From NCBI GenBank assembly GCA_016182565.1, contig JACPGI010000004.1, positions 110,223 through 174,222 on the forward strand: 64,000 nucleotides of DNA, read 5' to 3'. This document shows positions 1-64,000 of this stretch, piece by piece; within the stretch, counting starts at the first letter, position 1; every line of letters starts with the position of its first letter. Both the position numbers and the translations under genes were made by a program. The notes under the pieces were generated by a model that did not search any database, was not told the DNA's origin, and saw nothing but the letters and a program-made list of their open reading frames with translations. The stretch comes from a candidate division WWE3 bacterium. Lineage in GTDB: Bacteria > Patescibacteriota > WWE3 > UBA101185 > UBA10185.

Positions 1-448
1 CATATATCTTCTTCGGTTCTATAATCGGTAAATACTGGAAGGGTTGCTTTTGCGTTTGGTGCTATTGAGTATTTATCCCCAACTACCAATATTACAGTAG
101 AAAGATTACTAGCCGCGTTTTCTAAACCGGTTTTTGAAATACCGGTTTTTCTGATAAGAGCTTGAAGACTTATAGTATCAACTTGCTTAAGATAAAAAAT
201 TAAATCCTCTATTTTCTTGGCAGGAACACCTGATTTTTTTGACGCTTCATATATAAGATTTATCACAGTTTTATTATACAACCAATCTTGCCCTACGGGG
301 ATTTATCTTTGCTTTTTAGGTCATTTTGTGCTATAAAACAATGGTTAATCGTGTGTCAAGTATTCAGAGTGTACGCCACCAAAAATTGGTTTGTCATGAG
401 AATATTTTACGTATTTATTCACACGGTATTATTAGGAGGTGAATTCTT

Positions 449-811
449 GTGGCAACTAAATTATTTGTAGGTGGAATCGCTTGGGCAACCAGCGAAGATG
501 CTTTATTACAATTGTTTTCAACAGTCGGAACAGTAGTTTCAGCAACTATTTTAACAGATAAATTCTCAGGTAGATCCAAAGGTTTTGGATTTGTCGAGAT
601 GAGCACAGAAGAAGAAGCTACTCGAGCAATCGAGCAGTTAAACGGTGCTATGTTAGATGACAGAAATATCACAGTCAGCGAAGCCAAACCTCAAGCTCCT
701 AGAGAAGACAGAGGTGGTTTTGGAGGTGGTAGAGGCGGAAATGACAGAAGACCTGGAGGAAGAGGTGGTGATAGAGGAGGTTTCGGAGGCAGAAGAGATA
801 ATAGATATTAA
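449..811 (+). CDS. RRM-domain RNA-binding protein with C-terminal Gly/Arg-rich (RGG) tail
   Basis: RNP-2-like 'KLFVGGI' and RNP-1-like 'KGFGFVEM' motifs; C-terminal RGGFGGGRGG repeats; RBS-like 'aggagg' upstream. Confidence 0.85.
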   Translation: MATKLFVGGIAWATSEDALLQLFSTVGTVVSATILTDKFSGRSKGFGFVEMSTEEEATRAIEQLNGAMLDDRNITVSEAKPQAPREDRGGFGGGRGGNDRRPGGRGGDRGGFGGRRDNRY

Positions 812-1016
812 TTTATTAGTATTTGTTAGATCATTATTCTAATGAAATTTAACTAGACTTATGGGCGCCTTTTAGGCGCCCTTAGTCATTTTTGTTAAGG
901 TTTACGTAGGTTTGAACCTTAAGCATATTAGTCTATATTTGCTGTTGCAAAATCCCCCATATTTAGTAACATGAATTACCTAAGTTTTTGTAGTTATTTT
1001 ATAGGCAAATACAGAT

Positions 1017-1532
1017 ATGATAAAAAAATCTCCTTTTCTTTTTGCAACAATATTTGTTTTGATTATTTTTGGAATCGTTTTTCTTGTTAATATAAAAAAC
1101 AATGAAAAAAAGTTAACTAACTCTTCTTCAACGGATGCTAGCTTTAATACCTCACAGAAAGAATTTAAACCTGATCCAACTTTAGATTTAAACACACTGC
1201 CGGTTGTTGATGGTGTAGATGTGGTTGATATAGAAAAAACTGATGATTCAAGCTCAAATGTTAAAGAATTTATAATAGAAGCGGGATCTTTTTACTATAA
1301 ACCAAATAGTATTAAGGTTTCAAAAGGTGATACCGTAAAAATAACATTAAATGCTGTAAGTATGATGCATGACTTAAACATAGAAGGATATGGGGTCAAG
1401 ACTGATATAGTAAAGTCAGGATTTTCTACTAGCGTTACTTTTGTAGCAGAAAAAGCAGGTAATTTTGAAATATACTGTTCTGTAGGCCAGCATAGGGCTA
1501 ATGGTCAAGTGGGTCGCCTAGTAGTAGAATAG
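1017..1532 (+). CDS. membrane-anchored cupredoxin-like (blue-copper fold) domain protein
   Basis: N-terminal TM helix; C-terminal 'GDTVKITL...MMHD...YCSVGQH' resembles type-1 copper / EfeO-like cupredoxin ligand spacing. Confidence 0.5.
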   Translation: MIKKSPFLFATIFVLIIFGIVFLVNIKNNEKKLTNSSSTDASFNTSQKEFKPDPTLDLNTLPVVDGVDVVDIEKTDDSSSNVKEFIIEAGSFYYKPNSIKVSKGDTVKITLNAVSMMHDLNIEGYGVKTDIVKSGFSTSVTFVAEKAGNFEIYCSVGQHRANGQVGRLVVE

Positions 1533-1579
1533 TGTAACTCTTTGTAAATCCGGCCATTTTGCCGTATAATCCTCCGGCT

Positions 1580-3409
1580 ATGAACATCCGAAATATTGCC
1601 ATAATTGCCCACGTTGACCACGGAAAAACCACTATTGTTGATGGTTTACTAAAGCAAAGTAAAACTTTTCGTGAAAATGAGCTTATGATGACCCAAGACC
1701 TTATCATGGATTCAAACGATCAGGAAAGAGAACGTGGAATTACAATACTAGCAAAAAACATTTCCATCTTATACAAAGGAACAAAAATTAACATCATAGA
1801 CACACCAGGACACTCTGATTTTGGTGGTGAGGTTGAAAGAACTCTAAACATGGCTGACGGGGTTTTACTTGTCATAGACGCGCAAGAAGGCCCTATGCCA
1901 CAGACTAAGTTTGTATTGAAAAAAGCATTATCTTTAGATTTAAAAGTTATTGTTGTTATTAACAAAGTTGACAAAAAAGATGCAAAAATCAAAGATACAT
2001 TAAGAAAAATTTATGATCTCTTCTTAGAACTTGCTACCCATGAAAATCAGCTAGAATTTCCTATACTTTATGCAATTGGCCGTGAAGGTAAATCATGGGA
2101 CGATTTTGATCTAAATGATATTGAGGCAGTTTCAGCACAAGATGCCAACTTTAACGATATTTTTGAAGCAATTCTTAAATATGTTCCCGAACCAATTTCT
2201 ATACTCACCGAACCCTTCCAAATGCTTGTTTCAACCCTTGATTGGGATAATTTCAAAGGCAAATACGCAATAGGACGTATCAAGCATGGTCAAATAAAAG
2301 CTGGTGATTCTGTGATACTTTTTAATCACGAAGGTAAGCAAGAAAAGGCCACTGTCGAAAAAGTATTTGTAAATCAAGGCTTAAAAAGGGTTGAAACTGA
2401 AGTTGGCATGTCGGGTGATATCGTATCACTTACAGGTGTTAAAAATGCTGGTATTGGAGATACCCTTGCTGATCCTGCAAAACCAGAAGCATTGCCTACT
2501 ATCAAAATTGAAGAACCCACACTTAGCATTTCAATAGGTCCTAATACTTCCCCATTCATGGGTAAAGAAGGTAAGTTTTTCACCGGAAGACAAATCTTAG
2601 AAAGAATTGAGCGTGAACTTCAAACCAATGTTGCTATGAAATTTAAGATCACAGAAGATGGTCAATATGTTTTGTATGGCCGAGGTGAACTTCACTTATC
2701 CGTATTTTTGGAAACTTTACGAAGAGAGGGTTTTGAACTAAGTGTAGGAAAACCAAAAGTTATTACCAAAAAGATTGATGGCGTTGAGATGGAGCCTGTA
2801 GAAGAGCTAACAATTGATGTTGATAATACTTATCTTGGTGCTATAAAAAGCGAACTTGGCAAAAGAAGAGGTCTTCTTGTTGCTCAGGAAGATTTAACTA
2901 CCCAGTCAACAAGACTTGTTTACAATATAGCAACTCGTGGGGTATTAGGACTTCGCGGAGTACTTTTAACCACCTCAAAAGGAACTGCAGTGATGAGTTC
3001 TATGTTTTTGACTTATGAAAAAATGGGTTCCCCAATGCAAAAACTAAGAAAAGGTGTGTTAGTTGCTACAGAAACAGGAAAAACTGCACCATATGGTCTT
3101 GTACCAGCTCAGGAAAAAGGTCCTGTATTTGTACCACCTCAGCAACAGGTATATGAGGGTCAAATTATAGGGTTAAATGGGCGTGACGAAGATCTTGATA
3201 TAAATGTATGTAAAGAAAAACAGCTAACTAACAATAGATCCGTAGGTGAAGATCCTATCGTGATAGACCCACACGTGGTTTTGAGCCTTGAGCAGTGTTT
3301 AGGGTTTTTGGAAGATGATGAGTTGCTTGAAATAACACCGGTTAGCTTAAGACTTAGAAAAAAGATTTTGAATAAGACCGAGAGACAAAGGGCTGGAAGA
3401 AGAAGCTAA
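1580..3409 (+). CDS. typA: translational GTPase TypA/BipA
   Basis: 'NIAIIAHVDHGKTT' G1, 'DTPGH' G3, 'NKVD' G4 motifs; length ~610 aa; track ORF starts 1559 but the conserved N-terminus begins at ATG 1580. Confidence 0.9.
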   Translation: MNIRNIAIIAHVDHGKTTIVDGLLKQSKTFRENELMMTQDLIMDSNDQERERGITILAKNISILYKGTKINIIDTPGHSDFGGEVERTLNMADGVLLVIDAQEGPMPQTKFVLKKALSLDLKVIVVINKVDKKDAKIKDTLRKIYDLFLELATHENQLEFPILYAIGREGKSWDDFDLNDIEAVSAQDANFNDIFEAILKYVPEPISILTEPFQMLVSTLDWDNFKGKYAIGRIKHGQIKAGDSVILFNHEGKQEKATVEKVFVNQGLKRVETEVGMSGDIVSLTGVKNAGIGDTLADPAKPEALPTIKIEEPTLSISIGPNTSPFMGKEGKFFTGRQILERIERELQTNVAMKFKITEDGQYVLYGRGELHLSVFLETLRREGFELSVGKPKVITKKIDGVEMEPVEELTIDVDNTYLGAIKSELGKRRGLLVAQEDLTTQSTRLVYNIATRGVLGLRGVLLTTSKGTAVMSSMFLTYEKMGSPMQKLRKGVLVATETGKTAPYGLVPAQEKGPVFVPPQQQVYEGQIIGLNGRDEDLDINVCKEKQLTNNRSVGEDPIVIDPHVVLSLEQCLGFLEDDELLEITPVSLRLRKKILNKTERQRAGRRS

Positions 3410-3431
3410 CCCCGCTTATTAAAACCCATAG

Positions 3432-3459
3432 TTGCTAAAGAATAGCGTTCAGGTATAAT
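3432..3459 (+). promoter_or_regulatory. consensus-like sigma70 promoter (TTGCTA-N16-TATAAT) followed by SD AAGGAGA
   Basis: ttgcta at ~3432-3437, tataat at ~3454-3459, spacer 16 nt; 'taaggagattgag' immediately 5' of ATG 3492. Confidence 0.5.
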
Positions 3460-3491
3460 CCAAAAAATAAGTAACCCATAAGGAGATTGAG

Positions 3492-3830
3492 ATGGCAGAC
3501 AATATATTAAGTAAGGAAAAGATGTTGAGCAACTTTCGTATCGCCGGGGATTTGGTGCTGATTCTAATGGCGTGGACGAAACGCAAACCGAAACGCATTG
3601 TGAAAACTTTGGCCCACGAAACCTGGCACGAGATGGAAGCAATCCGAGATCAGGTATTGAATACTCTGCCTGGCACGATTTCTGCCCATGAAATTGCATA
3701 CCTTCGCAAGAGTAAAGACCAACCCACCCTCATGTTATATTGCATCATGTCGTGGTTCCTTGGTTATTCTTCTCGCCTGGAGACCAGATCGGTGATTGCG
3801 TTGTTCAACGCACTTACCAGATATGACTAA
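3492..3830 (+). CDS. hypothetical protein encoded in a GC-elevated (foreign-looking) cassette
   Basis: 112-aa ORF with visibly higher GC and different codon usage than neighbours; own promoter, strong SD and a downstream intrinsic terminator. Confidence 0.5.
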   Translation: MADNILSKEKMLSNFRIAGDLVLILMAWTKRKPKRIVKTLAHETWHEMEAIRDQVLNTLPGTISAHEIAYLRKSKDQPTLMLYCIMSWFLGYSSRLETRSVIALFNALTRYD

Positions 3831-3857
3831 GCGTTTATAAGATTAAGATAAGAAAAA

Positions 3858-3890
3858 AACACCTTGGTAACTCTTTGCCGAGGTGTTTTT
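3858..3890. terminator. rho-independent terminator between convergent genes
   Basis: perfect 7-bp stem 'aacacct'...'aggtgtt' with 16-nt loop followed by TTTTT; sits between ORF 3492-3830 (+) and the helicase (-). Confidence 0.55.
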
Positions 3891-3926
3891 AACATTAAGC
3901 CCACTTTTATTTAAATTCTGAAAAAT

Positions 3927-5333
3927 TTACTCTTCCATGAAAGTCAATGCTGTACCTTTTTTATCCGCTCTTCCGGTACGACCAATTCTGTGCACATATT
4001 CATCATATGAGGCTGGAAGTTCATAGTTTATGACATGGCTTACATTATTAATGTCAAGTCCACGTGAAGCAACATCTGTTGCAAGTAAAATCTTTATTTC
4101 ATCATTCCTAAATTTTTGTAAGGTTTGATGTCTTTGACCTTGTCTTTTATCACCATGTATTGCATCGGCTTTAAATCCTCTTTTCACAAGTTCATCGGAG
4201 AGTTTTTGGACTCCCCACTTTGTATTTGCAAAGATTAAAACTTTATCAAACCCGTTTGTGATTAAAAGATCGTGAAGTACATCTATCTTTTTAAGACCTC
4301 CTTGAACTCTTACTATTTCTTGTTTGATATTTTCCCCAGTTTCTTGCTTTTTTACACTTATTGTCACAGGGGCTTGGACAAATGCTTGTAATATCTCTTG
4401 AACCTTATTTGAAACAGTAGCTGAGAAAAATAAGGACTGTCTTTCTTTAGGAAGTTGAGCAATAAATCTTTTGATATCTTGCAAAAAGCCAATGTCTACC
4501 ATACGGTCAGTTTCATCTAGTACTACATTATTAAATGTTCCAAGGTCAATATTTCCCCTTTCGACATGGTCGTTTAGTCTTCCTGGTGTACTTATAATAA
4601 AGTTTGGTCTTCTGTTAAGTCCCAATTTTTGAGCATACATGCTTTTACCACCAATTATTAAAGCTGAATAAATACCCATTCCAGCACTTAAATATCTAAA
4701 TTCAGTTTCTATTTGTTCAGCAAGTTCTCTAGTAGGGGCAATTATTAACACTTTTTGAGTTTTATCTTTGAATACTTTATTTACAAGTGGGATCAAAAAG
4801 GCAGCAGTTTTACCTGTACCTGTATTTGCAATACCAATTAAATCTTCCCCAGCAAGAATTGCTGGAATTGCTTTATCTTGGATAGGTGAAGGAGTTTTAA
4901 ACCCTTTTGTTACAATGTTTCTTTTTAGAATGTCTACAATTGGGAAATCTACGAAATTAAATTCGTTTGTGTAAGCTTCTTCGGATGATACTGGTCTTGG
5001 TCTTTTTGAAAATTCGATTGATTTTATAAGATCTGAGATAGACCATGAAAAGCTACGTCTTCCTCTTGGGGATCTTGAATTAGAGCCATATCCACCTCTA
5101 GATCCGTACCCACTTCGTGAACCATAACTGTTACCGCCACTGTAACCTCCACCGGATCTTCTTGGTGCAAAATTTCTAGGTCCTGTTCCACTTCTTGAGC
5201 TCCCACCCCTTGGACTAAAGCCCCCTGATCTTTGGCCTTGTGAGCTAGATCTATTAAAGGAAGTACCACTTGAGCTAGCCCCATTGGAACTAGAATAACT
5301 TCTATTTTGGGTTGTTTTATAAGCGTTCATCAT
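3927..5333 (-). CDS. DEAD-box ATP-dependent RNA helicase with N-terminal Arg/Gly/Ser-rich disordered extension
   Basis: Q-motif 'TPSPIQ', Walker A 'ANTGTGKT', 'PTRELA', motif II variant 'DETD', 'SAT', 'HRIGRTGR'; ~110-aa N-terminal RGG/SR low-complexity region. Confidence 0.9.
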   Translation of the reverse strand: MMNAYKTTQNRSYSSSNGASSSGTSFNRSSSQGQRSGGFSPRGGSSRSGTGPRNFAPRRSGGGYSGGNSYGSRSGYGSRGGYGSNSRSPRGRRSFSWSISDLIKSIEFSKRPRPVSSEEAYTNEFNFVDFPIVDILKRNIVTKGFKTPSPIQDKAIPAILAGEDLIGIANTGTGKTAAFLIPLVNKVFKDKTQKVLIIAPTRELAEQIETEFRYLSAGMGIYSALIIGGKSMYAQKLGLNRRPNFIISTPGRLNDHVERGNIDLGTFNNVVLDETDRMVDIGFLQDIKRFIAQLPKERQSLFFSATVSNKVQEILQAFVQAPVTISVKKQETGENIKQEIVRVQGGLKKIDVLHDLLITNGFDKVLIFANTKWGVQKLSDELVKRGFKADAIHGDKRQGQRHQTLQKFRNDEIKILLATDVASRGLDINNVSHVINYELPASYDEYVHRIGRTGRADKKGTALTFMEE

Positions 5334-5640
5334 AATAATGCCCCTTTTAAGGCATGGAACTGCTTAAATTAACGATCGTGTAGGGAAAAGATACTAAATA
5401 AAACAAAAAGTTCTTGGCTATCTTTATCGATGCTAAACGTACTTAATCAAAGCAGATACATAACTACAAAACTAACTAATCTGCGAGTTAACTGGTGAAG
5501 TTTAGCACCTATCGTAAGGTAACGCAAGGGGAACTATGGGACGTGGTTGCAGGGTTTTGATAAAAGTCCTAGATGTCAAAACGCGGTAGGGCTCCAGGAA
5601 ATATTCCGAGAATCCTACCGCATTCCAATGTTATTTAATC

Positions 5641-5979
5641 TTACCCCTCATAAAGTAGCAAGCCCCCAATACACAATGTTTGTATTGTTATCGAGCTTAA
5701 CCAGATTGGTGAGAGCCAGATTGAGGTGAACCACATCATTGCGTATATTGTAGCCGGCAGGGCTGCATCTAACGCGACCTGGATTGTAAGACTGACGAGT
5801 TCTGCCATATGATTTGGCAGCTCTCCCTGTAGTGCAGGGTGCATTCTCGCTGTTTCATTAAACACAAAGAGAATGTTCGTAATTCCCCATAGCACTATTG
5901 CTACTTCTACTACTGCACAGAGAATTACTATGCTGTGCAAAACTCCTTGAAAACGTTTTTTCATTTTTCTTCTCCTCAT
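5641..5979 (-). CDS. small integral membrane protein (hypothetical)
   Basis: 112-aa ORF with three hydrophobic helices and a basic N-terminus. Confidence 0.4.
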   Translation of the reverse strand: MRRRKMKKRFQGVLHSIVILCAVVEVAIVLWGITNILFVFNETARMHPALQGELPNHMAELVSLTIQVALDAALPATIYAMMWFTSIWLSPIWLSSITIQTLCIGGLLLYEG

Positions 5980-6020
5980 TTTTCGATATTATACACCCTA
6001 TAGTATAAATTGGGAATAAT

Positions 6021-6632
6021 TTGATTATCCTTCAAAATAGCCAAAATTTAGGTTACTGTATGCTTATGCAAGAAAAACACAGGTGCACCTGGTCCCTTGG
6101 CGACGAATCAATGATTAAATACCACGATGAAGAATGGGGTGTTCCCCTATTTGATGATGCTAAGCTATTTGAATTTATGGTTTTAGATACTTTCCAAGCT
6201 GGTCTAAGTTGGAAAACAATATTACACAAAAGAGAAAATTTCAGACAGGCTTTTGATAACTTTGACTTTAGTAAGATTAAAGATTATGACGAAAATAAAT
6301 ATTTAGAGCTTTTAAATAACCCTGGAATTATTCGAAACAGGGCAAAGATAAAAGGCACAATTATCAACGCTAAGTTGTTTCTAGAAGTACAAAAAGATTA
6401 TGGGAGTTTTGCTAAGTTTATTTGGAAATTTGTAGATGGACACCCAATTGTGTCAAATATAAAAATAGCGCAAGATATACGGGCAACTTCACCGGAGTCA
6501 GACTCAATGAGCAAAGAACTCAAGAGTTTGGGTTTCAAGTTTGTAGGTTCAACTATTTGTTATGCTTTTATGCAAGCGGCTGGAATGATAAATGATCACG
6601 AAGTAAGGTGTTTTAGATTTAAAGACTTATAG
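6021..6632 (+). CDS. tag: DNA-3-methyladenine glycosylase I
   Basis: 'RCTW...DESMIKYHDEEWGVP' matches the Tag N-terminal zinc/HhH family signature; likely true start at ATG ~6060. Confidence 0.85.
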   Translation: MIILQNSQNLGYCMLMQEKHRCTWSLGDESMIKYHDEEWGVPLFDDAKLFEFMVLDTFQAGLSWKTILHKRENFRQAFDNFDFSKIKDYDENKYLELLNNPGIIRNRAKIKGTIINAKLFLEVQKDYGSFAKFIWKFVDGHPIVSNIKIAQDIRATSPESDSMSKELKSLGFKFVGSTICYAFMQAAGMINDHEVRCFRFKDL

Positions 6633-6728
6633 ATAACTGCTGGTTAAGTTTGAAGTACGATTGGGGGTTGTTATAGCTTATGTTAAGACAAAAGCCGCCA
6701 GTTTATGTGACGGCTGTTGTTGTGAATT

Positions 6729-6935
6729 TTATTGCAGATTATGATTGGTATTATTACCGTTCTCCAGAATTAAAAGGAGAAAAAGCAATGCAAACGTAAT
6801 AACTGCTGTTGTAAACGCTTTTGTTATAACGATTGCTGGGTCATATCCATCGTGTAATTTCCCAATCAAAGTGCAGAACTTTGCAATAAAAACCAATGCA
6901 AGAAGTATTCTTGCTCGTCTTATCAATGGGTTCAT
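6729..6935 (-). CDS. small hydrophobic protein (hypothetical, could be spurious)
   Basis: 68-aa two-TM ORF in the gap between convergent genes. Confidence 0.25.
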   Translation of the reverse strand: MNPLIRRARILLALVFIAKFCTLIGKLHDGYDPAIVITKAFTTAVITFALLFLLLILENGNNTNHNLQ

Positions 6936-7012
6936 GGCAATCTCCTATATTTAGTGAAATTGTACACCTATAGTAAAGTAATTGGAAATCCTATATTTTC
7001 TATATTTAGAAG

Positions 7013-7750
7013 CTATTTACACCCAAACTGCGTTTTGCACTGCGCCTTATCTTCTGCACTTGAAGCATATTCACATGCGGCACACATAGAACTTTGACCA
7101 GATGTATCCTTTGTTGTGTCTTGCCCAGTGCTACCTGTATTATCCGGTTTACTATTTGAGCTAGTAGGCATTAGTCCTTTTAGAGTTGAAGAGAAATCAA
7201 AGAATTCAATATTTGTCGGGAGTTCAAACATTTTAGTATCCCCAACCCAATTTATACATTTATAATCAAAAGCTGTATTTAAGTTTTTGTAAGACTCACC
7301 AGTATTTTTATCGTTAGTTTTAGTTTGATCTGCAGTACTATCTGTTTGAGTAAAAGAGTCCATTTTCATTTTTATTCCTTGTGGAGCTTCAGAAGTCCAA
7401 GTGTAAACCCATTCCCCATCTGTGATCATATTGGATGCAATTTTTGTATTATCGGTATTTACTAGTTCTGATACATATCTTACATTTTTTCCCGAGATAT
7501 ACGTTGTACCAGACATTTTTGTACCATCAACTTCAGTGCTAAATGTACATTTTAAAGTTTTGTTGAGTTTTATTATGTCAAAGATACTTCCCTTGAGATT
7601 TGATTCTTCAGAAAGTTTTTGTTCAACTGTATTGTCTTGGTTATAAGTGAGCTGATCTATTACATATTTCTCTATTGCTTTGTATGTAAAAAATATAGCT
7701 ATGAGAAGCAGAAGTACCAAACCTATTAATAAACGTTTTTTGTTTTGCAT
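7013..7750 (-). CDS. secreted/membrane-anchored hypothetical protein with Cys-rich C-terminus
   Basis: N-terminal signal/TM helix; C-terminal 'CAACEYASSAEDKAQCKTQFGCK' cysteine cluster. Confidence 0.6.
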   Translation of the reverse strand: MQNKKRLLIGLVLLLLIAIFFTYKAIEKYVIDQLTYNQDNTVEQKLSEESNLKGSIFDIIKLNKTLKCTFSTEVDGTKMSGTTYISGKNVRYVSELVNTDNTKIASNMITDGEWVYTWTSEAPQGIKMKMDSFTQTDSTADQTKTNDKNTGESYKNLNTAFDYKCINWVGDTKMFELPTNIEFFDFSSTLKGLMPTSSNSKPDNTGSTGQDTTKDTSGQSSMCAACEYASSAEDKAQCKTQFGCK

Positions 7751-7764
7751 AAAAATAGTATACC

Positions 7765-8748
7765 TTAACCTTTTACAACTTTCTTTAGCTCATTTAAAAG
7801 ATTATCTTCAACTTCAATTTCTCCTGACTCATAGGCTTTTTTTGTTTTATTATTTCCCCCTTCTCCGGGAACTTGGATCTCTGTTACGCCTTCAATTTTT
7901 CTTGCTAATTTTATCTTTGACACAATACCTGAAACCTTATGTTTAAATTCATCTAAATCACCAAAGATTTTAGGATCAATTGCTATAACTAGGTTTCCTG
8001 CATTGACACTATCATCGTTAAAAGATTCAGCACTCACAAATGCCCCCGCTAGTATTTGAACCACTAATGCTAGTCCCGAGCCTTTGTGCCCACCCATTGT
8101 TTTTAGTGCACCACTCATAATTTCCGCGGGATTTGTAGTAGGGTTACCTTGAGAATCATAACCGACACCATCGGGCAGTTTTTTTTCGGCAGTTTTTGCT
8201 TCTATTAACCCATAATATGCCATTGTCGATGTAGTCATGTCTAGTAATATTGGATCAGTATCTGTAGGTATTCCATAAGCCATTGGGTTTGTACAAAATT
8301 TAGCCTCGTTAGATCCATAGGGGGCTGTTGTCTGAAAAGGTGATGAGGAAAATGCAATCCCTATGAATCCATTTTGCGCAATTTTATTTACGTAATAACC
8401 TAATGCTCCTGTAGACTCACTTGTATTAAAGTTTCCAGATATCCCAATACCAATTTTTTTTGCCTTTTTAATTGCTAAGTTTGTAATAAAGTCCATCACT
8501 ACCATTGCATGTGTGCAATTCCCGTCTACCAAAGCTGATACCTTTGTTTGTTTTACAATAAATGGAGGTTTTCCCTCGCTTCTTCTTGGGATTCCTTTTC
8601 CAATAAGTTTTACGATACCCTGATTATTTCCACGAAGCTGTGCATATAACAAAACATCTTTAATTATCTTAATTTCTTTTGGTGTATAGCCGTATTTTTT
8701 AAGGGCCTTTTTAACTAAAGATTCAAGCTGTGTTATTTTAATTTTCAT
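7765..8748 (-). CDS. Ldh_2 family (malate/L-lactate/ureidoglycolate-type) NAD(P)-dependent dehydrogenase
   Basis: length ~330 aa and 'GHKGSGLAL' plus surrounding pattern typical of the Ldh_2 family. Confidence 0.6.
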   Translation of the reverse strand: MKIKITQLESLVKKALKKYGYTPKEIKIIKDVLLYAQLRGNNQGIVKLIGKGIPRRSEGKPPFIVKQTKVSALVDGNCTHAMVVMDFITNLAIKKAKKIGIGISGNFNTSESTGALGYYVNKIAQNGFIGIAFSSSPFQTTAPYGSNEAKFCTNPMAYGIPTDTDPILLDMTTSTMAYYGLIEAKTAEKKLPDGVGYDSQGNPTTNPAEIMSGALKTMGGHKGSGLALVVQILAGAFVSAESFNDDSVNAGNLVIAIDPKIFGDLDEFKHKVSGIVSKIKLARKIEGVTEIQVPGEGGNNKTKKAYESGEIEVEDNLLNELKKVVKG

Positions 8749-8757
8749 AAAATCTTT

Positions 8758-9690
8758 CTATTTAAAATAATTATTGTTCGCTAAGTTTACCTTGGCCGTA
8801 TAAATCGCATTATATATATCATTTTTTATAAGATCCAGCCTATTTTTTGACTCACAAAAGTTAGTGATTTCGGCAATGTCATCTTTTGTTGGGGTAGTGT
8901 TTTGAGAGGATGTGGGATTCATTATGGCATCTTTAGTTTCAATGTGACCAAGACCTAGGGCATGACCCAGCTCATGAGCTAATACATGAGTAAGTTCTTT
9001 TTCTGAGGCATAAAAATAAATATCAATTTTATTGACTCCAGAAGTATACATACCCATTTCTGGTTTTACTTCGAGGCTTTTGTTTAACATTTCTACGTTT
9101 GCGTTTAATGTTGAAACTGTATTATTTACTTTTGCTACTTGATTATTTAATTTCTCAATTGAGTTATTAAATTCCTGAATTTTTTCTTGTAGCAGTGCTT
9201 GTTTTTTGATTAATTTTTTATATTCTTCTTCCGGAGCACCTCCCTTTGAATTCCAGTATTCGATGTCGTTATTTATTTGTGCGATCTCTTTTTGAAGATT
9301 CAGTTGTTCTAAGGCAAATGTTTCGTTTTTTGCATCAATTTGTGCCTTATTTTCAGCTACACTTATATCTAAATTATTTATTTTATCTATGACTTGCTGT
9401 CTTCCGTCAAAAATAAGATTAATTTGAAGTGCTCCATCATTTTTCAACTCAAAGAGATTTTTTTGTGTTGGCTCCTCCCATACCTTGATTGCTATTTCAA
9501 CCTGCTTTTTTAAATCTTCTTTAGTTACATTAAATTCTTTATCTATTTGATTTATTTTGTAAGCTATTGGTCTATCGCAGAAGGAAGCATCAATGTATCT
9601 TCGAACAGACGTATAGATTTCTTCTCCGTAGAAATATATCGAAGTAATAAGGATGGCTATAAGAAGTACCTTAAGAATAAGTTTTTTCAC
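8758..9690 (-). CDS. secreted metzincin-type zinc metalloprotease with coiled-coil region
   Basis: N-terminal TM/signal; 'HELGHALGLGH' (HExxHxxGxxH) zinc-binding motif; long heptad-rich Q/N/K/E segment. Confidence 0.75.
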   Translation of the reverse strand: MKKLILKVLLIAILITSIYFYGEEIYTSVRRYIDASFCDRPIAYKINQIDKEFNVTKEDLKKQVEIAIKVWEEPTQKNLFELKNDGALQINLIFDGRQQVIDKINNLDISVAENKAQIDAKNETFALEQLNLQKEIAQINNDIEYWNSKGGAPEEEYKKLIKKQALLQEKIQEFNNSIEKLNNQVAKVNNTVSTLNANVEMLNKSLEVKPEMGMYTSGVNKIDIYFYASEKELTHVLAHELGHALGLGHIETKDAIMNPTSSQNTTPTKDDIAEITNFCESKNRLDLIKNDIYNAIYTAKVNLANNNYFK

Positions 9691-9909
9691 TCCTCTATTT
9701 TACACCTTACTAAGTTGCTTGTGGGGTTTATAATCTATTGGTAGTTCTTGCAAACTGTTTCTAATTTTTTTTGTCAAAATACAACCTATGAACTCTGGAA
9801 TAGTAAAAAGAAATATTTTCCTATATTACATAGTGCAATTAATGGTTGGTGCATTATTTACTATTCCAGTTTGGGTAGCTTTTGAAAAACAATTTTTAAA
9901 TTATTCTCA

Positions 9910-10971
9910 ATGGCGCTTCTTGAATCCTGTGCTTTTTTAGCTGGAATTATCTTTGAAATACCATCTAGTGCTTTTGCAGACTTACTGGGCAGAAAAAAGA
10001 CAGTGCTTCTTGGTTGGTTAATATCTGGAATCTCATACATTTTTATTGGTGCTTCAAACAGTTTATTTGGACTTGTTGTGGGTATGTTATTTGTGGGGAT
10101 TGGTGGAGCTTTTGTTTCTGGTGCTGACACTGCACTGATTTATGACTTTTTGAAGAAATATGATCACGAGGATTATTACCCTAAACTAAATGTTTTAGGC
10201 AACTTTTTCTATAGATTTAGTATGATTTTTGCTATTTATGCCGGTGGATATTTAAGTACATTAAACCTAGGTCTCAATTATATTTTTAGAGGAACATTTC
10301 AACTATTTTCATTAATTCCGATTCTGCTACTTGTTGAAGTTCCATTTGTTCGTGAAAAGTTATCTTATAGCTCATATATAGCCCAGCTCAAAAGAGGATT
10401 TGTTTATATAACCCAAAACTCTTATATGCAAGACATTATTATTTATTATTCTTTAATAGCGTCCATCACTTGGTCCTGCCTTTATTATTTTAATAATTCA
10501 TTTGCAAATGATGTCGGATTTTCGCCTCAGGGGCAAAGTTTTGTATTTTCACTTATATACGTAATCACAACTACAGCATTATTTTGTCTTCTAAATTACA
10601 CAAATTTTGTAAAAAATACAAAACTGGTTTTATACGTATTCCCATTCATGTTACTCGTAGCATTATTGCCTGGTTTTGTAGCCACAAAGTTAAGTGCCTT
10701 TTTTATGCTGGTTGGTGTAATTCTTGCTGGGGGTGCTAGGTTTTCTGTACTTGATGGTTTGTTGAATAAGCTACTGGAATCTAAAGATAGGGCAACAACC
10801 CTTTCCACTATAAATATGGGAGTTAATGTGCTTTTTATTATTTTGATGTTGGTAGGTGGCCAAATCCAAAACTATTTTTCTACAAAAGAGATGTTTAGTT
10901 TAATGGGTTTGATAGTGCTTTTTGTAGTTTTACCATTTACTCACAGAATAGTTATAAAACATAAAATTTAA
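9910..10971 (+). CDS. MFS-type transporter (appears N-terminally disrupted by a frameshift; first TM encoded by 9788-9940 in another frame)
   Basis: 'FADLLGRKK' MFS loop 2-3 motif; multiple TM helices; upstream 50-aa ORF encodes a typical TM1. Confidence 0.7.
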   Translation: MALLESCAFLAGIIFEIPSSAFADLLGRKKTVLLGWLISGISYIFIGASNSLFGLVVGMLFVGIGGAFVSGADTALIYDFLKKYDHEDYYPKLNVLGNFFYRFSMIFAIYAGGYLSTLNLGLNYIFRGTFQLFSLIPILLLVEVPFVREKLSYSSYIAQLKRGFVYITQNSYMQDIIIYYSLIASITWSCLYYFNNSFANDVGFSPQGQSFVFSLIYVITTTALFCLLNYTNFVKNTKLVLYVFPFMLLVALLPGFVATKLSAFFMLVGVILAGGARFSVLDGLLNKLLESKDRATTLSTINMGVNVLFIILMLVGGQIQNYFSTKEMFSLMGLIVLFVVLPFTHRIVIKHKI

Positions 10972-11002
10972 TTAATATTCCTGTTACGGATGTTTTGAAA
11001 AT

Positions 11003-12487
11003 TTACTCATCTATAGTTTCTTCAATTTTGAGTTCTTTTATCATATTTTTAATTTCCTCTAAGATTGTATCTCCAAAGGCACTTACAAATCTTATGGTTC
11101 CGGCAACATCATGTCCACCACCCTCTACATTAGCATTTGGATACTTAGCTTTGAGGTTTTTCATAATTACAGATACAGGAAGTATTGGTTTGTCTGCTCT
11201 TATTATAATCATATCTTCCATATGACCAAGTGTTATAACAATACTTGCCTCATGTTCAGCCGATGTAATTTCGTGAACCCTACTTATAACAAGGCCTGGA
11301 GACGGATAAGTAAATTTCATTGTGTATTTACTTACATCGATAGTGGAAAGTAAAATATCATTTATTTCTTGGTTTCTAAGGTATGGTAATGTGCTTTGTA
11401 ATTGTGTTTCAAAGCCTTTTCTTACCTCAGTATTTACAATTTCTACAAAATCCGTATTAGAAAATAATTCTTCATAAACACCCTTTCCCGCATCGTGTTT
11501 TAGTTGGTAGGAGATATAGTCTATCGCTGTTCCAACTTTTGCTAAGTCTTCTCTTGATTTACCTGATTTTGCTATATAATCTTCGGTTTCTTGAATTTCA
11601 CATCTATCTAATATCCCAGCAATTGCTGGTAAAATTGGGTTTGAGTAATTTTCCCAAATAAACCGCGCAATCTCATAACAAAGCATCCCCGCTGAAGTTT
11701 TACCATCTAAACCCAATTTATATGGATTTAAGTGTAGTGCCAGATATTTATCTACTGCGGTAACACCATCATTTAATACAATAGGGTTGTGGTGGTCTAT
11801 AACAATAGCTTCATAACCTAAGGTCTTTAAAGTACTAAGTCCAAAAGCGTCCTCTGGTGTGGAGCCGTTGTCGGCAACAATTATTAAAGGCTTCATGTTT
11901 GAATCAGCTTCTACAAACCTTTTTGATAGAACTAGATCTCTAAATACATCGCCGGAAGCGTAAAAAGGTGCTTTTGATGGGCTTCTAAACAGCATGTATC
12001 TTGGATCAATTCCAAAGCTTTCCATAAGACCAAGACAAGCTTTTTCAATTGTAATTCCGGAAATTATGCCATCTGCATCATTGTGATGTCTTATCATGAT
12101 TGGCTGTCCTTCAAGGATGGATAATCTTATTTTAGTAGCGATAGCGACTATGGTCTCTCGCATTGTTTCATATCTTTCGGAAGCTATACTAAAGTCTTTT
12201 TGTATAGGTTTTGCCCTTTCAAACATAATTGCATCAAAGTTCATATTTGATTTTGTTATTTTGGAAAGCTCGATTTGAATTCTACCTTTATGTTCATTTA
12301 CTTCACCCTCTATATAAACTACATCCCCTACTTCAAAATCACTATCTTTTTTGACAGCCTCAACTGCTCCTAAACCATTTGTAACAATAAATACTACTGG
12401 TCCTGGTTTGCTCTTTTTTATTATTTTTACATCACCTTTAAAGATATCTCTAGCTTTTAGGGAGTTTAATCCTGTATTTAATACCAT
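11003..12487 (-). CDS. DHH/DHHA1 family phosphoesterase with N-terminal OB-fold (RecJ-like / NrnA-like)
   Basis: 'IVADNGS', 'IDHHNP' (DHH), C-terminal 'GGGH' (DHHA1); N-terminal beta-rich OB-like segment. Confidence 0.7.
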   Translation of the reverse strand: MVLNTGLNSLKARDIFKGDVKIIKKSKPGPVVFIVTNGLGAVEAVKKDSDFEVGDVVYIEGEVNEHKGRIQIELSKITKSNMNFDAIMFERAKPIQKDFSIASERYETMRETIVAIATKIRLSILEGQPIMIRHHNDADGIISGITIEKACLGLMESFGIDPRYMLFRSPSKAPFYASGDVFRDLVLSKRFVEADSNMKPLIIVADNGSTPEDAFGLSTLKTLGYEAIVIDHHNPIVLNDGVTAVDKYLALHLNPYKLGLDGKTSAGMLCYEIARFIWENYSNPILPAIAGILDRCEIQETEDYIAKSGKSREDLAKVGTAIDYISYQLKHDAGKGVYEELFSNTDFVEIVNTEVRKGFETQLQSTLPYLRNQEINDILLSTIDVSKYTMKFTYPSPGLVISRVHEITSAEHEASIVITLGHMEDMIIIRADKPILPVSVIMKNLKAKYPNANVEGGGHDVAGTIRFVSAFGDTILEEIKNMIKELKIEETIDE

Positions 12488-12605
12488 AATTTATATTGTG
12501 ATTAGAAATCTTTATTTTAGACTTGAAGATGGAATCAAAAACTTTCTCATGACTCTAACCACATGGAATGATAGCACAATAAATGAAGATGTAAACAAAA
12601 GATTT

Positions 12606-13313
12606 CTATAAATCTTTACAACAGACTTTGTTACCGGTACAGCCTAAAGTTCCTAGATTATCACCCCCATACAGAGTGCATTTAGCTGCGCTTATACAGT
12701 CGTATTCACATTCCGGTGTTGGGTCTATTGTTGGTTCTGGTGTTACACCTGAGTACCTACAACAAGTTGGTGTATCATAGGGGCAAAATCCCTTTACTGG
12801 TTTTCCATCTCCATCACCGCATTCTAGAGCGGTAGTGCATGTATAACTACATTGGCCTGTGTTAAAGTCTGGGTTATAGATACAATTTGCAGTTTCTCCT
12901 GAACTGGCACAGCTATCTCCTACACGGCATTTTTGATATATAGGTTTACCATTTTTGCAGCTAACTGCGTATAAGTCGCCACTTATGTTGTTAATACATC
13001 CTGTTTTAACAATGCATGAGGAAGCTGGTTTTGGTGGGTATGGAATAGAGTAGTTTTTTACACATTTTCCCTTACTACATACAGTTCCACCGCAACATGT
13101 TGTGATTCCACAGCTTTCGCCTATTTGGTTACATCTTCTTATGCTAGTTGCTAGGACGTCTATATCCTTTAACTTGTTAATGAGTTTTGGGCCTATATAT
13201 ATATTCCTAATGACACTGCGCCCACTAAACTTAATAACAAAAACAATTTTATAAAACCCTTTTGATTTGATTTCATTTGACTTGAAGATAAAATAATAGG
13301 ACTCACTTATCAA
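12606..13313 (-). CDS. cysteine-rich secreted hypothetical protein
   Basis: >25 Cys in ~170 aa with repeated C-x-C / CC motifs and Thr/Pro linker. Confidence 0.55.
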   Translation of the reverse strand: MISESYYFIFKSNEIKSKGFYKIVFVIKFSGRSVIRNIYIGPKLINKLKDIDVLATSIRRCNQIGESCGITTCCGGTVCSKGKCVKNYSIPYPPKPASSCIVKTGCINNISGDLYAVSCKNGKPIYQKCRVGDSCASSGETANCIYNPDFNTGQCSYTCTTALECGDGDGKPVKGFCPYDTPTCCRYSGVTPEPTIDPTPECEYDCISAAKCTLYGGDNLGTLGCTGNKVCCKDL

Positions 13314-13373
13314 TTATTATATTTTGAATATATAAGTCAATAGTTGCATTGTTAAAACGGCACTATACAATAT

Positions 13374-14297
13374 GTGTGTATGAAAATTACCTTCATAGTT
13401 GTCAACTACAACACAAAAGACCTGTTGGTCAAATGTATTATAAACTTGTTGTCAATTCAACCAAATCTCCCAAAAAATGAAATTGTAGTAGTAGATAATG
13501 GTTCGTACGACGGTTCTACTGAGGAAATTTCTTCCCTATTTAGTTTGCAAGTAACCTTAATAAAAAATCCGCAAAATAGTCTTTCAAGTGGGCATAACCT
13601 AGGTTTTATGGCATCTTCTGGGGAGTATATTGTGCATCTTGGAACAGATTGTTTTCCTACGGCGGATGCCATAAACAGTTTAATAAATTATATGGACGAG
13701 CACAGCGATGTAGGAATATCTACCGGAAAAGTAACTCTACGAGATGGGTCACTGGACATGGATTCTCATCGAGGTCTTGTTACTCCTTGGGTTGCTCTTA
13801 CACACTTAAGTGGTCTTGATAAACTTTTTCCTACTTCCAGACTTTTTTCCGGCTATTTTCTTGGATACATGGATATGTCAAAACCACATGGGATAGACAC
13901 ATGTATTTCTCATTTCATGTTTATTCGCCGAGTTGCATATTTAAAAGTCGGACTTTGGGATACAGCCTATATAGTTTATGGAGAAGATCTGGACTTTTGT
14001 TTTCGTATGAAGCAAGCAAATTATAAGATAATGTACTTACCAGATGTAAAAATCCTTCACTACAAAGGCGCTGGGGTTGGTCGAAAGACAACATCTGATC
14101 TTGTCAATGCAAGTAGATCGGATAAAAAGCATCTTTTCAAAATACGCCAAGAAACAACTCGGGCGATGAAGATATTTTATAAAACCCATCTTGCCAAAAA
14201 TTACCCGTTTTTTATAAATTGGCTAGTATATTTACTAATTTTTATGCTTGCAAAGACTAGAGAGCTTATGTATTTGGTGCGTGGGAGTGGGTATTAA
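13374..14297 (+). CDS. family 2 glycosyltransferase
   Basis: 'ITFIVVNYNT' and 'VVVDNGSYDGS' GT2 (GT-A fold) N-terminal motifs. Confidence 0.85.
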   Translation: MCMKITFIVVNYNTKDLLVKCIINLLSIQPNLPKNEIVVVDNGSYDGSTEEISSLFSLQVTLIKNPQNSLSSGHNLGFMASSGEYIVHLGTDCFPTADAINSLINYMDEHSDVGISTGKVTLRDGSLDMDSHRGLVTPWVALTHLSGLDKLFPTSRLFSGYFLGYMDMSKPHGIDTCISHFMFIRRVAYLKVGLWDTAYIVYGEDLDFCFRMKQANYKIMYLPDVKILHYKGAGVGRKTTSDLVNASRSDKKHLFKIRQETTRAMKIFYKTHLAKNYPFFINWLVYLLIFMLAKTRELMYLVRGSGY

Positions 14298-14428
14298 TAA
14301 CCAAATTTCTCTTTAGTCTAATCATATTTACTTGCAGGTTGCTTTAATAATTATTAACCAAAATAGTTTTATTATCCCATTTTATTTTTTTGATTTGTAT
14401 CTAATTTAGTGGTACAAGTGGCTTAGTT

Positions 14429-14450
14429 CTAGTAAAGCTCTCTTTACTAG
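14429..14450. terminator. perfect 9-bp hairpin (ctagtaaag-ctct-ctttactag) followed by T-rich tract
   Basis: read directly; lies between GT2 gene and the Nudix gene. Confidence 0.3.
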
Positions 14451-14464
14451 ATCCGCATTAATTT

Positions 14465-15175
14465 TTGTTCAATAATCTTTATATGGAATTAGAACTACAT
14501 GAGTTTCAAGCATCAATATTAAGAGAGTTACTTTTTAAACCCCACGCAAGATTTAGAGATTTAAAAAAGGTAGATATTACAAACGATCACTTTACTTTTC
14601 ATGTGCAAAGACTTGTAAAAGAGGGCTTAGTTATAAAGGATGCATCAGGCTATACACTGTCGGACAAAGGAAAAGAATTTGCAAACAGACTAGATACTTT
14701 TTCTCTTGAGATTGAAAAACAGGCAAAGGTAGCTGTTGCCTTGCATGCTGTGCGAACTACAAACGGCATAACAGAGTATCTGATTCATCAGAGATTAAAA
14801 GAACCGTTTTATGGTTGGTTTGGCTCGCATACGGGAAAAATAAAGTGGGGAGAAACACCTCTTGAAGCTGCTAAAAGAGAATTTATGGAGGAAACTGGGT
14901 TAGAAGGTAAACTCGAGCTAAAAGGTATCACAAACGTAAAACATATCCATAAAGATGGAAGGTTTCTAGAAGACAAATATTTTTTTGTCTTTAAAATCGA
15001 AAACCTTAATGGGGATTTAAAAGAGGTAGTTGAAGAGGGTAAAAACATTTGGATGACTGAGAGTGAATATAGGGCTACAAAAAATACATTCGCAACTTTT
15101 GATGATATGGCTAAGGTTTTAAACAGTAAGAAGTTTGGGTATGTTGAGTATGAGTGGGTAGTAAATAGCTATTAA
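14465..15175 (+). CDS. winged-helix domain fused to Nudix hydrolase
   Basis: Nudix box 'GETPLEAAKREFMEETGL' (Gx5Ex7REUxEExGU); N-terminal HTH-like region. Confidence 0.8.
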   Translation: MFNNLYMELELHEFQASILRELLFKPHARFRDLKKVDITNDHFTFHVQRLVKEGLVIKDASGYTLSDKGKEFANRLDTFSLEIEKQAKVAVALHAVRTTNGITEYLIHQRLKEPFYGWFGSHTGKIKWGETPLEAAKREFMEETGLEGKLELKGITNVKHIHKDGRFLEDKYFFVFKIENLNGDLKEVVEEGKNIWMTESEYRATKNTFATFDDMAKVLNSKKFGYVEYEWVVNSY

Positions 15176-15198
15176 ATGAGATCTAAACAAAAATGAAA

Positions 15199-17313
15199 CT
15201 ATTGCCCAATATTTCCGAGTACTCTAAGTATTATGGTTTCTCCATTTCTGAAAACTACAGTCCCAAGCTTGCTTAATTTTTCATAGTTTAACTCCTCTTC
15301 ATATATTCGTTTTTCTGCAATTCCAACTATAATAAAATCTACCCCATATTGTCTTAAAAGTTCTTTTGAAGTTTCTACATTTTTCCCCTTATAAATTTCG
15401 TTAACATCTGCCCTTCTTGGATCAACATCATTTAGTGCTCCTCGCCATGTCCACTCATGCACCGGCCAACCAATAACAGCAGGCCAACCTAACATAACTG
15501 AAAAATAATTATTGATGTGGTAACTGTCCCCTGCTCCCTCAACTATTATTTTCAGTTTTTTTCTTTGGGGTAAGGAGTTTTTATAATTATTTAAATAGGT
15601 ATATGCCTCATAATCAGGCGCTGCTACCCTCCCAAGCCAAGACATAGGATTTGCTATGCCAGAGAAATATTTAGATGTGTGAAAGTATTGGAAAGTTTTT
15701 ATAGGATAAATTAATCCACATATTGAAATGAGAAATGCCCCAACAATAAGTATTACACCTTTACCAAATTTATTTTTTATTTTGTCATAAAGAAACACCA
15801 AACTTACCCCACTTACTATACTAAGCCAAGTCCAAATCTGAGTCCCTATTTTAAAATATGAATTGGCTCTGCTCCACTCGCCATCATGCAGGATATCGTT
15901 TAAGTGCGCAATTTCAAGAAACAGGATTAAAAAAGCAGCTCCAAAATAGATCATCCAGACAAGACCTAATTTATTTTGTAGATTTTCATCTAACAATTTT
16001 CTAACTGATGCAAAAATCCAATATAGGGTAAAAAGTATAAGAATAATAAAAAACCCGCCCCAAAGTTCAAACCAAAGTTTAAACTCGGAAGGAGAAGTGA
16101 CAAGTCCAAGCCCCTCTATTGGTGATTTAAAGGACAAGTACCATGGAAGAGCTATTACTATAAACAAGGCTATGTTAAGTAGAATTGCCATAAAAAAGTC
16201 GATCCATACGACTTTTTTGAAGCTAAGAAGAAGCATTAGAGTGAGTACAAATATGGATAGAAGACCAAGTGAGATGAGATCCCATGTATTCGTCATAAAA
16301 CTGACCCCAAGCAGAAAACTAAGGATATAGAGTCTTATGTTGTAAAGTGAAAATCTAAATGACTCATCATAGTAACTATCAATCAGGATAGCTATTACAA
16401 GTACTGCAATTAAAAACCCCCACATATGTCCATGCATTGATGCTTCTAGAAATGAAAATAGCGGAAACTCGCCAATAGTGCCTGGGATTATTCTTGCAGC
16501 CTCAGCATACCAAAAAAATGGTGCTTCTCCGCCGTACCAGAAATGTTTGGCTTGTTTTAGAAACCACAACACACTATGTATCGGGCCTGAAAAGCAAAAA
16601 AAGATCACACCGATAATTCCACCAACACTAGTTTTAAAATTACGAAGGTAAGTGCCGCTGGAAATAAGCTCTTCCAAGATATATTTTCCAAGATAGTAAA
16701 TTCCAATGCCACATGTAGCGTAAGTCCAACAGGTTGCCAAAAAAAAGATTTGTTCTGCTTTGAGTCTTGTAACCATACACATGATGTAACCTATGAAATG
16801 TCCAAAGTAGTAATAATTAAGATTAGTTCCAGACATCCATAGGTCTTGGAGTGGGAGGGTTCGTACATTAAGAAGGGTTTGAATAAATCCAAAGTCCATG
16901 AATCTTTCGATTTGATATATTTCGGCATTTCTTGCTACAAAAAAATATAGTGTGAAGAAAAGTCCTATAAAAAAAAGTCTAGTCCAGATAGGATTTAAAA
17001 CTAAATTACTTTTGACTAGTGTTTTATTTTTTTGATAAATAATAAGGTTTGTTACTGCTAAAACAAAAAGACACGCAATTACAGTATAAATATTTAAAAT
17101 ATTGTAAGTTGAAAAAACTGAAGCAGTTAAAAACACCAAGAAGCTTAGAAATATCCATCCGAAAGCTGATGACAATACTGCAGCAAATTGCTTAAATCTT
17201 TTAAATACTAACGAGGTGATAGGTAAATTTATTAGTCCGATTAATTCATTTGCAAGTAAAAAAGGGATTATAAATTTGATAATATCGTTCCAAAAAATGG
17301 CAAAAAACTGCAT
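15199..17313 (-). CDS. large polytopic membrane protein, possible GT-C type glycosyltransferase (DUF2298/ArnT-like) with C-terminal soluble domain
   Basis: >15 predicted TM segments over ~600 aa then hydrophilic ~90-aa C-terminus. Confidence 0.4.
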   Translation of the reverse strand: MQFFAIFWNDIIKFIIPFLLANELIGLINLPITSLVFKRFKQFAAVLSSAFGWIFLSFLVFLTASVFSTYNILNIYTVIACLFVLAVTNLIIYQKNKTLVKSNLVLNPIWTRLFFIGLFFTLYFFVARNAEIYQIERFMDFGFIQTLLNVRTLPLQDLWMSGTNLNYYYFGHFIGYIMCMVTRLKAEQIFFLATCWTYATCGIGIYYLGKYILEELISSGTYLRNFKTSVGGIIGVIFFCFSGPIHSVLWFLKQAKHFWYGGEAPFFWYAEAARIIPGTIGEFPLFSFLEASMHGHMWGFLIAVLVIAILIDSYYDESFRFSLYNIRLYILSFLLGVSFMTNTWDLISLGLLSIFVLTLMLLLSFKKVVWIDFFMAILLNIALFIVIALPWYLSFKSPIEGLGLVTSPSEFKLWFELWGGFFIILILFTLYWIFASVRKLLDENLQNKLGLVWMIYFGAAFLILFLEIAHLNDILHDGEWSRANSYFKIGTQIWTWLSIVSGVSLVFLYDKIKNKFGKGVILIVGAFLISICGLIYPIKTFQYFHTSKYFSGIANPMSWLGRVAAPDYEAYTYLNNYKNSLPQRKKLKIIVEGAGDSYHINNYFSVMLGWPAVIGWPVHEWTWRGALNDVDPRRADVNEIYKGKNVETSKELLRQYGVDFIIVGIAEKRIYEEELNYEKLSKLGTVVFRNGETIILRVLGNIGQ

Positions 17314-17407
17314 ATTATAAGAATAACTAAAAATCTACAAAAATGATACAAAAATAAGCCAATATTATTTGATTAAAAAATTTGCAACATGTCGGTATAA
17401 TTAAACT

Positions 17408-17935
17408 ATGATTCTAAGTTCAGATAAGATTAATTTAATAGCAAAACTTTTTTTAGAGAAAAAAATCGGTGTTCTTCCAACTGACACAATTTATGGGATC
17501 CATTCTTTAGCACATTCTACTCTTATAGCTAAACTAATTTCTATTAAAGGAAAGGAACTAAATTCACCTGTTATAACCTTAATATCTGATGTTTCCATGA
17601 TAGATGAGTTTGATGTCAAACTTGATGATTTTGCACTTTTACAGATAGAAAAGCTTTGGCCCGGGCCAAACACACTTATTTTTGAAACGAGCTTAGGTAA
17701 AGAAAGATCATTTAGACTCCCAAGAAATCAGTTTCTTCTAGACTTAATCAAAAAAACAGGCCCACTAGCCTCAACTAGTGCAAATCTACACGGCCACTCG
17801 CATTCAAAAAACGTAGAACAAGCAATTAATTACTTTGGTGATTCAGTAGATTTTTATGTTGATGGTGGTACTTTGGATAATTTGCCATCCAGTGTGTACA
17901 AAATATTTAACAATGAGATTACTAAAATAAGATAA
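17408..17935 (+). CDS. tsaC: L-threonylcarbamoyladenylate synthase, TsaC/YrdC family
   Basis: 'VLPTDTIYGI' YrdC signature; ~175 aa. Confidence 0.8.
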   Translation: MILSSDKINLIAKLFLEKKIGVLPTDTIYGIHSLAHSTLIAKLISIKGKELNSPVITLISDVSMIDEFDVKLDDFALLQIEKLWPGPNTLIFETSLGKERSFRLPRNQFLLDLIKKTGPLASTSANLHGHSHSKNVEQAINYFGDSVDFYVDGGTLDNLPSSVYKIFNNEITKIR

Positions 17936-18033
17936 AGTTAAGTTCCATGATTCGATAAACTGCCTATATGTTTTTTAAGGCATGCTTTATTTATAAGCTA
18001 GTATCATGGATTTTGTTTTATGTATAAGTTAAA

Positions 18034-19203
18034 ATGCATTATATGAAGATTGGTATTGATGCAAGATTTTACGGTGAGGCAGGACCTGGAAGATATACAA
18101 AGTCTATAGTCCAGCACTTGGAAAAGGTTGATACTTTAAATAACTACATAATTTTCTTAAATAAAAATGGATTTAACTTATACACGCCTGAAAACCCAAG
18201 GTTTAAAAAAGTACTAGCTGACTTTCCGTGGTACTCCTTTTCAGAGCAAACAACATTTTTAATTACAGTTTTAAAACATAATCTGGATCTTTATTATGTT
18301 CCTCATTTTAATATTCCCATCTTGTATCCGAAAAAAATAGTTACAGCAATCCCCGATATGACTATGCACACACATTCTACGCATGCAAGTTCTACTCTCC
18401 CATCTTGGTATTTTCTAATCAAAAAAATCGTATATAAAATGGTATTTTGGTGGGCAGTGTTTAGATCTTACAGAGTTATTGTGCCTTCTAATATTGTGCT
18501 TGAGGAATTTAAGCAATATATAAAGGGTATTCCTGCAAATAAATATGTTTTAGCTTACGAGGGTGTTGATCCTGACTTTTATGTAAAACACCCAAATCCA
18601 GGAGAAGTACTTACAAAGTATGGTATAACAAGAAATTTTATTTTACATGTGGGGAGTATGTATACCCATAAAAATATTGTTGGACTAATAGAAATGTACA
18701 AACTTTTGAAATTAAATTATGGATATAAAGGACAGTTTGTTATGGTTTGCAAAAGGGATGAATTTTCACGTCAAATTAAAGAAAAGATTAAAACTGAGGG
18801 TTTATCCGAAGACATAATTTTGCCAGCATATGTACCAAGAGACTTACCAATTAATCAAAAGATTGTTGTCAGTGATTTAGAAATAACTGCCCTAAGACAA
18901 CTTGCGGATGTATACGTATTTGCTGCCTTTACTGAGGGGTTTAGCCTGACTGCACTTGAAGGTATGGTACATGGGCTTCCCGCAGTAGTTTCGGATATTC
19001 CATGTCACAGGGAGGTTTATGGGGACAGTGCGCTGTATTTTAATCCCCATGATACAGATGATATGGCAAGCAAAACTAATACGTTACTTACAAATATTAA
19101 TATGCAAGAAGAATATAAAAAACGTGGTTTTGAACAAGTTAAAAAATATGACTGGCTAAAGACAGCTCAAATTACTCTGGATGTTTTTAATCAAAAGATT
19201 TAA
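18034..19203 (+). CDS. family 4 glycosyltransferase (GT-B)
   Basis: 'EGFSLTALEGMVHGLPAVVSD' canonical GT4 E-x7-E region. Confidence 0.85.
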   Translation: MHYMKIGIDARFYGEAGPGRYTKSIVQHLEKVDTLNNYIIFLNKNGFNLYTPENPRFKKVLADFPWYSFSEQTTFLITVLKHNLDLYYVPHFNIPILYPKKIVTAIPDMTMHTHSTHASSTLPSWYFLIKKIVYKMVFWWAVFRSYRVIVPSNIVLEEFKQYIKGIPANKYVLAYEGVDPDFYVKHPNPGEVLTKYGITRNFILHVGSMYTHKNIVGLIEMYKLLKLNYGYKGQFVMVCKRDEFSRQIKEKIKTEGLSEDIILPAYVPRDLPINQKIVVSDLEITALRQLADVYVFAAFTEGFSLTALEGMVHGLPAVVSDIPCHREVYGDSALYFNPHDTDDMASKTNTLLTNINMQEEYKKRGFEQVKKYDWLKTAQITLDVFNQKI

Positions 19204-19208
19204 AAGTT

Positions 19209-20165
19209 TTACCACTCTACCGAATGCATAATCCGTTCAACATCTATATAGTTTTTTGCTGCCATTAATCTTTGTCTTAAATCATCAGCACCTTTAAACC
19301 CTTTCACGTAAACTTTGAAGAACTTTTTCATAATTTCAAAGTTTTTTGTTTTTCCCCATTTCTCATTGAAAAGTCTTGTATGTTTAATCAATAAATCTAA
19401 ATAGTCTTTTTTGCTGTGATTCACAGGGTTTTCTGATTTATCAAAAAGCCATGGGTTTTGGAATATACCTCTTCCAACCATAGCACCATCTATTCCATAC
19501 TTTTTATGTTTTAATACAATGTCCTTGTAGTCTATTACATCACCATTACCTATTATTAAGGTATCAAGTTTTAAGCTATCTCTTAACTTTACGGTTTTAC
19601 CAATCTCTCCCCAATCTGCAGTTCCTTTGGACATAGCCTGCGCGGTTCGTGCATGTATTGAAAGAGCGCTAAGTTCCTGACTCAATAAAAATGTAAGCCA
19701 CTCTTTAGTTTGTTTACTATCTGAGCCAAGCCTTGTTTTAACACTAAGTGGTATTTCCGGGGTGCTTTTTTTCACTGCATTTATGATCTCCTCCGCAAGT
19801 TTAAAATCATTTATTAGGGCTGCACCAGAATTTCGTCTCATAACACTTCTATCAGGACATCCCATATTAATATCAATTCCATCAAAACCAAGTTCTACTA
19901 TAAACTTTGCAGCCTTTTCATAATTTGCAGGAGTAGAACCCCATAACTGGGCAACTATTGGATGTTGATTTTTTGTAAATAGAAGTTTTTTTATTATGCG
20001 ATCATGGCCTTTAGAAAATATTGCGTCAGCACTTGTAAATTCAGTAAAAAAAACGTCGGGTTTTGCAGTGGTAGATATTATTTCGCGAAAAACAAGATCA
20101 GTCACTTCCTCCATTGGTGCAAGAATAGCAATAGGTCTTTTTAAGGTTTTCCAGAAATTCTTCAT
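19209..20165 (-). CDS. dus: tRNA-dihydrouridine synthase
   Basis: 'LAPMEEVTD', 'GFDGIDINMGCP' FMN/Dus signature. Confidence 0.85.
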   Translation of the reverse strand: MKNFWKTLKRPIAILAPMEEVTDLVFREIISTTAKPDVFFTEFTSADAIFSKGHDRIIKKLLFTKNQHPIVAQLWGSTPANYEKAAKFIVELGFDGIDINMGCPDRSVMRRNSGAALINDFKLAEEIINAVKKSTPEIPLSVKTRLGSDSKQTKEWLTFLLSQELSALSIHARTAQAMSKGTADWGEIGKTVKLRDSLKLDTLIIGNGDVIDYKDIVLKHKKYGIDGAMVGRGIFQNPWLFDKSENPVNHSKKDYLDLLIKHTRLFNEKWGKTKNFEIMKKFFKVYVKGFKGADDLRQRLMAAKNYIDVERIMHSVEW

Positions 20166-20171
20166 AGGGGT

Positions 20172-20789
20172 TTAAAAAATAATGTTTGTGGTAGTAAGGC
20201 TTTCTTTTAAAAGTTTCAGGTGAGATTCTTTTACTGGGTTACCTCGTAAATCAAGTGTTTTAAGTTGTTTTAGATTAAGTATTTCATTTGGAAACTCATC
20301 GATATTATTCTGTGATAGGTCAAGTTCAAGTAGATTACTAAGCTGACCTATTTCTGCTGGTACATCAGTCATACCGTTACCACTAGCATCAAGAATAGTA
20401 AGCTGTGCAAAATTTCTTATTTCACCGGGAAGAGACTTCAATTTATTGTTTTCAATTTTAAAGATTTGAAGCTTTTTCCAGTTTTCTACCTGTGAGGGCA
20501 AAGATTCAATAGAATTGTCTGATAAGTCAAGTTCCGTAATATTACTGTTGTTGATTATCGTAATAGGAACTTCTGATACCCCTTTGCCACTATAATCAAT
20601 TTTGGTGCCAAGAAGATTTGTAGTGATATCTGAAGTTTCCTGTTTGGTAGATTTTACTAAATTTGATTGGTTTTTGGGTTCTTGAATTTTAAGTCTATAA
20701 GATTGAAGCTTGGGGGTAATTAGTATAGTCAACAAAATTGTAACTATGAGGGTTAGGGTAAGGATAGCAATATTTTTTGAATTGTTCAT
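20172..20789 (-). CDS. membrane-anchored leucine-rich repeat (LRR) protein
   Basis: N-terminal TM; six or more 'LxxLxLxxNxI/L' repeats. Confidence 0.85.
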   Translation of the reverse strand: MNNSKNIAILTLTLIVTILLTILITPKLQSYRLKIQEPKNQSNLVKSTKQETSDITTNLLGTKIDYSGKGVSEVPITIINNSNITELDLSDNSIESLPSQVENWKKLQIFKIENNKLKSLPGEIRNFAQLTILDASGNGMTDVPAEIGQLSNLLELDLSQNNIDEFPNEILNLKQLKTLDLRGNPVKESHLKLLKESLTTTNIIF

Positions 20790-20862
20790 CAGACCTTGAT
20801 TATATCAGCTTATTGTGTTTAAAGCTTGAAACCGTGTTTTTAGAGTTATTTTGAATTTTAGT

Positions 20863-21246
20863 TTAAATAAAGGTTCTAACTTCTGTAACAAGACTTCCCG
20901 GTGTCACATCAGATTTAATAATGTAGCCGTCTGCCCCATATTTAAAGGCATCTTTTATAATATTTTCGTTGTTTATATTTGTTAGCATCACTATCTTACC
21001 TTTCTTAAGATGCTCATCTGACATTACTTTCAAAATTGAAATTCCATCCTTTACCGGAAGCATGATATCAAGCAGTAAAAGATCCCAATTTATAGTCTTT
21101 ATAAGGTCAAGGCCAAGCTCTGCTTCTAAAGCAACTTGCACGTCAAAGCCCGCATCAAGAAGTACAGCAAGATAAAGTGTTCTAAGACTTACATCATCTT
21201 CGATTAGTATTATTACTTTTTTTCTGATGGGTTGAGTGGTTTCCAT
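20863..21246 (-). CDS. stand-alone response regulator receiver (CheY-like) domain protein
   Basis: 'ILIEDD', phospho-acceptor 'LLLLDIMLP', 'DGYIIKS' K-box. Confidence 0.85.
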   Translation of the reverse strand: METTQPIRKKVIILIEDDVSLRTLYLAVLLDAGFDVQVALEAELGLDLIKTINWDLLLLDIMLPVKDGISILKVMSDEHLKKGKIVMLTNINNENIIKDAFKYGADGYIIKSDVTPGSLVTEVRTFI

Positions 21247-21252
21247 AGAAAT

Positions 21253-21546
21253 CTATACTACAAGTTTAATCCTATCTGGTAAGAAGTTTTGAATATCGTT
21301 TTTTGGATATCGTTTAAATACTGACACACAAACCTCAACTGATGCTTGGCCAAAAACTTCCTCATATGACTTTATAAGTTTGTCGATTGTTAAAGAGGGA
21401 TTTGATCCAGGTATTGTGATTTCATCAATTTTATCAGATTTAAATATAATGGATCCTGTTATTTCAGCACGACTTCTTGCAAGTGGCTCCCCAATTATTA
21501 AGCTTTGTTCTTTAATAATGTCTACAACTAATTTTTCCGGTAGCAT
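21253..21546 (-). CDS. hypothetical protein co-transcribed with response regulator
   Basis: 97-aa ORF, 7-nt gap to REC gene. Confidence 0.4.
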   Translation of the reverse strand: MLPEKLVVDIIKEQSLIIGEPLARSRAEITGSIIFKSDKIDEITIPGSNPSLTIDKLIKSYEEVFGQASVEVCVSVFKRYPKNDIQNFLPDRIKLVV

Positions 21547-22355
21547 TAACTCTTGTCCTTTAGTTGAACGAATACACTTGAAAAGTCTAGGAATGCATAG
21601 GTCATTAAGATATAAGAAATAGCAAACATAAACTCACTGACATCTCCTTGGTACCAAGTCCCGTTTATGGATTTAAATAAAAATATCGAGTCAGCCATAT
21701 ATTGGAAAACTAGCGAAAATAATATAAAAATAACTCTTCTACGCATAATCCCACCTAAAATTTTTCCTGATAAGAAATAGGCCATAATTGCCATCGATAA
21801 GAACATAGCTTGACCTATTGGATAAGCAAAGTTGAGTAAAATTGCGATAGTGGATTGTCCCTCCATGGAGCTTCCATGGATAAACATATAGTAGGATATG
21901 ACAACCATCATTGCGGGAAAAAGCACGGAAATTAATCTATATTTAATGCTTTTTAATGCAATACCGGTTCCAGCAGCTTTAGCTATGTACCAAACACCTA
22001 ATATATAGCTTGGCATACTAATAAAAAAGAAAATTTCCCCATAAGATGGGTAAGAATTTTCAATATGATCTATGAGAAACTTTAAAGAATATGCGTTTTG
22101 GCCTAAAAATTGACAAAAAAGTCCGAAAGCAAAGAAAATCAAAGATTTACCCACATAACTTTTAAAACCACCCCATCTTTTTGATATAAAAAAGCCCAAT
22201 ATTCCACCGTAACCTGCTAAAATGCCATAAGTAAGCGAGTAGTTATGTCTTAATGTACCCTCTGGTTCAATATATAGCGCTAGATATATCCACCAAATAC
22301 AAAAAACTAGTGAAAGTATTGTATATATTGTAGTCGAGAGCTTTTTAAAATCCAT
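21546..22355 (-). CDS. polytopic membrane protein (hypothetical)
   Basis: ~8 TM helices. Confidence 0.5.
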   Translation of the reverse strand: MDFKKLSTTIYTILSLVFCIWWIYLALYIEPEGTLRHNYSLTYGILAGYGGILGFFISKRWGGFKSYVGKSLIFFAFGLFCQFLGQNAYSLKFLIDHIENSYPSYGEIFFFISMPSYILGVWYIAKAAGTGIALKSIKYRLISVLFPAMMVVISYYMFIHGSSMEGQSTIAILLNFAYPIGQAMFLSMAIMAYFLSGKILGGIMRRRVIFILFSLVFQYMADSIFLFKSINGTWYQGDVSEFMFAISYILMTYAFLDFSSVFVQLKDKS

Positions 22356-22388
22356 AATTCTATATAAATTCTAGTATATTTAGCTACT

Positions 22389-23315
22389 GTGTCAATGAGT
22401 GGGTGTTATAATTTTTATATGCCATCTGATTTTCCTACATACCCAAAATTTAAAATAGTGTCACTTGATGACTATGACATTTTTTCTGAATTTGAAAGTA
22501 AATTTCCAGCATACTCAGACTTTAACTTACTGAGCGTTTTATCTTGGAACGTGACTGGTCTTAATAGTTATTCAATACTAAATGGTAACTTAGTATTGAG
22601 GATTAAAGATTACCTTGGTGAAGGATTCTTACACTCTGTCTTAGGAGATAATAATATGGATATGACAATGAAAACACTTCTCTACGATTTAGGAGATTTA
22701 TTTTTTGTTCCTGAAACAAGTATTAATAGTTTAAAAAATAAAAGTGACTTTAATATTGAATCAAATAGAGATAATGACGATTATGTGTTATCAACTGAGC
22801 TTGTAACGAAACTAGATGGCGCAAAATTTAGAGATTTAAGACAAGATGTGGCTAAGTTTAAGAGGTTGTACCCAAGCTATGAGGTGAAATTAATTGATCT
22901 ACAAGATAAACATAGTATTACTGAGGTAACAAATCTAAATGGGGATTGGTTTAAACATAAAAGTTTTGATTTAAAAAAACAAGATGAGGAACATGTGATA
23001 TACCAAGCATTTTTTAAGTACTATAGAGAATTTAATTGTATAAATTTAGGGATTTTTATAGATAGTAAGCTAAGTGCATATGTGTTTAGTGAGGTAATAC
23101 CCTCGAAGATGGTTATTGCTCATTTTTCTGTTTCTAGTAAGGAGTTTGTCTGCAGTTCAAAAACACTTTTTTATGAAACATGTAGTTATTTGGATAAGTG
23201 TGGCTATAAATATTTAAATCTAGAGCAAGATACCGGTCTTGCCGGCCTTAGGAAGTTAAAACTATCATTCAATCCAGAATACTTTTTGAAAAAATTTAAT
23301 GTATCTTTAAGGTAA
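22389..23315 (+). CDS. DUF2156-like (MprF C-terminal, acyl-transferase fold) protein
   Basis: C-terminal 'GLAGLRKLKLSFNPEY' resembles the conserved DUF2156 terminus (GLxxFKxKFxPxW). Confidence 0.45.
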   Translation: MSMSGCYNFYMPSDFPTYPKFKIVSLDDYDIFSEFESKFPAYSDFNLLSVLSWNVTGLNSYSILNGNLVLRIKDYLGEGFLHSVLGDNNMDMTMKTLLYDLGDLFFVPETSINSLKNKSDFNIESNRDNDDYVLSTELVTKLDGAKFRDLRQDVAKFKRLYPSYEVKLIDLQDKHSITEVTNLNGDWFKHKSFDLKKQDEEHVIYQAFFKYYREFNCINLGIFIDSKLSAYVFSEVIPSKMVIAHFSVSSKEFVCSSKTLFYETCSYLDKCGYKYLNLEQDTGLAGLRKLKLSFNPEYFLKKFNVSLR

Positions 23316-23345
23316 TTTTTGTATTTATGGATATAACCTGACAAT

Positions 23346-24158
23346 TTAGACAGTTTTTCTGTAAGCTAAAATAACCATCTCGGGGTACATTGCAGCATGC
23401 CATTCATATTTTTCTAAAAATGTTTTTGGCAACTGTGGATAAAACTCTAGTACTTTTTCATAATTCATTTTTTTAAATATGTCATCAAAATAGGTTGGAT
23501 CTTTAATGTAAACTGGTATTTTGACACCGTCAAAGTTGCAAAAACCTTCGGTTGGGTTTTCTTCAGAATCAAAATCTTCAAATAAATCTTTGATTTTTAA
23601 AGATTCTATAACATGCCCTTTAGGAAAAACTGCAAAAAGCATGATCCCTTTAGGAACTAAAAATTTATCTAAATCCTTTACAATATCATCTATATTTTTA
23701 TTCCATTCAAACGAGTGCATCGCTGTAATGACATCCATTTGATTGTAAAAAATGGAACATTCCCCATCGGAGTCTACAAGCTCCTTCAGGCAGTATGATA
23801 TGTCATGTGGAGAATTTCCTTTTGCAATTTCAAGCATTGAATCTGATTTGTCCATGCCAACTACTTTGTGCCCCTTCATATGTAGGTTTTTACAAAACTC
23901 CCCTGTTCCGCATCCGAAATCCAAAATGTTAAGTTTATCTCTTCCAAGAAATTCCATTTGGTATTTTATTTGTTCAAAAAATACAGGCCAACCGACATAA
24001 ATATTTACTGCAGCGTCGGGGTGAATTTCGTCCATTGCCTTATGAGTATTGAATCGGTCTGCTAAATCATTATGTTTCCAGTCGTGATTAGAGGGATCTT
24101 CTATTTTTGAATTTAGTGGCATGCACATAAATATGCCTATAATTATGGTAGCAGTCAA
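23346..24158 (-). CDS. class I SAM-dependent methyltransferase
   Basis: motif I 'ILDFGCGTGEF', motif post-I 'VVGMDKS'. Confidence 0.8.
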   Translation of the reverse strand: MTATIIIGIFMCMPLNSKIEDPSNHDWKHNDLADRFNTHKAMDEIHPDAAVNIYVGWPVFFEQIKYQMEFLGRDKLNILDFGCGTGEFCKNLHMKGHKVVGMDKSDSMLEIAKGNSPHDISYCLKELVDSDGECSIFYNQMDVITAMHSFEWNKNIDDIVKDLDKFLVPKGIMLFAVFPKGHVIESLKIKDLFEDFDSEENPTEGFCNFDGVKIPVYIKDPTYFDDIFKKMNYEKVLEFYPQLPKTFLEKYEWHAAMYPEMVILAYRKTV

Positions 24159-24189
24159 TCAGCAATTTTTATGTATAATTTAAGTAATT

Positions 24190-25347
24190 ATGCCCAATGA
24201 TTTTGATACTACCCAACAATCCATAACCCAGGAGATTTATAAGCGTAATCGTGAACTTCTTAAAGAGCGTCGTCATGCTGAGGAACTTTTATACAATGTT
24301 TCCGAAGGGATATTTGCAGTTGATAAAGAATTCACAATCACAATTTTTGATAATGCACTTGAGAATATGCTTGGACTTCCAGATAGTAGTGCAATTGGTA
24401 AAAAAATAGATCAAGTAATTTTTATTGAAACAGAAAAAGGTGAAAAAATCGATCTTAAGCAATACTGTTTTATACCCCCACAAAAAATGCCTGTTTTATA
24501 TGATGTTGTACTAAAGGGCACAGCTAAAAACTATTATGTAAATGTAAAATTTTCGGTTATAGAGTCTGAATCTGATCCAAATTCATCTGAGTGTCTTATC
24601 ACACTTACTGATATTACAAAAGAAATTATGCTTGATAAGGCAAAAGATGACTTTATATCACTTGCTTCCCATGAGCTCAAAACCCCACTTACAATAATTA
24701 AAGGTTATTTGTGGATGGTTCAAAGTAAATCTATGGGTGAATTAAATGATGAGCAGGTTAGATATCTTGACGTGGCTTTTAACAGCACTGAGCAGATGAT
24801 TTCAATGGTAGATGATATGTTAAATATATCTCGTATGGAGCAAGGTAGACTTAGCTTTAACATAAAGCCTGGTAAAATTATAAAAATTATTCGTGATCTT
24901 CTTTCCCCATTTGACTTACAGGTTCAGGAAAAAAAGATATATTTAAAACTTGATCTTATAAATTGTGACGATGAATTAGATGCCTATTATGATGAAGGTA
25001 AATTCAAGGAATGCATTATAAACCTTGTGGGAAATGCCGTTAAGTTCACTAAAGAAGGTGGTGTTACAGTAAAAGTGGAAAATACACCCGAAAACATAAA
25101 GATATCTGTGATTGATACTGGGGTAGGTATTGCAGAAGAAGAAATTCCAAAACTTTATTCTAAATTTGGCAAAGGTGAAACATCATACAAAAAAATTGCT
25201 AAGACTGGTGGTACTGGGCTTGGTTTATACATTGTAAAGATATTTGTGGAGGCAATGGGAGGACATGTAGGTTATTCCTCACCTGGAGATTTCAAAGGCA
25301 GTATATTCTGGTTTACAATCCCAAATCACACGATTTTACACAATTAA
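24190..25347 (+). CDS. PAS-domain sensor histidine kinase (cytoplasmic)
   Basis: H-box 'SHELKTPL', N-box 'NLVGNAVKFT', G-boxes 'DTGVGI','GGTGLGLYIVK'. Confidence 0.9.
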   Translation: MPNDFDTTQQSITQEIYKRNRELLKERRHAEELLYNVSEGIFAVDKEFTITIFDNALENMLGLPDSSAIGKKIDQVIFIETEKGEKIDLKQYCFIPPQKMPVLYDVVLKGTAKNYYVNVKFSVIESESDPNSSECLITLTDITKEIMLDKAKDDFISLASHELKTPLTIIKGYLWMVQSKSMGELNDEQVRYLDVAFNSTEQMISMVDDMLNISRMEQGRLSFNIKPGKIIKIIRDLLSPFDLQVQEKKIYLKLDLINCDDELDAYYDEGKFKECIINLVGNAVKFTKEGGVTVKVENTPENIKISVIDTGVGIAEEEIPKLYSKFGKGETSYKKIAKTGGTGLGLYIVKIFVEAMGGHVGYSSPGDFKGSIFWFTIPNHTILHN

Positions 25348-26210
25348 AGGAACCCAAGAATAAGAACACCTGAAAAAGCTATTCCCGCAGTAATGAATTT
25401 TCTTGCTACACCGTCTTTGTGTTTATATATAAAGTATTCAAAGAGAATGATTAAAAATACCTGAGAATTATTTATTGCATCAATTCTTCCTACTTCACCT
25501 CCTACAGAATATGCCATGAAAGTACAAAAGTTATAAATTAAATAACCAACACCAGATAAAACAATTGGTTTATAGTGGAAAAATCTAGCACTTTTTATAG
25601 ATTCGACAACTACTTTTGAGTTTATTAAAAAGCCAAACAACGCAACAAGTAAGCAAACCCAGAAAAGATAAATTGCTGGGTGTACATCAAAAATGACCCT
25701 TTTATCTAGTGTGTAAGATAAACCAAACATAAGCCCTGCAATAAGTCCATAATAATGGTTTTTTTCAAGTTGAAAGTTTTTGTAATTAAGGCTAATTATG
25801 GCAAGAAGTATCAGTGCTATTCCAAGTAGTTTGTATAAATAAAAACCCTCTTGAAAAAATATGATACCAAGAGTAGTTGAAACTACAGTTGATAAAGAGA
25901 TAAATATTGATGAGATACTTATGTTCTCCACTCGAAAACTTTTTAAATAAAAAAGCATGCTAAATGAGCCAAGTATTGCTACAAATATAATATAAGGCAG
26001 TGTACTTAACGAGTTAAATATTATAAAAAGTTGATCTTTTAAGCCGCTTAATAAAATAAATGGAAGAATTAAAATCGCTTGCACCAAAAATACTAAAATG
26101 GTACTGGTTCTTTCTTTAAAGTGTCCTTCGGAATGAAGCAGGTGCTGTTGCGCAAGTTCTGCTGTTGCTAGTGCTGTTATTGAAAGTAGACTAAAAATAA
26201 ACCATGTCAT
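25344..26210 (-). CDS. EamA/DMT-superfamily transporter
   Basis: 10 TM segments in two 5-TM halves; ~290 aa. Confidence 0.6.
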   Translation of the reverse strand: MTWFIFSLLSITALATAELAQQHLLHSEGHFKERTSTILVFLVQAILILPFILLSGLKDQLFIIFNSLSTLPYIIFVAILGSFSMLFYLKSFRVENISISSIFISLSTVVSTTLGIIFFQEGFYLYKLLGIALILLAIISLNYKNFQLEKNHYYGLIAGLMFGLSYTLDKRVIFDVHPAIYLFWVCLLVALFGFLINSKVVVESIKSARFFHYKPIVLSGVGYLIYNFCTFMAYSVGGEVGRIDAINNSQVFLIILFEYFIYKHKDGVARKFITAGIAFSGVLILGFL

Positions 26211-27850
26211 GCAGTTAATGCCTTAAAGAAGCTTTCCTTGTGATTTAAATCTACATTTATTACTTTAAGAGATTTATTTTTTATTATAAATGCACTTTTA
26301 ATGTTTATTTGAGTAATAAAATCGATGTTGTGAGAAATAAGCACTATAGCCCCTCGAAAGTTGTTTAAAGATTTTACAAGCACTTCGACTGTAGCTACAT
26401 CAAGGTTGTTTGTAGGCTCATCCAGAACAATAAGATCGATAGCAAAAGAAGTAATCATGGCCATAATAAGCCTTACCATTTCACCGCCACTTAAGTTTCC
26501 AGCAGGCTTCTCCATTTCATGTTCTGTTTTAAACTGAAATTTACCAAGTTGCTCTTTGGCTTTTTGTTCTGTAACAGAAGTATTATATTTTAATAAGTTT
26601 TGAATAAGACTTAAGTTTGGGTCAATTAAACTATACTGCTGGTCTATATATACCCATGAAAGATTATTTCCGAAATACACTTCCCCATCTACAGATGCAC
26701 TAGTTTCTATTTTTATGTTTGGAACATTCGTACTCTTTTTAACCAATGCTTTTATAAGGCTGGTTTTGCCTGTGCCGTTATCGCCAGAAATTAAAACTCT
26801 ATCCCCGTAAGTTATTTTAAGATTTATTTTTTCTACATATTTTTTGCTACCGATTGAGAGTGTGCCATCAGTTACCTCTAATATTGTTCGGTTAGTATTT
26901 TCTGAAGTATTTTTCATGTTTATAAAGGCAAGTCTTCTTTCTTCAGTTTCAAAATCGACAAGTTTTTGTTCTGCTTCTTCTTTAAGTTTTTCTATGATGC
27001 TACTTTTACTATGTTGCAAAGATGATGCTGCATTTTTACCTTCACTATATGCAGTTTTATCTATGCTTCCTTTGATGAATGCTCTTTTTGCCTCATTTGC
27101 TTTTTTGGCATGTTTTTCTTGTTCCTGTTGCTCAAGATTTTCAGCTCTTTCTAACTTTTCTTTTGCTAGTTCATATTGTTTTCGTATACCTTTTAGGTGG
27201 AGTTCTTTTTGCTCTTTATAAAATGAATAGTTACCACCATAAGATGTGATCTTCTGATTTTCTAGTTCCCAAATAGTGTCTACTACTTGATCAAGAAAAT
27301 AAGTATCGTGGGACACAATGATGTAAGTAAGTTTTCCTTTTGTGTCGTTTTTTATAAATTCAATAAGAGTGTTTACTGAGCGAACATCAAGGTGATTTGT
27401 AGGTTCATCTAGTATTAATACGTCGGGGTTGTGCTTTAGGGCAATGGCAAGATTTAGTTTCATTAATTCACCACCGCTTAAGTTTTTAATTTCTGATTCA
27501 ATTTCTACGGACATGCCAAAGAACTTTTCTAATACTGGTAGCACGTCCCACCACTCTTCATAAAATTTTGCTATATATTCATGAATTTTTAGGCCATCTT
27601 TATGAACTGATAGGTCAACCTGCTGTACATAATAGGCATTGCAATTGATGGTTTGATCCCCCTCTTCTACTGCAAGTTTTCCCGTAAGAAGTTTTAAAAG
27701 TGTACTTTTCCCACTACCGTTTGCACCTACTATTGCTGTCCTGTCGCCTTGTTTTACAGTAAGTTTTATGTCGTTAAACAGGTAGTCAGTACTGCCCAGG
27801 TACTTAAAAGATACATTATTTAGTTGAATTAGTAGTTTTTTGTTTTCCAT
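26207..27850 (-). CDS. ABC-F family ATPase (two ABC domains, extended charged interdomain linker; ARE-like)
   Basis: Walker A 'GANGSGKST' and 'GDNGTGKTS', two 'LSGGE' signatures, no TM domain, ~90-aa K/E-rich linker. Confidence 0.85.
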   Translation of the reverse strand: MENKKLLIQLNNVSFKYLGSTDYLFNDIKLTVKQGDRTAIVGANGSGKSTLLKLLTGKLAVEEGDQTINCNAYYVQQVDLSVHKDGLKIHEYIAKFYEEWWDVLPVLEKFFGMSVEIESEIKNLSGGELMKLNLAIALKHNPDVLILDEPTNHLDVRSVNTLIEFIKNDTKGKLTYIIVSHDTYFLDQVVDTIWELENQKITSYGGNYSFYKEQKELHLKGIRKQYELAKEKLERAENLEQQEQEKHAKKANEAKRAFIKGSIDKTAYSEGKNAASSLQHSKSSIIEKLKEEAEQKLVDFETEERRLAFINMKNTSENTNRTILEVTDGTLSIGSKKYVEKINLKITYGDRVLISGDNGTGKTSLIKALVKKSTNVPNIKIETSASVDGEVYFGNNLSWVYIDQQYSLIDPNLSLIQNLLKYNTSVTEQKAKEQLGKFQFKTEHEMEKPAGNLSGGEMVRLIMAMITSFAIDLIVLDEPTNNLDVATVEVLVKSLNNFRGAIVLISHNIDFITQINIKSAFIIKNKSLKVINVDLNHKESFFKALTA

Positions 27851-28227
27851 AGTCTATTTTTAGCTTTACAACCCTTTTTGAGCTAAATTACTATGATATT
27901 GTAGCACTGCGGGAGTATATTGGAGTTAATAATTGGGATGAGAGTGTTGAGTGATTCAGGAACTCATCCTCAATGTAGACTTCGTCCGACTTTACGGCAT
28001 TAACTGACTTGTAACGTTGCTACCGCTATAATTCTCCCTATGCGAGCGGTGATCACCTTTTTCATCTGTTTTTCATAGAATAGTTTAAATTGTAGCTACA
28101 GTTTATGGTTTATTTATCCAAAAGAGTAAGGTGAAGCCGTAGCTGTTGTATAAGTCTTACTACTATTTTACTATTACAAACGCAACACTCTCATGGGTAA
28201 CATACCAGCGATTTCACAAATAGTAAA

Positions 28228-28509
28228 CTAAACAGAAGACCCACTCTTAGTTATTAAGCTCTCTTTTTCTATCCTTGTTAGTCTTTTAATTACGTGTTCA
28301 CGTTTTAGAGCATCGCTTAAAGTTTGATAAGTCTCAAAGTACTCTAAAGATACAGGCCTTCTTCCTAGGGTATATCTGGCACCAATTTTAGATGTGTTGT
28401 GTGATTTAATTCTTTTTTCAAGATTTGTAGTATAACCACAGTAATATGTACCATCGTTACATTTAAGGATATAGACAAAATAGTTCATTTTATGTTGAGG
28501 GAATTGCAT
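28228..28509 (-). CDS. stand-alone GIY-YIG nuclease-domain protein (YhbQ/COG2827-like)
   Basis: 'YVYILKCNDGTYYCGYTTNLEKRIKSHN' GIY-YIG core. Confidence 0.8.
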   Translation of the reverse strand: MQFPQHKMNYFVYILKCNDGTYYCGYTTNLEKRIKSHNTSKIGARYTLGRRPVSLEYFETYQTLSDALKREHVIKRLTRIEKESLITKSGSSV

Positions 28510-28702
28510 CCAGTTTGTATCATAGATTATCTTGCATAGGGCACCCTATTCCAATTTATAAGTTTGATTTCTGGTTCCTTCTATAATTCCACTGTTTACG
28601 GAGAAATATTTACCAAAATCATCAGCATTTATTATCAGGTACTTCACTATCTGATTATACTATATTGCATGTTTTGGTCTCATACCTATCAGATAATACT
28701 TT

Positions 28703-29218
28703 TTGGAGTTCAGCTTGTTATACTGGAAATATATGATTTTAGTAAAAATCTTGTTGATTATTAGTTATATCCCGCTATTAATACTGTATAAAAATGCATT
28801 GGCACACTTTAACTTACTAACTAACGATTTGAGCCAATATCAAATAAAACATAAAACGGAGTTTAGTACTCACATGTACATATCTTTATTTTTTTATGTT
28901 TTATCATTGTTAATTTTTATTTTCACTCAAGTCTATAATTTAAAGTTATTTTTAAGTCTTTTTTCTACAATATTTGGTGTGATTTTGTATGCAAGATTCA
29001 CACTGATAGAAAATAAAACAGCACACTATCTTGGAGTTGCATTTTGGGCTTTAGGTGTGATTATATGGGGAAGTTATTTTTATACTCCTGGCATACTTTT
29101 GTGTCTGTGTATAACCTTAATAACGCTTTCTATACTGTACAAGAAAAATTACCTTTCTACTTTTCCTATGATTTTACTAATTCAGGTCAGTTTAATTATT
29201 GGTGTTTTGAGTAGCTAA
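28703..29218 (+). CDS. polytopic membrane protein (hypothetical)
   Basis: 5-6 TM helices. Confidence 0.45.
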   Translation: MEFSLLYWKYMILVKILLIISYIPLLILYKNALAHFNLLTNDLSQYQIKHKTEFSTHMYISLFFYVLSLLIFIFTQVYNLKLFLSLFSTIFGVILYARFTLIENKTAHYLGVAFWALGVIIWGSYFYTPGILLCLCITLITLSILYKKNYLSTFPMILLIQVSLIIGVLSS

Positions 29219-29244
29219 TTTAAAAAATTTGATACAATTCCTAT

Positions 29245-29695
29245 ATGCCAGAAATAAAAGACTTAATTACAAAATACCTAGAAGAAGCCCGTTTAATGCA
29301 AGTTGCGACCTCTATAAATAATCAACCTTGGGCCTGTTCAGTTTATTTTGTATTTGATAACGATTTTAATCTTTATTGGATTTCCACACCAAAAAGGAGA
29401 CATTCCTTAGAAATTAAAGAGAACTCAAAAGTTGCAGGAACTATAGTTTTACCACACACCAGGAGATGACGTTCGAGGAATTCAATTTCAAGGAACTGCA
29501 CTAGAGCTTAAAGGTAAAGAGGCATTGTCAGCTATGCTTTTATATGCGAAAAGATTTGCAATGCCAATGCTTAGAGTAAATAAAATAATTGCACACAAAG
29601 ATGCCCATGTATGCTACAAGATTAAACCAGAACTAATAGTGCTTTTTGATGAAGTGAATTTTCCAAAAGAACCAAGACAAGAATTTAGGTTATAA
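29245..29695 (+). pseudogene. pyridoxamine 5'-phosphate oxidase (PNPOx)-family FMN-binding protein, apparently frameshifted near 29455-29470
   Basis: 74-aa ORF ends at 29469; translation continues in another frame ('GDDVRGIQFQGTALELKGKEALSAMLLYAKRF...') to ~29695, completing a PNPOx-like fold. Confidence 0.5.
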
Positions 29696-29728
29696 AATCT
29701 CATCCATACTAATTGCAGTCCAAAGTTA

Positions 29729-30520
29729 CTAGTTATATTGGAGTTTTGCAGTACCCATATAGTGATCGGTCATAGTCTTTACAACTTCACTACTTACAAC
29801 TTCAAATTCTTTTGAAGCTAATATGTGATCAGACTTTGTGTTCCATCCTGAAGCTCGTACTCTTGTTATTTCGTCTGGCAAACATTCTTTAAGTTGTAAG
29901 CTTTTATCAGCAAATAATTTTGGCATTTGGATATCTATTTCACCAAACTGTAAGTCCCCTCCTAACACAAGTGGAGCTTTTAGTTCATCTACAATTGAGT
30001 CGGCAATTATTTTGGCGTACTTACCTCCCTCACCTTCAGTATATTTATATCCCCAATAGTGCAGTGGTTGAAGCTGCGTAGTTACCACATTTACACCATC
30101 TATTTCACCCAAAAGATAAAACTTATCAAATCTTTGAGCGACGCGTCCGTCTTTGAAGATAAGTTCAAAATCAGGATAGGGTTGAGTAATTGTTCGAAAG
30201 TTTGTAATTGGTGTTTTTGAAATAATTGAGCAGCAAAGATTTTCTCCAGTAGAAACATGATCAGGACTCATTACACTGTTTTCAAAATACGAAAATCCGA
30301 GAAGTTTTGCTATTTGTTCTGCCTGTACTCTCTCTCTAGATTCAAGTGTTTCTTGCAGCAAAACTATGTCTGGATTTGTTTTGATAAGATTCTCCGCAAT
30401 GTAGTTTAAATCTTCATCTGAATAATCCCAGTTTTCTAAAGAATTAATTTTTCTTCCACCACCTATGTTCCAAGTTGTTATTGTTATAAATTTTGGTTCT
30501 GCCATTGCTAAATTATACAA
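29729..30520 (-). CDS. endonuclease/exonuclease/phosphatase (EEP) family protein
   Basis: 'ITITTWNIGGG', 'DIVLLQET', C-terminal 'SDH' motifs. Confidence 0.75.
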   Translation of the reverse strand: MYNLAMAEPKFITITTWNIGGGRKINSLENWDYSDEDLNYIAENLIKTNPDIVLLQETLESRERVQAEQIAKLLGFSYFENSVMSPDHVSTGENLCCSIISKTPITNFRTITQPYPDFELIFKDGRVAQRFDKFYLLGEIDGVNVVTTQLQPLHYWGYKYTEGEGGKYAKIIADSIVDELKAPLVLGGDLQFGEIDIQMPKLFADKSLQLKECLPDEITRVRASGWNTKSDHILASKEFEVVSSEVVKTMTDHYMGTAKLQYN

Positions 30521-30525
30521 CTAGT

Positions 30526-31581
30526 CTAAATACTTCTTTCCGTGATCTGGTATATGACGACATCCGGTTTTTCTTGATCGATAAGGTTTTGGTCAGTTCC
30601 ACCTGAGTTTGACTTTATTAAAACCTCTTTGAAGTGAAGCTTAATAAAGTTTACTGCTCCCCAAGGATATTTTGGATCAAAGAATGAATCTACATATATA
30701 ACTGCTTTATTTATTTTATTTTTTTCTTGCAACTTATTTTTATATACCGTTTCTTTTAAGTTAAATATATAATCATCCTCTTTTGTATCTAACAGTAGAT
30801 TTTTTGCAATATCCCCTCTAAACGAGTTCTCACTGTTTACGATATCAAAGTCCTGTTCTTCCAAAATCTGAATGTTTGGGTATTTAATTTTAATTTTTTT
30901 CATTATTTCTTGGTAGCCTATAAAGCTTCCGTACTGATTCCAATGAGTGTCAGTTTTAAAGTATAACTGATGGTAGTTTTTTGCCTGTTTCAGGGGGTTT
31001 AGAAGGTTTAATTCACTTGGCTCACCTAGCTCACTTAATACCTGTAACCTTTGATCAAGCCTTGGGCTTCTTAGGTCTTTTTTGTCTATAACAGGTAGAT
31101 ATTCCGGATAAATTGAATGTTTATCCGGAGTTACCACAGTTATGTAAAGTATATTTTTTTCTGCAAGTAGTTTTGAGGTGTTTGATGTCGTTGCTTTGAT
31201 TGAGTCAAGCCAATAGTTTGTATATGCCCCACGTTTCCAGCTGTCAAAAAGCCCAGGTCCAAAAAATAACCAATCATCCCTTCCTTGCACAGCATTTGCG
31301 GTGTTGGAGTAACCAAAGTATTTGAGTGTATATTTATTATTAAGTCGTATCAGTGTTTCTCTAAAACCAAAACTCTTGTTAAAAGCTTTTTCAAAGGAAT
31401 CAATAAATTCTACTATATCTCTTGTATCAAATATGGGTAATTTAAATTCTGGTTCATTTGCAATTGTTACACTTGGCTTTATTACATGATATTTCATTTG
31501 TACTGCCGGAAGCCATAAAACAATACAAAATACTAAAACTAAAAGAATATTTGGTATTTGCTTCAAATAATTAGTTGGCAT
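30526..31581 (-). CDS. DHHW-family (AlgJ/AlgX/PatB-like) polysaccharide O-acyltransferase partner
   Basis: N-terminal TM anchor; 'TDTHWNQYG' DHHW motif; adjacent to MBOAT gene. Confidence 0.7.
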   Translation of the reverse strand: MPTNYLKQIPNILLVLVFCIVLWLPAVQMKYHVIKPSVTIANEPEFKLPIFDTRDIVEFIDSFEKAFNKSFGFRETLIRLNNKYTLKYFGYSNTANAVQGRDDWLFFGPGLFDSWKRGAYTNYWLDSIKATTSNTSKLLAEKNILYITVVTPDKHSIYPEYLPVIDKKDLRSPRLDQRLQVLSELGEPSELNLLNPLKQAKNYHQLYFKTDTHWNQYGSFIGYQEIMKKIKIKYPNIQILEEQDFDIVNSENSFRGDIAKNLLLDTKEDDYIFNLKETVYKNKLQEKNKINKAVIYVDSFFDPKYPWGAVNFIKLHFKEVLIKSNSGGTDQNLIDQEKPDVVIYQITERSI

Positions 31582-31582
31582 C

Positions 31583-33025
31583 TTAAAATCTATAATAAAT
31601 AAATGGATTATATGTGTTGCTTGCTATTAAAATTATAGATAGGAAGAAAAGTAGTACTAGTGAAGAATTGTATACAACTGTACCAAAAAAACTAAAACCT
31701 GATATTTTAAATTGAGTACCAAAAGCTGCCTCTAATTTAGTTTTTAAAAAAGATAGAATTGGAGCAGAAAACAAAACTCCTAATATTAGTGCAAGGTAAA
31801 AATCCGAGCCGATAAAGAGGTTCTGAATGTAACTACCGTCATTAAGCCCCAACATCGTCCAGAGATATTTTAGGGCATATTTGAGATTATCCGCTCTAAA
31901 AAATACCCAACCAACAATTACAACAACTATTGCATATAATCTTCTCAGGATATCTGGAAATCTGTTTAGAAAATCTAATAGTCCTGCTTTTTCAATTACC
32001 AAAAAACCTCCATGCCAAAGCCCCCAGACAAGAAAACTCCAACTTGCACCGTGCCAAAAACCACACAGTGTGAAAATTATAAAAAGATTTATGTATGTTC
32101 TTAACTTTCCTCCTTTGCTACCACCAAGTGGGATGTAAAGATAATCTTTAAACCATGCCGAAAGCGACATGTGCCATCTTCGCCAAAACTCTGTGATTGA
32201 TTTTGAAATGTATGGGAAATTAAAGTTTTCGGGAAATTCAAAACCTAACATCCTACCTAACCCAATTGCCATGTCAGAATAACCAGAAAAATCAAAATAG
32301 ATTTGAATCGTATAACCAATGATGCCAAGCCATGCTGTAGATGCTGATATATTTATGGGGTTTAATGTAAATATTTGATCAACTATTGTGGCAACAGTGT
32401 TTGCAATTATTACCTTCTTGGCAAGTCCTAAAATAAATATTTCAACCCCAGAAACAAACCTTTTGAATTCGATTCGCCTATTTATAAGCTGGTCCATGAT
32501 AGTGTGGTATCTGATAATAGGGCCTGCAATAAGCTGAGGGAACATTGCTATATATAAAGCCATATCCGTAAGCTTTTTTAAGGGTTTTTGCCCCCAATAA
32601 ACATCTAATATATAGGATAGTGAGTGAAACGTGTAAAAAGATATCCCAGCAACAAGGTGAATAGATGAACTAAAGGTGAGTAAATTTTCCGACAGTGTTA
32701 CAAAATTTCCTACTGAATTTACTATAAAACCTAAATATTTAAAAAATACAAGAAGTCCTAGGTTTAATATCACCGCTATAACAAGAAAAATCTTTGCTAA
32801 TCGATAATTCCCGTTAACTTTGGATGAGTCAATAAATCTTGCTATAAGATAGTTAATTATGATCGAACCAAGCATTATCAGACTATAATTTTTCTCACCC
32901 CAGTAGTAAAAAACTAAGCTTGCGATAAGTAAAAATAAGTTTTTCCACCGATAAGGAGTTAGAAGGTAAATAGTTAAAACTATAGGCAAAAATAGAAATA
33001 AAAAAAACGCCGAGCTAAATACCAT
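31583..33025 (-). CDS. MBOAT-family membrane O-acyltransferase (AlgI/DltB/PatA-like)
   Basis: 'WRRWHMSLSAWFKDYLYIPLGG' with conserved His; ~11 TM. Confidence 0.85.
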   Translation of the reverse strand: MVFSSAFFLFLFLPIVLTIYLLTPYRWKNLFLLIASLVFYYWGEKNYSLIMLGSIIINYLIARFIDSSKVNGNYRLAKIFLVIAVILNLGLLVFFKYLGFIVNSVGNFVTLSENLLTFSSSIHLVAGISFYTFHSLSYILDVYWGQKPLKKLTDMALYIAMFPQLIAGPIIRYHTIMDQLINRRIEFKRFVSGVEIFILGLAKKVIIANTVATIVDQIFTLNPINISASTAWLGIIGYTIQIYFDFSGYSDMAIGLGRMLGFEFPENFNFPYISKSITEFWRRWHMSLSAWFKDYLYIPLGGSKGGKLRTYINLFIIFTLCGFWHGASWSFLVWGLWHGGFLVIEKAGLLDFLNRFPDILRRLYAIVVVIVGWVFFRADNLKYALKYLWTMLGLNDGSYIQNLFIGSDFYLALILGVLFSAPILSFLKTKLEAAFGTQFKISGFSFFGTVVYNSSLVLLFFLSIILIASNTYNPFIYYRF

Positions 33026-33093
33026 TTTTAGAGTATAAACCCATAATAATTCATTTTAAAGATTTATTTTGTGAGGGTCTTGAAATTTAAACT

Positions 33094-33489
33094 TCATTGC
33101 ATGCTATTGTTTGGGATAAAAAACCTACCCGGACAATGTATTAGCATATCTTTTACTTCAACAGCGCTTTCTACTTGGACGGTTTTGTGGTACGAAACTT
33201 GTATTCTGTCATTGCCTTGGCATTTCCACTCTACTTTAATTTTGGGTGTGCATTCTGGAGTTGATTTTATTGTGTTAGTGACAAGTGTGCATGTGTCTAA
33301 ACCATCGCAGTTTTTTTTCATTTCATTTGTGATATCACTATAGTTTTCTTTTTCACACCCATCTAGATATGTGCTGTTAATTATTGAAATACGATCCGTT
33401 TGCCAAAAATAAGTTGAAGTAAATACTACAAGTGATAGTGCAATAACTGTAAATATTATTAGATATGTATACACAAGTAGTTTATTCAT
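33094..33489 (-). CDS. small secreted Cys-containing hypothetical protein
   Basis: N-terminal TM/signal; 131 aa; 4-nt overlap with upstream membrane protein gene. Confidence 0.5.
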   Translation of the reverse strand: MNKLLVYTYLIIFTVIALSLVVFTSTYFWQTDRISIINSTYLDGCEKENYSDITNEMKKNCDGLDTCTLVTNTIKSTPECTPKIKVEWKCQGNDRIQVSYHKTVQVESAVEVKDMLIHCPGRFFIPNNSMQ

Positions 33490-34772
33490 GGTAGATAGTC
33501 TCGAATAATTTTTTTGAATTCATCCTTGAACGAAAATCCATATATTTGAAGAAGTAAAATAATGGCAAGAAGAAACGCCCACATTTGACTGTGAGTGTCG
33601 CTTATGACGACCCCCTGATTCCATGGATAATAAGGTATTTTGAGATTAAATATTGAAAGGCTCATCTGATATCTTACTAATGAGGCAATATTTGCACCGG
33701 AAACCGCCGCTAAATGCAGGTAGCTTACTAAAAAGTAGATTAATGGAATTAAATTTTTATAAAATACTGCCATAGCTACAAGAGGAACAGCTAAATATTG
33801 ATTTGCTATAGACGGTGAAAAAACGAACATTGCAAGTAGGTAAAGGGGGAATAAATATTTAACATCTTTAATTTTACTTATCGTAAGCACTCCGTACGTA
33901 ATAATCCCACCCACGAAGAAAAGTGTGTAATCTTTAAGAATAGGTAAAAAGGAAAACAATTTGAGTATGTATTGGTGCGGTAGAAAGAGTTGAAGAAGTT
34001 GTGCAAAACCAGAGTTCCCGTACAAACCACCGGCGCGGTAGTCAAAAACAAACATCTTAATATTTCTAAAGGTTATTGCGGCAGGATGATAGGAATCTCT
34101 TAAGATTTCTATTCCAAACAGACCAAAAAAGATAAAGTAAACAATTGCAATGTATAGTGTCATTTCCTTTAGGCTAAATAGTTTTTGTTTTCTATGAAGC
34201 AAGAATAGATATACGGGGAAAAAGAAGAAAATATGCTTGATGCCGGTGCTAAATCCTAAAATAAGAGCAGATAAATAAAAAAGTTTTTTGTATGAGGAAT
34301 TTTGCCCTTTGTAGTATTTGATAGCCTGTAAGTAAAGAAACCAACTTATAAGTCCAAACATAACAACTGTACCTGAAATCTGTGAATGATAGCCTGTAAT
34401 CAAAAGGGATACCGGGTTAAGTAGAAATATTAAAGCAATTTTCCAGTCGTATATTTTCCATAGAAGTAGACTAGTTATTGTGTCAGCAAGTGCCAAAAAA
34501 GAAACTATTACTACATGAAAACTAAACATGTCATGAAGCGAGAATTTGTTTAAAAACATAGCAACAAAATAAAGAACATAGGATCTTATTGGGCCATGGT
34601 TATAGAATTGAGTATAAGTATAAACACTTCTTCCTTTGGTAAATCCCTCAAGCATACCTTCAGAAACATATTTCCAAATTTCCATGTCATTGTTATATCC
34701 AAGAATTGCGATGGTAAGTTTTAGGAAGTAAACAAATAGTGCAATTATGGTAAATATATAAATCTTTTTCAT
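33486..34772 (-). CDS. polytopic membrane protein, possible GT-C glycosyltransferase (DUF2029-like)
   Basis: ~11 TM helices with cytoplasmic/extracytoplasmic loops pattern. Confidence 0.35.
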   Translation of the reverse strand: MKKIYIFTIIALFVYFLKLTIAILGYNNDMEIWKYVSEGMLEGFTKGRSVYTYTQFYNHGPIRSYVLYFVAMFLNKFSLHDMFSFHVVIVSFLALADTITSLLLWKIYDWKIALIFLLNPVSLLITGYHSQISGTVVMFGLISWFLYLQAIKYYKGQNSSYKKLFYLSALILGFSTGIKHIFFFFPVYLFLLHRKQKLFSLKEMTLYIAIVYFIFFGLFGIEILRDSYHPAAITFRNIKMFVFDYRAGGLYGNSGFAQLLQLFLPHQYILKLFSFLPILKDYTLFFVGGIITYGVLTISKIKDVKYLFPLYLLAMFVFSPSIANQYLAVPLVAMAVFYKNLIPLIYFLVSYLHLAAVSGANIASLVRYQMSLSIFNLKIPYYPWNQGVVISDTHSQMWAFLLAIILLLQIYGFSFKDEFKKIIRDYLP

Positions 34773-34796
34773 TTTTTATAATATAATTTTTTGCAA

Positions 34797-35939
34797 TTAC
34801 AGATGTGTGCCATCCATATTATAGTCATTTGTAGCAAGCGGCAGTGAAAAAAATACTTTTGTCCCATGTTCCAAGCTACTTTCCAGCCATATTTTTCCGT
34901 TATGTTGATCTATAATTTTCTTGCTTAGATAAAGTCCCAAACCTACACCGTTTTCCATATCTAGTGCTTTTTTAACTCTATAGAATCTTTCAAATAAAAA
35001 CTTAATATTTTCTCTTGGAATTCCTTTTCCCGAATCTTCAATCGAAACAGTGACTGTATCCTTTTCACGTATCAATAGGATTTTGATATAACCAGTCTCG
35101 GTAAATTTTATAGCATTATCAATCAGGTTCTCAAGAACTATCTTTATTCTTGTTGCGTCCCCCATCACATTTGGAAGTTTTATTGGCGAAGGTGCATATA
35201 TAACTTTAAGTTTTTTTGCATAAGCTTGGGGGCGGAGCTTTACTAATACCAGTTCTACAGCTTTATCAAGGTCCATTGGTACTAACTTCATTTCATATCC
35301 CCCACTTTGTATCTGGCCAAGCTCCAACAAGTTTTCTACAATGGACACCAAATCGTTCACACTTTTTACTGCTCCATCAAGAAAAGATTGTTCGTTGGTA
35401 TCAAGTTTTTGCTTTGTTGTTTCTTTTTCCAGAAAAGATAGGTACCCTTTTATTTCTGATAGTGGGGTTCGTAGGGTATGTCCGGCCATTGCAGTAAAAT
35501 CAAGTTTTGTTCGATCAAGATCAGCCTTTTGAAATAGATCTTCAAGAATTATAATGCACCCAACATCTATTGATTCGCCGCCCTTAATACGACGTGAGGT
35601 TATATTTATGGGCTTTATTTGGCCCCCCTTGTCTTGAAGCCCGATGTTGGTTTTTTGATAGACTACACCATCAATATCTACTGTTATGGTGGGGCAAAAT
35701 GTGTCAGTTGGAACAGACTGCTCGTTTTCTATAATTTTTAATGTTTCTGATATTGGGGTGCCAATCACATTGGTTGTACCAAATCCAGTTAGTCTTCCTG
35801 CAGCGTCATTAATAATGGACACATTTTGCTTTGTATCTACAACAATAACTCCCTCTTTTATGCTTGATATAACATTTCTTAGTTTTGTTTTTTCGATTTC
35901 GATTAGTGGCTGGTTGGAGGAATTAATACTGGGAAGCAT
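34797..35939 (-). CDS. PAS-domain sensor histidine kinase (cytoplasmic)
   Basis: H-box 'AGHTLRTPL', 'NLIDNAIKFT', 'DSGKGI', 'GVGLGLYLSKK'. Confidence 0.9.
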   Translation of the reverse strand: MLPSINSSNQPLIEIEKTKLRNVISSIKEGVIVVDTKQNVSIINDAAGRLTGFGTTNVIGTPISETLKIIENEQSVPTDTFCPTITVDIDGVVYQKTNIGLQDKGGQIKPINITSRRIKGGESIDVGCIIILEDLFQKADLDRTKLDFTAMAGHTLRTPLSEIKGYLSFLEKETTKQKLDTNEQSFLDGAVKSVNDLVSIVENLLELGQIQSGGYEMKLVPMDLDKAVELVLVKLRPQAYAKKLKVIYAPSPIKLPNVMGDATRIKIVLENLIDNAIKFTETGYIKILLIREKDTVTVSIEDSGKGIPRENIKFLFERFYRVKKALDMENGVGLGLYLSKKIIDQHNGKIWLESSLEHGTKVFFSLPLATNDYNMDGTHL

Positions 35940-36113
35940 ACAAAAATTATAGCAGAGTTCTTTTAGGACATTTAAAGTTGATTTAAAGATTTATGCAAAA
36001 CACGTAATTTATGAAGGAACACTAAGGGAAAGAAAAGATTTCATAAAAGAATTAAACACCGAGCTATTTTTACATAACAAATGTGTAATAGAAAAACCCT
36101 TATCTTATGAAAG

Positions 36114-36659
36114 TTAGTTCAGTTGCTCCTTTTCTAAAAGCTCATATAAATCATTACAGGTAGAGTCTATCTTTTTTATAAATGTTTTAATGATCTTTGG
36201 ACTTAATATTTCCTTAGTAAATGTTATGAAACCAGATTCTTTTGAAGGTTTAATCTTTACTCTCACATAATCGCCTTTCTCGAGAGTATTCCAGTTTGCA
36301 TGTGCAACCTTGTTTCTAAATTCAACTAGTTCGATCATTGCTTGTTTTATTTTTTTCAATAAATCTTTATTTTTAGACTCCATCGCTGACATATATTGAT
36401 ATAAAAGATCTGAAAATATAGTAATCTTTTCCACCATTTCCATATTACGAATAAGCACATAGCCAATGTCATGAGATCCATCCCCAATTAATTCGGCTAA
36501 GGAAGTATTCAGATCGTGTTCAAACTGACTAAAGGATATAAAGAAATTACCGATTAGAGGAGCAATAAGTCTTCTTCTTTTTTCAATATAGTCACTATCG
36601 TAATAATCGTACTGTTCCAAATTTTCAATTTTAATAGGATTTAGTGATTTATAGGGCAT
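36114..36659 (-). CDS. hypothetical protein with Rx4H 'RNKVAH' motif (HEPN-like; possible Abi-type RNase)
   Basis: 181 aa; 'VEFRNKVAHANW' fits HEPN Rx4-6H motif in a predicted alpha-helical context. Confidence 0.4.
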   Translation of the reverse strand: MPYKSLNPIKIENLEQYDYYDSDYIEKRRRLIAPLIGNFFISFSQFEHDLNTSLAELIGDGSHDIGYVLIRNMEMVEKITIFSDLLYQYMSAMESKNKDLLKKIKQAMIELVEFRNKVAHANWNTLEKGDYVRVKIKPSKESGFITFTKEILSPKIIKTFIKKIDSTCNDLYELLEKEQLN

Positions 36660-36732
36660 CTGGGTCTATGTTTTTTAAGTATACTTTGGCTGGGCACTTG
36701 GGAACTTGTTGGAACTTTACTACTAGCTAAAA

Positions 36733-37323
36733 CTATCTGATTTTCTGCAAATCCTTTCCATATTTCTGAAATGCAAACTTTTCATAGGTTTTATCTTTCG
36801 GCAACTCTTCAAAATATCTTGTTAAACGAATCTTGGTCATGAAATCTTCTGATGACCTAATGCTTTTAGCTAATTCAGTTCCTACTAATTTGAACAAGTA
36901 ATTAAACGGGACATAGGTAGGTACTAGTATGTTCAGTAAATATCTGACTAATAAAAATAGTATTAATAAAGGAATAGATTTAAGAAAAAGGTATGCAATC
37001 AATACCCCAGTAGATACAGCATTGATATAAACTAACACACCAATATTCGGGGAGGTCATTAGTAATTGCAATAAATGCACTGGTTGAGCAAATTCCGATA
37101 ATTTTGCTATTCTAGCAACGGTTAAAGTAATTCTTTGATATTCAAAAGTTGTATTAAAAATTGAAATATCAAAATAGCTTAAGCAAATCATAACCCAAAG
37201 GGGTATTTCTTTTATATTGGGAAAAAGTACAGTAATTAGGAGTGCTAAACCAAAAGTAAGTATTGTAGCTATATTTGCGAGTATCATATCACTGATTTTA
37301 CTACCTTGAACCAATTCTAGCAC
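36733..37323 (-). CDS. 5-TM membrane protein (hypothetical)
   Basis: hydrophobic helices through residue ~130 then charged C-terminal tail. Confidence 0.45.
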   Translation of the reverse strand: MLELVQGSKISDMILANIATILTFGLALLITVLFPNIKEIPLWVMICLSYFDISIFNTTFEYQRITLTVARIAKLSEFAQPVHLLQLLMTSPNIGVLVYINAVSTGVLIAYLFLKSIPLLILFLLVRYLLNILVPTYVPFNYLFKLVGTELAKSIRSSEDFMTKIRLTRYFEELPKDKTYEKFAFQKYGKDLQKIR

Positions 37324-37326
37324 TAT

Positions 37327-37929
37327 TTAGTACAATTTTTTGTACGTTATTTCTTCTGTGCTAAGCATAAGAAAGATTGCACAGAATGAGTTTTTTGGAA
37401 TAATAATGCTTTTTTTAATGTAGTCGTAATTCACGAATATATTACCTATATCTGTACTATTAGGTTTATTTTTATCATAACTATTCGTAGGTACTACAAT
37501 CAAACTGACTTCTCCTGACCTATATCCTCCCGAAACCTTGTTGATATAAGTAACTAGGTCTTCATTAAATGTACCAAGGTTATGTATAGGAAATTTTTTA
37601 ACCTGAAACGCAAAAGCAGTTGGGTCATGTTTATCAATGGTACCTTTTACTAATCCAAAATCTACAGGTGTATTCTCATTTAGCATTTTTCTAATAATAT
37701 CGTTGGTTTCTTCAGGAGTTGGTTTAAAGTTTCTACTAAGGTTTCTTATATCATTCTTTATCTCAAAAGCTATACAAAAGGGAGAATTATAGCTCTTTTC
37801 TAAATTCCTTTTCATGTGTATGCTTACGGCGAATTCATAATCCTTGGAATTTATACCCTTTCCGTATTTTTCAAGAGCATTTATAAGGGCTTCTTCTGTT
37901 ACTAAAAAAACATTATTTTTATCGTACAT
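37327..37929 (-). CDS. hypothetical protein (first gene of a 3-gene minus-strand cluster)
   Basis: 200-aa ORF, 3-nt gap to downstream membrane protein gene. Confidence 0.45.
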   Translation of the reverse strand: MYDKNNVFLVTEEALINALEKYGKGINSKDYEFAVSIHMKRNLEKSYNSPFCIAFEIKNDIRNLSRNFKPTPEETNDIIRKMLNENTPVDFGLVKGTIDKHDPTAFAFQVKKFPIHNLGTFNEDLVTYINKVSGGYRSGEVSLIVVPTNSYDKNKPNSTDIGNIFVNYDYIKKSIIIPKNSFCAIFLMLSTEEITYKKLY

Positions 37930-38005
37930 AGTAGTATTAACTAATTTAAATAAGTTTACGCTTCATAATGTTTACTGGCTGAAAGTTGGGAACTTGTTTA
38001 TATAT

Positions 38006-38467
38006 TTATAAGTTTGCAATCTTCTTGGTAAACTCAGCTGGATACTTAACTTTAAGTAATTCCGAAGCTTCATTAGGAGTAAACCATGAAAACTCTACAT
38101 GTTCCTCACTTAGCATTATATTGGGGTTTTTCTTAAGTTCGCACAGATATATACCCAGAATTAACCCAATAGTATCAGTTCCTTGGGGTATTCGGATATT
38201 GGATACAACCATATCAAGTTTGGTAAATGATTTAATCTCTGTAATACCTGTTTCCTCTTCAACCTCTCTCTTTAATGTTTCTTCTATGGTACAACCTTTT
38301 TGCACTCTTCCGCCTGGTATATCCCAATAAGCTCCAAGTGAGTGATTCGATAACTTTTCTAAGTTAACCTTAAGTAAAAGTATTTCACCTTTAGAATTTC
38401 TTATTAAAGCTTTTATACCTAAGTGATACGTTTCTTCTTTCATAGTTTTAAAATGCATGAACCTCAA
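38006..38467 (-). CDS. Nudix hydrolase
   Basis: Nudix box 'GGRVQKGCTIEETLKREVEEETGI'. Confidence 0.8.
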   Translation of the reverse strand: MRFMHFKTMKEETYHLGIKALIRNSKGEILLLKVNLEKLSNHSLGAYWDIPGGRVQKGCTIEETLKREVEEETGITEIKSFTKLDMVVSNIRIPQGTDTIGLILGIYLCELKKNPNIMLSEEHVEFSWFTPNEASELLKVKYPAEFTKKIANL

Positions 38468-38996
38468 TTACATGGTCTAAACGTGGAGCTATTTTTGTTC
38501 TCATAAAATCTTTATACAATTGTTCCTCGAACTCCTTAATATAATCTATCTTAAAACCAGCTTTTTCTAAATGTTCCTTTATAGTTTCAGGTGTGTGGAA
38601 ATATCTCACTCCAGTACCAATTATATTCTTGTTTTCGTCTCTGTAGAAAACTTTTGTTAATCTAGTAATAGGGTCATATTCAATATCAGGTTTATTTCTA
38701 TCAACATTTTTCTCTGACCTAACAACAATAAATAAATGACCTGTTGATTTTAAAGATTTTTTAAAATTATTTAAAACATTATCCAATTCTTGAAAACTTA
38801 GATAATGAAGAACTAATCTAGCATAAATATAATCAAAGTAATTAGCTGGATAGGGATACTCTTTTGTTAAATCTTCTATTTTAGTCTCTATTTGTTTATC
38901 TAAACCTAATTCTTTGATGTTTGCGATTGAGAAATCAAGACCTTCTGTATCTATTGTTGTAGCGATTATTTTAGAATTTAAATTAGCTTTCGCCAT
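38448..38996 (-). CDS. SAM-dependent methyltransferase-like protein (N-terminal motif I region very short or truncated)
   Basis: 'KSTGHLFIVVRSE' methyltransferase motif; only ~20 in-frame codons available upstream before a stop. Confidence 0.5.
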   Translation of the reverse strand: MAKANLNSKIIATTIDTEGLDFSIANIKELGLDKQIETKIEDLTKEYPYPANYFDYIYARLVLHYLSFQELDNVLNNFKKSLKSTGHLFIVVRSEKNVDRNKPDIEYDPITRLTKVFYRDENKNIIGTGVRYFHTPETIKEHLEKAGFKIDYIKEFEEQLYKDFMRTKIAPRLDHVIEVHAF

Positions 38997-39236
38997 TCTA
39001 ATCTCTGCAAAACCACCTGAACTATACCAGGACTTAATATATTTAAATCTGTATCTCTAACAAAGAAATTCCATGTTCCTCACTTATTGAAGGTTTTGCA
39101 CCTAACTGTTTTAATTGTTCTTCGATAGTAACCACCATACGCTAATAATATCATAGAAACTTCCCCAACACATAAAAGCAAACAACCACAGCGTAAGCTG
39201 TGATAAAATCCAACCAGTGTTGGGGAGTTTCGGATT

Positions 39237-39980
39237 ATGCAAATCGCTGATATAACAATCATAAGCAGGGGTGAACCACCTGAGCTTATAGAACAACCTA
39301 ATAAAAGCACCATTAGCCTACTTTCAATATTGTTAAATAGTAGGTATTTTAATGATTTTGTAACTTCATTTATTGATAAATATGCTATAGAGCAGGAAGA
39401 TATTAAACCTAACCTTAGCAAAGTTATAAATGACCTAGAAAACTGCTCTAAATACCCTGAAATTAGCACTGTAGTAGATGTTTTGGGGTTATCTAGTGAC
39501 TTTGTACCTGATTTTTACTTATTAACCAAATATAGAGCATTTAGAGATATTGGTAACTACTTTTCTATAAACTATAGAAGCACAGTATGGCATTTAAAGA
39601 TTGATTCAGAGGAAGCGATAAAAGAAAAAAGAGAGATAAGTGGGATTATATTCAAAAACAAAGTATCCAAAAGGGAAATGCTTAATTGGGTAAATGAAAA
39701 TTGGGAATGGGTCGAACCAAACATGGCGGAATTACCTGTAAATCCCTTTGTGATTACTGATTTTAAGGACATAGAACTCGCCAGCGAGATATACGACCTA
39801 AATAAACAAGGTATGAAACCTACACAAATACTTAAAGCTTTAAGTACTAAATACCAAGATAATCAGCAAATATACGATAATCTATCGCTTGAACTTGTTA
39901 AAAACAAACTTAAACGCTTTAGAAATCTACTAAACAAAAGAGAACCTTGGTTTCAGAAAACTGAAATTATATACGAATAG
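39237..39980 (+). CDS. module-associated hypothetical protein X1 (paralog of 45481-46272)
   Basis: N-terminus 'MQIADITIISRGEPPELIEQP' vs 'MGIDEIKILKNLNPIELTPEK'; 'REMLNWVNENWEWVEP' vs 'KQMVLDWVGKHWEETIE'. Confidence 0.65.
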   Translation: MQIADITIISRGEPPELIEQPNKSTISLLSILLNSRYFNDFVTSFIDKYAIEQEDIKPNLSKVINDLENCSKYPEISTVVDVLGLSSDFVPDFYLLTKYRAFRDIGNYFSINYRSTVWHLKIDSEEAIKEKREISGIIFKNKVSKREMLNWVNENWEWVEPNMAELPVNPFVITDFKDIELASEIYDLNKQGMKPTQILKALSTKYQDNQQIYDNLSLELVKNKLKRFRNLLNKREPWFQKTEIIYE

Positions 39981-40043
39981 GGCCACTAAAAAATATTTTA
40001 CTGATACCTAAGCTTTACTGTTTTAGCTTTATTCTCCCTCGTA

Positions 40044-40223
40044 ATGAGGGATTTAATCAAACCCACAACTGAAGATATTGAGCAAATAAAAACCTTTTTT
40101 AAAGAAAGATATGGGGTTTTATTAACTGATGAAGAAGCAAAAGAAGCGTTTATCTCACTTTATTACTTAGGAAAAGCGCTATACAGATATAACAACTTAT
40201 CAGAGAGGATTTTAAATGGTTGA
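40044..40223 (+). CDS. conserved small module protein (59 aa; paralog of 46300-46482); not in supplied ORF track
   Basis: hand translation 'MRDLIKPTTEDIEQIKTFFKERYGVLLTDEEAKEAFISLYYLGKALYRY...' aligns with 'IPTKEELQHLKCFLEAKFGVAFTNSEVLESYYSLTHLGKAIYLF'. Confidence 0.6.
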   Translation: MRDLIKPTTEDIEQIKTFFKERYGVLLTDEEAKEAFISLYYLGKALYRYNNLSERILNG

Positions 40224-41316
40224 AATCCCCTCTTTTTTTGACTTATCTACTCCAATTGACCCCACCGACGAGTTGCGGAAGCAACCGTCGGATACTCCCA
40301 AGGAAGTATTTAATCCAGAAGTAAAAAGTACAATTGAGTATAAGGGTTTTGCTAGAGATACTGAAATAGTCGGAAATCCTGCTTTATTATATTTAACTAA
40401 TTATAGAACATTTCAACAGAAGCTTGATAGCAACCTAAAACAATATATTAAGGAAACAAAATTAGAAATGAGGGGTAAATTATTTGAGTTAAGAAACGCA
40501 CCTCCTCACTTTTGTGGTTTATATAAATCTGCGAAACTCAGTGTTTCTGGAAATAAACTTTTACAAGTAATATTCTCAAAAATACCTTGTAATTCTTGGT
40601 GTTGTCCAGTTTGTAGTATAAGAAAAGCAATAAGATTAAAATACAGGTTAAGAGAGATTATTTTACTAAATGATTTAGAGTATTTTATTACCTTTACTCT
40701 AAATCCCTCTAAAATTCCAAGTGTGTATAAGAATGATACGCACAAGTATATTACAAAACTTTTCAACCATTTTTTAACTGTACTACGAAGAAAAAAGTAT
40801 AAATATTTTCATGAAAATAGTGGTAGGTATTTTTACTTTGATTTAACCAAAGCAAAAGATAAGCTTAAATATGTTTGGGTTATTGAGTTTCAAAAGAAAA
40901 CGCATAACGCACATATGCATATTCTAACCAACCAATATTTACCAGCAGTTATATTACGCAAAATATGGCAAGATGTTGGTGGTGGTACTCAAATGCGTTT
41001 GGAAAAGGTCAAATCTAAAAAAGGTATAAGTAACTACATAACTGACTATTTGGTTAAGGGTATAAAAGATACACCTACAAACTTGAAATTGGGTTATGGT
41101 TTCAAGTATTTTGAGCGTAGATATAGTGTTAGTAACTCATGCACTAAACCTGAAAAGAAAATGAAAGAGTTGTTTAAATTACTACCAAACGAGTTAAAAG
41201 AAAAAGAATTAATGAAGCAAAATTTGGGTTGGATTGTAAAAGAGTTATATAATGCGGATAACGATTATTTCAAAGTTGTATTTGATAGTAATTCTCCTGC
41301 ACCACAAAACTTATGA
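40216..41316 (+). CDS. HUH-superfamily rolling-circle replication initiator (Rep), copy 1
   Basis: motif I 'YFITFTL', motif II 'HNAHMHIL' (HUH), motif III 'YITDYLVK' (catalytic Tyr). Confidence 0.75.
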   Translation: MVEIPSFFDLSTPIDPTDELRKQPSDTPKEVFNPEVKSTIEYKGFARDTEIVGNPALLYLTNYRTFQQKLDSNLKQYIKETKLEMRGKLFELRNAPPHFCGLYKSAKLSVSGNKLLQVIFSKIPCNSWCCPVCSIRKAIRLKYRLREIILLNDLEYFITFTLNPSKIPSVYKNDTHKYITKLFNHFLTVLRRKKYKYFHENSGRYFYFDLTKAKDKLKYVWVIEFQKKTHNAHMHILTNQYLPAVILRKIWQDVGGGTQMRLEKVKSKKGISNYITDYLVKGIKDTPTNLKLGYGFKYFERRYSVSNSCTKPEKKMKELFKLLPNELKEKELMKQNLGWIVKELYNADNDYFKVVFDSNSPAPQNL

Positions 41317-42833
41317 ATACTGATTTAAAATATATTATTTATTGTAGAAAATCCTCGGAAGAAGAAAACCGACAAGCACAATCTCTTGATACTCAAAAAA
41401 CTACACTCTTAAAGTATGCACATGATAATAAACTTGATTTTGTTTGTATTTATGAAGAATCTAAAAGTGCTAAAGATGATAATAACCGAATGTTTTTTGA
41501 TGATATGCTTTCTAAACTTAAATCTGGAGAAGCAAATGCAATATTAGTACAGCATTTGGATAGGTTAAGCAGAAATAGAATTGATACAGGTGAATTAATT
41601 AAGTTATTCCAAGAGGGTAAATTAAAAGAGATTAGAACCCCATATAAAGCTAATAATACGATTTATGATTTGTTTAGTATGGATTACGAGTTTATTAACG
41701 CTATTCATTATTCTGCAAGGTTATCAATTCGAGTTAAAGAAGGTATTGATACAAAATTAAGAAAAGGTGAATTTCCTGGTCCTCCTAAACTTGGTTATAT
41801 AACTGTTAATAAAAAACATACTCCTGACCCAGAAAGAACACCTTTTATCAAAGAAATATTTGATTTATATACTGGTAGCAGAGTTTCTATTGAGATTATT
41901 GCTGATACGCTTTTTGATAAAGGTTTTAGAACTCTAAGCGGTAAAAAAGTATATACCTCTGCAATAGCACGAATACTTCAAGATACCTTTTATACAGGTA
42001 AGTTTTTGTATAAAGGAACTGTTTATCAAGGTATTCATAAACCAATAATATCAGAACAGCAGTTTAAACTTGCTAATGAAATAAGGGTAGGTAAAAGCAA
42101 ACCTCGACCTAAAACTGATTTGGATTTTTTGTATAGAGGTTTTTTAAAATGCAATTATTGTGGTTGTGCTTTAACTCCAACTCTTAAAAAGGGTAAATAT
42201 GTATATTACTTCTGTACCAATGGTAAAAACATGTGTGAACAGCACAAAGATTATCTTGGTGAAGGTGATTTAACCCCTAAAGTAACCAGTATTTTCCAAA
42301 ACTTCATAATTGATAAAGATATGGCGACCAAATCCCTTGAGGTTTACAAGAAACAAACCATACAAGCATACGAAGATAAAGTACAGGTTAAAAAGTCACT
42401 AGAAACCCATGTAGAAGCTTTAAACGATAAGTTAGATAAGCTATTAGATACTTACCTAGAAGAAAAAGTAGATAGCAGTACATACAGCAAGAAACAAACA
42501 AAGATAAAACAGGAAATTAAGCAAATTGAAGATAGAATATCAAAACTTAATAAATCACCAAAAACCACTCTGGAACTTTTGGATAAGTTTAAACAGCAAT
42601 GTTTTTCTCTTGGTGAAGTGTATGAACATGGAGATAAAGAGGTTAAGAAAGATTTGTTAAATTCCGCACTCTGGAACTTTTCTATGCTTAATGGAGAAAT
42701 AGCGTCAGTACAATATAAACTACCTTATAAATACATGAATGAAGCTTCTAAAAGTGGTGATTTTTCAATTTGGCTGGGGAACAGGGATTCGAACCCCAAT
42801 ACCTGGGACCAAAACCCAGAGTCCTACCGTTAG
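41313..42833 (+). CDS. large serine recombinase (resolvase catalytic domain + recombinase domain + zinc ribbon + coiled coil), copy 1
   Basis: 'YIIYCRKSS' catalytic Ser region, 'LDRLSRN', Cys cluster 'CNYCGC...YYFCTNGKNMCEQH'; C-terminus reads through antisense of tRNA-Gln. Confidence 0.85.
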   Translation: MNTDLKYIIYCRKSSEEENRQAQSLDTQKTTLLKYAHDNKLDFVCIYEESKSAKDDNNRMFFDDMLSKLKSGEANAILVQHLDRLSRNRIDTGELIKLFQEGKLKEIRTPYKANNTIYDLFSMDYEFINAIHYSARLSIRVKEGIDTKLRKGEFPGPPKLGYITVNKKHTPDPERTPFIKEIFDLYTGSRVSIEIIADTLFDKGFRTLSGKKVYTSAIARILQDTFYTGKFLYKGTVYQGIHKPIISEQQFKLANEIRVGKSKPRPKTDLDFLYRGFLKCNYCGCALTPTLKKGKYVYYFCTNGKNMCEQHKDYLGEGDLTPKVTSIFQNFIIDKDMATKSLEVYKKQTIQAYEDKVQVKKSLETHVEALNDKLDKLLDTYLEEKVDSSTYSKKQTKIKQEIKQIEDRISKLNKSPKTTLELLDKFKQQCFSLGEVYEHGDKEVKKDLLNSALWNFSMLNGEIASVQYKLPYKYMNEASKSGDFSIWLGNRDSNPNTWDQNPESYR

Positions 42834-42844
42834 ACGATTCCCCA
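42771..42844 (-). tRNA. tRNA-Gln (anticodon UUG), CCA encoded
   Basis: hand-folded cloverleaf: acceptor UGGGGAA/UUCCCCA, anticodon loop UUUUGGU, T-loop UUCGAAU, discriminator G; resembles bacterial tRNA-Gln. Confidence 0.8.
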
Positions 42845-42996
42845 TCAAAATAGTCAAAAAATGAAATTAACTATCGACAAACTGAATTATAGCAAACCAT
42901 ATGTAAAAGTATAAACCTAAGCTACACGTATTAAACTCAGATCGAGCTGGATAACTGTGGTCTTAAGTTATCCAGTTCAAAGATTATGTGTAGGAA

Positions 42997-43557
42997 TTAG
43001 GGTTGGATTGGAGTTATTTTGAGGCTAGTGCTTTCAACTTCACACTTTGCATCAATCGAAATTGCGACCTTAATCACAATCGGCCAACGCTCCCACATTA
43101 AAGTGGTCTCAAAGTATTGTTGACCATCAGGAAACGTTTTCAGCACAGGCCACCGGGTAACCTCAATAGTATCTTGAGACTTGTACCCGTCTCCTACATG
43201 GTACAAACTTACCCATGCTTTAGGTGCACTTTTACCGCACCATTCGTTGGCATCCTGGTAGTTTCCACCGATATACCACCCCAGAGCATTTTTTGTAGCT
43301 GAATATTGCCTGTGAACCCCATCTGTATCAGAGACCTCAACAAATGGAAGTTCAACTGTACCTTCAACTGCACCAATTATTCCGACTGCATAGGGTATTG
43401 TATTCGGAGTTGGGCTATTGAATGCCTCAGCATAATACCTGTATCTGTCCTCAAGTGTTTGCTGGTCCGGCATCGACAACATCGTGGCAATACATCCCGC
43501 CGCTACTAAAATAAGTACCAACACAGTACCAATCCCTTTCAATACATTTTTATTCAT
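42997..43557 (-). CDS. lipoprotein (hypothetical), GC-elevated
   Basis: lipobox-like 'LVAAGC'; ~43% GC vs ~32% background. Confidence 0.55.
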   Translation of the reverse strand: MNKNVLKGIGTVLVLILVAAGCIATMLSMPDQQTLEDRYRYYAEAFNSPTPNTIPYAVGIIGAVEGTVELPFVEVSDTDGVHRQYSATKNALGWYIGGNYQDANEWCGKSAPKAWVSLYHVGDGYKSQDTIEVTRWPVLKTFPDGQQYFETTLMWERWPIVIKVAISIDAKCEVESTSLKITPIQP

Positions 43558-43758
43558 TGTTCCTCTCCCTTGTTACATCATATTTTGATTTCCGGCGAAT
43601 TATATCTTATAGTATGCCAAATTACAATTATTATAGGTCATTAATAAAATTGTTTAATTTCGGGAAAATTTCTAAACAGGATATTTAATTAATAAAAGTT
43701 GGAGTGAGTATTTGGTGGAGCATTTGGGACTATGTTGGAACTAATTCCCTAGTACTCG

Positions 43759-44259
43759 CTACCCATAAAGTTTAATCATTCTATCAATATTTTCACTTAA
43801 GGTATCTAATTCAACCTCTTTTCTTCTAGTATCAACATTGCTAATATCCCATAAGTTAATAGGTTCATATTTTCCCTCACTTGTTTTAGTGAATTGAGTA
43901 CCATAAATCTGTTGTTTTCCTTGTGCTAACAATACTCTATCTTTTAAGTATGCATAGTCACGTTTATTTACGTCCTCCATATTCTTTTCCATTAATTCTA
44001 AATATTTTTCTTGTAAATTTATATCCGGAGAATGTTGGACTAATTTCCAAGATTGGAATGAACTTTTCTTTCCAACCTTACTTATTGTAGGTAAACCAAA
44101 ATCCTTAAGTACCTCTGTAATAAACTTGGTGCTTTTCTCGTCAATTTCCTTCATTTGTTCAAGAAATTTCTCGTCCTTAGAGTTAATGTAATTAGTTCTA
44201 ATCTTAGTATCTTCTTCAAAGAGGGATTGTAATGTTGAAACTAGGTAATTTATTTTCAT
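43759..44259 (-). CDS. hypothetical protein
   Basis: 166-aa charged helical ORF. Confidence 0.45.
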   Translation of the reverse strand: MKINYLVSTLQSLFEEDTKIRTNYINSKDEKFLEQMKEIDEKSTKFITEVLKDFGLPTISKVGKKSSFQSWKLVQHSPDINLQEKYLELMEKNMEDVNKRDYAYLKDRVLLAQGKQQIYGTQFTKTSEGKYEPINLWDISNVDTRRKEVELDTLSENIDRMIKLYG

Positions 44260-44287
44260 ACAATAAAGTGGAACTCTCGCAAAAAAT

Positions 44288-44722
44288 TTACAAACTCAAA
44301 CGAGAACATACTTCAAGAAATTTACTTTTAATATCCTCAAATGCTAAATGTTTAAGCACTTCCTCTTTTGATAACCACTTCAAATCAACAATTTTTGCTT
44401 GTATTTTTGGGGAAGCAGCTAAATTAAAATTTCCAGCGTAGTAATAGGTTATCCCTTTCTTTCCTGCTCTATCAGGTTTTTCATTACCATAGATAAATTC
44501 ATTAGTAATACCCGTATCCGATAGTTTGTAGTCAGTATTACTTAATCCTAATTCCTCAAAAATTTCTCGTTGCAAACCTGCTTCAATAGTACTATCGTTA
44601 TCTTCTATTCTTCCCCCAACAAAAGTCCAAAATGAATTTTTATGTTGTAACAGCAAATATTCCACCCTTTTATCAGGGTTAATTTTATAGATTATTACAA
44701 CTGCACCTTTTATTAAATCCAT
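44288..44722 (-). CDS. Nudix hydrolase
   Basis: Nudix box 'GGRIEDNDSTIEAGLQREIFEELGL'. Confidence 0.75.
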   Translation of the reverse strand: MDLIKGAVVIIYKINPDKRVEYLLLQHKNSFWTFVGGRIEDNDSTIEAGLQREIFEELGLSNTDYKLSDTGITNEFIYGNEKPDRAGKKGITYYYAGNFNLAASPKIQAKIVDLKWLSKEEVLKHLAFEDIKSKFLEVCSRLSL

Positions 44723-44762
44723 GGTGAGATTATAGCACCAACAAGGTTTTTTCGGATATTAC

Positions 44763-45480
44763 GTATCGGTAGTGGTCACCTCCCACCACTTAAATGGAAT
44801 GACGTCCTCCCCGGATAGCACTATGTTTGTCCGGGGTTTCCTTTGCTCCGCTTCTCATGAGAAGTCGTCAGTAACATCGTAACCTAAATCAGAATCATTT
44901 TGCTTACGTATGTATTTGCGTATCTGATCCTCATTGAGCCCTATTGTAGAGACAAAGTACCCCACACTCCACACACCACTATCACCGTACATCTTATCTA
45001 TAAATTTAAACTTAGTTCTAAGGGTGGAACTTGATCTTGATTTCAACTCACGAACTACGTCGGAGATACAATCAGTCGGAGGAAACTCTATTCTCATGTG
45101 TATATGGTCATTGTCTGTATTGAGTTGAAATATGAACCAGGTGGGGTGTGTGCGCAGTGTTTTGTAAAAGCTTTTGACTAGTTCCAAGCGAACATAGGGC
45201 TTTAGTATCTTCCTACCATACTTTGTTCTCCAAACAATGTGATACTGAGTTTGGTATGTGCTATGACTTAGTTGACGAATCCTCATGATGACAGAATAGC
45301 ACTTCGTGCTATTCCCATTCGTCCATGAACTGCGTTCGCAATTCCTCGACCCTTGCTCACTTGTTCATGGTTTGCTGGTATGGATTAGAAAAAGCACACA
45401 CGTAGTGTGTGCTAAAATCCTCCCACTGTGGTGGGAAGTGATTGGATTTCCACCGAAGCATGGGGTACACTCCAACCACT
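44763..45480 (-). mobile_element. IS200/IS605-family insertion sequence (TnpA only, IS200 group), ~0.72 kb; boundaries approximate
   Basis: Y1 HUH transposase gene flanked by GC-rich subterminal palindromes ('agtggtcacctcccaccact', 'cccactgtggtggg'); inserted 3' of a TTAC; GC well above host. Confidence 0.7.
44855..45286 (-). CDS. tnpA: IS200-type Y1 transposase TnpA
   Basis: 'HIVWRTKYGRKIL', HUH 'HIHM', catalytic Tyr region 'GYFVSTIG'. Confidence 0.85.
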   Translation of the reverse strand: MRIRQLSHSTYQTQYHIVWRTKYGRKILKPYVRLELVKSFYKTLRTHPTWFIFQLNTDNDHIHMRIEFPPTDCISDVVRELKSRSSSTLRTKFKFIDKMYGDSGVWSVGYFVSTIGLNEDQIRKYIRKQNDSDLGYDVTDDFS

Positions 45481-46272
45481 ATGGGGATAGATGAAATAAA
45501 AATTCTTAAAAACTTAAATCCTATTGAACTAACACCTGAAAAAGAAATATCAGAACAAACTTGGATTGCACTAGGTAAGGTTCTTAACGATGATAGAACA
45601 TATGTTTTTATTGAAGATTTTAGAAAATCCTATGGTTTACCTAAAAATGGTTTGGATATAACAAAATTTGTTGGTAAAAACTTCAAAGAATTAGGTTTAG
45701 ATAACTATTTAGGAATGGGTTTATCCGTTATTTCCGCTACTCTTTCAGAACGAACAGGATTAGGTAATGCTTTTAACGACCAATTGTTACTACTCCTGTA
45801 TTTTAATGCTTTCTTAGATTGTAACCATTACAATAAATTACCTAGTTTTGAAATTAATTTTGTTGCAGGTAAAGAACAAATATCAAATGCTTGTTGGAAA
45901 TATCCTCATGAAATAGGTGCTATTTTAATACCTGTTTTTGCTAACAAACAAATGGTGCTTGATTGGGTTGGAAAACATTGGGAAGAAACCATTGAAAAAC
46001 AACTGGATAGCAAAATCTACGATAATCCTTTTGCGGAAACTACTCTTCAGTGGAGTAAAATAGCAACCGAAATAATTTACTACAGAGATAAGGAAAAGAA
46101 ACAATTTAAAGAAATATCTACAATACTTTTTGATAAATATGGCAAAGAATATGCTGTTGTTGCTGATGAAGATTGGGCTCGTGCTATATATCACCAATAT
46201 AAAGAACATTTAAAGTTGTGGGAACAATCAAAGCGAAAGCAAAAATCAGCGAAAACTCTTACTCAAAAATAA
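45481..46272 (+). CDS. module-associated hypothetical protein X2 (paralog of 39237-39980); track start 45442 is a TTG inside the IS end
   Basis: homology of N-terminus beginning at ATG 45481 with X1. Confidence 0.6.
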   Translation: MGIDEIKILKNLNPIELTPEKEISEQTWIALGKVLNDDRTYVFIEDFRKSYGLPKNGLDITKFVGKNFKELGLDNYLGMGLSVISATLSERTGLGNAFNDQLLLLLYFNAFLDCNHYNKLPSFEINFVAGKEQISNACWKYPHEIGAILIPVFANKQMVLDWVGKHWEETIEKQLDSKIYDNPFAETTLQWSKIATEIIYYRDKEKKQFKEISTILFDKYGKEYAVVADEDWARAIYHQYKEHLKLWEQSKRKQKSAKTLTQK

Positions 46273-46299
46273 CCTCCTAAAATCTACGATTTCCAGTAA

Positions 46300-46482
46300 A
46301 TGCTGGAAATCAAAATACCCACAAAAGAAGAATTACAACATTTAAAGTGCTTTTTAGAAGCAAAATTCGGTGTTGCTTTCACCAATAGTGAAGTTTTGGA
46401 AAGTTATTACTCCCTAACACACCTTGGTAAAGCAATATATCTGTTTTGTAAACAACAGGAGGTTAAAAATGAAACCTCTTGA
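46300..46482 (+). CDS. conserved small module protein (60 aa), copy 2
   Basis: paralog of 40044-40223. Confidence 0.6.
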   Translation: MLEIKIPTKEELQHLKCFLEAKFGVAFTNSEVLESYYSLTHLGKAIYLFCKQQEVKNETS

Positions 46483-47422
46483 AACACAAGAAGAAATTGT
46501 TAAATATTTTGGTTCACCACTTGAAGAACCTGAACTTCACACCGAGTTATATTACAAACCAAAAATATCCCAAACTGATATTTTAATAAAAGAAATCCTC
46601 GCCAACAAGCATAGCGACGAAAGTCGCATGCTTTCCCCCTTTACTCTACTAGATAGTACCGTCGTAATTCCTCCAGTTATTGATAAGTTTAAAATTGCTT
46701 ATTACCAAACAACAACGGAATATGGGAATTATGTTGATATTTATATTCATGAAAAACCCATAATTAAAGCAAAAAACCTAAAATCCCGAAATGTACGAGG
46801 AGGTAGGTACAAGGAAAATGAGGAAAAACCAGATAGGGGTAACGAATATCGCAGAAGAAACTCAATCAAAGCATTAAACATGATAAAACAACTAACACTT
46901 CAAAATTTCACTAAAGAAAATGTGAAACTGCTAACCCTTACTTTTGGAGATTGTGCTTTTGATATCAATAATCCAAGGATTTGTGACCCCTTATTTAGTA
47001 TTTTTATGTGTAAATTACGAAAGTTATTTCCTGATTTAAAGTATCTAGGTGTTTTAGAGTTCCAAAAACGAGGTGCTGTTCATTACCATGTTTTGTGTGA
47101 TTTACCCTATATCAAAAAAGAAGAAATAGCAGAACTTTGGGGATATGGTTTTATTGATATTAGAAAACCTGATTATGTTATTGGAACTTACTTGTATAAA
47201 TATCTATCAAAGGATTTAAACGACGAAAAATTAAAAGGTGTTAGGGTATATTTTCACTCTAAAAACCTTGAAAAACCCGTTAATAAAACTGGAGTACCTG
47301 CATTTGATGTAATTTCCAGATTTCAAAATTCAGAAATACACTTTACTAACCAGTATACAAATAAATATAATGGGGGTACTGTAAAATACTTACAGTTTAA
47401 AGTTTCTCCTACCCAAACATAA
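46469..47422 (+). CDS. HUH-superfamily rolling-circle replication initiator (Rep), copy 2
   Basis: motif I 'LLTLTFGD', motif II 'VHYHVLCD', motif III 'YLYKYLSKD'; ATG 46469 preceded by 'aggagg' SD (track gives upstream start 46424). Confidence 0.75.
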   Translation: MKPLETQEEIVKYFGSPLEEPELHTELYYKPKISQTDILIKEILANKHSDESRMLSPFTLLDSTVVIPPVIDKFKIAYYQTTTEYGNYVDIYIHEKPIIKAKNLKSRNVRGGRYKENEEKPDRGNEYRRRNSIKALNMIKQLTLQNFTKENVKLLTLTFGDCAFDINNPRICDPLFSIFMCKLRKLFPDLKYLGVLEFQKRGAVHYHVLCDLPYIKKEEIAELWGYGFIDIRKPDYVIGTYLYKYLSKDLNDEKLKGVRVYFHSKNLEKPVNKTGVPAFDVISRFQNSEIHFTNQYTNKYNGGTVKYLQFKVSPTQT

Positions 47423-47429
47423 AAGATAT

Positions 47430-48890
47430 ATGAATAATTGCTTTATTTATTGCAGAAAATCTACAGATTGTGCTGATAAACAAGAACAATCCCTTGAAAC
47501 CCAAGAGAGAATTTGCTTGGAAACTGCAAAGCGATTTAATCTTAGTGTTGTTGATACCATTCTTGAAGCAAAATCTGCTAAAGATGCTGGAAACCGACCC
47601 AAATTTGATAACTTAATTTATCGCATTCGTAATAAAGAAGCAGATATTATTATTACTTGGGATATTGATAGATTAGCAAGAAACTTAACAGAAGCAGGTT
47701 TATTACAACAACTTTATGAAACTGGATTAATAACAAAAATAATCACTGAACATGATATTTATGCTTCTGATAGGGATTTTATGAATATTGGTCATGAGTT
47801 TGTTGATGCTTCTAATTATTCCCGAAAACTTCGTTCTAAAGTTAAAGATGGTACTGATACCAAACTTAAAAGAGGTGAAATTCCGGGTTCTTCAAAAATT
47901 GGTTACTACATAGTTGATAAGAAAATGAAACCCGACCCAGATAGAGCACCTTTTGTAAAACTTGCTTTTGAAATGTATACAGACGGTAAACACTTAAGAG
48001 AAATAACCAAAACCTTATATGAAATGGGTTTTAGAACCAAAAAGGGTTACAAGGTTTATCTAAACACTATAAACAAAATGCTAAAGCGAATTGATTACAC
48101 TGGTACATTTGAGTACAACAAACAACTATATCAAGGAAGTTACGAACCACTTGTTTCAATGGAATTATTTGACAAGGTTCAAAAACTGATTGTTAAAAAC
48201 AACATTCCAAAATCCCAGAAACACTACTTTCTTTACCGAGGTTTTATTAAATGTGGGCATTGTGGTTGCATGCACACTGCTACAACTAAAAAAGGAAAAT
48301 ATATTTATTACTACTGCACTAATTCCAAAAGAATTTGTAAACAGCACCAAAAATATATTGAGGAACAGGATATGCATGATTTATATAGCAATAAACTTTC
48401 AGAACTCCCAATAGATACCGAGATACTAAATCAATCTTACGAGTTATATGCTAAAAATTACCTACAGCAGTATAAAGAGGTGGAAAATCAGAAAACCATT
48501 GTTAAAAAGCAACTGGTGAGTGTAGAAACCAGTATAAACAGGTTAGTTGATATTTATATTAGGGGAGAAATACAACAGGAGGTTTATTCTCGAAAATACA
48601 AGCAACTGGTTTTAGAAAAAGAAACCCTCCAAAACACACTTATCAAACTGGAAACTCAAAAACCTGAAGAAACCTTGGAACTTATTAAAAAATTCAAAGA
48701 TTATTGTTGTACCTTGCAAAACACCTACTCCAAGGGAAACAATGGGGTGAAAGAAGAAATCTTAAAAGCAGTGTGTTGGAACTTTTCAATCAATAATGGA
48801 AAAATCGCTTCAATACAATACAAAAAACCATTTGATATGATTGCAAAACTACCTAAAAATGCTGATTTTGTTCAATGGTGGGCGGTATAG
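47430..48890 (+). CDS. large serine recombinase, copy 2
   Basis: 'FIYCRKST', 'IDRLARN', zinc ribbon 'CGHCGC...YYYCTNSKRICKQH'; terminal 'QWWAV*' codons overlap antisense of tRNA-Val CCA. Confidence 0.85.
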   Translation: MNNCFIYCRKSTDCADKQEQSLETQERICLETAKRFNLSVVDTILEAKSAKDAGNRPKFDNLIYRIRNKEADIIITWDIDRLARNLTEAGLLQQLYETGLITKIITEHDIYASDRDFMNIGHEFVDASNYSRKLRSKVKDGTDTKLKRGEIPGSSKIGYYIVDKKMKPDPDRAPFVKLAFEMYTDGKHLREITKTLYEMGFRTKKGYKVYLNTINKMLKRIDYTGTFEYNKQLYQGSYEPLVSMELFDKVQKLIVKNNIPKSQKHYFLYRGFIKCGHCGCMHTATTKKGKYIYYYCTNSKRICKQHQKYIEEQDMHDLYSNKLSELPIDTEILNQSYELYAKNYLQQYKEVENQKTIVKKQLVSVETSINRLVDIYIRGEIQQEVYSRKYKQLVLEKETLQNTLIKLETQKPEETLELIKKFKDYCCTLQNTYSKGNNGVKEEILKAVCWNFSINNGKIASIQYKKPFDMIAKLPKNADFVQWWAV

Positions 48891-48952
48891 GGATCGAACC
48901 TATGACCTTTCGGATGTAAACCGAATGCTCTAACCAGCTGAGCTAACCGCCC
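48876..48952 (-). tRNA. tRNA-Val (anticodon UAC), CCA encoded
   Basis: acceptor GGGCGGU/ACCGCCC, D-arm GCUCAGCUGGUUAGAGC, anticodon loop UUUACAU, T-arm AUAGGUUCGAUCCCUAU. Confidence 0.85.
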
Positions 48953-48972
48953 AAATCCACTTCGCAATTCTA

Positions 48973-49404
48973 TCATTTAAGTCCAGTAGTGCCAAAGCCT
49001 CCGCGTGAGTCATTTCCAAGATAATCCACTTCTGTTAGAGTCATTCTTTCTACAGGTAGAATTATAAGTTGCGCTATCCTTGTACCTTTTTCTACTATAA
49101 TTTCATTTTTTGTTCTATTTAATACTGTGAATTTAAGTTCATCGTTGTCTCCACAATAATCACTGTCGATTATTCCAATTCCGTTTGCAGGCGTTAGTCC
49201 AAGTTTTTGAGTTGAACTTCTTGATGCAAGTAATGCAAAATAACCACTTGGGATTTCCATAGCTACATTTAAAGGTATATAACCTACCTCCCCTGCTGCA
49301 ATCTTTGTATCAAGTCTTGAATAAAGATCCACACAAGTAGCACCTTTTGTTTTGTATTCAGGAAGCGGGATTGTTTTATCAAATCTTTTTATTTTAACCT
49401 TCAT
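48973..49404 (-). CDS. dut: dUTP diphosphatase
   Basis: 'GIIDSDYCG' and C-terminal 'RGGFGTTG' dUTPase motifs. Confidence 0.85.
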   Translation of the reverse strand: MKVKIKRFDKTIPLPEYKTKGATCVDLYSRLDTKIAAGEVGYIPLNVAMEIPSGYFALLASRSSTQKLGLTPANGIGIIDSDYCGDNDELKFTVLNRTKNEIIVEKGTRIAQLIILPVERMTLTEVDYLGNDSRGGFGTTGLK

Positions 49405-50104
49405 CTTGTTTTCCCATGTAAAAATATTCTTTACTAAACATAAAAACCATTAAAACTTCATGCAAACGAAACCTATTATTGCCAGTTTGTGAGCTATGTA
49501 ATTTCCAAGCTTTAATTTTATGTAAAAGTTCACTAAGAGATAAAGTTAATACATGGGTTGGGTAGATTGGTTTAATTTTTGCTGGATGTTCAGCCATTGC
49601 AAGCAATTTTTTGGGAATAATAAATTTTGGGCTTACTGTAGAATAAATAATTTTAAGATTTAATATTTTTCCTAAATCCGTAAGTAGCTTTGATACGAAA
49701 ATATGATCTGGATGACCATATATACCACATGGTTCGTATGTTATTAGAATATTAGGATTATAGTTTTTAAATATATCAAGAAAATATGCTCTTACATCTA
49801 TTAGACATTCTTTTAGTTTTTTATCTGGAAAATCTTCTATATGATAATCTTTGACCCCAAGATAGTTCATCACTTGCTTATATTCTGCGGATCTTTTATT
49901 AGCAAGCATTTCATTTTCAGATAACCCAAACTTCAAAGTGCTTGCTTCCCCTTTGGTCAAACAAATCAATTTAAAATCTACCTTCATCTGAAGTAATTTC
50001 TGCATCAACCCACCTACTGAAAAAACTTCATCATCGGGGTGTGGGTATACAATAAGTACTCTTTTATTTTTAAAGGTGTTATATACGTTAAGTTTTAACA
50101 TCAC
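49394..50104 (-). CDS. PIG-L/LmbE-family N-acetylglucosaminyl deacetylase
   Basis: 'LIVYPHPDDEVF' and 'HPDH' metal-binding motifs. Confidence 0.8.
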   Translation of the reverse strand: MMLKLNVYNTFKNKRVLIVYPHPDDEVFSVGGLMQKLLQMKVDFKLICLTKGEASTLKFGLSENEMLANKRSAEYKQVMNYLGVKDYHIEDFPDKKLKECLIDVRAYFLDIFKNYNPNILITYEPCGIYGHPDHIFVSKLLTDLGKILNLKIIYSTVSPKFIIPKKLLAMAEHPAKIKPIYPTHVLTLSLSELLHKIKAWKLHSSQTGNNRFRLHEVLMVFMFSKEYFYMGKQDEG

Positions 50105-51444
50105 TTATTGGGATATTGAGTGCTTCTACTTCTGTCCGTTTTTGTATTAGTATCTTCAACTTCACTTACGGTTTTATTATTTCCATCGTCGTTTTCGGTA
50201 ACTTGTTCATTTTTATCAAGTTGTTCGCTTATGCTTGTAAGCTCATTGCTACTCCCGTTACCATTTTTATATCCGTTCATTGCGGCAATCATTGGAGCGT
50301 AATAATTTGCATTTGATTCATAATTCTCATCGCCCGACTCAGTACCACCTGAATTAGCATTTTGGTTCGCATCGTTATTTAGATTTGCAAGTGTTCCAAT
50401 CCCGCCTGTAAGTTCATGTAAGTAGTTTTGATTACTTGGATCAAGTAGCGTGTTTTCTATCATTCTTTTTAAAATTTCCGAGAAAGGTACGTTATATAAA
50501 TCCTGGATAATATAACCCATTGCTGTGGTTAAAGATTTTGGACCAAAAGCTGGGTTTGCGTTTGAGTCTATAAAATAATATCTTCCAGAGCTATCAAGTC
50601 TTACATCAAATTTACCGTAATCTGCCATCTTTGTTATATCAAATGCTTTTTTTGCAAGATACCTTAGGTTTGGCTCTTCGTATTTTTCATATTTATATGA
50701 ATCCCCAGTTGTATTAATCCATTGATCATCAAATGTGGCAAAAACATATTTTTCACCTGGCTTATTAAAAACTTTTTCTGCCATATAGACTTTTGTGTTT
50801 GTGCCATGCAATACCATACATGTTATTTCTCTACCTGCAATAAATTCTTCAACAACTACTGACTGTTCGTAAGTTTTCATAAGATAACTTAGCCTATCTC
50901 TTAGTTGTTTTTCATTTTCAACGACAGCATCTTTTGTTATTTCAACTGCACCATGTATTTCATTTAGTTTAACAATAAGTGGGTACCTTAAATTTATATC
51001 AACTTGGTCATTTGGAGAGTGAAAAAGTTGGAAATTAGGAACAGGTATAGCAGCATTTTTCATAAGTTCTTTTGTAAGAAATTTGTTGTAGCAAAGAGCA
51101 AGTCCTAATAGTCCAGCACCGGTATATGGCATGCCTATCATGTCTAAAATCCCAGGTATTGTGGAAGTCAAATATTCTTCACCATTTATGGAATCAACCA
51201 AATCAAACACCATGTCTGGTTGATCACTAAGAAGGGCCACTATTAAAGTTTCGTTTCCGGGGTAAAGTATAGGAGTAACACCAATCTTTTTTAATTCCTC
51301 GGCAATTACACACGCGTCACTATAAGCATCTTTTTCTGTAATATATTGCTCCTCTGTGTAGAAGTATTCTCTTTTGACATCACTGTAAATGATGCCAATT
51401 GTAAGTTCCGGTAATTTTTCCTCTATCGCACTTCCTGATGCCAT
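50101..51444 (-). CDS. ATP-grasp ligase (D-Ala-D-Ala ligase-like fold) with ~100-aa Asn/Gly/Ser-rich disordered C-terminus
   Basis: 'EEFIAGREITCMV', 'FDVRLDSSGRYYFIDSNANP' ATP-grasp C-domain pattern. Confidence 0.7.
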   Translation of the reverse strand: MASGSAIEEKLPELTIGIIYSDVKREYFYTEEQYITEKDAYSDACVIAEELKKIGVTPILYPGNETLIVALLSDQPDMVFDLVDSINGEEYLTSTIPGILDMIGMPYTGAGLLGLALCYNKFLTKELMKNAAIPVPNFQLFHSPNDQVDINLRYPLIVKLNEIHGAVEITKDAVVENEKQLRDRLSYLMKTYEQSVVVEEFIAGREITCMVLHGTNTKVYMAEKVFNKPGEKYVFATFDDQWINTTGDSYKYEKYEEPNLRYLAKKAFDITKMADYGKFDVRLDSSGRYYFIDSNANPAFGPKSLTTAMGYIIQDLYNVPFSEILKRMIENTLLDPSNQNYLHELTGGIGTLANLNNDANQNANSGGTESGDENYESNANYYAPMIAAMNGYKNGNGSSNELTSISEQLDKNEQVTENDDGNNKTVSEVEDTNTKTDRSRSTQYPNK

Positions 51445-51456
51445 ATTTTTGTATTA

Positions 51457-52518
51457 TTAATTCTCAAAACTCAAATAACTACTAATCATTTTTTTAGTCC
51501 AATGTTCTACTGCGTACTCGCAAGTCTTTAATAAAAATTCTCCATCATTAAAACCTGCACTATAAACAGCCTCCATAAATTCCCCATCAAGTTCAGAATT
51601 TGGATTTGCATCAATAACATATGCTTTATTATCTTGAACCTTTAATTCAATTCTTGCATATCCTAAACAACCTAAGGTTTTATATGCAAATTTTGCTTCA
51701 TCTATTATCTTAGCTTGAAGAGTACTGTCTATGTCAATAACAATTTCAGGGTATATTAAATCATATTCTTCAGTTCCTGGTTTTGTTTTTGCAGCATCTG
51801 TGTATATTTCATATTTATTTTTGTAAGCACACACAATTTTTTGTAAAGGTAGAATTTCTTCGGCATTGTTTCCAAGAATTACAACTACATACTCTGTTCC
51901 AGCAATGTATTGCTCAACTAAAAGTTTTCTCTTGTTAAATCTGAAATAATTTAATATTTTTTCTTCTAACTCTTCCTTGTTTTCTGCAACTGAATCATCA
52001 GATATACCAAGGGATCCATGGTCTTCGGCTGATTTTAGTATGACAGGAAATATTGTGTTACCGGGTATTTTAAGGTCTTTGTCATTTTCGAGAATAAAAT
52101 ATTGAGGTGAGTTTACTTTTGCATCTTTTAATAGCTTTTTTGTGAGTTCTTTTTTGACATTTATTTCAAGACATTTAGAGTCACCACCAGTAAAGATATA
52201 TTTATTATTTTCCAAAAATTTGGCGACATCGTGACTTGTATTTATCTGTCCTGGAATTTCTTCACACCAATTAAAAATTACGGTATCGTTTTTATCAAAT
52301 TTAGCTAATTCTTTTGCAAGTTCATCCATTGATTTAACTTCTATAAAATAAAATTCGTATTCAGTGTTAAATTCTTTATTTATTTTTTTGAAGTCCCTTT
52401 CAACATTATCTATAAACCAAATTTGCCATTCCTGAATTGTTTTTGGAAATTCATTTGGCTCAACAAAATCTGAAATCATAACTATTTTTTTTCTTGAAAG
52501 TGTTGGTGTATAACTCAC
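51457..52518 (-). CDS. ATP-grasp ligase (D-Ala-D-Ala ligase-like fold)
   Basis: 'VEQYIAGTEYVVVIL', 'ARIELKVQDNKAYVIDANPNSELD'. Confidence 0.7.
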   Translation of the reverse strand: MSYTPTLSRKKIVMISDFVEPNEFPKTIQEWQIWFIDNVERDFKKINKEFNTEYEFYFIEVKSMDELAKELAKFDKNDTVIFNWCEEIPGQINTSHDVAKFLENNKYIFTGGDSKCLEINVKKELTKKLLKDAKVNSPQYFILENDKDLKIPGNTIFPVILKSAEDHGSLGISDDSVAENKEELEEKILNYFRFNKRKLLVEQYIAGTEYVVVILGNNAEEILPLQKIVCAYKNKYEIYTDAAKTKPGTEEYDLIYPEIVIDIDSTLQAKIIDEAKFAYKTLGCLGYARIELKVQDNKAYVIDANPNSELDGEFMEAVYSAGFNDGEFLLKTCEYAVEHWTKKMISSYLSFEN

Positions 52519-52598
52519 GATAAAATTATATGTGTTTAAAATAAAGTAGCAATATTTATTTAACTTATTTAGTGTAAAATTTAACTACTACATAATGT

Positions 52599-54116
52599 AT
52601 GGTAAATACAGAACATATTTCTTTAGAAGAAATAGAACCAGAAAAATCAAAAGATACTGCTGAACCCAAAAGATTTAATCAGGAATTACAAACTGTTTCT
52701 ATAGGAGATTACACACCAATTGCTCGTGGAGAGACTTTGCGTCCTTTTTCTTCTGATTTATATCCTCGGGGAACTATTTTACCAAAATATAATAGAGAAA
52801 ATGTCCCACCAGATGCACAGAAATTTAAATATATTGAAAGTTCAGTACATGGGAGAACCATAGACGAGGTGTTACCATTTCAAACAATCTGGGCCGATAA
52901 ATACAATATTAAATATGGAGCAAGAGATTTAAAAGGAGCAAGACATGAAAAAGTAGCAATAATTGTAAACGACTTATCAAATAGAATTAGCATTCAAAAT
53001 TTCAAAAGAGATTTGCAGAAAGGAAACCAAGAACTTGCCGAATTAGAAAAAGATAAACCATATAACTTAATTAGAGCGAGCGGACTTTATGACGAAACAG
53101 ACGTAAGCTATTTAATTAAAGCATCAGATTATTTGAGGAAAAACAGTATTCCAACTGAAAATGTTGTGTGCATTTATGAAATAAATGAGGTTATTTTAAA
53201 TGGGGAGCGAACACCATTAAAAGTCTGGGCAGTAGCAAACTTACTGGAACATATTAGATTACAAGAAGAGTCTGGAAATCCCGACAAGAAATTAATTGCA
53301 GATATTGCTAAATTTGCTGCTGAAACAAAATTCTATGAGGTAGAGCGGGAAGTTCAGGTCTCTGAACGTATTAGAGATATTGCTGTTTGTAAAACTGAAG
53401 ACGAGTTTTTGGCCCTAATTGAAAATCCAATAAAATGGCTAAACACTTTAGCAAAAGTTACTGGTGAAGGTGTCATACCTGGAAGTGAAAAACCAGAATA
53501 TTTTGATATACAAGGATATAAAAATTTAACTGGGGTTGAGAGATTAGCTAAAAAAGAGGAGTTTAAAAGGTACCTACGTGACTGGCTTCCTTCGCAGATG
53601 GGAAAGTATCTTGGAAAATTAAAGAAAGTTGGTGTAAAAAATGATTTTGGGCACGCACAGCAATGGTCTGCAGTTGCATCAATGTATGATGCTCAATCTT
53701 TTGTTGGCAGAGAATTAAACGGGCAAACTCTAAAGGAGGAAGATTATATAATTTCTCTGCAAGAAGCTTTGGGTGTTTTAGAAGAGCTTTTTAGGCCTAG
53801 TGAAGGAAATTTTGTACAAAAAGAATTTGGTGAGGGTGGGGAAACTCTACAAATTGCTAAGGAACACCTGCTTACCAATTACTTACTAGAGATAGGTTTT
53901 CCGAAGAATAAACATAAGGAGATGTATAGCTATGAAAATCTATTCGATAATTCTTTTTTTGATGGAAGTAAATCAAACTTTAGATTCTTGGACCCTGAAA
54001 TATATATAAATGTTATGGGCAAGTTTGGCTTTACCTTTGATGAAAAAGCGATTACTGACTTATGGAAAAAAAGAAGCGCATTTTTAGATGAGGTCCATAA
54101 GAAAATAGGCTCATAG
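52599..54116 (+). CDS. 505-aa hypothetical protein, no recognisable domain
   Basis: long hydrophilic ORF, divergent from flanking operon. Confidence 0.5.
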   Translation: MVNTEHISLEEIEPEKSKDTAEPKRFNQELQTVSIGDYTPIARGETLRPFSSDLYPRGTILPKYNRENVPPDAQKFKYIESSVHGRTIDEVLPFQTIWADKYNIKYGARDLKGARHEKVAIIVNDLSNRISIQNFKRDLQKGNQELAELEKDKPYNLIRASGLYDETDVSYLIKASDYLRKNSIPTENVVCIYEINEVILNGERTPLKVWAVANLLEHIRLQEESGNPDKKLIADIAKFAAETKFYEVEREVQVSERIRDIAVCKTEDEFLALIENPIKWLNTLAKVTGEGVIPGSEKPEYFDIQGYKNLTGVERLAKKEEFKRYLRDWLPSQMGKYLGKLKKVGVKNDFGHAQQWSAVASMYDAQSFVGRELNGQTLKEEDYIISLQEALGVLEELFRPSEGNFVQKEFGEGGETLQIAKEHLLTNYLLEIGFPKNKHKEMYSYENLFDNSFFDGSKSNFRFLDPEIYINVMGKFGFTFDEKAITDLWKKRSAFLDEVHKKIGS

Positions 54117-54275
54117 TTTAAACTTCGGTAATTGACACATTAAACCGATACTGTTACTAATTAATTACATACGGTATCAAAAAACGTTAGGGAAATTATA
54201 ATAAATCCTTCTCGTAAAGCTCTACTTGTAGAGTGGGTATCAGTACTTGTACCTTTATCCACACTTATTATCATC

Positions 54276-54659
54276 TTGGTATTTAGTTCTTTTCCCTATA
54301 TTTCAAGTTTCATTGGGCTTTTTGAGGCTGTATTAATCTCAGGACTCATTCTTGGAGGTTTAGCTATTGGTATCATTTATTTCTGCCTTTCCGCTAAATC
54401 TCTATTTAAAGCAACAAGGTACGTAATAAATAAAGATAGAGTGGATGTATGGGAAAAAGGTTTTACCTCAAAACACTATTCATATGGAATGCGTGGGTAT
54501 ACTTCTATGAAACTTGATAAATCAGGCTTTGGTAATTTATATGATTACGGGAAATTAACCCTGTTTTTTATGGGTGGATCACAGGTAGAACTTCGAAATA
54601 TAGAGGATCCGGAGAAAGTTATGACTCAGATTGAGGAAATTTTAAATGCAAAGGACTAA
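54276..54659 (+). CDS. membrane protein with bacterial PH (bPH_2/DUF304-like) domain
   Basis: two N-terminal TM helices then beta-rich ~80-aa domain. Confidence 0.5.
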   Translation: MVFSSFPYISSFIGLFEAVLISGLILGGLAIGIIYFCLSAKSLFKATRYVINKDRVDVWEKGFTSKHYSYGMRGYTSMKLDKSGFGNLYDYGKLTLFFMGGSQVELRNIEDPEKVMTQIEEILNAKD

Positions 54660-55035
54660 TTACTAATAAGGTTACTTAAAATTTAGAAACTAATTTATTC
54701 AAGGGATTTGATTCTATTTTCATGATCATTTAATTTATAGTTTACGATGGTACTTTCTTGCCGCCTATCCTGTACTTCTACTAGAATTTTATCAACATTT
54801 TCGTATAGCTTTGGTATAAGCATGGTTCTTTCATTAAGCTCATTTAACTGTTTTTCTAAAGAATAAAATTTTGAAGTAACAAAAATTTTGAACTCTCTAA
54901 AAGTGGTATCAATGCTTTCAAACCTACTTTTTATGTCGGTTAACGTAATTTTGTCATAGCAAATCTATAACATTATCCTAATACACATTGCAATATGCAA
55001 ATATATGACTAAATTTGTCTTATTAACTAAGTGTC

Positions 55036-55111
55036 TGGTGGGAAGAGTGGGAATCGGACCCACATAGCCGGTTTTTCAGACCGGTGCCTTGACCAACTTG
55101 GCTATCTTCCC
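55036..55111 (-). tRNA. tRNA-Phe (anticodon GAA)
   Basis: acceptor GGGAAGA/UCUUCCC, anticodon loop CUGAAAA, T-arm GUGGGUCCGAUUCCCAC, CCA encoded. Confidence 0.8.
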
Positions 55112-55127
55112 GCTTTGCATAATTAAA

Positions 55128-55203
55128 TGGAGCGACGGACCGGACTCGAACCGGCGACCTCCTCCTTGGCAAGGAGGCGTTCTACCAACTGAACTACCGT
55201 CGC
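55128..55203 (-). tRNA. tRNA-Gly (anticodon GCC)
   Basis: acceptor GCGACGG/CCGUCGC, anticodon loop UUGCCAA, discriminator U, CCA encoded. Confidence 0.85.
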
Positions 55204-55239
55204 ATAAACAAAAACTATTTTAACATGTAAAAAATTATT

Positions 55240-55326
55240 TGGTGGGCGAGACAGGACTTGAACCTGCACAGGTTTTACCCCACAACGACCTCAACGTTGC
55301 GCGTATGCCAATTCCGCCACTCGCCC
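55240..55326 (-). tRNA. tRNA-Leu (anticodon GAG), type II long variable arm
   Basis: UGGCGGAAUUGG D-region typical of Leu, anticodon loop UUGAGGU, 87 nt. Confidence 0.8.
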
Positions 55327-55388
55327 ATGCAAACATGTGATATTTTATCATGTTTTCTTAAATTCAGAATCTATATTTACAATATGGT

Positions 55389-55475
55389 TGGTGCCAGAGA
55401 TGGGATTTGAACCCATACGCCTTTTACAGCACTGCCTTCTGAAGACAGCGAGTCTGCCAATTTCTCCACTCTGGC
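55389..55475 (-). tRNA. tRNA-Leu (anticodon CAG), type II
   Basis: acceptor GCCAGAG/CUCUGGC, anticodon loop UUCAGAA, long variable arm, 87 nt. Confidence 0.8.
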
Positions 55476-55511
55476 ATAAGTTTTTAGTATTAAGCGGCTA
55501 GAAATAAAATT

Positions 55512-55586
55512 TGGTGAGGGCGGTGGGATTCGAACCCACGACACACGGATTAAGAGTCCGATGCTCTACCACTGAGCTACGCCCCC
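55512..55586 (-). tRNA. tRNA-Lys (anticodon CUU)
   Basis: D-arm GCUCAGUGGUAGAGC, anticodon loop CUCUUAA, T-arm GUGGGUUCGAAUCCCAC. Confidence 0.75.
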
Positions 55587-55661
55587 AAGCTTGCTAATTA
55601 TACAATAATCTATTTATCCTCTAAACTTCTAGGTAATATCAGTTATTAAAGGGGTTAAATT

Positions 55662-56486
55662 TCAACTACCACTTACTATCTCAACAATTTTTTCAAATCT
55701 ATCTCTTGCAGTTGTATTAAAAAATAATCTTCTAGCATTGTCATCAGCCATAGGTACACCTTCTTGCCACAACGATCTACCGGCTAGAAATCCAACACAC
55801 CCTGCTGATGTAGCAATTTCTAAGTGATTGGCAAAATTATCAAAACTGTCCCCTTTAGTAAGAAGTATCCAGGGGATCCCATTTAAAAGTTTAGTCACTT
55901 GATTAGAATCTTCCTGTGAGCCAGGATATTCTAATTTGAATACATCGGGAAGAACCCCGGCTTTAATATACTGCTCCACACAAGCTAAAATCAAGAACTC
56001 ATCCTCCTTATGGTTGTAGGTTACAAGCTCTAAAAAATAAGGGAGATCTTTTTCTTTTGCCATCTCCATAACAGCTCCTGCCGTTTCTATTTGCTTGTTT
56101 CGGGTTTTTGCATCAGGATGGCAATAAATCAAAAGTTTTACGCCCTCAGCCCCCGCCTCTTCAAGTTCGCTAATTGTATATTTTAGCTTTGTTACCCTTT
56201 CGCCACCTTCGTCAGTGTAACCAGTCTCCTCAATTGGCAACAAAAATGGCTTCAGTGAATCGTGCAAACTTTTATAAGCAGGAAGTCCAATTTCTTTGTC
56301 AATTAAAGTTCCACTCATAAGGTCATAAACACCGGAAATTATTTCCGATTTAACTTGAATAGCCTTTTCTTTAGTTACCCTGTCTGGGTTAGCTGGATCA
56401 ATAGACTTCATAAAAGAACCTCTATGGTCTAAGGCAAGCATCAATATTTTTCCGTTTGTTGTGAATTTTTCTAATTTATTATGCAT
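55662..56486 (-). CDS. class I aldolase of the DeoC/LacD (tagatose-/fructose-bisphosphate aldolase) family
   Basis: 'ILMLALDHRGS' substrate-binding signature and TIM-barrel length. Confidence 0.6.
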   Translation of the reverse strand: MHNKLEKFTTNGKILMLALDHRGSFMKSIDPANPDRVTKEKAIQVKSEIISGVYDLMSGTLIDKEIGLPAYKSLHDSLKPFLLPIEETGYTDEGGERVTKLKYTISELEEAGAEGVKLLIYCHPDAKTRNKQIETAGAVMEMAKEKDLPYFLELVTYNHKEDEFLILACVEQYIKAGVLPDVFKLEYPGSQEDSNQVTKLLNGIPWILLTKGDSFDNFANHLEIATSAGCVGFLAGRSLWQEGVPMADDNARRLFFNTTARDRFEKIVEIVSGS

Positions 56487-56878
56487 TTTAGGGCAGCTTC
56501 CAATTCATCAGGTTCTTTATAAAGTATAACTTTTGTAGAAAACATTTTTAAGAAGGAAGTTAGGTATTCTCTTTTTGTCACTAAGAAAACCCTTTTTCCT
56601 ATTAATCTTGCGAAAACAAACTCAAATATCAAGCCTTTACTAAACACATCTGATGTAACAAAAGCTACAATAGCATCAGATTTTTTGATATTTTTGGTTA
56701 TAATCATGGTTTTGTGGGGAAGTGAGTGATTGGTATTGTCCCATTTTTGGACATCACGGCCTAACATGAAGGTGGAATGTCCACTTTTTTCAAGCAGTTT
56801 TGCAAAAATAATAAGTTCGTCTTTGAGTGCTAATTTATCCGCGATGTGAGTGTACTTATAAGCAATATACAACATCAT
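56471..56878 (-). CDS. hypothetical protein, possibly nucleoside 2-deoxyribosyltransferase-like Rossmann fold
   Basis: 135 aa; alternating beta/alpha pattern; no strong motif. Confidence 0.3.
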   Translation of the reverse strand: MMLYIAYKYTHIADKLALKDELIIFAKLLEKSGHSTFMLGRDVQKWDNTNHSLPHKTMIITKNIKKSDAIVAFVTSDVFSKGLIFEFVFARLIGKRVFLVTKREYLTSFLKMFSTKVILYKEPDELEAALKCIIN

Positions 56879-56926
56879 AATAAGGTAAAGGATATCAGGA
56901 AAATCACCTTTTTACAAAAACAGTAG

Positions 56927-57205
56927 TTATTGGTTGTATAAATCAACCTCTGTAAAATTTAGATCTCCGGCAGAAATATCTGACTCTGTACTGTCAAGTG
57001 ATCCAAAAATATCCTCAAAGTCATCATTTTTTTTCTTTTTTGGTTTTATTTCTTCTTCGTCAAGAAGAGTTAAAGGCGCACCATGCATGTCTTCCATAAC
57101 AGCATCGATCTTGATCCATACATCGGGGTCTTTTTTGATATCAAGGTTAGAAGGTTCCCATTCCGGGTCGTTAATTAATTTGCGTTTAATTTCTTCTTTT
57201 GTCAT
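56927..57205 (-). CDS. small acidic hypothetical protein
   Basis: 92 aa, Asp/Glu-rich with K-run. Confidence 0.4.
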   Translation of the reverse strand: MTKEEIKRKLINDPEWEPSNLDIKKDPDVWIKIDAVMEDMHGAPLTLLDEEEIKPKKKKNDDFEDIFGSLDSTESDISAGDLNFTEVDLYNQ

Positions 57206-57304
57206 AGATTATGTGTTCCTCCTTTGAAAAGTAAAATATAATTTTTACAACCTGAATTTTGTAAATTTATTTGGGAAATGTCAAGAGAGTAGAAATTTTT
57301 TGTC

Positions 57305-57380
57305 TGGTGCCCCCAGAGGGATTCGAACCCCCGACCCCTTGTTCCGAAGACAAGTGCTCTATCCGCTGAGCTATGGAGGC
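57305..57380 (-). tRNA. tRNA-Arg (anticodon UCG)
   Basis: acceptor GCCUCCA/UGGGGGC, D-arm GCUCAGCGGAUAGAGC, anticodon loop CUUCGGA. Confidence 0.8.
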
Positions 57381-57488
57381 AGTTAACTTTGCAATTATAC
57401 ATTAAGGTAAGAAGATAAAGCTAAGTCGTTTCTAATTGAAATATTTCGAAAGTTTGACTGCACCCAAATTACTAATTATGATGCATTA

Positions 57489-57974
57489 GTGAAACAAAAA
57501 TCTTTAGAATTTATTAAAAACCATTATACAATTATTGCTGTTATATTTTTTTCACTTGTATACATTTCTTTTTTTAATACAGCATATAAGGCTATAAAAA
57601 CAGGTTCTAGACCATTAACTGAGAGGGTAAAGGTTAAACCAAAAGTAGAAGAAGAAAAAGAGGCAGAAGTAATACTTAGAATAGATATAAATGGCAATGA
57701 AAAAGCACTTTCCGCAAAACTTAAAACACAAGATAGTTTAGCTGACCTATTTGAATATTTAAGATTAAAGAACTTAATTAAATTTGAGTCTATTGCATAT
57801 AATGATGGAGCATTTATTACAAAAATAGACAACACAGTAAATAACCAAAACTTTAAATGGATTTTATATCAACTCATAGATATGGAACCAGTCAAGGAAA
57901 TTGAAATTAAAGATTATACTAAAACAAAATTACAAAACCACGGTGTTTATCTACTAAGATTTACTCGTATCTAA
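57489..57974 (+). CDS. membrane-anchored hypothetical protein (GTG start)
   Basis: N-terminal TM then soluble domain. Confidence 0.45.
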   Translation: MKQKSLEFIKNHYTIIAVIFFSLVYISFFNTAYKAIKTGSRPLTERVKVKPKVEEEKEAEVILRIDINGNEKALSAKLKTQDSLADLFEYLRLKNLIKFESIAYNDGAFITKIDNTVNNQNFKWILYQLIDMEPVKEIEIKDYTKTKLQNHGVYLLRFTRI

Positions 57975-59142
57975 GTGATTCGATAGGATCTTTTTTTGAA
58001 GCATTTATGGCAGGATAAGATCCAAACAAAAGTCCTACAAAAACTGAAAACCCAAATGCTATTACAATTGACCATGTAGATATTACAAGTTCGATTAAAG
58101 ACTTAACGGCTAAAGATAGAATAAAACTAAGGAGTATACCAATAGTGCCACCTATCACACTAAGCGAGATGGCTTCCAACACAAACTGCAGAGCAATGTC
58201 TCTTGGAGTGGCACCTAAAGCCTTTCTAAGGCCTATCTCTGCGGTACGTTCAGTAACCGAAACAAGCATTATATTCATAATGCCAATTCCGCCAACAAAC
58301 AAAGAAATCCCCGCAATTGCACCAATGCCTGCAGTAAGTACACTTAAGATGTTTGTGATGGATTTTAGGATATCAGCCTGAGAAAGCACACTAAATTCAG
58401 TATTTTTTAAATCACGAAGTAGGGCTAGTTCTACCTGCTTTAAGACCAAATTAATGTTTTCATCAGCCTTGACCTTTATGGCTATTCCAGAAAAGTTTTT
58501 TAAGTCAAATGTGCGCACAGCACTTGTATATGGGACAACAATAGCATCATCAAACCTTTGGTTTTTTTCACCCATAACACCAATTACTTCATAATTTTCA
58601 TCGCCAAGCACAACATATTTTCCAAGTGCATCAGTGCTTCCAAACAGCTTTCGTTTAATATTTGCTCCAAGTATCAAGACATAAGCCTTGGTTTTTTCAT
58701 CATTCTTAGAAAAAAACTGACCTTTTTCCATCACCAGATCAAAAATATTTATGTAATTGTAGTTTCCTCCCACTACGGTTGCTTGATGACTTTCTGTTTT
58801 GTACTTTGCCTTGGAGGATAATCTAATGCTTGGAGATACAGCAACAATTTTATCTTTAAGGTATATATCTATGAGCTCGACATGTTTTTCATCAAGTTTA
58901 TTTCTTGTAAATGTCTTGGCAGGATCATCAGAAAAATCAACCTTTCCGGGAGCTACCAACAACAAGTTAGATCCGATAGAATTAAAACTATTTGAAACAA
59001 ATTTTTCAACACCGCTTCCAACTGATACCAAAGAAATTACAGCAAAAACACCAATAATAACCCCAAGCATAGTAAGAATAGATCTTACTTTGTTTGTTCT
59101 AAGTGAATTAAAAACTGTTTTTAATATCTCTGAAGTGTTCAT
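57961..59142 (-). CDS. ABC transporter permease, MacB/FtsX family
   Basis: N-terminal TM, large periplasmic domain, C-terminal 3 TM with 'ERTAEIGLRKALGA' FtsX motif. Confidence 0.85.
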   Translation of the reverse strand: MNTSEILKTVFNSLRTNKVRSILTMLGVIIGVFAVISLVSVGSGVEKFVSNSFNSIGSNLLLVAPGKVDFSDDPAKTFTRNKLDEKHVELIDIYLKDKIVAVSPSIRLSSKAKYKTESHQATVVGGNYNYINIFDLVMEKGQFFSKNDEKTKAYVLILGANIKRKLFGSTDALGKYVVLGDENYEVIGVMGEKNQRFDDAIVVPYTSAVRTFDLKNFSGIAIKVKADENINLVLKQVELALLRDLKNTEFSVLSQADILKSITNILSVLTAGIGAIAGISLFVGGIGIMNIMLVSVTERTAEIGLRKALGATPRDIALQFVLEAISLSVIGGTIGILLSFILSLAVKSLIELVISTWSIVIAFGFSVFVGLLFGSYPAINASKKDPIESLRYE

Positions 59143-59154
59143 ATGTTATTAATA

Positions 59155-60333
59155 CTATTCATATCTTAATGCCTCAATTGGGTCCTTTTTGGATGCTTTA
59201 ATAGCTGGGTATGTGCCAAAAACAATACCAACACCAGCAGAGAAAACAAATGCAAGCAGTATTGCGCTTAGTGTCATTTCAGCGCGCAAAAAGGTTTGAG
59301 CAAATAAAGTAGCAAGTGCACCGAACATAAGACCTACCACCCCACCGCCCACACTCAAAATAACTGCTTCAACTAAAAACTGCAGAGCGATATTAAATGG
59401 TGTTGCTCCTAGTGCTTTTCTAAGGCCTATCTCTCTTATTCTCTCAGTTACTGAAACAAGCATTATATTCATAATGCCAATTCCACCTACAAGAAGTGAA
59501 ATACCAGCTATAGCACTTAAGGCAACTGTTAAGAGTTGTAAAATAGATTGAATGGATTTTAAGATGTCTGCCTGGGACAGTACTTGAAATTCATCTGGAT
59601 CAAGATCCTGAAAAAGTGCCAAATCAACTTGTTTCATAACAAAACCGCTTTCGTAACCATTTTTTACTTTTAATACAATGCTTGAGAAATTCTTCAAATC
59701 TAACGTATTTTCCATAGAGGTATACGGTAAAATCACCTGATCATCAAAATTGCTACCTTTTTCTTTAAATATTCCAATAACCTCATACTTATCACCTAGT
59801 AAATCCACACGCTCCCCAATTGCATTTTGATTTGAAAACAAATTTTTTGCTACATTTGGTCCAATAACCATAACTTTCGCTTGATTTTTTTCCTCAGATT
59901 TAGTAAAAAATCTACCTTTTTCTAATTCGTAGTTAAACATCTTGTTTCCAACATAGGAAACTCCAATTATTTCTGAAAGAAAAGTATTAGTTTTAAACCT
60001 AGAATTCTCGCTTGCCACATAATAGGCTGAAATAAGATCAATTGCTGGTACGTTTTCTTCAATTAATTTAATATGTTTTTCAGAAAGTTTATTTCTTGCG
60101 AAAGAATCAGCCGGATCTCCTCCAAAATCACCCGTACCTGGTGAAATAAATAGTAAATTTGATCCCAACTCATTGAACTGGTCTGTAATGTAATTTTGAA
60201 CACCCTTTCCAAGTGAAATTAAAGTAACAACTGCAAAAACACCTATGATTACTCCAAGCATAGTAAGAATAGATCGCACTTTGTTTGCGGCAATTGCCTT
60301 AAGCGCTGTATTTATAGTCTCTAGAAATTGCAT
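59155..60333 (-). CDS. ABC transporter permease, MacB/FtsX family (paralog)
   Basis: 'ERIREIGLRKALGA'; ~same architecture as neighbour. Confidence 0.85.
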   Translation of the reverse strand: MQFLETINTALKAIAANKVRSILTMLGVIIGVFAVVTLISLGKGVQNYITDQFNELGSNLLFISPGTGDFGGDPADSFARNKLSEKHIKLIEENVPAIDLISAYYVASENSRFKTNTFLSEIIGVSYVGNKMFNYELEKGRFFTKSEEKNQAKVMVIGPNVAKNLFSNQNAIGERVDLLGDKYEVIGIFKEKGSNFDDQVILPYTSMENTLDLKNFSSIVLKVKNGYESGFVMKQVDLALFQDLDPDEFQVLSQADILKSIQSILQLLTVALSAIAGISLLVGGIGIMNIMLVSVTERIREIGLRKALGATPFNIALQFLVEAVILSVGGGVVGLMFGALATLFAQTFLRAEMTLSAILLAFVFSAGVGIVFGTYPAIKASKKDPIEALRYE

Positions 60334-60339
60334 AGTCGG

Positions 60340-61005
60340 TTAGATAAGAACACCATCTTTGATTGTTATTACACGCTTTGCTACTTTTGCAAGATCCGCG
60401 TCATGAGTAACAATTACAATAGTTTTACCTTTATCATTCAGGGTTCTAAAAAGTTCCACTATTTCCTCGCCGGTTTTTGAATCAAGATTTCCAGTTGGCT
60501 CATCTGCAAAAATTACGGATGGGTCAGTTACAAGCGCCCTTGCTATGGCAACTCTTTGTTTTTGACCACCAGACAATTCATTTGATTTATTAAGTTTTCG
60601 CTCTGTAAGATCAACAAGTTCAAGCATTTTTTCAGCACGTCCTTGCCACTCGCTACTTGGGATACTACTGTATTTGAGAGGCAGAATAATGTTATCAATT
60701 GCTGTTGTTCTTGGAAGAAGATTAAAAGATTGAAAAACAAAACCTATCTGACTGTTTCTTATCTTTGCAAGTTTATTCTCGGTTAAAGTACTTACTTCCT
60801 GACCATTTAACTTAAGTACTCCTGAAGTAGGCGTATCAAGAAGTCCTAAAATATGCATGAGTGTTGATTTACCGGAACCCGATTTTCCTACAATAGAGAT
60901 AAATTCACCATCTTCTATTGAAAGGGAGATACCATTTACAGCATTAATTTTAGTTCCACCAATGTCATAAATTTTATAGAGGTTTTGAGCATCAATAAGC
61001 GGCAT
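60340..61005 (-). CDS. ABC transporter ATP-binding protein (MacB/LolD-type)
   Basis: Walker A 'GKSGSGKST', signature 'LSGGQKQRVAIARAL', Walker B 'IFADEPT'. Confidence 0.9.
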   Translation of the reverse strand: MPLIDAQNLYKIYDIGGTKINAVNGISLSIEDGEFISIVGKSGSGKSTLMHILGLLDTPTSGVLKLNGQEVSTLTENKLAKIRNSQIGFVFQSFNLLPRTTAIDNIILPLKYSSIPSSEWQGRAEKMLELVDLTERKLNKSNELSGGQKQRVAIARALVTDPSVIFADEPTGNLDSKTGEEIVELFRTLNDKGKTIVIVTHDADLAKVAKRVITIKDGVLI

Positions 61006-61008
61006 TTG

Positions 61009-62091
61009 TTATTTTTCCAGTTTTACTTTGCTACCCTCTTGAAATTCAGTATTTCCAACTGGGGTATAGATAGTTTTACCTGCTAGATCGGTTTTAAGTT
61101 CGGTATAGATGTCTCCTTCAAGACCTATTTTTATTGGAAGCTTTTTAAGAAAACCGTTTTCTTCTGTCCAAATAAAATTACCTAAATTATCATCCTTAAA
61201 CAACGCATCAAAAGTAAGTGCCTTAACTTTGTTAGCAGTGGTTTCAACTATAACTTTTGCATCTCCCTTCATACCAAGAAGAACTTGTTTTTCTTTGTGG
61301 GGATCAATTGCTATTTTTACTGTAAACTGTTCGGTAGTATCACTGGCGTACTTTGGAAGCTCTAAAACGACTCCACTAAATATCGTATTATTGTAAGAGT
61401 CGAGTTGAAGTTCTACTATCTGTCCGGGCTTTAGAATACCAAAATCTTCCTGATCAACATCAATCTCAAAAATAAGTTTGTCGAGTTTGGCAAGTTTTAC
61501 AATTTTTTCACCAAAAGATAAGATCTCACCTTTTTCTTTGTATGTATCAACAATTGTGCCCTCAAATGGCGCATACAAGTATGTTTTAGATAGTGTGCCT
61601 ATGGATGATTGATAGTTTGCTTCAGCCTTACTTAAAAGTTCCATTAACCTTCGAATGTTTATTTGGTACTCTTTTTCGCCCCCTGCTGCGTCCTGATCGC
61701 TTTCATAAATCTCAATATACAAATCAAGATCCCTCTGGGCGACGTCTCTCCCATCTTTGGCTGATTGGGTAGCTTGGGATGTATCGTAGTTTGAAGTAAT
61801 TGCTAAAAGTTGGCCTTCTTTTACAACATCACCTTTTTTAACATACAGGTTGGCAAGTTCACCAGTAGATGCAAAGGACAAATCCACCTCATTAGTAGAA
61901 ACCACCTTACCACTTGCTGAAATTGTTTTTCTTACTACCTCATTAACAACCTCAGATTTCACACCAATTAGTGTTTTTGGTTTCGACCTACTGTAATACA
62001 CAAAACCTACTACAGTAAAAATTAGAATTATAATTACGATTAATTTTTTATGTTTTTTCATTAAGTTTTTTAAAACTACTACTTGTATCAA
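61009..62091 (-). CDS. HlyD/MacA-family periplasmic adaptor (membrane fusion protein)
   Basis: N-terminal TM, coiled-coil hairpin, beta-barrel C-terminus; operon with MacB-like genes. Confidence 0.75.
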   Translation of the reverse strand: MIQVVVLKNLMKKHKKLIVIIILIFTVVGFVYYSRSKPKTLIGVKSEVVNEVVRKTISASGKVVSTNEVDLSFASTGELANLYVKKGDVVKEGQLLAITSNYDTSQATQSAKDGRDVAQRDLDLYIEIYESDQDAAGGEKEYQINIRRLMELLSKAEANYQSSIGTLSKTYLYAPFEGTIVDTYKEKGEILSFGEKIVKLAKLDKLIFEIDVDQEDFGILKPGQIVELQLDSYNNTIFSGVVLELPKYASDTTEQFTVKIAIDPHKEKQVLLGMKGDAKVIVETTANKVKALTFDALFKDDNLGNFIWTEENGFLKKLPIKIGLEGDIYTELKTDLAGKTIYTPVGNTEFQEGSKVKLEK

Positions 62092-63638
62092 TAGCCAAGA
62101 AACTTTAGTTTATCTAGATTTCCGGCGGGCATATTATAGATCTTTGCCCGCTTTACGTCACCGTCATTTATTACATAATCAGGAAGATATTTTTTTACAT
62201 GCACCCAATAATAAGATTTATCTTTATCAATCATATAATTAAAACTCTGAGGATTATAAATATATATGAAAGCATCAGCCCTATCCCCATCTCGTATAAA
62301 ATCATTTAGATAAAATCTGGTGATAGGTTTTCTCTCGTTGGAGCTTACTCGAACAACTCCAGCCTGTTTAAGATAAATTGCTATCTCTTCCCAATGTCTG
62401 TAGTAAGGAAAGCCAAAAAGACTTAAGTTATAACTTGTGTCAGGCCTCACCATCTCCCACATTAAAAATTTTTTATGATTCCACGGATATTCAGTGGTGT
62501 GGTCAATAAACACTGTGTGCATGAGTAAAAATAACCACAAGAAAAAGATAGCAAGAAAAATATCGAATATCTTTTTGGTGTTAATTATAGGAAAGGTTTG
62601 TAATGCAAGACTTTCTGCAGTGTGTAATCCAAATGCACAAAGAACACAAAGGGGGATAAGATATGTATAAATATGAGTTCCGGGAATACTCACAAAAAAT
62701 TCCATAAAGTAAAGCGGAACTAAGACCCACGCAAAAATAACCCAATTCTTACGAATGTTAAAAAACGACAGTCCGATAAGGCCAAGATAAACAATATAAA
62801 CATAGAGTGGGTTATATACCCGAAAAAGTTGTAGCGAATCGGAAATTTTGCCATTATCACCCTCGATTCTATTCATCCAGTAAGAAACTTGTACTTGGCC
62901 AAGAGATAGAAGATATGGGACAAAAAATAGTGCAAGAATACCAAGTGTTATTGATGCGGCGGTAAATATTGTAAAGATTCTTTTCTGAAGTGGTATGTGT
63001 GAATATTTTTTAAACCATGCTACAAAAATATAAATAACAAAAGGGCTTACAAATATAGCATCATAATGGGCAAGAGCTGCCAGTGCCCAATAAAAAGCTC
63101 CAAAGTACCAGCCTTTAAATTTCCACGTTTCATCAAATAGTGCTTTTGAAAAAAGGTAAAGCGCAATTGTAGAAAGTAAGATTGTAAAAACCTGATACTG
63201 AACTATTCTAGAAAATGCTATCAAAAAACCGTTTAACGAGAAGAAGATTGACGAATATAAAGCTATTTTTCTACCAAAATGCAAATTAATTAATTTATAA
63301 AAATAAAAAACTGCAAGAACCCCAGCAATAGCAAATGGTAAGCGCACTACAAAATTATTAAGGTAGTCGTTTGAAAACGGCTGCATAAGTGCGGTGATCA
63401 AAAATTGCAAAGGACCTTTCTTTTGTTCCAATAAAAAATTCCAAGTGGTTTGCGTTGGAAGAGGTCTAAACAAAGCTTTAATCTCATCGCCTTGGTAATC
63501 AGAATACCCAAGAAATACAAATCTTGTCCATAAAGTAATAAAAATCAAAAAAACATGAAGAGCTATAGAATGCTTTAATTCTGTAAAAAAGTCCCGAATA
63601 TTAGTTAATGTTTTTATTACCATAGATATGTAATTCAT
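62088..63638 (-). CDS. GT-C fold glycosyltransferase (ArnT/PMT family-like)
   Basis: first periplasmic loop 'YQGDEIKALFRP' DE-motif after TM1; ~12 TM. Confidence 0.6.
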   Translation of the reverse strand: MNYISMVIKTLTNIRDFFTELKHSIALHVFLIFITLWTRFVFLGYSDYQGDEIKALFRPLPTQTTWNFLLEQKKGPLQFLITALMQPFSNDYLNNFVVRLPFAIAGVLAVFYFYKLINLHFGRKIALYSSIFFSLNGFLIAFSRIVQYQVFTILLSTIALYLFSKALFDETWKFKGWYFGAFYWALAALAHYDAIFVSPFVIYIFVAWFKKYSHIPLQKRIFTIFTAASITLGILALFFVPYLLSLGQVQVSYWMNRIEGDNGKISDSLQLFRVYNPLYVYIVYLGLIGLSFFNIRKNWVIFAWVLVPLYFMEFFVSIPGTHIYTYLIPLCVLCAFGLHTAESLALQTFPIINTKKIFDIFLAIFFLWLFLLMHTVFIDHTTEYPWNHKKFLMWEMVRPDTSYNLSLFGFPYYRHWEEIAIYLKQAGVVRVSSNERKPITRFYLNDFIRDGDRADAFIYIYNPQSFNYMIDKDKSYYWVHVKKYLPDYVINDGDVKRAKIYNMPAGNLDKLKFLGY

Positions 63639-64000
63639 CCATTGCCCTTGTAACAGCTACAAATGCTTTTTTAGCATCTGTAAAGTTTGCTACCTCACTT
63701 AAGTTTAACCCAAGTATATACACCTTACCAAATTCTAGTCCTTTACAGTTTTCAAAATGGGTTAAATAAACAGCCCGCGGTAAATATGAAATGCGGTCAT
63801 TATCGTTAAGTTTAATAAATTCCTGACCAAGTTTTAGCTTTGTTATTATTTTCTCAACATTATCAAGTAAATTTTCGTCCATACAAATAATTCCAATACT
63901 TTTATTTAAGGCTTTGACGTCTTTAATTATATTTTTCTCAAATTCTACTAGCATGTCGTTATTTGTTGGAAAGGACTTAACTTCGGGTTTTGCCCCAACT
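63601..64000 (-). CDS. C-terminal fragment of a UvrD/PcrA-like helicase-domain protein; ORF continues beyond window end
   Basis: 'KGLEFGKVYILGL' and 'FVAVTRAMDELHIY' resemble SF1 helicase C-terminal motifs; no stop before position 64000 on the minus strand. Confidence 0.45.
   Translation of the reverse strand, partial: VGAKPEVKSFPTNNDMLVEFEKNIIKDVKALNKSIGIICMDENLLDNVEKIITKLKLGQEFIKLNDNDRISYLPRAVYLTHFENCKGLEFGKVYILGLNLSEVANFTDAKKAFVAVTRAMDELHIYGNKNIN

Follow-up and report, generated by a model that had tools for sequence, protein, structure and literature searches.

A probable horizontally acquired single-gene cassette between the typA and DEAD-box helicase genes of a candidate division WWE3 bacterium

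The 517-bp interval (positions 3410 to 3926) which separates the convergent typA and DEAD-box RNA helicase genes of a candidate division WWE3 bacterium, within the 64,000-nucleotide stretch of DNA analyzed here (the window), is likely to represent an autonomous transcription unit of one gene, gained horizontally by the WWE3 chromosome, with a source, a product, and an accessory role as proposed here. Transcription of this unit is believed to start near position 3466 from a predicted sigma-70-type promoter (3432 to 3459), which would produce a leader of approximately 26 nt carrying a canonical AAGGAGA Shine-Dalgarno (SD) sequence, followed by an open reading frame (ORF) of 112 codons (3492 to 3830). 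A hairpin at positions 3855 to 3890 is predicted to end the transcript of this ORF as well as read-through from typA and, on the other strand, the transcript of the convergent helicase gene. The gene is presumed to derive from a more GC-rich reservoir with SD-led genes, probably the Patescibacteria mobilome, and would have been little ameliorated since its arrival. Its predicted product is small, all-alpha, soluble, and mildly basic; it probably binds a partner and is probably a dimer. The gene is most suitably classed as a member of an ORFan family which a CPR genome gained by horizontal transfer.

Little is known of horizontal gene transfer into the tiny genomes of CPR/Patescibacteria episymbionts, whose phages and mobile elements have barely been sampled. 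The locus described here is read as a clean and well-bounded case of recent gene gain, in which SD-led signals appear to have entered a genome of mostly leaderless-type starts, and it defines a very rare protein family (four members against 1.84 billion cluster representatives) for which no relatives of known fold were detectable. It also clears a public metagenome-assembled genome (MAG) of a possible contamination flag and offers a small test case for the expression of foreign genes in CPR bacteria; its practical value is modest, and it holds little to surprise specialists.

Setting and composition of the typA-helicase interval

Both genes which border the interval are host genes. The left flank, typA/bipA (1559 to 3409, plus strand), matches the Pfam families GTP_EFTU (4.9e-55) and BipA_C (8.5e-38), possesses a complete C-terminus with its TAA stop codon at 3407 to 3409, and specifies a product with 81% identity to its counterpart in the WWE3 relative L002. 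The right flank is the DEAD-box RNA helicase gene (3927 to 5333, minus strand; Pfam DEAD, 5.4e-45, and Helicase_C, 2.8e-33), the orthologues of which adjoin typA, convergent and downstream, in the WWE3-type relatives L002, L007, L008, and L013. Upstream of the helicase start lies a non-coding stretch of approximately 260 nt (5334 to 5600, minus strand) with a relatively high GC content of about 0.38 to 0.45, which may constitute a long 5′ untranslated region of the helicase gene; the Rfam scan of the whole window returned no family at gathering score within it. The 112-codon gene on the plus strand, located from the ORF list and by database identity, encodes a product identical to MBI2414566.1 (HYV31_01825), a “hypothetical protein” from a 244-kb contig of a candidate division WWE3 MAG, and an ORF of 97 aa is present on the strand opposite to it. 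The features listed for the interval in an initial annotation, which was made from the sequence alone, were all found at the positions given there, with a different description of the terminator stem.

That annotation had also portrayed the ORF as compositionally foreign, a view which is upheld by a strong departure of its GC content and codon usage from the genome background. The GC content of the ORF is 0.457, compared to 0.336 for the window, which places it at the 99.5th percentile of 339-nt windows, and the values for codon positions 1, 2, and 3 are 0.43, 0.38, and 0.56, respectively. Its third-position GC content (GC3; 0.558) lies at z ≈ +7.7 relative to 53 host ORFs no shorter than 150 aa, whose GC3 is 0.258 ± 0.039 and never exceeds 0.396. 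It ranks last among 64 ORFs in agreement with host codon usage (z = -6.6), and its observed-to-expected CpG ratio is 1.02 versus 0.61. The codon CGC supplies four of its eight arginine codons versus 3% of host arginine codons, 60% of which are AGA. Because the GC excess is found at third (synonymous) positions, amino acid content is not its cause; other GC-rich patches of the window, namely, the Gly/Arg-rich RRM gene and the helicase tail, are instead rich at codon positions 1 and 2, and the RRM gene, with a GC3 of 0.23, presents the reverse pattern to that of the 112-codon ORF. The same codon-fit score also picks out an IS200-like transposase gene (44855 to 45286; Pfam, 3.8e-27), a known mobile gene, which validates the score as a detector of foreign DNA.

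The surroundings of that transposase gene, at 40216 to 45500, resemble an integrated mobile element beside tRNA-Gln (42771 to 42844). This region encodes a Rep-like protein (40216 to 41316; PF23343), a large serine recombinase (41313 to 42833), and a GC-rich 186-aa ORFan (42997 to 43557) followed by DUF6624 and NUDIX proteins, in addition to the IS200-like Y1 transposase itself, and includes a short stretch with a GC content of 0.48 (45306 to 45494).

The content of the typA-helicase junction in relatives was assessed using TypA as an anchor, through which 60 loci were obtained from GTDB species representatives. The stop codons of typA and the helicase gene are located about 20 to 30 nt apart in L007 and L008, versus 517 nt in the window, while a pyruvate kinase gene separates the two in L002, the closest relative, and an antiporter-like gene does so in L013. 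These differing contents mark the junction as a variable slot. The GC3 of the occupants in L002 and L013 does not differ from that of their flanks, and among the junction occupants compared, that of the window alone has a foreign composition. The 112-aa protein has no homologue in any of the 13 WWE3-type loci retrieved, such that none resides at the same locus in relatives. Foreign composition and absence from the junction of relatives together support the earlier proposal that a self-contained cassette was acquired horizontally. The insertion is not marked by a recombinase or by any convincing flanking direct repeats, terminal inverted repeats, or target-site duplication, and neither the ORF nor either of its ends recurs within the window.

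A native, vertically inherited gene, with a composition imposed by selection (for example, on expression or mRNA structure) and with subsequent loss from the relatives, is considered improbable. An intrinsic nucleotide constraint could explain why all four known members of the protein family are GC3-rich irrespective of the GC content of their flanks: the three homologous genes (loci L062, L063, and L064) have a GC content of 0.44 to 0.48 and a GC3 of 0.53 to 0.61, with a neighboring-gene GC3 of 0.28 to 0.43 in L062 and L064 and of 0.42 to 0.58 in L063, which is GC-rich throughout. The host, moreover, employs SD sequences for some of its own genes, as exemplified by the AGGAGG which precedes the RRM gene. 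However, that strong SD suggests a high level of expression of the RRM gene, the GC3 of which is nevertheless 0.23, indicating that high expression does not raise GC3 in this genome. Native descent is further disfavored by the absence of the gene from the 13 WWE3-type loci, by the direct adjacency of typA and the helicase gene in L007 and L008, by the extreme rarity of the family and its occurrence in unrelated contexts, and by the combination of a GC3 shift of 7.7 standard deviations with CpG enrichment, which is typical of foreign DNA.

Predicted expression signals and integrity of the locus

The putative promoter of the acquired gene comprises TTGCTA (3432 to 3437) and TATAAT (3454 to 3459) on the plus strand, separated by a 16-nt spacer and matching 10 of 12 consensus positions, with 32 nt between the end of TATAAT and the ATG. 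Since promoter-like sites are no more common between positions 3000 and 6200 than in shuffled sequences (7 versus 8.9), this match is not significant alone, and support for the predicted promoter is instead derived from the homologous cassettes, in which TATAAT occurs at a like distance from the ATG (32 nt in L062, identical to that found here, and 37 nt in L064). The AAGGAGA SD (3480 to 3486, plus strand), read from the sequence, precedes the ATG by 5 nt; the promoter and SD reported in the initial annotation are thus both present as sequence motifs.

Downstream of the ORF, a bidirectional intrinsic terminator is predicted at 3855 to 3890 (both strands). This structure, which corresponds to inverted repeat I1, consists of a 16-bp hairpin with arms at 3855 to 3870 and 3875 to 3890, a 4-nt loop, two G.U pairs, and flanking runs of A7 and T5. 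With a dG of -21 kcal/mol (z = -5.65), it is a hairpin whose stability was equaled in 0 of 200 shuffles, and since an A-run and a T-run flank the stem, it could stop transcription on both strands. The terminator and its T5 tract had been recognized previously, with a 7-bp perfect stem; the stem is in fact 16 bp in length and imperfect owing to its G.U pairs.

Expression signals of this type are atypical for the host. A 5-mer SD was found near a candidate start in only 6 of the 64 window ORFs that reach 100 aa, whereas a -10-like hexamer ends 4 to 14 nt before the first ATG in 24 of them, with a peak at 6 nt; a box at the same spacing precedes only 6.8% of internal ATGs. The host genome, therefore, appears to rely mainly on leaderless-type or near-leaderless starts, which would set the SD-led cassette apart from most host genes. 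Three of the four ORFs which are outliers in codon usage carry an SD. The signals had been described as enterobacterial in style rather than like those of the host, a statement of which the latter half holds, while nothing specifically enterobacterial was recovered.

Another small gene lies beyond the helicase gene. The ORF at 5641 to 5979 (minus strand), which encodes a membrane-like ORFan of 112 aa (MBI2414568.1) with a GC content of 0.43 and a GC3 of 0.42, is a codon usage outlier and a stand-alone small gene (region 5580 to 6016), with a predicted promoter (TTCCCA-17-TATAAT, 6016 to 5988) and a downstream hairpin, GCGGTAGG...CCTACCGC. It is absent from the loci of the relatives and shows no relationship to the membrane ORF in L063. 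A link between the two 112-aa ORFs was considered and discarded, as they share no sequence similarity. This gene (5979 to 5641) and a further small membrane protein gene (6935 to 6729, minus strand) are preceded by near-identical promoter sequences, TT(C)CCAATT..ACTATAGG(G)TGTA(T/C)AAT, at 5985 to 6016 and 6955 to 6990.

The abrupt change in composition, the textbook E. coli-like signals, and a GC3 within the E. coli range would also be expected if the segment were a contaminant, a chimeric assembly, or an insert of vector or laboratory origin, and a contaminating or engineered insert had indeed been raised as an alternative to horizontal gain. In blastn and tblastn searches, however, no DNA similar to the cassette was detected among 5,426 complete E. 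coli genomes, PLSDB plasmids, and GenBank phages, and its product had no protein match in phages or plasmids, so that neither nucleotide nor protein similarity points to an enterobacterial or plasmid origin; the relatives which were detected are environmental, and one of them sits beside a Patescibacteria-type pheS-pheT pair. A second, independent assembly (Logan, SRR12113420) covers positions 1 to 6566 of the window, inclusive of both junctions, with 99.92% identity and no gaps. The two assemblies differ by five SNPs in 6.6 kb, one of which falls within the cassette (3877 G>A; position 10386 of L001) and converts a G.U pair of the terminator stem to A-U; this strain-level variant preserves the stem and is consistent with maintenance of the hairpin. 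The flanking stop codons are, furthermore, intact, and the terminator is placed such that it would also serve the convergent helicase gene. Given the lack of similarity to E. coli, plasmids, and phages and the existence of a junction-spanning assembly, contamination, vector sequence, and chimerism are rejected as very improbable.

A rare protein family and its loci

An exhaustive scan with HMMER over 1.84 billion cluster representatives recovered three true homologues of the 112-aa protein (E values of 8e-8 to 3e-7), which are colinear with the query and share 28 to 37% identity with it: P0003 (124 aa), P0005 (107 aa), and P0004 (225 aa), the last of which contains two tandem copies of the domain. 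The family thus comprises four members. A further candidate, P0002 (1,062 aa, with 11 matched stretches), was dismissed as spurious, being a tandem-repeat protein which repeatedly matches residues 34 to 63. Word-indexed protein searches returned only the gene itself and two of the homologues already known, and no close copy or donor of the cassette was present in the collections searched, which included two scans of viral contigs and two of metagenome contigs. The 112-aa protein obtained no match in NCBIfam, PHROGs, or PADLOC, its best Pfam match (E = 0.089) was below the cut-off, and the sequence search of the PDB yielded a best E value of 0.25, with no fold match either.

The motifs common to the family are AWT[KR]N[KQ]P, RD..L..LP, SIAYL, MMW..W.L, and VIALF. 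The alignment contains 12 invariant columns, about ten of which are hydrophobic (L, I, M, W, F), while the invariant residues of other types are prolines P33 and P60 and arginine R52; no catalytic constellation was found among the conserved residues of the four-member alignment. AlphaFold2 (AF2) modeling on a five-row alignment predicted a six-helix bundle (pLDDT 76, pTM 0.70) with moderate confidence, two of the five models having a pLDDT of about 76 and the remaining three falling below 46. All members are predicted to be soluble and mildly basic, with a pI of 7.8 to 9.6 (9.6 for the 112-aa protein). From these sequence features it is proposed, with low confidence, that the product is probably a non-enzymatic binding protein; that it probably acts as a dimer is suggested, at the same low level of confidence, by the fusion of two domain copies in P0004. 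Its role is probably accessory rather than housekeeping, with a possible link to genetic conflict.

The homologues are encoded on short metagenomic contigs in unrelated contexts, none of the neighboring genes having counterparts within the window. In L062, the family gene lies beside pheS-pheT, the closest named relatives of which are Patescibacteria; this neighbor, the only one that could be placed taxonomically, assigns the contig to the Patescibacteria. In L064, the gene for P0004 (535 to 1212) is convergent to the C-terminus of a defense-type HerA ATPase (1290 to 1760; PADLOC HerA, 4.7e-79), which suggests a defense island as the context of this one family member. The small, GC-rich contig L063 harbors the family gene directly after an upstream ORF, without a promoter of its own. 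AAGGAGA precedes the ATG, and a hairpin with a T-run terminator follows the stop codon, in all four members; as judged from these motifs, the promoter, SD, ORF, and terminator would appear to form a module which has been conserved in at least three members.

The 8-mer ACTATAGG, found in the promoters of the two small membrane protein genes described above, also occupies a promoter position in each of the three homologue loci (L062, 2964; L064, 474; L063, 616), where about 0.2 matches would be expected in 6.6 kb. The 8-mer is not generally enriched in the window (3 occurrences versus 1.8 expected) or across the fetched loci.

Conservation at the protein level also bears on whether the ORF is translated. 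Its length constitutes weak evidence for a gene when taken alone, as 65 of 2,000 dinucleotide shuffles reached at least 112 codons (P of about 0.03), and a structured non-coding RNA gene, with the ORF as a by-product of fewer stop codons, might be invoked on the basis of this marginal length, the 97-aa ORF on the opposite strand, a folding z-score of -2.0, and the fact that RNA genes often account for GC-rich islands in AT-rich genomes, as is the case for the tRNA cluster at 54971 to 55610. This reading is nonetheless highly implausible and was abandoned: at the gathering score, Rfam yielded only tRNAs in the whole window, which lie elsewhere, the E-value scan of 3350 to 3950 gave sole sub-threshold, terminator-shaped matches on the hairpin and none to the ORF body even at E values up to 10, the folding signal is slight, the homologues retain frame, length, and hydrophobic-core positions at 28 to 37% identity, each of the four members has an appropriately spaced canonical SD, and the GC pattern across codon positions (GC3 > GC1 > GC2) is typical of coding sequence. 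On the strength of its protein-level homologues, which are the decisive evidence, the ORF at 3492 to 3830 is regarded as a real protein-coding gene.

Comparison with known systems

The cassette shares a number of properties with the ORFan or acquired “hypothetical protein” genes which populate genomic islets, including atypical composition and codon usage, patchy spread, the lack of an assignable family, and location in a variable intergenic slot. It differs from them in being a single 0.5-kb unit with a complete set of putative expression signals, the architecture of which is retained in distant members and which resides in a genome of mostly leaderless-type starts.

Integron cassettes are normally promoterless, end in an attC site, and sit by an intI integrase gene. 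The present cassette resembles them as an inserted small module with a single ORF, but a promoter is predicted here, and the only inverted repeat is that of the terminator hairpin; no integrase was detected among the neighboring ORFs checked against Pfam.

The closest parallel is provided by the morons of phages, of the type of HK97 gene 15 (Cumby, Davidson, and Maxwell, 2012, PMC3594210). A moron is defined as extra DNA between genes which are adjacent in relatives, with a differing GC content and its own promoter and terminator (PMC3594210). The cassette is likewise extra DNA between two genes which are adjacent in L007 and L008, differs in composition from its neighbors, and contains a single small gene of probable accessory function. 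As for the promoter and factor-independent terminator of a moron, the corresponding sequence motifs are present, and they keep their positions in two (TATAAT) and all three (terminator) of the homologue loci. The cassette is, however, part of the cellular chromosome of a CPR bacterium, where typA and a DEAD-box helicase gene flank it, rather than of a phage or prophage, and neither phage genes near the cassette nor phage homologues were found in PHROGs or the phage collections. Since the features of a moron are shared in part while phage residence is not, the cassette is described as moron-like rather than as a strict moron.

It is tempting to speculate, although we regard this as rather unlikely, that the family represents a new class of “chromosomal morons.” Such elements would be promoter-SD-ORF-terminator cassettes of approximately 0.5 kb without a recombinase, which would circulate in the Patescibacteria mobilome (for example, in unsampled CPR phages with a GC content of about 45 to 48%) and insert between convergent genes, SD-led expression being kept in otherwise largely leaderless hosts. 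Their proteins would act in conflicts, for instance in superinfection exclusion or anti-defense, in the manner of classical moron products, and ACTATAGG would act as a common regulatory site.

Follow-up and report, generated by a model that had tools for sequence, protein, structure and literature searches.

The locus considered here raises the question of whether three tightly packed genes next to a mobile element represent a single defence system. The genes are found in a 64,000 nt stretch of DNA (the window) from a candidate division WWE3 bacterium. All three are on the minus strand, and their limits are exactly those given in the initial annotation, i.e., positions 36114–36659 (181 aa), 36733–37323 (196 aa, termed TM196) and 37327–37929 (200 aa, termed U200). 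The gap between the 181 aa gene and TM196 is 73 nt, and that between TM196 and U200 is 3 nt. In Pfam, NCBIfam, PHROG and PADLOC, no model is matched above its threshold by any of the three proteins (0/3), which were earlier described as having no recognisable housekeeping function, and all three represent accessory genes. A PDB sequence search with profiles of all three families gave nothing meaningful. The initial annotation viewed the trio as a unit flanking a mobile island, with a HEPN effector paired with a membrane protein.

The mobile island (island 1) can be delimited at both ends. At one end is its integration target, the tRNA-Gln(UUG) gene at positions 42771–42844 on the minus strand (found by ARAGORN; Rfam score 53.7 bits). 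The large serine recombinase gene of the island (41313–42833, plus strand; Pfam Resolvase, Recombinase and Zn_ribbon_recom) runs into this tRNA gene, with 63 nt at its end antisense to the tRNA. The distal terminus is an att-derived arm at positions 36685–36716 on the minus strand, which ends in CCCAGCCAAA. The same 10 nt are present at the 3' end of tRNA-Gln (42769–42778). The att core common to both ends is only 10 nt, and the crossover point is located approximately. The terminal segment and the distal end of a second island (43711–43742) share 78% identity, and this 32 nt motif is found twice in the window vs. 0 times in 100 shuffles. It is also found directly after the U200 homologues in two other Patescibacteria elements (L008 and L009), whose recombinases likewise overlap a tRNA-Gln(ttg) gene. 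A degenerate tRNA fragment at positions 36685–36716 was also considered, but it would not account for the whole segment, since the sequence upstream of CCCAGCCAAA has its match in the distal arms of three other elements and not in tRNA-Gln.

Comparison with related WWE3 loci (L004–L006), where the HEPN protein is 82% identical to the 181 aa protein, reveals the empty site. In these loci a tRNA-Gln gene, to which that of the window is 87% identical, is 137–317 nt upstream of the HEPN gene, and there is no DNA corresponding to positions 36695–42770. Homology with the relatives starts at ...CCAAAGTATAC (36685 downward), and the homology with the distal end of island 2 ends at this same point. Island 1 has defined ends and a recombinase gene beside a tRNA, and relatives have the empty site; these are the properties of a tRNA-targeting serine-recombinase element. 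These comparisons establish, at the level of sequence, an integrative element of approximately 6.08 kb at about positions 36695–42770, situated at the 3' end of tRNA-Gln(UUG). Its boundary falls in the 73 nt gap that separates TM196 from the HEPN-like gene. On the same comparative grounds, U200 and TM196 arrived with the mobile element, which landed beside a resident HEPN-type gene; the pre-insertion state had the 181 aa gene directly downstream of tRNA-Gln, as is still the case in related WWE3. The predicted attB consists of tRNA-Gln joined to GTATACTTAAAA..., and in the predicted circular attP, 36716...36695 would be joined to 42770.... The trio is not a unit beside the island: the integrated element contains two of its genes, whereas the HEPN-like gene (36114–36659) is outside.

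The backbone of island 1 consists of the large serine recombinase, a rolling-circle replication initiator-like protein (Rep; REP_ORF2-G2P, positions 40216–41316; Pfam E=2.4e-8, PHROG 3419 E=2.9e-12), a 247 aa gene (39237–39980) and a small 59 aa ORF (40044–40223) that is also called in a near-identical contig (L010), all on the plus strand. The cargo operon has the order methyltransferase-like gene, Nudix gene, U200, TM196. The Nudix hydrolase gene is at positions 38006–38467 on the minus strand (Pfam NUDIX E=2.3e-19). The class I SAM-methyltransferase-like gene (38448–38996, minus strand) has Pfam Methyltransf_23 and Methyltransf_11 matches that begin at profile positions 46 and 19, respectively, and an in-frame stop at 39057–39059, near this gene, was read directly from the sequence. 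The encoded protein apparently has no N-terminal motif I region, and the gene looks truncated at its N-terminal end. The Nudix and methyltransferase genes had been taken as a defence context for the trio, but both are cargo of the same element that carries U200 and TM196.

Island 2 is a second, homologous integrated element at positions 43711–48952, which extends from the distal motif (43711–43742) to a tRNA-Val gene (48876–48952). Its order is distal motif, cargo (DUF6624, Nudix and IS200 TnpA), a 276 aa gene, Rep, serine recombinase and tRNA-Val. The backbones of the two islands are homologous. The serine recombinases are 37% identical, the 247 aa gene of island 1 is homologous to the 276 aa gene of island 2 (26% identity, E=1e-7), and a Nudix gene is cargo in both. 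A class of integrative mobilizable elements that carry both a serine recombinase and an RCR Rep-type protein and are integrated at tRNA genes has been reviewed (PMC5704250). The islands resemble this class in having a large serine recombinase, an RCR Rep-like protein, variable cargo and a tRNA 3'-end target. They differ in that the host is a CPR bacterium, in that the recombinase ORF extends into the tRNA on the opposite strand, and in having a short att core (6–10 nt) with a conserved element-side arm; no transfer functions were recognised in them.

The proposal that the trio forms one defence or abortive-infection system, with the membrane protein and the 200 aa protein sensing for or regulating a HEPN RNase effector, draws on the common strand, the gaps of 3 and 73 nt, the lack of a predicted terminator between the genes, the accessory nature of all three genes and a plausible HEPN assignment. 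It has the island terminus between TM196 and the HEPN-like gene against it, as well as the finding that in relatives it is tRNA-Gln, and not TM196, that is upstream of the HEPN gene. In addition, no PADLOC system model was matched. TM196 and U200 had no matches, and those of the 181 aa protein were weak and limited to Csm6-HEPN. A census of the three families by BLAST and profile HMMs points the same way. They are found together only in the window and in contig L010 (SRR12113420), which is from the same strain; they do not co-occur at any of the other loci, which number 64 for the HEPN family, 9 for U200 and 4 for TM196. The one-system explanation is already contradicted by these comparative data and is considered highly improbable, and the pairing of a HEPN protein with a membrane protein is not supported. 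An intrinsic terminator was sought between TM196 and the HEPN-like gene and none was found, therefore read-through co-transcription may still take place.

The two cargo genes can be considered separately. U200 is predicted to have the alpha/beta core fold of restriction endonuclease-like, PD-(D/E)xK proteins. Residues D90, Q109 and K111 are invariant (D90 ... Q109-V-K111), with Q in place of the D/E of the (D/E)xK motif. The nearest known proteins are PD-(D/E)xK nucleases, i.e., CdiA-CT toxins (4g6v, 4g6u and 5j4a) and type II restriction endonucleases, and U200 is probably a nuclease. TM196 was described in the initial annotation as a protein with five transmembrane segments. It is a multi-pass membrane protein, but with approximately four hydrophobic spans (about residues 13–37, 40–58, 84–114 and 116–140) plus one amphipathic segment. 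This conserved segment, FEYQRIT, is part of the motif FEYQRIT...RIAKL, and there is a charged C-terminal tail. The 196 aa ORF has a GTG start, but the true start is likely to be the ATG at 37287, which is preferred because of the homologues.

An independent two-gene cargo module of U200 and TM196 was also considered, which might represent a nuclease toxin with a membrane immunity protein or anchor, or an exclusion or anti-defence pair. This is unlikely. A TM196 homologue is present at 0/9 of the other U200 loci and a U200 homologue at 0/4 of the other TM196 loci. U200 recurs as cargo of such elements, and outside this strain it is never beside a TM196 homologue. No conserved partner of U200 was found; its neighbours vary and consist of a 282 aa protein, an SNase-domain protein, other unrelated genes, or none. 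Homologues of TM196 are in other mobile element-like contigs (L011 and L076–L078) with different neighbours. Scans of IMG/VR for U200 and for TM196 revealed no relatives. The distribution of homologues identifies U200 and TM196 as independent cargo genes; on mobile elements elsewhere, either gene is present in the absence of the other.

The remaining gene encodes the 181 aa protein. The segment EFRNKVAHANW is present as reported and corresponds to residues 113–123. HEPN domains are up-down bundles of four helices. They are defined by a conserved Rx4-6H motif with a polar N, D or H after the R, placed where helix 3 ends or the loop to helix 4 begins (Anantharaman et al. 2013, PMC3710099). The 181 aa protein has R115-N116-x3-H120, i.e., Rx4-6H with a polar residue right after the R. 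By itself the motif is weak evidence. In shuffles of the protein, a bare R-x4-6-H occurs in 26% and RNxxxH in 0.7%. What gives the motif weight is its conservation: among 91 homologues, H120 is invariant, and conservation of R115, N116 and W123 is 90% or higher; the same RNxxxH conservation is seen in a 15-sequence alignment. Structure prediction gave an AF2 model with a pLDDT of 95.2 and four long helices (residues 22–58, 75–92, 98–120 and 154–177), in which the third helix ends, on its C-terminal side, with RNxxxH (115–120). Helices 3 and 4 are separated by a three-stranded beta insert (residues 122–151), which is conserved. The conserved acidic position E47 belongs to the first long helix, unlike the helix 2 position described for many HEPN families.

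Profile searches matched HEPN models, all of them below threshold. The best curated profile is PF18737, with 16.7 bits vs. a cutoff of 26.8 (E=0.0086), and this match covers the motif-bearing C-terminal half of the protein. The sub-threshold matches are nearly all to HEPN families, namely HEPN_MAE_28990, Swt1, DUF4145, Csm6 (E=0.004 for the PADLOC Csm6 HEPN model), RiboL-PSP, Cthe_2314 and Abi_2. Other members of the family have sub-threshold matches to PF18735, PF18730, PF07751, PF18737 and PF18731. A Foldseek search of the model against the PDB gave nothing significant. Two homologues are fusion proteins: P0055 (568 aa) has HEPN_Toprim_N at 1–200, SLFN_AlbA_2 at 229–359 and the family domain at 395–556, and P0050 has Mrr_N together with the family domain. 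A helical bundle that merely mimics the HEPN motif and acts as a non-catalytic adaptor or regulator, and not as an RNase or defence gene, would have to account for the conservation of H120, R115 and N116, including a canonical polar residue after the R, across 91 diverse sequences, for the motif at the canonical structural position, for sub-threshold matches to seven different HEPN models and to few other models, and for the fusions with HEPN/Toprim-NTD1 plus Schlafen and with Mrr_N. Such a mimic is improbable. On account of the motif conservation, the motif position in the model, the sub-threshold HEPN matches and the HEPN-type fusions, there is strong support for the 181 aa protein as a stand-alone HEPN superfamily member, closest to the MAE_18760/MAE_28990-like clade.

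The relation to this clade is one of both likeness and difference. MAE_18760/MAE_28990 (PF18737) is the best Pfam match, although below the gathering threshold, and RNxxxH is in common. Fusion partners of MAE_18760 include HEPN/Toprim-NTD1 and Schlafen (PMC3710099, Table 1), and in P0055 these same two domains are N-terminal to the family domain. Most members of the present family, unlike MAE_18760/MAE_28990, are solo proteins of approximately 180 aa. MAE_18760/MAE_28990-like families are found in operons with a ParB nuclease and a DNA methylase, or with ParA/Soj (PMC3710099), but such operons are absent at the window locus and are not among the frequent neighbour families. The family also differs from the HEPN-MNT type II toxin-antitoxin systems (SO_3166/SO_3165, PDB 5yep and 7ae2). 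No MNT/nucleotidyltransferase or other conserved neighbour is present among 57 loci, a nucleotidyltransferase is absent from the 25 most frequent neighbour families, and the 181 aa protein has the additional three-stranded beta insert. In Pfam scans the family did not match the AbiJ, ApeA or pEK499_p136 models. UniRef gives one Vibrionaceae member the name "pEK499-p136 HEPN domain-containing protein", a label that Pfam did not reproduce.

The genomic context of the family is of a defence type, and in this respect the suggestion of a defence function stands for the 181 aa protein, but not for the trio as a system. Family members are often closely downstream of type I restriction-modification (R-M) genes (L056 and L022), a type III-like system (L038), GmrSD-HNH (L016 and L018), a C5 methylase (L048) and Mrr (L007). 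This placement is similar to that of R-M-linked solo HEPN genes such as the AbiJ solos, ApeA/BMEI1217 and pEK499_p136-like genes. PrrC/RloC represent the functional paradigm for R-M-linked HEPN genes; the 181 aa protein, unlike this paradigm, has no ABC-ATPase or N-terminal sensor domain. A second-line defensive role has been proposed for HEPN genes that are embedded in type I and other R-M operons or attached to them (PMC3710099). Among 128 neighbours, the Pfam families seen most often are those of R-M and integrases. Recognisable R-M or restriction neighbours are present at only about 8 of 56 family loci, and in the window no R-M gene adjoins the HEPN-like gene. A conserved partner was sought at 57 loci and none was found. 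The gaps flanking the HEPN-like gene in the window have no ORF of 50 aa or longer. As a small antitoxin the only candidate was a 23 aa ORF in the downstream gap, which was rejected. The family is spread over Patescibacteria, Omnitrophota and Gammaproteobacteria, including Vibrio (a cluster of 194 aa proteins) and Pseudomonas (P. putida WP_274105989.1), and tblastn of family members against plasmid and phage collections gave no match.

By analogy the 181 aa protein is likely to be a solo defence RNase. It would act like other Rx4-6H HEPN proteins, as a dimer in which paired R115, N116 and H120 residues form a metal-independent RNase site. The beta insert at 122–151 is a candidate regulatory or substrate-binding element. 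The protein would need no partner gene, and none is conserved. By comparison with restriction-linked HEPN genes, it may represent a latent toxin or a second-line anti-phage effector. A more far-reaching proposal is offered tentatively. The family comprises approximately 210 clusters at 50% identity (matches at E<=1e-3), and with its FRNxxAHANW motif and three-stranded beta insert it might constitute a distinct HEPN family that has no curated model, whose members are partner-less abortive-infection RNases that dock onto diverse restriction systems. With the element inserted, the gene directly follows a cargo operon that has the same orientation and no terminator, an arrangement that could alter expression of the toxin.

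Taken together, the apparent three-gene cluster is quite probably a juxtaposition made by site-specific integration, with the 181 aa protein a stand-alone, HEPN-type putative RNase. Tight same-strand packing beside a mobile element can come from integration and not from function, and therefore the locus does not belong among three-gene defence candidates. In CPR bacteria, the mobile elements of which are poorly covered by catalogues, small serine-recombinase/Rep elements recur at tRNA 3' ends, and the conserved terminal motif makes the boundaries of such elements easy to call. The resident gene belongs to a well-delimited solo HEPN family that is still annotated as "hypothetical" almost everywhere. 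Its members in cultivable hosts (Vibrio, Pseudomonas and Shewanella) allow a direct test of the predicted R-M-associated RNase function.

Three ORFs lie on the minus strand exactly where the initial annotation placed them: a HEPN-like gene encoding 181 aa (positions 36114–36659), TM196, encoding a 196 aa membrane protein with a GTG start (36733–37323), and U200, encoding 200 aa with a predicted PD-(D/E)xK-nuclease-like fold (37327–37929). They are separated by 73 nt and 3 nt, respectively. Homologues indicate that the ATG at 37287 is the real start of TM196. The annotated segment EFRNKVAHANW is present at residues 113–123 of the 181 aa protein, and NCBI has an entry for the exact protein, labeled hypothetical, from a candidate division WWE3 bacterium (CPR/Patescibacteria lineage). 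Scans with Pfam, NCBIfam, PHROGs and PADLOC place none of the three proteins above threshold.

The 73-nt gap between TM196 and the HEPN-like gene contains AGTTCCAACAAGTTCCCAAGTGCCCAGCCAAA (36716–36685, minus strand), whose last 10 nt are those of the 3' end of tRNA-Gln (42778–42769). This tRNA-Gln(UUG) gene, detected by ARAGORN and Rfam, is at 42771–42844 on the minus strand, and a large serine recombinase gene (41313–42833) overlaps it with its final 63 nt. A homologue of the 181 aa protein with 82% identity is present on six short metagenomic contigs. In three of these (L004–L006) a tRNA-Gln 87% identical to that of the window is 137–317 nt directly upstream of the homologue in the same orientation, and there is no counterpart of window positions 36695–42770. 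Homology between the window and these island-free relatives starts exactly at …CCAAAGTATAC[T/G]TAAAA… and runs on into the HEPN gene. Downstream of their tRNA-Gln there are one or two tandem units of about 125–157 nt (L004 557–702; L005 and L006 84–409), each ending with 22 nt that copy the tRNA 3' end almost perfectly (CGAGTCCCTGACCCC[C/T]AGCCAAA). These units resemble scars left by earlier integrations at this hot spot, or miniature remnants of them.

The 32-nt terminal motif has one further copy in the window, at 43742–43711 (none in 100 shuffles), with 78% identity to 36685–36716. At this copy a second, similarly built element, island 2 (43711–48952), has its distal end, and the presence of the same motif at the end of a homologous element confirms the island 1 boundary. 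Island 2 has a tRNA-Val (48876–48952, minus strand), an overlapping serine recombinase gene (47430–48890), a Rep gene (46424–47422), a 276 aa backbone gene and a minus-strand cargo of IS200-like TnpA, Nudix and DUF6624 genes. Identities between the two backbones are 37% (recombinase), 32% (Rep) and 26% (247 and 276 aa genes); the two Nudix genes are 32% identical, and the islands can also be aligned at their tRNA-proximal ends. The shared att core is 10 nt in island 1 and 6 nt in island 2; a short shared core suits serine-recombinase att sites. In two other Patescibacteria contigs, L008 and L009, a homologous recombinase overlaps tRNA-Gln(ttg) and the terminal motif (AAAGTTCCnACAnAGTCC…CCAGC) is just downstream of a U200 homologue. 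The recombinase ORF enters its target tRNA antisense in all four elements, by 63 nt (42771–42833), 15 nt (48876–48890) and 61 nt each in L008 (3993–4053) and L009 (530–590), so that the codons of its C-terminal residues span the att junction and excision would alter these residues. The interval from tRNA-Gln to the distal end of island 2 contains a gene for a 186 aa protein (42997–43557) that carries a hydrophobic anchor at its N-terminus and matches no family. Elsewhere in the window, five minus-strand tRNA genes (Phe, Gly, Leu, Leu, Lys; 55036–55586) form a cluster, and a tRNA-Arg gene stands apart (57305–57380).

The gap motif, the island-free relatives, the second element and the L008 and L009 termini demonstrate the limits of the element. 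By these sequence comparisons island 1 is placed at about 36695–42770 (about 6.08 kb); its cargo ends with the U200 and TM196 genes, and the HEPN-like gene lies outside the element. The proposed three-gene or membrane-paired defense system is thus split by the island terminus. It also finds no parallel at other loci: the nine other U200 loci have no TM196 or HEPN181 (181 aa family) homologue, the four other TM196 loci have no U200 or HEPN181 homologue, and 57 genome loci with HEPN181 relatives show neither U200 nor TM196 by BLAST or profile HMM. Outside the window the families co-occur only in L010, which is from the same strain and 99% identical to the window; this shows that they are independent of one another.

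The cargo genes have separate associations. U200 has 20 homologues (43–54% identity), and a homologue of the island recombinase is present at five of the nine other recovered loci; its neighbors differ, i.e., a 282 aa protein, an SNase-domain protein, other unrelated genes, or none. Residues D90, Q109 and K111 are invariant, but activity is uncertain as D…QxK is a variant of the catalytic motif. TM196 has seven homologues besides the same-strain copy, and one of the four recovered loci is beside TraG/TraC/PrgI-like conjugation genes. Its features are a set of about four hydrophobic spans, an FEYQRIT…RIAK segment that is invariant and, at the C-terminus, a charged tail containing YFEE.P; the database scans and a PDB sequence search with the family profile detected no relatives of known function. 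In the region 38448–39059, a methyltransferase-like cargo ORF (38448–38996; PADLOC mad2 match, E = 1.6e-12) matches Methyltransf_23 from about profile position 46 and has no clear motif I, and an in-frame stop (39057–39059) comes ahead of a stretch, YSSGGF, that is degenerate. Truncation of the gene or a non-canonical start may account for this.

The HEPN proposal holds for the 181 aa protein and not for a three-gene unit. Shuffles of this protein yield a bare R-x4-6-H in 26% and RNxxxH in 0.7% of cases, and comparative support for the motif is therefore needed. An exhaustive phmmer search gave 210 representative clusters, of which 99 reach E ≤ 1e-10; most are stand-alone proteins of 170–195 aa. 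In a 91-sequence alignment the consensus is FRNxxAHANW; H120 is invariant, and conservation is 90% or higher for R115, N116, W123, E47, K78 and G37. The AlphaFold2 model from this alignment (pLDDT 95.2) displays long helices at 22–58, 75–92, 98–120 and 154–177, with a three-stranded sheet (122–151) inserted between the last two. The third helix has RNxxxH at its C-terminal end, so the modeled position matches that of the HEPN motif, at the end of helix 3 (PMC3710099). Profile evidence is convergent yet below threshold: HEPN_MAE_28990 (E = 0.0086), Swt1-HEPN, DUF4145 and Csm6-HEPN for the window protein, and RiboL-PSP, Cthe_2314, Abi_2, MAE_28990 and Swt1 HEPN models for family members. One fused homologue (P0050) joins Mrr_N to the HEPN181 domain. 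Another (P0055) joins it to HEPN/Toprim-NTD1 and Schlafen, both of which are among the listed fusion partners of the MAE_18760 HEPN family (PMC3710099). One member of the P0185/P0190 protein cluster (Vibrionaceae, 194 aa) is named "pEK499-p136 HEPN domain-containing protein" in UniRef; in NCBI all members are hypothetical, and a Pfam scan of P0190 gives no HEPN match at E ≤ 0.1. On the conserved motif, model, convergent profiles and fused homologues, the 181 aa protein very probably belongs to the HEPN superfamily, nearest the MAE_18760/28990 clade, and is formally in no curated family.

The family has no conserved neighbor at the 57 loci, and no relatives were found in plasmid and phage collections. 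At loci where a family gene closely adjoins a co-directional array, this array is usually a restriction system, e.g., type I HsdS-HsdR with a 1-nt gap (L056), HsdR-M-S (L022), N6/N4 methylase, ResIII helicase and DUF3800 (L038), GmrSD-HNH (L016, L018) and a C5 methylase (L048). In L007 (3–359) a gene for a 75% identical relative of the window protein follows an Mrr-type restriction endonuclease gene (Mrr_cat, E = 1.6e-22) after 17 nt. The commonest Pfam families among 128 neighboring genes are Methylase_S, GmrSD_N, rve integrase, ResIII and phage integrase, and several loci have a tRNA just upstream. The same placement is described for many R-M-linked HEPN clades (PMC3710099). In the window the gene has no R-M neighbor and is flanked by the tRNA-Gln att site and a PAS histidine kinase. 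DUF4145, which models a HEPN domain (Anantharaman et al. 2013, PMC3710099), adjoins a HEPN181 member in L013 (944–1606) and U200 homologues in L074 (5393–6073), L069 and L075; this points to clustering of nuclease/toxin genes in these variable regions.

By analogy with established HEPN biology, the 181 aa protein would dimerize to form a composite, metal-independent RNase site of R115, N116 and H120, and its role would be that of a latent toxin or of a second-line effector against phage. The conserved beta insert may serve to gate the RNase or to bind substrate. The stretch from TM196 to the HEPN-like gene shows no detected terminator, and read-through from the cargo operon is therefore possible. 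The 181 aa protein possibly represents a new family within a known protein type, beside an element of ordinary integrative type in an unusual host.

Follow-up and report, generated by a model that had tools for sequence, protein, structure and literature searches.

Two diverged elements with four-gene cores encoding an HUH initiator and a large serine recombinase at neighbouring tRNA genes of a WWE3 bacterium

Gene content and limits of the two elements

The analyzed window, 64 kb of DNA from an uncultured WWE3 bacterium of the candidate phyla radiation (CPR), contains two loci with the same four-gene core: a gene of no known family (X), an ORF of about 60 aa (S), an HUH rolling-circle initiator (Rep), and a large serine recombinase (LSR). 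These ORFs and the adjoining tRNAs lie where the first-pass annotation had placed them, and each module ends on its own tRNA, the LSR ORF running into an antisense tRNA-Gln (element A) or tRNA-Val (element B). The module coordinates proposed there hold for the conserved cores; they fall short of the element limits, since the left attachment sites, the cargo and an IS200 insertion had been missed. On the basis of comparison with relatives, element A extends from 36687 to 42778 (6.1 kb), starting about 2.5 kb further left than first given, and element B from 43713 to 48881 (5.2 kb), starting about 1.7 kb further left. Both follow a common layout of attL/P', variable cargo, nested hairpin, X, the ~60-aa ORF, HUH Rep, and an LSR that reads across the attachment site.

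Element A, features:
36687..36716, + strand: attL, with the 8-bp core repeat TGGCTGGG and then a P' half-site (TGGCTGGGCACTTGGGAACTTGTTGGAACT) that mimics the tRNA 3' end
36733..38996, − strand: cargo, four Pfam-scanned ORFs between P' and hairpin
36733-37323, − strand: cargo ORF, 196 aa, no family
37327-37929, − strand: cargo ORF, 200 aa, no family
38006-38467, − strand: cargo ORF, NUDIX (Pfam)
38448-38996, − strand: cargo ORF, SAM methyltransferase fold (Pfam)
39160..39227, + strand: nested hairpin, candidate replication origin; outer stem CTTCCCCAACAC/GTGTTGGGGAG, inner stem CCACAGC-GTAA-GCTGTGG
39237..39980, + strand: X_A, 247 aa, no known family, paralogue of X_B
40044..40223, + strand: S_A, 59 aa, 3' end overlapping the Rep start
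40216..41316, + strand: Rep_A, HUH rolling-circle initiator (FITFTL, HMHIL, YITDYLVK)
41313..42833, + strand: LSR_A, large serine recombinase, final 21 codons antisense to tRNA-Gln
42771..42844, − strand: tRNA-Gln(UUG) (ARAGORN; Rfam 53.7 bits)

Element B, features:
43713..43742, + strand: attL, core TGGTGG and P' half-site (TGGTGGAGCATTTGGGACTATGTTGGAACT)
43759-44259, − strand: cargo, DUF6624 (Pfam)
44288-44722, − strand: cargo, NUDIX (Pfam)
44779..44799, + strand: left arm of the hairpin region (CCTCCCACCACTTAAATGG), cut off from the remainder by the IS
44800..45389 (approximate to a few bases), − strand: IS200-type insertion inside the hairpin region
44855-45286, − strand: tnpA, Y1 transposase of the insertion (PF01797, E 4e-27)
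45393..45438, + strand: remainder of the hairpin region, with inner hairpin 45393-45413 and right arm GTGGTGGGAAG at 45428-45438 (repeat D3)
45442..46272, + strand: X_B, 276 aa from TTG 45442 or 263 aa from ATG 45481
46300..46482, + strand: S_B, 60 aa
46469..47422, + strand: Rep_B, 317 aa from ATG 46469, ORF open from 46424 (LLTLTF, HYHVL, YLYKYLSK)
47430..48890, + strand: LSR_B, final 5 codons antisense to tRNA-Val
48876..48952, − strand: tRNA-Val(UAC) (ARAGORN; Rfam 71.9 bits)

The attL of element A and the 3' end of tRNA-Gln at 42771 have TGGCTGGG in common, the attR core being this 3' end itself (42771-42778, read on the + strand). The same attL bears the conserved P' motif GGGAACTTGTTGGAAC found at the mapped left ends of relatives; the contig of one of them (L161) begins within this motif, lacks the cargo of element A, and is homologous to the window only from 39154 onward. 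For element B, the attL matches the mapped P' sites of L163 and L168/L154 at 90-94% identity, and the attR core is the 3' end of tRNA-Val (48876-48881, TGGTGG). The IS200-type element, present as one copy in the window, was positioned by means of uninterrupted hairpin homologues in L002, L096, L097, and L154. Element B may be disabled or inert, given this insertion in its putative origin and a P' core that differs from the tRNA at position 7. Between the elements lies a spacer of about 0.87 kb (42845-43712) with one ORF (42997-43557), which would be host DNA because mapped element ends flank it. The proposed tandem array gives way to two separate insertions in two neighbouring tRNA genes.

The four proteins are pairwise homologous yet clearly diverged, as had been claimed: BLASTP gave 26% identity for X (E 2e-8), 35% for S (E 2e-13), 33% over 80 aa for Rep (E 2e-4), and 37% over 482 aa for LSR (E 4e-120). 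At the nucleotide level, alignment of the two modules recovered only short stretches at 71-74% identity and they are therefore old paralogues rather than products of a recent duplication. HMM searches identified the expected HUH and serine recombinase domains in both modules. The two Reps matched PF23343 (REP_ORF2-G2P) with E 2.4e-8 (A) and 5.8e-16 (B), at bit scores of 34.6 and 59.0 against a cut-off of 27.8, and Rep_A also matched phrog_3419 (3e-12). HUH motifs I, II, and III (catalytic Tyr, YxxxY) occur in both, for Rep_A as seen in alignment A3, and residues H205, H207, Y241, and Y245 are invariant in the Rep alignment A4. No solved structural relative of Rep exists; Rep_B is identical to the NCBI protein HYV31_02075 of a WWE3 bacterium. 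Both recombinases have the Resolvase, Recombinase, and Zn_ribbon_recom domains of Pfam: the resolvase catalytic domain PF00239 (YxRxS) was matched with E 1e-17 and 4e-17, and PF07508 and PF13408 exceeded their curated cut-offs. Catalytic-domain residues Y10, R12, S14, and D83-R84-L85-x-R87 (alignment A1) and the zinc-ribbon cysteines C280, C283, C301, and C308 are invariant. LSR_A further matched the integrase family phrog_95 (2e-78), and the LSR profile matched the C-terminal-domain structure of the A118 integrase (4KIS, E 1.3e-13, residues 160-426; 4KIS/6DNW).

The roles of the other two genes in the elements are presumptive. X_A had no Pfam or PHROG match, homologues of X were detectable only among close WWE3 relatives, the structure model was poor (pLDDT 46), and no P-loop could be read from the sequence. 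A profile built from S_A also found small ORFs that precede Rep in L006-9, L027, and L057.

Relatives and attachment sites at tRNA genes

The arrangement is not fixed synteny. A close relative, in which X is P0064, is a 4.69-kb unit that is 99.8-99.9% identical across three tRNA genes, with three different, unrelated left flanks and a 7-bp direct repeat (TGGTGGG) at its borders:
L154-156/158: tRNA-Leu-tag
L157: tRNA-Ile
L159: another tRNA-Ile
The presence of a near-identical unit at three sites, bounded by this repeat, shows that it moved recently and locates the crossover at the CCA/acceptor end of the tRNA. It also lends indirect support to the proposed catalysis of attP x attB recombination by the LSR. 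The suggestion of a family of such elements was borne out: the order Rep, LSR, antisense tRNA is present at no fewer than 30 genome loci, the majority of them from Patescibacteria, with many different tRNA targets. The compact four-ORF layout, with intact ORFs and conserved ends, is found at more than 10 independent loci, while the cargo varies among otherwise homologous elements. Taken together, both loci are probably independent members of a single family of small integrative rolling-circle elements, and their divergence is ancient.

Direct repeats of 6-9 bp border the elements, and P' sites homologous to those at 36687 and 43713 of the window occur in L002, L016, L163, and L008. The last conserved residue of the LSR, an invariant W, is encoded in element A by TGG 42771-42773, the antisense of the tRNA CCA; this correspondence was seen in all four loci read base by base. 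When P' was compared with the tRNA side of attB in seven elements, the proximal 10 nt were 83% identical in register. The distal part matched best at a shift of +5 bp (44%, versus roughly 12-37% at other shifts), a statistic from seven sequences that are related to each other and do not represent independent events. This shift matches the zinc-ribbon offset between attP and attB predicted by a model described for serine integrases (PMC3783163). The P arm, formed by the 3' coding end of the LSR, was not clearly symmetric with P'. Neither an excised circle, an attP junction nor an empty attB was recovered for the two window elements, one metagenome pattern scan gave no match, and Logan contigs ended inside the tRNAs for uninformative reasons.

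From these patterns we propose that the LSR would act on an attP composed of P' and the 3' end of the LSR gene, recombining it with a tRNA gene at that gene's 3' terminus. Strand exchange would take place within the CCA, discriminator, and first acceptor bases, where the + strand reads TGGTGG(G) or TGGCTGGG. Within attB, the enzyme would read chiefly the acceptor end and T-arm on the tRNA side, and would leave the tRNA intact, so that closely related integrases could use several tRNA genes. The first-pass annotation had called the pairing of a Rep with a serine recombinase unusual. Such pairings have precedents in phiRSM, integrative and mobilizable elements (IMEs), and CPR inoviruses; what does stand out is the tRNA target. 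LSRs that target tRNA genes have rarely been documented and were described as previously unreported for the group (PMC7192596), and a group of LSRs aimed at tRNA genes is where the importance of these elements lies.

A bolder version, which we consider rather unlikely, is that the elements represent an undescribed, widespread CPR class of inovirus-derived satellites or plasmids, whose LSR clade reads generic tRNA features (CCA/acceptor end and T-arm) and thereby has many landing sites, and whose LSR gene spans attP so that integration swaps its C-terminal tail. If so, a conserved W-x-x-x-W-[DE]-x-V-G-T tail would terminate the LSR of the excised form, an arbitrary antisense-tRNA sequence that of the integrated form, and the swap could contribute to the control of directionality.

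Candidate origin and relationship to inoviruses

A nested hairpin upstream of X is kept in all X-type elements. In its inner stem, compensatory changes were seen at three pairs and 100% of cells pair; DNA folds across elements have z-scores of -4.4 to -5.7. The hairpin of element A folds at -15.2 kcal/mol (z -4.4) and that of element B, with the IS removed, at -18.5 kcal/mol (z -5.4), its left arm having one mismatch to the family motif. We regard this structure as a candidate replication origin: after excision, Rep would presumably nick at or near the hairpin and sustain the circle by rolling-circle replication via ssDNA.

The label 'ssDNA-phage-like' given at first sight is apt for more distant relatives, which are inovirus-like and carry Zot/pI, coat-like, and LexA-like genes upstream of Rep. 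Distant Rep relatives, many of them from Patescibacteria, lie directly downstream of Zot/pI, in some cases together with an LSR and a tRNA, and L102 and L105 have coat-like and adsorption-like genes. Zot/pI, coat, and adsorption genes were not found in the window elements. A Zot profile from 70+ relatives had no match among all window ORFs of at least 45 aa, and coat or adsorption genes had no structural match in the core proteins of A and B (PHROG and Pfam) or in the cargo ORFs (Pfam scan). Likewise, no Zot gene occurs near any close X-type relative. Rep-LSR elements without Zot group separately, their LSR and Rep being more similar to one another than to those of Zot-bearing elements. Being devoid of Zot/pI and coat genes, the elements are therefore plasmid-like, or else resemble satellites that derive from, or are related to, the replication/integration module of CPR inoviruses. 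The best reading is a family of integrative rolling-circle replicons that are kin to this module and possibly satellites.

The route between cells is conjectural, and the satellite idea would refine the best reading without excluding it. It holds that the replication/integration module and a packaging/origin hairpin were kept and that the ssDNA is packed by a helper inovirus of the same host. The membership of Rep in the G2P/ORF2 family, the adjacency of its distant relatives to Zot/pI in inovirus-like prophages, and a conserved hairpin that would suit an ssDNA signal agree with this. So does the IS200-type element that landed in the hairpin of element B, since ssDNA is a known target of the IS200 family. 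There is a precedent in a rolling-circle plasmid that behaves as a satellite of an inovirus (bioRxiv 10.1101/2023.11.28.569023). However, no helper inovirus is present in the 64-kb window, no sequence is known in common with a helper, and both the lack of Zot near close X-type relatives and the separate grouping of Zot-less elements speak against it. We treat satellites as a tentative, less likely possibility.

The existence of Zot-bearing relatives, the IS in element B, and the remnants of P' plus one gene that adjoin tRNA genes in L168 and L165 could also indicate decayed inovirus prophages, the cores being immobile leftovers after the loss of morphogenesis and coat genes. This is very unlikely, as the same compact architecture with four intact ORFs and conserved ends occurs at more than 10 independent loci, one member is nearly identical at three tRNA genes, and Zot fragments are absent from all X-type elements.

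Finally, as has been suggested for IMEs of streptococci, the HUH protein might act mainly as a relaxase, and a conjugative system would mobilize the excised circle. IMEs are similar in size and cargo pattern, and known ones pair initiator-related relaxases with serine or tyrosine integrases at tRNA or 3'-end targets (PMC5704250). Yet the ORF list and Pfam matches contained no gene for a coupling protein or for type IV secretion, be it in the elements or elsewhere in the window, and the Rep family is one of phage and plasmid initiators (PF23343) whose nearest plasmid relatives are rolling-circle plasmids of 1.5-7 kb. Conjugation systems are not known from the genomes of WWE3 or other CPR bacteria. 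We regard mobilization of this kind as highly improbable.

Comparison with known systems

The window elements are a variant on known kinds, namely phiRSM, IMEs, and RS1/pDolos. The filamentous Ralstonia phage phiRSM (Inoviridae) encodes both a rolling-circle Rep and a serine recombinase of its own, and its att core is likewise a tRNA 3' end (tRNA-Ser, 13 bp) (PMC4471427). Its recombinase is, however, of the small resolvase/invertase type and the phage is complete with Zot/pI and coat genes, whereas the window elements have an LSR (Recombinase and zinc ribbon), no morphogenesis genes, and an integrase ORF that crosses the attachment site. Another known system comprises the CPR inovirus-like prophages with serine recombinases, catalogued by Roux et al. 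2019 (PMC6813254) and represented here by L102, L105, and L032-L054. They have the same Rep family (33-44% identity), an LSR downstream of Rep that reads into an antisense tRNA, and mostly Patescibacteria as hosts. These prophages differ in their Zot/pI, coat-like, and adsorption-like genes and a Rep-LSR gap of 0.3-0.5 kb, while in the window elements structural genes are lacking, Rep abuts LSR, and X is lineage-specific.

RS1 and TLC-phi of Vibrio cholerae and pDolos of Shewanella are also small HUH Rep replicons without morphogenesis genes. All three occur together with inoviruses, which package them (CTX-phi for the first two, phage Dolos for pDolos). RS1 and TLC-phi integrate via host XerCD at dif and pDolos is non-integrative; for the window elements, helper dependence is putative.

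The AICE pSAM2 has RepSA and an integrase at tRNA-Pro. Firmicutes IMEs and AICEs resemble the window elements in being small, in joining a recombinase to a protein of rolling-circle-initiator type (in IMEs, Rep-like relaxases with serine integrases), in often residing at tRNA 3' ends, and in their variable cargo (PMC5704250). By analogy, with an integration module in place, the Rep of a window element could serve as a relaxase. IMEs and AICEs nevertheless depend on conjugation functions, their tRNA-targeting members use tyrosine integrases, and their Rep families (Rep_trans, Rep_2, RepSA) are different. Lastly, the window LSRs share the domain set, short core repeat, and 5-bp distal offset of the A118/LI, TP901-1, Bxb1, and phiC31 enzymes. 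Identity to these characterized LSRs is only 24-29%, and the window LSRs are distinguished by targeting several tRNA 3' ends and by an attP that overlaps the stop region of the integrase gene.

Core genes and limits of elements A and B

The window holds two integrative elements, A and B, whose conserved cores (modules A and B) have the same four-gene order that the first-pass annotation described: X (a lineage-specific gene), a small ORF, an HUH Rep and a large serine recombinase (LSR). The ORF list, from which the protein-coding entries below are taken, agrees on this with ARAGORN and Rfam, which supplied the tRNA genes.

39237-39980: X, module A
40044-40223: small ORF, module A
40216-41316: Rep, module A
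41313-42833: LSR, module A
42771-42844, minus strand: tRNA-Gln(ttg)
45442/45481-46272: X, module B
46300-46482: small ORF, module B
46424/46469-47422: Rep, module B
47430-48890: LSR, module B
48876-48952, minus strand: tRNA-Val(tac)

The HUH and serine recombinase domains proposed at first pass were recovered by Pfam searches: Rep_A and Rep_B both passed the curated cut-off of PF23343 (REP_ORF2-G2P), and both recombinases are LSRs because they carry Resolvase, Recombinase and Zn_ribbon_recom domains. Likewise, PHROGs labels the Reps of both elements as rolling-circle initiators and the LSRs as integrases. The protein pairs, previously read as homologous yet diverged, ranged from 26 to 37% identity (E 2e-4 to 4e-120), namely 26% for X (E 2e-8), 35% for the small ORF (E 2e-13), 33% over 80 aa for Rep (E 2e-4) and 37% for LSR (E 4e-120). 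Alignment of the modules at the DNA level yielded only short stretches of 71-74% identity. Judged by these comparisons, all four pairs are homologous but old. G+C content is ~33% throughout, and the elements have no compositional contrast.

Element A was delimited to 36687-42778 (6.08 kb, 8-bp repeat TGGCTGGG) and element B to 43713-48881 (5.16 kb, 6-bp repeat TGGTGG), each starting at P', an element-side half-site that mimics a tRNA 3' end. The spacer between them (42845-43712), which contains an ORF at 42997-43557, would from these mapped ends be host DNA. At first the left end was placed where homology between the elements starts, at the region C(T)TCCCACCAC...GTGGTGGGAAG that immediately precedes X. 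The conserved CTTCCCACCAC hairpin region was ruled out as the left boundary, since the mobile unit of a related element, P0064, runs past its cargo gene to a P' site, which makes the hairpin internal. Another P'-like site, at 35687, was dropped as attL (the left junction); it lies within a histidine-kinase ORF (34797-35939) and is therefore probably a chance match. A nested model, in which A was inserted within B and tRNA-Gln was carried by B, was abandoned once attL of B had been located at 43713.

Mobility and attachment sites

The mobility of the family is well supported by the P0064 element, named for an X protein 85% identical to X_B. This 4.69-kb unit was found to be 99.8-99.9% identical in three contexts with unrelated left flanks, at tRNA-Leu(tag) in L154-156/158, at tRNA-Ile in L157 and at another tRNA-Ile in L159 (L-numbers denote the genome and metagenome loci compared). 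The unit carries a HAD/kinase-like cargo gene left of the conserved region and is flanked by a 7-bp direct repeat (TGGTGGG). Its left end reads flank|TGGTGGGCCATTTGGGACTATGTTGGAACT, a P' half-site resembling a tRNA 3' end. A second element, P0024, is 100% identical over 5,170 nt between L008 and L006, which diverge exactly after ...TGGCTG; past this point L008 continues into tRNA-Gln and L006 into P'-like sequence (GGGGAACAAGTTCGAAC). The junction regions (L006 5864-5900 and L008 5165-5200) suggest that the former is an attP-type hybrid, as would be expected for tandem accretion of elements at tRNA-Gln. The P'-like join was seen in other assemblies too, and the P'-like site of such joins is followed by a 94-aa ORF and then a 3577-aa cadherin/peptidase gene. 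A 3' remnant of an LSR abuts a P' site in L018. Units with P', ~0.7 kb containing a single ORF and then tRNA-Ile or tRNA-Val(cac) occur in L168 (reverse strand, 6667-7472) and L165 (772-1663); lacking X, Rep and LSR, they are either decayed elements or non-autonomous elements movable in trans. Ends of Logan contigs were discarded as a sign of empty versus occupied variants, as the breaks fall within the tRNA body, and none of the Rep+LSR contigs checked for circularity had a terminal repeat.

The integrase genes run into their targets. Conservation in the LSR alignment ends at an invariant tryptophan, whose TGG codon is the antisense of the encoded CCA of the tRNA (42771-42773 in A, 48876-48878 in B, and also in L002 and L008), and the sequence past it is antisense tRNA that differs between loci. 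Homologous P' sites were located at window positions 36687 and 43713 and in L002 (7940), L016 (4292), L163 (4885) and L008 (187). When distant loci were searched, crudely and non-systematically, for mimics of a tRNA end upstream of Rep, plausible P' sites turned up in L016, L018, L049, L074 and L094. We compared P' with B', the tRNA side of attB, in seven elements. Over the first 10 nt they show 83% identity in register, and for the distal part the best match comes with a 5-bp outward shift of P' (44% identity versus roughly 12-37% at other shifts), a statistic that is suggestive rather than independent proof as the compared sequences are related. With this shift, the T-arm GAAC of B' aligns to GTTGGAAC of P'. 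The LSR profile matches the A118 integrase structure (4KIS, E 1.3e-13), from which a relation between attB and attP in the position of the zinc-ribbon motif has been proposed (PMC3783163), and the same 5-bp offset is suggestive of sites that act like those of serine integrases. Recognition would be mostly by the tRNA side of attB, since the attB left arms are wholly different among the three P0064 insertions, and this in turn would account for the range of tRNA targets. The predicted junctions are as follows.

attP_A: ...GATTTTTCAATTTGGCTGGGCACTTGGGAAC
attB_A: ...TTAAGTATACTTTGGCTGGGGAACAGGGATTCG
attP_B: ...GATTTTGTTCAATGGTGGAGCATTTGGGAC
attB_B: ...GGAGTGAGTATTTGGTGGGCGGTATAGGG

Several further observations concern these sites and their surroundings. 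The 13-mer TGTTGGAACTTTT at 48774-48786, coding for CWNF in LSR_B, is one base off the distal P' motif TGTTGGAACTTTA; ~0.08 such matches are expected by chance in the window, and it may be a coincidence. Six more tRNA genes, at 55036-55586 and 57305-57380, are unoccupied, among them a tRNA-Phe whose 3' end (TGGTGGGAAG) matches the core used by B-type elements (copies resembling B) and is identical to the right arm of the hairpin. In L008, a WWE3 genome from Rifle, an intact tRNA-Val(tac) is followed directly by a 43-nt second copy of the tRNA-Val 3' half (13020-13062), which looks like the scar of another type of integrative element with a long tRNA repeat. A 27-nt inverted match (96% complementary) links 38896-38922, in the methyltransferase cargo of A, to 45678-45704, in the X gene of B, both partners encoding ...KELGLD...; a match of this length greatly exceeds what chance would give in 11 kb, and it may have been left by recombination or gene conversion between A and B. 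Finally, the targeted tRNA-Ile of L002 lies among stretches (3900-6300 and 14000-19500) common to L168 and broken in L002 by LAGLIDADG homing-endonuclease ORFs, which we read as putative intron-containing rRNA genes; such introns are a recognised feature of candidate-phyla-radiation bacteria.

Exchangeable cargo and a predicted single-strand hairpin

Comparison of element A with L161 showed 88% identity from 39154 onward and different cargo, the L161 contig starting inside the P' motif, so cargo can be exchanged in the interval from P' to the conserved region.

Cargo of individual elements
Element A: two ORFs without a family, NUDIX, methyltransferase
Element B: DUF6624, NUDIX
L002: MBL-fold, Apyc1-like
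L154: HAD-kinase
L016: rRNA adenine dimethylase
L163: HExxH peptidase-like protein
L006-L009: HEPN/AbiV

Among the core proteins, X had no family match, its AlphaFold model was poor (mean pLDDT 46, with only two C-terminal helices confident), and profile-profile comparison revealed no relationship with the ~260-aa ORFs that occupy the equivalent place in other candidate-phyla-radiation elements. The small-ORF profile retrieves some distant elements and had no informative match, solved structures included; the Rep profile returned nothing usable against solved structures. That X or the small ORF is a regulator or recombination directionality factor is speculation.

Between the divergently oriented cargo and core genes, a conserved region upstream of X forms, when folded as ssDNA, a nested hairpin (-15 to -20 kcal/mol, z -4.4 to -5.7). 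In seven B-type copies, pairing of the inner stem is 100%, with three pairs changed on both sides, and A-type copies (window A and L161) have the same design with a different sequence. We infer that the hairpin is a candidate replication origin or other single-strand signal. Its arms might instead be att half-sites, or form a folded ssDNA attP in the manner of CTX-phi; these readings were excluded because the substrate cut by serine recombinases is double-stranded DNA and the actual repeats are at other positions. A metagenome scan with the hairpin pattern returned zero matches. In element B the structure is interrupted:

44800-45389: IS200-type element with tnpA only, single copy in the window
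44855-45286: its Y1 transposase (PF01797, E 4e-27)

This insertion separates the left arm (44779-44799) from the inner hairpin (45393-45413) and probably disables the structure. Since the IS200/IS605 family targets single-stranded DNA, the insertion site may reflect an ssDNA stage of element B.

Relatives, distribution and precedents

In IMG/VR and at many genome loci, a gene for Zot/pI, the inovirus morphogenesis ATPase, directly precedes the Rep relative, and L102 and L105 also have a LexA-like repressor, a coat-like gene, a large adsorption-like gene and an LSR. These Zot-bearing loci are inovirus-like prophages, and both inoviruses of the candidate phyla radiation and inovirus serine recombinases have already been catalogued (PMC6813254). 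A Zot profile built from 70+ sequences had no match among the window ORFs or in any X-type element (one carrying X), and in Rep and LSR alike, the elements without Zot whose Rep abuts the LSR resemble one another more closely; therefore, the window elements are not inoviruses. What they share with them is the replication/integration module. The first-pass interpretation, a family of small integrative rolling-circle plasmids or ssDNA-phage-like elements, thus describes a real finding and holds in refined form: the elements are larger than the flagged modules and bear cargo, B contains an IS, the kinship is with the inovirus module, and the integrase gene spans attP, its product targeting the tRNA 3' terminus.

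A candidate-division WWE3 bacterium encodes, on a 244,614-bp contig, a protein identical to Rep_B (NCBI HYV31_02075). Samples SRR12113420 and SRR12113422 also contain this strain. WWE3 genomes and metagenomes are the source of the close Rep homologues (56-85% identity). The complete order X, small ORF, Rep and LSR recurs in L002-L005, L010-L013, L016, L096, L097, L154-L164 and L169. Scanning species-representative genomes with the Rep profile gave 80 loci. Our censuses, which combined profile and ARAGORN, counted 30 loci where Rep precedes an LSR that overlaps an antisense tRNA gene at its 3' end. The majority of these loci belong to metagenome-assembled Patescibacteria genomes, and the tRNAs targeted include Gln(ttg/ctg), Asp, Asn, Glu, Ser, Ala, Ile, Val, Trp and Gly. 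The LSR_A/LSR_B group is only 24-29% identical to characterised phage integrases. An unannotated human faecal virome contig (L170, MT837677.1; 44% G+C) encodes at 835-2403 an LSR 29% identical to LSR_A that also terminates inside an antisense tRNA-Leu(cag), so this layout extends beyond the candidate phyla radiation. Rep homologues without an LSR occur in Clostridia (L021, L023, L030, L044) and in Bacilli plus a contig labelled Muribaculaceae (L079, L082, L088), with an antisense tRNA-Ser or tRNA-Gly 1-2 kb downstream; this spacing suggests that in Firmicutes the same Rep family is joined to a different (tyrosine?) integrase.

Little is known of the mobile elements that candidate-phyla-radiation bacteria carry. 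Here a compact, recurrent element type is defined by mapped ends, a cargo slot and core genes. Across elements this slot holds NUDIX, methyltransferase, MBL-fold (Apyc1-like), HEPN and HAD-kinase genes, and the elements may carry defence or counter-defence functions between these bacteria. Serine integrases serve as tools for genome engineering, where a clade with a tiny core that reads conserved tRNA features could prove useful. Our comparative evidence is that large serine integrases of one clade target the 3' ends of several different tRNA genes; a 2020 survey of integrative elements described such tRNA-gene use as previously unreported and in need of proof, with only 14/297 candidates (PMC7192596). 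One of the closest precedents is phiRSM, an inovirus that likewise targets a tRNA gene (tRNA-Ser) with a serine recombinase (PMC4471427), but that recombinase is small whereas those of the window elements are large. Also among the closest precedents are the candidate-phyla-radiation inoviruses with serine recombinases (PMC6813254), the satellites RS1, TLC-phi and pDolos, and integrative mobilizable elements, which join Rep-like relaxases with serine or tyrosine integrases (PMC5704250).

What the first reader, a model, noticed from the sequence alone, without database searches (positions are those of the whole stretch)
40044..40223. Unannotated conserved 59-aa ORF present in both modules
Hand translation of 40044-40223 gives a 59-aa protein. 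It aligns along its length with the 60-aa ORF 46300-46482 (shared pattern ...ED/EL..IK.F...FGV..T..E..E.....L.HLGKA.Y). It is below the ORF-track size cut-off yet conserved between diverged copies, so it is likely a real gene, perhaps a recombination directionality factor or Rep accessory protein. Both copies overlap the downstream Rep start.
Basis: seen in the sequence. Interest (0 to 1): 0.5.

Follow-up and report, generated by a model that had tools for sequence, protein, structure and literature searches.

The report
Small conserved gene gating Rep translation
The two short reading frames are a real, conserved gene for a two-helix protein of an unnamed family, placed so that its translation probably unlocks synthesis of the replication protein in two tiny elements integrated next to tRNA genes; what the protein itself does is unknown.

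Summary
Observation confirmed. ORFs 40044-40223 (59 aa) and 46300-46482 (60 aa) are 35% identical (E 2e-13). Both overlap the downstream Rep start, by 8 and 14 nt. Close relatives differ mainly at third codon positions (dN/dS 0.04-0.17). A profile finds 64 clusters of 43-83 aa proteins, mostly in candidate-phyla-radiation bacteria, all unnamed and matching no Pfam, NCBIfam, PHROG, PADLOC or PDB entry.

AlphaFold2 gives a confident helix-loop-long-helix. Fold matches are weak: histone-like geometry only, no HTH, RHH or Xis fold.

The gene is cistron 2 of a recurring ~3.5 kb cassette: ORF-A, small ORF, HUH Rep, large serine recombinase. The recombinase gene's 3' end runs into an antisense tRNA gene.

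New finding: the small-ORF and Rep start codons both sit in stable hairpins, whereas the recombinase and ORF-A starts do not. The Rep hairpin pairs Rep's Shine-Dalgarno with the small ORF's last codons. Rep translation should therefore depend on small-ORF translation, as in R1 tap-repA and SGI1 S004-repA.

It is not a mere leader peptide, because the protein is under purifying selection and also occurs without Rep. An RDF role is plausible but untested.

The parts
40044..40223 (+). Small ORF, module 1 (59 aa, 'type A'); predicted helix 9-23, loop, helix 29-58
   Evidence: AF2 pLDDT 88.9; dN/dS 0.04-0.13.
46300..46482 (+). Small ORF, module 2 (60 aa, 'type B')
   Evidence: 35% identity to module 1; dN/dS 0.11-0.17. 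P0001 is identical.
40035..40051 (+). Hairpin 1, module 1: TCCCTC-GTAAT-GAGGGA. The A and U of the small-ORF start codon lie in the loop and the G is paired.
   Evidence: 91% of cells paired versus 34-51% when slid. One compensatory C-G to G-C change (L034) comes with an R2S substitution.
46288..46311 (+). Hairpin 1, module 2: GATTTCCAG-TAAATG-CTGGAAATC, a perfect 9-bp inverted repeat around the small-ORF start codon
   Evidence: -13.9 kcal/mol, z -7.5; 98% paired, with a U-A to C-G change and U-G intermediates.
40202..40233 (+). Hairpin 2, module 1. The 5' arm contains Rep's Shine-Dalgarno GAGAGGA. The loop holds Rep ATG 40216. The 3' arm contains the small-ORF stop codon TGA 40221-40223.
   Evidence: -12.9 to -15.1 kcal/mol, z -3.3. 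Covariation within type A is not significant.
46456..46481 (+). Hairpin 2, module 2. CAGGAGGTT (Rep's Shine-Dalgarno) pairs with AACCTCTTG, which is Rep codons 2-5 and also the last codons plus stop of the small ORF. Rep ATG 46469 lies in the loop.
   Evidence: z -5.6; 98% paired versus 38-58% when slid, with U-A to C-G in L009 and L010. Synonymous differences (pS) fall to 0.22 in codons 49-60 from 0.52 in the core.
40216..41316 (+). HUH rolling-circle Rep, module 1 (366 aa)
   Evidence: PF23343 REP_ORF2-G2P, E 2.4e-8; phrog_3419.
46469..47422 (+). HUH rolling-circle Rep, module 2 (317 aa counted from ATG 46469)
   Evidence: PF23343, E 5.8e-16. Searches support the start site.
41313..42833 (+). 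Large serine recombinase, module 1. Its 3' end overlaps the antisense tRNA-Gln gene.
   Evidence: Resolvase, Recombinase and Zn_ribbon_recom domains..
47430..48890 (+). Large serine recombinase, module 2. Its 3' end overlaps the antisense tRNA-Val gene.
   Evidence: 37% identical to the module 1 recombinase.
39237..39980 (+). ORF-A, module 1 (247 aa, unknown function), first gene of the cassette
   Evidence: the AF2 model is poor (pLDDT 44.5).
45481..46272 (+). ORF-A, module 2. The likely start is ATG 45481; the mechanical ORF starts at TTG 45442.
   Evidence: 26% identical to the module 1 ORF-A..
42771..42844 (-). tRNA-Gln(ttg) at the right end of module 1
   Evidence: Relatives L029 and L034 use the same target.
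48876..48952 (-). tRNA-Val(tac) at the right end of module 2

Best explanation
Shown:
- The two ORFs are copies of a genuine protein-coding gene for a ~60-aa protein made of one short and one long helix.
- The family has no name and is found mainly in candidate-phyla-radiation bacteria (WWE3 and relatives).
- The gene is the second cistron of a compact integrative cassette: ORF-A, small ORF, HUH rolling-circle Rep, large serine recombinase. The cassette lies beside a tRNA gene.

Inferred from sequence:
- The small ORF is the gating upstream cistron for Rep. Rep's Shine-Dalgarno and start codon are locked in a hairpin whose 3' arm is the last codons and stop codon of the small ORF.
- Rep can therefore be made efficiently only when a ribosome reads the small ORF to its end.
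- The small ORF's own start codon sits in a second hairpin and has no Shine-Dalgarno. The pair would therefore be kept at a low or conditional level, while the recombinase has an unstructured start of its own.

Inferred more weakly:
- The protein is not a throw-away leader peptide. It is probably a subunit that binds a partner or pairs with itself, because the C-terminal half of helix 2 carries conserved hydrophobic and small residues (Y40, Y41, L42, G43, A45, L46, Y47) that helix 1 is too short to cover.
- My leading guess for the partner is the serine recombinase. The protein would then act as a directionality factor made together with Rep, so that excision and replication switch on together. 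I put that specific step at about 0.3.
For: Real gene:
- dN/dS is 0.04-0.17 in close relatives, and 0.11-0.14 for codons 6-48 alone.
- 24 close homologues and 64 distant clusters, 43-83 aa long.
- AF2 model with pLDDT 88.9.

Cassette:
- The same gene order, ending at an antisense tRNA gene, recurs at different chromosomal sites. Targets are tRNA-Val, Ala, Ser, Gln and Ile, in L001-L011, L013, L014, L023, L034, L036 and L040. L018 and L020 share the order but their contigs end first.

Coupling:
- Overlaps of 4-20 nt.
- 50-nt windows around Rep starts fold with mean z -3.3 in 9 loci. Recombinase starts give z 0.05 and ORF-A starts z -0.04.
- The Shine-Dalgarno lies in the 5' arm and the small-ORF stop codon in or at the 3' arm.
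- Type-B hairpin 2 is 98% paired, with a U-A to C-G change.
- Synonymous differences are suppressed in the overlap (pS 0.22 versus 0.52).

Hairpin 1:
- Mean z is -3.5 over 13 loci.
- 7 of 15 lineages have a perfect inverted repeat of at least 6 bp over the start codon, against 4 of 61 control starts (p 6e-4). At 7 bp or more the counts are 6/15 versus 0/61 (p 2e-5).
- Compensatory changes are seen in both subfamilies.

Precedent:
- In SGI1, S004 overlaps repA within a stem-loop, and translation of S004 in cis is essential for RepA (PMC7826253).

Not a leader peptide:
- The family is also found without Rep, next to a recombinase (L019 and L029).
- It is also found in unrelated operons (L012, L015, L044).
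Against: - No expression or ribosome data exist. The coupling is inferred from sequence only.
- Covariation support rests on few distinct sequences (4-5 per subfamily). Shuffle controls are only moderately exceeded (21-76 of 500).
- For hairpin 2 of type A there is no significant covariation.
- The hairpins are weak or absent in some lineages (L040, L044, L012, L013, L015).
- Hairpin 1 could be a palindromic DNA operator rather than an RNA structure.
- Three lineages have neither Rep nor recombinase nearby. A single partner-specific function therefore does not explain the whole family.
- The Rep-less relative L029 shows relaxed constraint (dN/dS 0.26-0.52, conserved G24 lost). That fits dependence on Rep as well as it fits general decay.
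Confidence: 0.6

Rival explanations
1. Recombination directionality factor. The protein binds the large serine recombinase near the zinc-ribbon domain and coiled coil, and switches it from integration to excision. This is a more specific version of the main explanation, not exclusive of the coupling.
For: - Serine integrases need an RDF to excise. RDFs have no common fold or synteny, and some use helices only (10.1101/2024.06.11.598349).
- In the loci examined, the small ORF is the only gene other than Rep and the recombinase that every recombinase cassette carries. ORF-A is absent from L013/L027, L018 and L019.
- Small ORF plus recombinase without Rep occurs in L019 and L029.
- The recombinase start is unstructured while the small-ORF and Rep starts are hairpin-gated. 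This fits a constitutive integrase with a conditional RDF.
- The isoelectric point varies from 4.2 to 10 across the family, which fits a partner-specific interface better than general nucleic-acid binding.
Against: - Three lineages have no recombinase within 5-10 kb: L012, L015 and the + strand locus of L044.
- There is no direct interaction evidence.
- Co-transcription with the integrase is not by itself evidence.
- L029 shows relaxed constraint although its recombinase is intact.
Confidence: 0.3
2. Cop-like autoregulator. The protein dimerises and binds the palindrome or hairpin at its own start, as dsDNA operator or as mRNA. This represses its own synthesis and therefore Rep synthesis, which would be feedback copy-number control.
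For: - It sits directly upstream of and overlapping rep, as in cop-rep operons such as pMV158 copG-repB and pRN1 orf56-orf904 (my own knowledge).
- Perfect palindromes with 6-9 bp arms lie at the start codon in 7 of 15 lineages. These include loci without Rep (L019) or with unknown downstream genes (L021). Each lineage has a different sequence.
- The protein sits ahead of unrelated downstream genes (KAP NTPase, MuF-like protein), as a generic regulator would.
Against: - No HTH or RHH: the model has only two helices and no N-terminal strand, and short members have no room for one.
- hhalign against CopG gives probability 0.4%.
- No DNA-binding family hit in four libraries.
- Charge is not conserved.
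- All four one-sided stem changes are G-U on the sense strand. This favours an RNA helix, which needs no protein to act.
Confidence: 0.25
3. Rep accessory subunit. The protein is made in a fixed ratio with Rep through the coupling, and binds Rep or the origin to help or limit initiation.
For: - Overlap and coupling with Rep occur in at least 9 lineages.
- Constraint is relaxed in the Rep-deleted relative L029.
- A distantly related 48-aa ORF precedes a different HUH Rep (Phage_CRI) in L044. hhalign gives E 9e-5 and probability 59%.
Against: - The gene is kept intact without Rep in L019 and L029.
- It occurs with neither Rep nor recombinase in three lineages.
- The Rep proteins of the two window modules barely align (33% over 80 aa), while the small proteins are 35% identical along their length.
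Confidence: 0.15
4. Pure leader peptide, or a chance ORF whose conservation comes only from nucleic-acid constraints such as the hairpins, the Rep overlap or an origin.
For: - Hairpins cover codons 1-4 and the last ~10 codons.
- Synonymous differences are suppressed in the type-B overlap region.
- Classical tap, repY and S004 leaders work only through being translated (PMC7826253).
Against: - Codons 6-48, outside all known nucleic-acid features, have pS 0.52-0.54 and dN/dS 0.11-0.14.
- The family is recognisable at protein level across 64 clusters with saturated DNA divergence.
- The structure model is confident.
- The gene also occurs where there is no Rep to lead into.
Confidence: 0.03

Closest known systems
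SGI1 S004-repA leader cistron (Salmonella genomic island 1; PMC7826253)
   Same: - It is an integrative element with its own Rep.
- The upstream ORF's last codons overlap the rep start.
- The overlap lies inside an inverted repeat that can form an mRNA stem-loop over the rep start site.
- Translation of the upstream ORF in cis is needed for Rep.
   Different: - S004 is treated as a leader whose product is not needed in trans. Here the product is a conserved structured protein under purifying selection, and it also occurs without Rep.
- The Rep here is an HUH rolling-circle enzyme, not an IncN2-type RepA.
- Here a second hairpin also sits on the upstream ORF's own start.
- Nothing has been tested experimentally here.
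R1/IncFII tap-repA and IncB/IncI repY-repZ leader-peptide coupling (my own knowledge; cited within PMC7826253, refs 38 and 57)
   Same: Rep synthesis is made dependent on translation of a short upstream ORF. That ORF's own initiation is the regulated step.
   Different: - Those leaders are 24-30 aa long and are not conserved as proteins.
- Their control is by antisense RNA (CopA, RNAI). No antisense RNA or promoter was identified here.
Cop repressors encoded upstream of rep: pMV158 CopG and pRN1 ORF56 (my own knowledge)
   Same: A small protein (~45-56 aa) encoded directly upstream of, and co-expressed with, the replication gene of a small replicon.
   Different: - Those are ribbon-helix-helix dimers that bind a promoter operator.
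- This protein has no predicted strand, a 30-residue second helix, and no profile similarity to CopG.
Small RDFs of large serine integrases and the pSAM2 repSA-xis-int operon (10.1101/2024.06.11.598349 for RDFs; pSAM2 from my own knowledge)
   Same: - A small accessory protein is encoded in an element that uses a large serine recombinase.
- In pSAM2, replication, excision-factor and integrase genes are expressed as one unit, so excision and replication go together.
   Different: - No interaction or activity data exist here.
- pSAM2 uses a tyrosine integrase and a Xis of a different fold, and its gene order differs.
- Known RDFs share no fold, so no homology test is possible.
Histone fold (alpha1-L1-alpha2 part)
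   Different: - The third helix is absent.
- Foldseek finds nothing with E below 2.
- hhalign against HMfB gives probability 0.1%.
- This is a geometric resemblance of a two-helix unit, not membership.

Membership tests
Leader-cistron translational coupling to rep (tap-repA, repY-repZ, S004-repA) | The upstream ORF ends within or just after the rep start codon | tested here: met
   8-nt overlap (ATGGTTGA) in module 1 and 14 nt in module 2. Overlaps are 4-20 nt in relatives.
Leader-cistron translational coupling to rep (tap-repA, repY-repZ, S004-repA) | A stem-loop sequesters the rep Shine-Dalgarno and/or start and lies inside the translated upstream ORF | tested here: met
   Nine of 9 Rep-start windows fold across the start, mean z -3.3, against about 0 for recombinase and ORF-A starts. 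Arm contents are shown. Type B is 98% paired with a compensatory change. Type A covariation is not significant.
Leader-cistron translational coupling to rep (tap-repA, repY-repZ, S004-repA) | Translation of the upstream ORF is required in cis for Rep synthesis | not testable with these tools
   This needs reporter fusions with an early stop codon in the small ORF.
Leader-cistron translational coupling to rep (tap-repA, repY-repZ, S004-repA) | The peptide product itself is dispensable (a leader in the strict sense) | tested here: not met
   dN/dS is 0.11-0.14 in codons 6-48. The family has 64 clusters. It also occurs without Rep.
Recombination directionality factor of a large serine recombinase | Encoded in the same mobile element as the recombinase | tested here: inconclusive
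   True for 10 of 13 lineages whose context is known. Not true for L012, L015 and the + strand locus of L044.
Recombination directionality factor of a large serine recombinase | Binds the recombinase at the junction of DBD2 and the coiled coil | not testable with these tools
   Only single-chain prediction was available. The accepted computational test is an AF2-multimer pulldown.
Recombination directionality factor of a large serine recombinase | Activates attL x attR recombination and inhibits attP x attB | not testable with these tools
   This is an experiment.
Ribbon-helix-helix Cop repressors (CopG, ORF56) | N-terminal beta-strand followed by two helices, forming a dimer | tested here: not met
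   AF2 gives no strand, only helices 9-23 and 29-58. Members such as P0046 and P0043 have 3-6 residues before helix 1. hhalign against CopG gives probability 0.4%. There is no Pfam RHH hit among 66 members.
Ribbon-helix-helix Cop repressors (CopG, ORF56) | Gene immediately upstream of rep and co-oriented with it | tested here: met
Xis/excisionase or other HTH DNA-binding proteins | Helix-turn-helix or winged-helix fold, or a matching profile | tested here: not met
   There is no consistent or significant Pfam, NCBIfam or PHROG HTH/Xis hit. The model has two helices and no third helix or wing.
Histone fold | Three helices (alpha1-L1-alpha2-L2-alpha3) with significant structural or profile similarity | tested here: not met

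The most novel reading that the evidence does not exclude
The two-helix protein is the directionality factor of the cassette's serine recombinase.

Two start-codon hairpins would then form a minimal switch. The recombinase is always made. The factor and Rep are made together only when the first hairpin opens, so excision and rolling-circle replication fire as one event in a ~3.5 kb element.

That would define a new RDF family with many natural variants paired to recombinases that target different tRNA genes.
Probability: 0.3. Interest if true: 0.6.

Novelty: new variant of a known kind. Interest (0 to 1): 0.42.

Why it matters
The gene belongs to an unnamed small-protein family. Automatic annotation either misses it or labels it hypothetical.

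It sits at the control point of very small integrative replicons in candidate-phyla-radiation bacteria, whose mobile elements are poorly known.

If the coupling model holds, these cassettes are about the smallest self-contained units that can integrate, excise and replicate. They would also extend leader-cistron control of Rep to rolling-circle elements that use serine recombinases.

If the protein proves to be the recombinase's directionality factor, it would supply many compact integrase-RDF pairs with distinct tRNA targets. Such pairs are sought as genome-engineering parts.

Tried and rejected
Family and sequence searches with no usable hit:
- Pfam, PHROG, NCBIfam and PADLOC scans of the two ORFs, and Pfam and NCBIfam scans of 66 family members, gave no consistent hit.
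- A profile search of PDB sequences returned only a short annexin-repeat motif match (E 0.015, no domain passing). I reject it as spurious.

Structure searches:
- Foldseek against PDB and BFVD found nothing significant.
- The afdb50 library was not available.
- hhalign against HMfB and CopG was negative.

Scans that failed or added little:
- Metagenome scans with the broad alignments A4 and A5 failed for lack of a conserved stretch.
- The scan with A3 gave only 7 loci. IMG/VR gave one, L029.

Attachment sites:
- A search for direct repeats or a tRNA remnant at the left ends found nothing for module 1. Module 2 gave one weak candidate at 45361-45385.
- This is expected for serine recombinases, so the element's left boundaries remain undefined.

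Other tests:
- The sigma-70 promoter scan found fewer sites than the shuffled controls. It found no antisense promoter in the small ORF.
- Rfam matched nothing except the tRNAs.
- I considered hairpin 1 as the Rep nick site. I rejected this because the loop sequence is not conserved across lineages and the hairpin persists where Rep is absent (L019, L029).
- The ORF-A structure prediction was too poor to search with (pLDDT 44.5). Its homologue search returned only unnamed proteins.

Full report
**1. The observation**

40044-40223 encodes 59 aa and 46300-46482 encodes 60 aa. BLASTP aligns them without gaps over 54 residues at 35% identity and 63% similarity, E 2e-13.

They occupy the same position in two co-oriented four-gene modules:
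- Module 1: ORF-A 39237-39980, small ORF, Rep 40216-41316, large serine recombinase 41313-42833.
- Module 2: ORF-A 45481-46272, small ORF, Rep 46469-47422, recombinase 47430-48890.

Pfam identifies the Reps as PF23343 (REP_ORF2-G2P, an HUH rolling-circle type). The recombinases carry Resolvase, Recombinase and Zn_ribbon_recom domains. ORF-A and the small ORFs match nothing.

The modules are old duplicates or independent arrivals. ORF-A is 26% identical between them, the recombinases 37%, and the Reps align only over 80 residues. Each recombinase gene runs at its 3' end into an antisense tRNA gene, tRNA-Gln and tRNA-Val.

**2. Is it a gene?**

The two window copies are saturated at synonymous sites, so I used closer relatives.

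A profile of the pair found 24 proteins of 59-61 aa in two subfamilies. All are unnamed or 'hypothetical', and one is from a WWE3 bacterium.

With their DNA in hand:
- Module 1 versus L007 shows 12 differences, 10 at third codon positions, dN/dS 0.04.
- Module 2 versus four relatives gives dN/dS 0.11-0.17.
- Restricting to codons 6-48, which lie outside the Rep overlap and the hairpins described below, gives dN/dS 0.11-0.14 with pS ~0.53.

A full HMMER pass over 1.84 billion representative proteins found 64 clusters at E <= 1e-3. Nearly all are 43-83 aa long and share the core pattern I-K-x-F...L-T-D-x-E-x-L-E...S-L-Y-Y-L-G-K-A-I. A second indexed search with the broad profile again returned only unnamed proteins without Pfam domains.

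This is a real protein-coding gene.

**3. The protein**

AlphaFold2 on the 26-sequence alignment gives pLDDT 88.9: helix 9-23, a five-residue loop, then helix 29-58.

Fold and profile comparisons:
- Foldseek finds nothing significant in PDB or BFVD.
- Profile comparison with an archaeal histone and with CopG is negative.
- There is no strand for a ribbon-helix-helix and no third helix for an HTH.
- NCBIfam and PADLOC also give nothing.

The isoelectric point ranges from 4.2 to 10 across the family, which does not suggest a conserved nucleic-acid-binding surface.

The C-terminal half of helix 2 carries the most conserved residues, many of them hydrophobic or small. Helix 1 is too short to bury them. 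I infer self-association or a protein partner. This is an inference, not a test.

**4. Context elsewhere**

The same order (ORF-A, small ORF, Rep, recombinase, antisense tRNA) recurs in many contigs at unrelated chromosomal sites. The tRNA targets seen are Val, Ala, Ser, Gln and Ile. These are therefore ~3.5 kb integrative elements, not host genes.

ORF-A is not universal. It is absent from L013/L027 and L019, and a DUF4238 protein replaces it in L018.

Two relatives keep the small ORF and the recombinase but have no Rep:
- L019, where the recombinase ORF reads into a flavodoxin gene.
- L029, a close relative of module 1 at the same tRNA-Gln target, with Rep reduced to a ~20-codon stub. Its small ORF is intact but less constrained (dN/dS 0.26-0.52).

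Three more distant members lie in other settings:
- L012: beside an HpaII restriction-modification pair and ahead of a KAP/QatA-like NTPase.
- L015: ahead of a protein with a weak Mu-F-like match.
- L044: in an unannotated gene row.

L044 also holds a second cassette with a Phage_CRI-type Rep. It is preceded by a 48-aa ORF that resembles the family weakly (hhalign E 9e-5, probability 59%).

**5. Two hairpins**

Looking for operators, I found a perfect inverted repeat straddling the small ORF's start codon in most lineages. Its sequence is different in each:
- Module 1: TCCCTC-GTAAT-GAGGGA.
- Module 2: GATTTCCAG-TAAATG-CTGGAAATC.
- L001: TCTCCAG/CTGGAGA.
- L020: TCTGCCT/AGGCAGA.
- L017, L018, L019 and L021 have others.

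Within subfamilies the stem is kept by compensatory changes. In type A, L034 changed C-G to G-C together with an R2S substitution. In type B, U-A becomes C-G, with a U-G intermediate in L008. Cells are 91-98% paired against 18-56% for slid controls, and all four one-sided changes are G-U on the sense strand.

Seven of 15 independent lineages have at least 6 perfect pairs over the start codon, against 4 of 61 other gene starts in the window (p 6e-4). At 7 pairs or more the counts are 6/15 versus 0/61 (p 2e-5).

As a control I folded the other gene starts of the cassette. Recombinase and ORF-A starts are unstructured (mean z 0.05 and -0.04). Rep starts are as structured as small-ORF starts (mean z -3.3 and -3.5).

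In the Rep hairpin, the 5' arm is Rep's Shine-Dalgarno: CAGGAGGTT in module 2 and GAGAGGA in module 1. The 3' arm is Rep codons 2-5, which are also the last codons and the stop of the small ORF. In type B this stem is 98% paired with one compensated pair, and synonymous differences in that stretch drop to 0.22. In type A the exact register is not conserved and covariation is not significant.

**6. Mechanism**

The arrangement matches a known design: a rep ribosome-binding site locked in a stem-loop that only a ribosome finishing the upstream ORF can open. The closest documented case is SGI1. There S004 overlaps repA inside an inverted repeat, and an early stop codon in S004 abolishes RepA and cannot be rescued in trans (PMC7826253). 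R1 tap-repA and IncB repY-repZ are cited in that paper.

I therefore propose that the small ORF gates Rep synthesis, and that its own hairpinned, Shine-Dalgarno-less start sets how often this happens. The recombinase, with a free start, would be made independently.

Shown: the overlaps, the hairpins, their specificity to these two starts, and part of the covariation.
Inferred: that the structures act in mRNA and that coupling occurs.

**7. What the protein does**

It is not a strict leader peptide, for two reasons: the selection on its sequence, and its occurrence without Rep. Three readings remain.

- Recombinase cofactor (RDF), about 0.3. Serine integrases need one to excise, and RDFs have no common fold or position (10.1101/2024.06.11.598349). 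This is also the only gene other than Rep and the recombinase that every recombinase cassette examined carries.
- Cop-like autoregulator acting at hairpin 1 or the palindrome, about 0.25. This fits the varied downstream genes but not the fold or the variable charge.
- Rep accessory subunit, about 0.15.

None could be tested here, because only single-chain structure prediction was available.

**8. Comparison and novelty**

The expression logic is a known kind. Three things are new:
- the protein family, which has no name, no domain and no solved relative;
- its use as a conserved, structured first cistron rather than a disposable leader;
- the setting: minimal rolling-circle elements in candidate-phyla-radiation bacteria that integrate next to tRNA genes using a serine recombinase.

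I found no description of such elements in the paper library. Inoviruses with rolling-circle Reps and serine recombinases are reported from these phyla (PMC6813254). However, these cassettes show no match to any morphogenesis or other virion family.

I rate this a new variant of a known kind, of moderate interest. Interest would be higher if the RDF reading is confirmed.

Noticed in passing
window 45385-45480; also L008 ~4075-4185, L023, L036, L009: A conserved, structured non-coding block of ~110 nt lies upstream of ORF-A in type-B elements. Its inner hairpin AGCACACAC-GYA-GTGTGTGCT (window 45393-45413) shows three compensated pairs in relatives. In relatives a long-range repeat CTTCCCACCAC...GTGGTGGGAAG encloses it, but its 5' arm is missing or degenerate in the window copy. 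It could be an origin (sso or dso) or a structured leader. There is no Rfam match.
   Followed up: partly
window 41313-42844 and 47430-48952; L001, L009-L011, L013, L014, L023, L029, L034, L036, L040: In every complete cassette the serine recombinase ORF ends inside an antisense tRNA gene (Gln, Val, Ala, Ser or Ile). The overlap is 63 nt of tRNA-Gln in module 1 and 15 nt of tRNA-Val in module 2. The attachment site therefore seems to lie in the recombinase gene's own 3' end, and the protein's C-terminus would change on excision.
   Followed up: partly
L019 1827-3875: A related recombinase ORF (682 aa) continues in frame into a flavodoxin domain (residues 539-673). This suggests integration into a flavodoxin gene rather than a tRNA gene. 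Only the small ORF lies upstream, with no Rep and no ORF-A.
   Followed up: partly
window 44855-45286 (- strand): An IS200-like Y1 transposase gene (PF01797, E 3.7e-27) lies directly left of module 2. It may account for the damaged left end of that module.
   Followed up: partly
L044 1-2975 (- strand): A second cassette has the same layout but a different Rep family: a 277-aa ORF, a 48-aa ORF, a Phage_CRI Rep (PF05144) and a serine recombinase. The 48-aa ORF resembles the small-protein family weakly (hhalign E 9e-5). The layout is therefore modular with respect to the Rep type.
   Followed up: partly
L029 (IMGVR_UViG_GVMAG-M-3300007516-29_000001) and L007 (CAZTUN010000147.1): Close relatives of module 1 are filed in public collections under a giant-virus MAG bin and an 'uncultured Rickettsiales' MAG. 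Other cassettes come from WWE3, Shapirobacteria and Woesebacteria MAGs, so these two are probably binning errors on short contigs.
   Followed up: no
window 38006-38467 and 44288-44722 (- strand): NUDIX hydrolase genes lie to the left of both modules. L036 also has a NUDIX gene beyond the right end of its cassette. This may be coincidence or a preferred neighbourhood.
   Followed up: no
window 39185-39223 (- strand features) and 39160-39225: The left flank of module 1 contains GC-rich inverted repeats, CCCCAACAC...GTGTTGGGG and ACCACAGCGTAAGCTGTGAT. The scan scored them as terminator-like on the minus strand. They could be the terminator of the neighbouring gene or part of the element's left attachment site or origin.
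   Followed up: no
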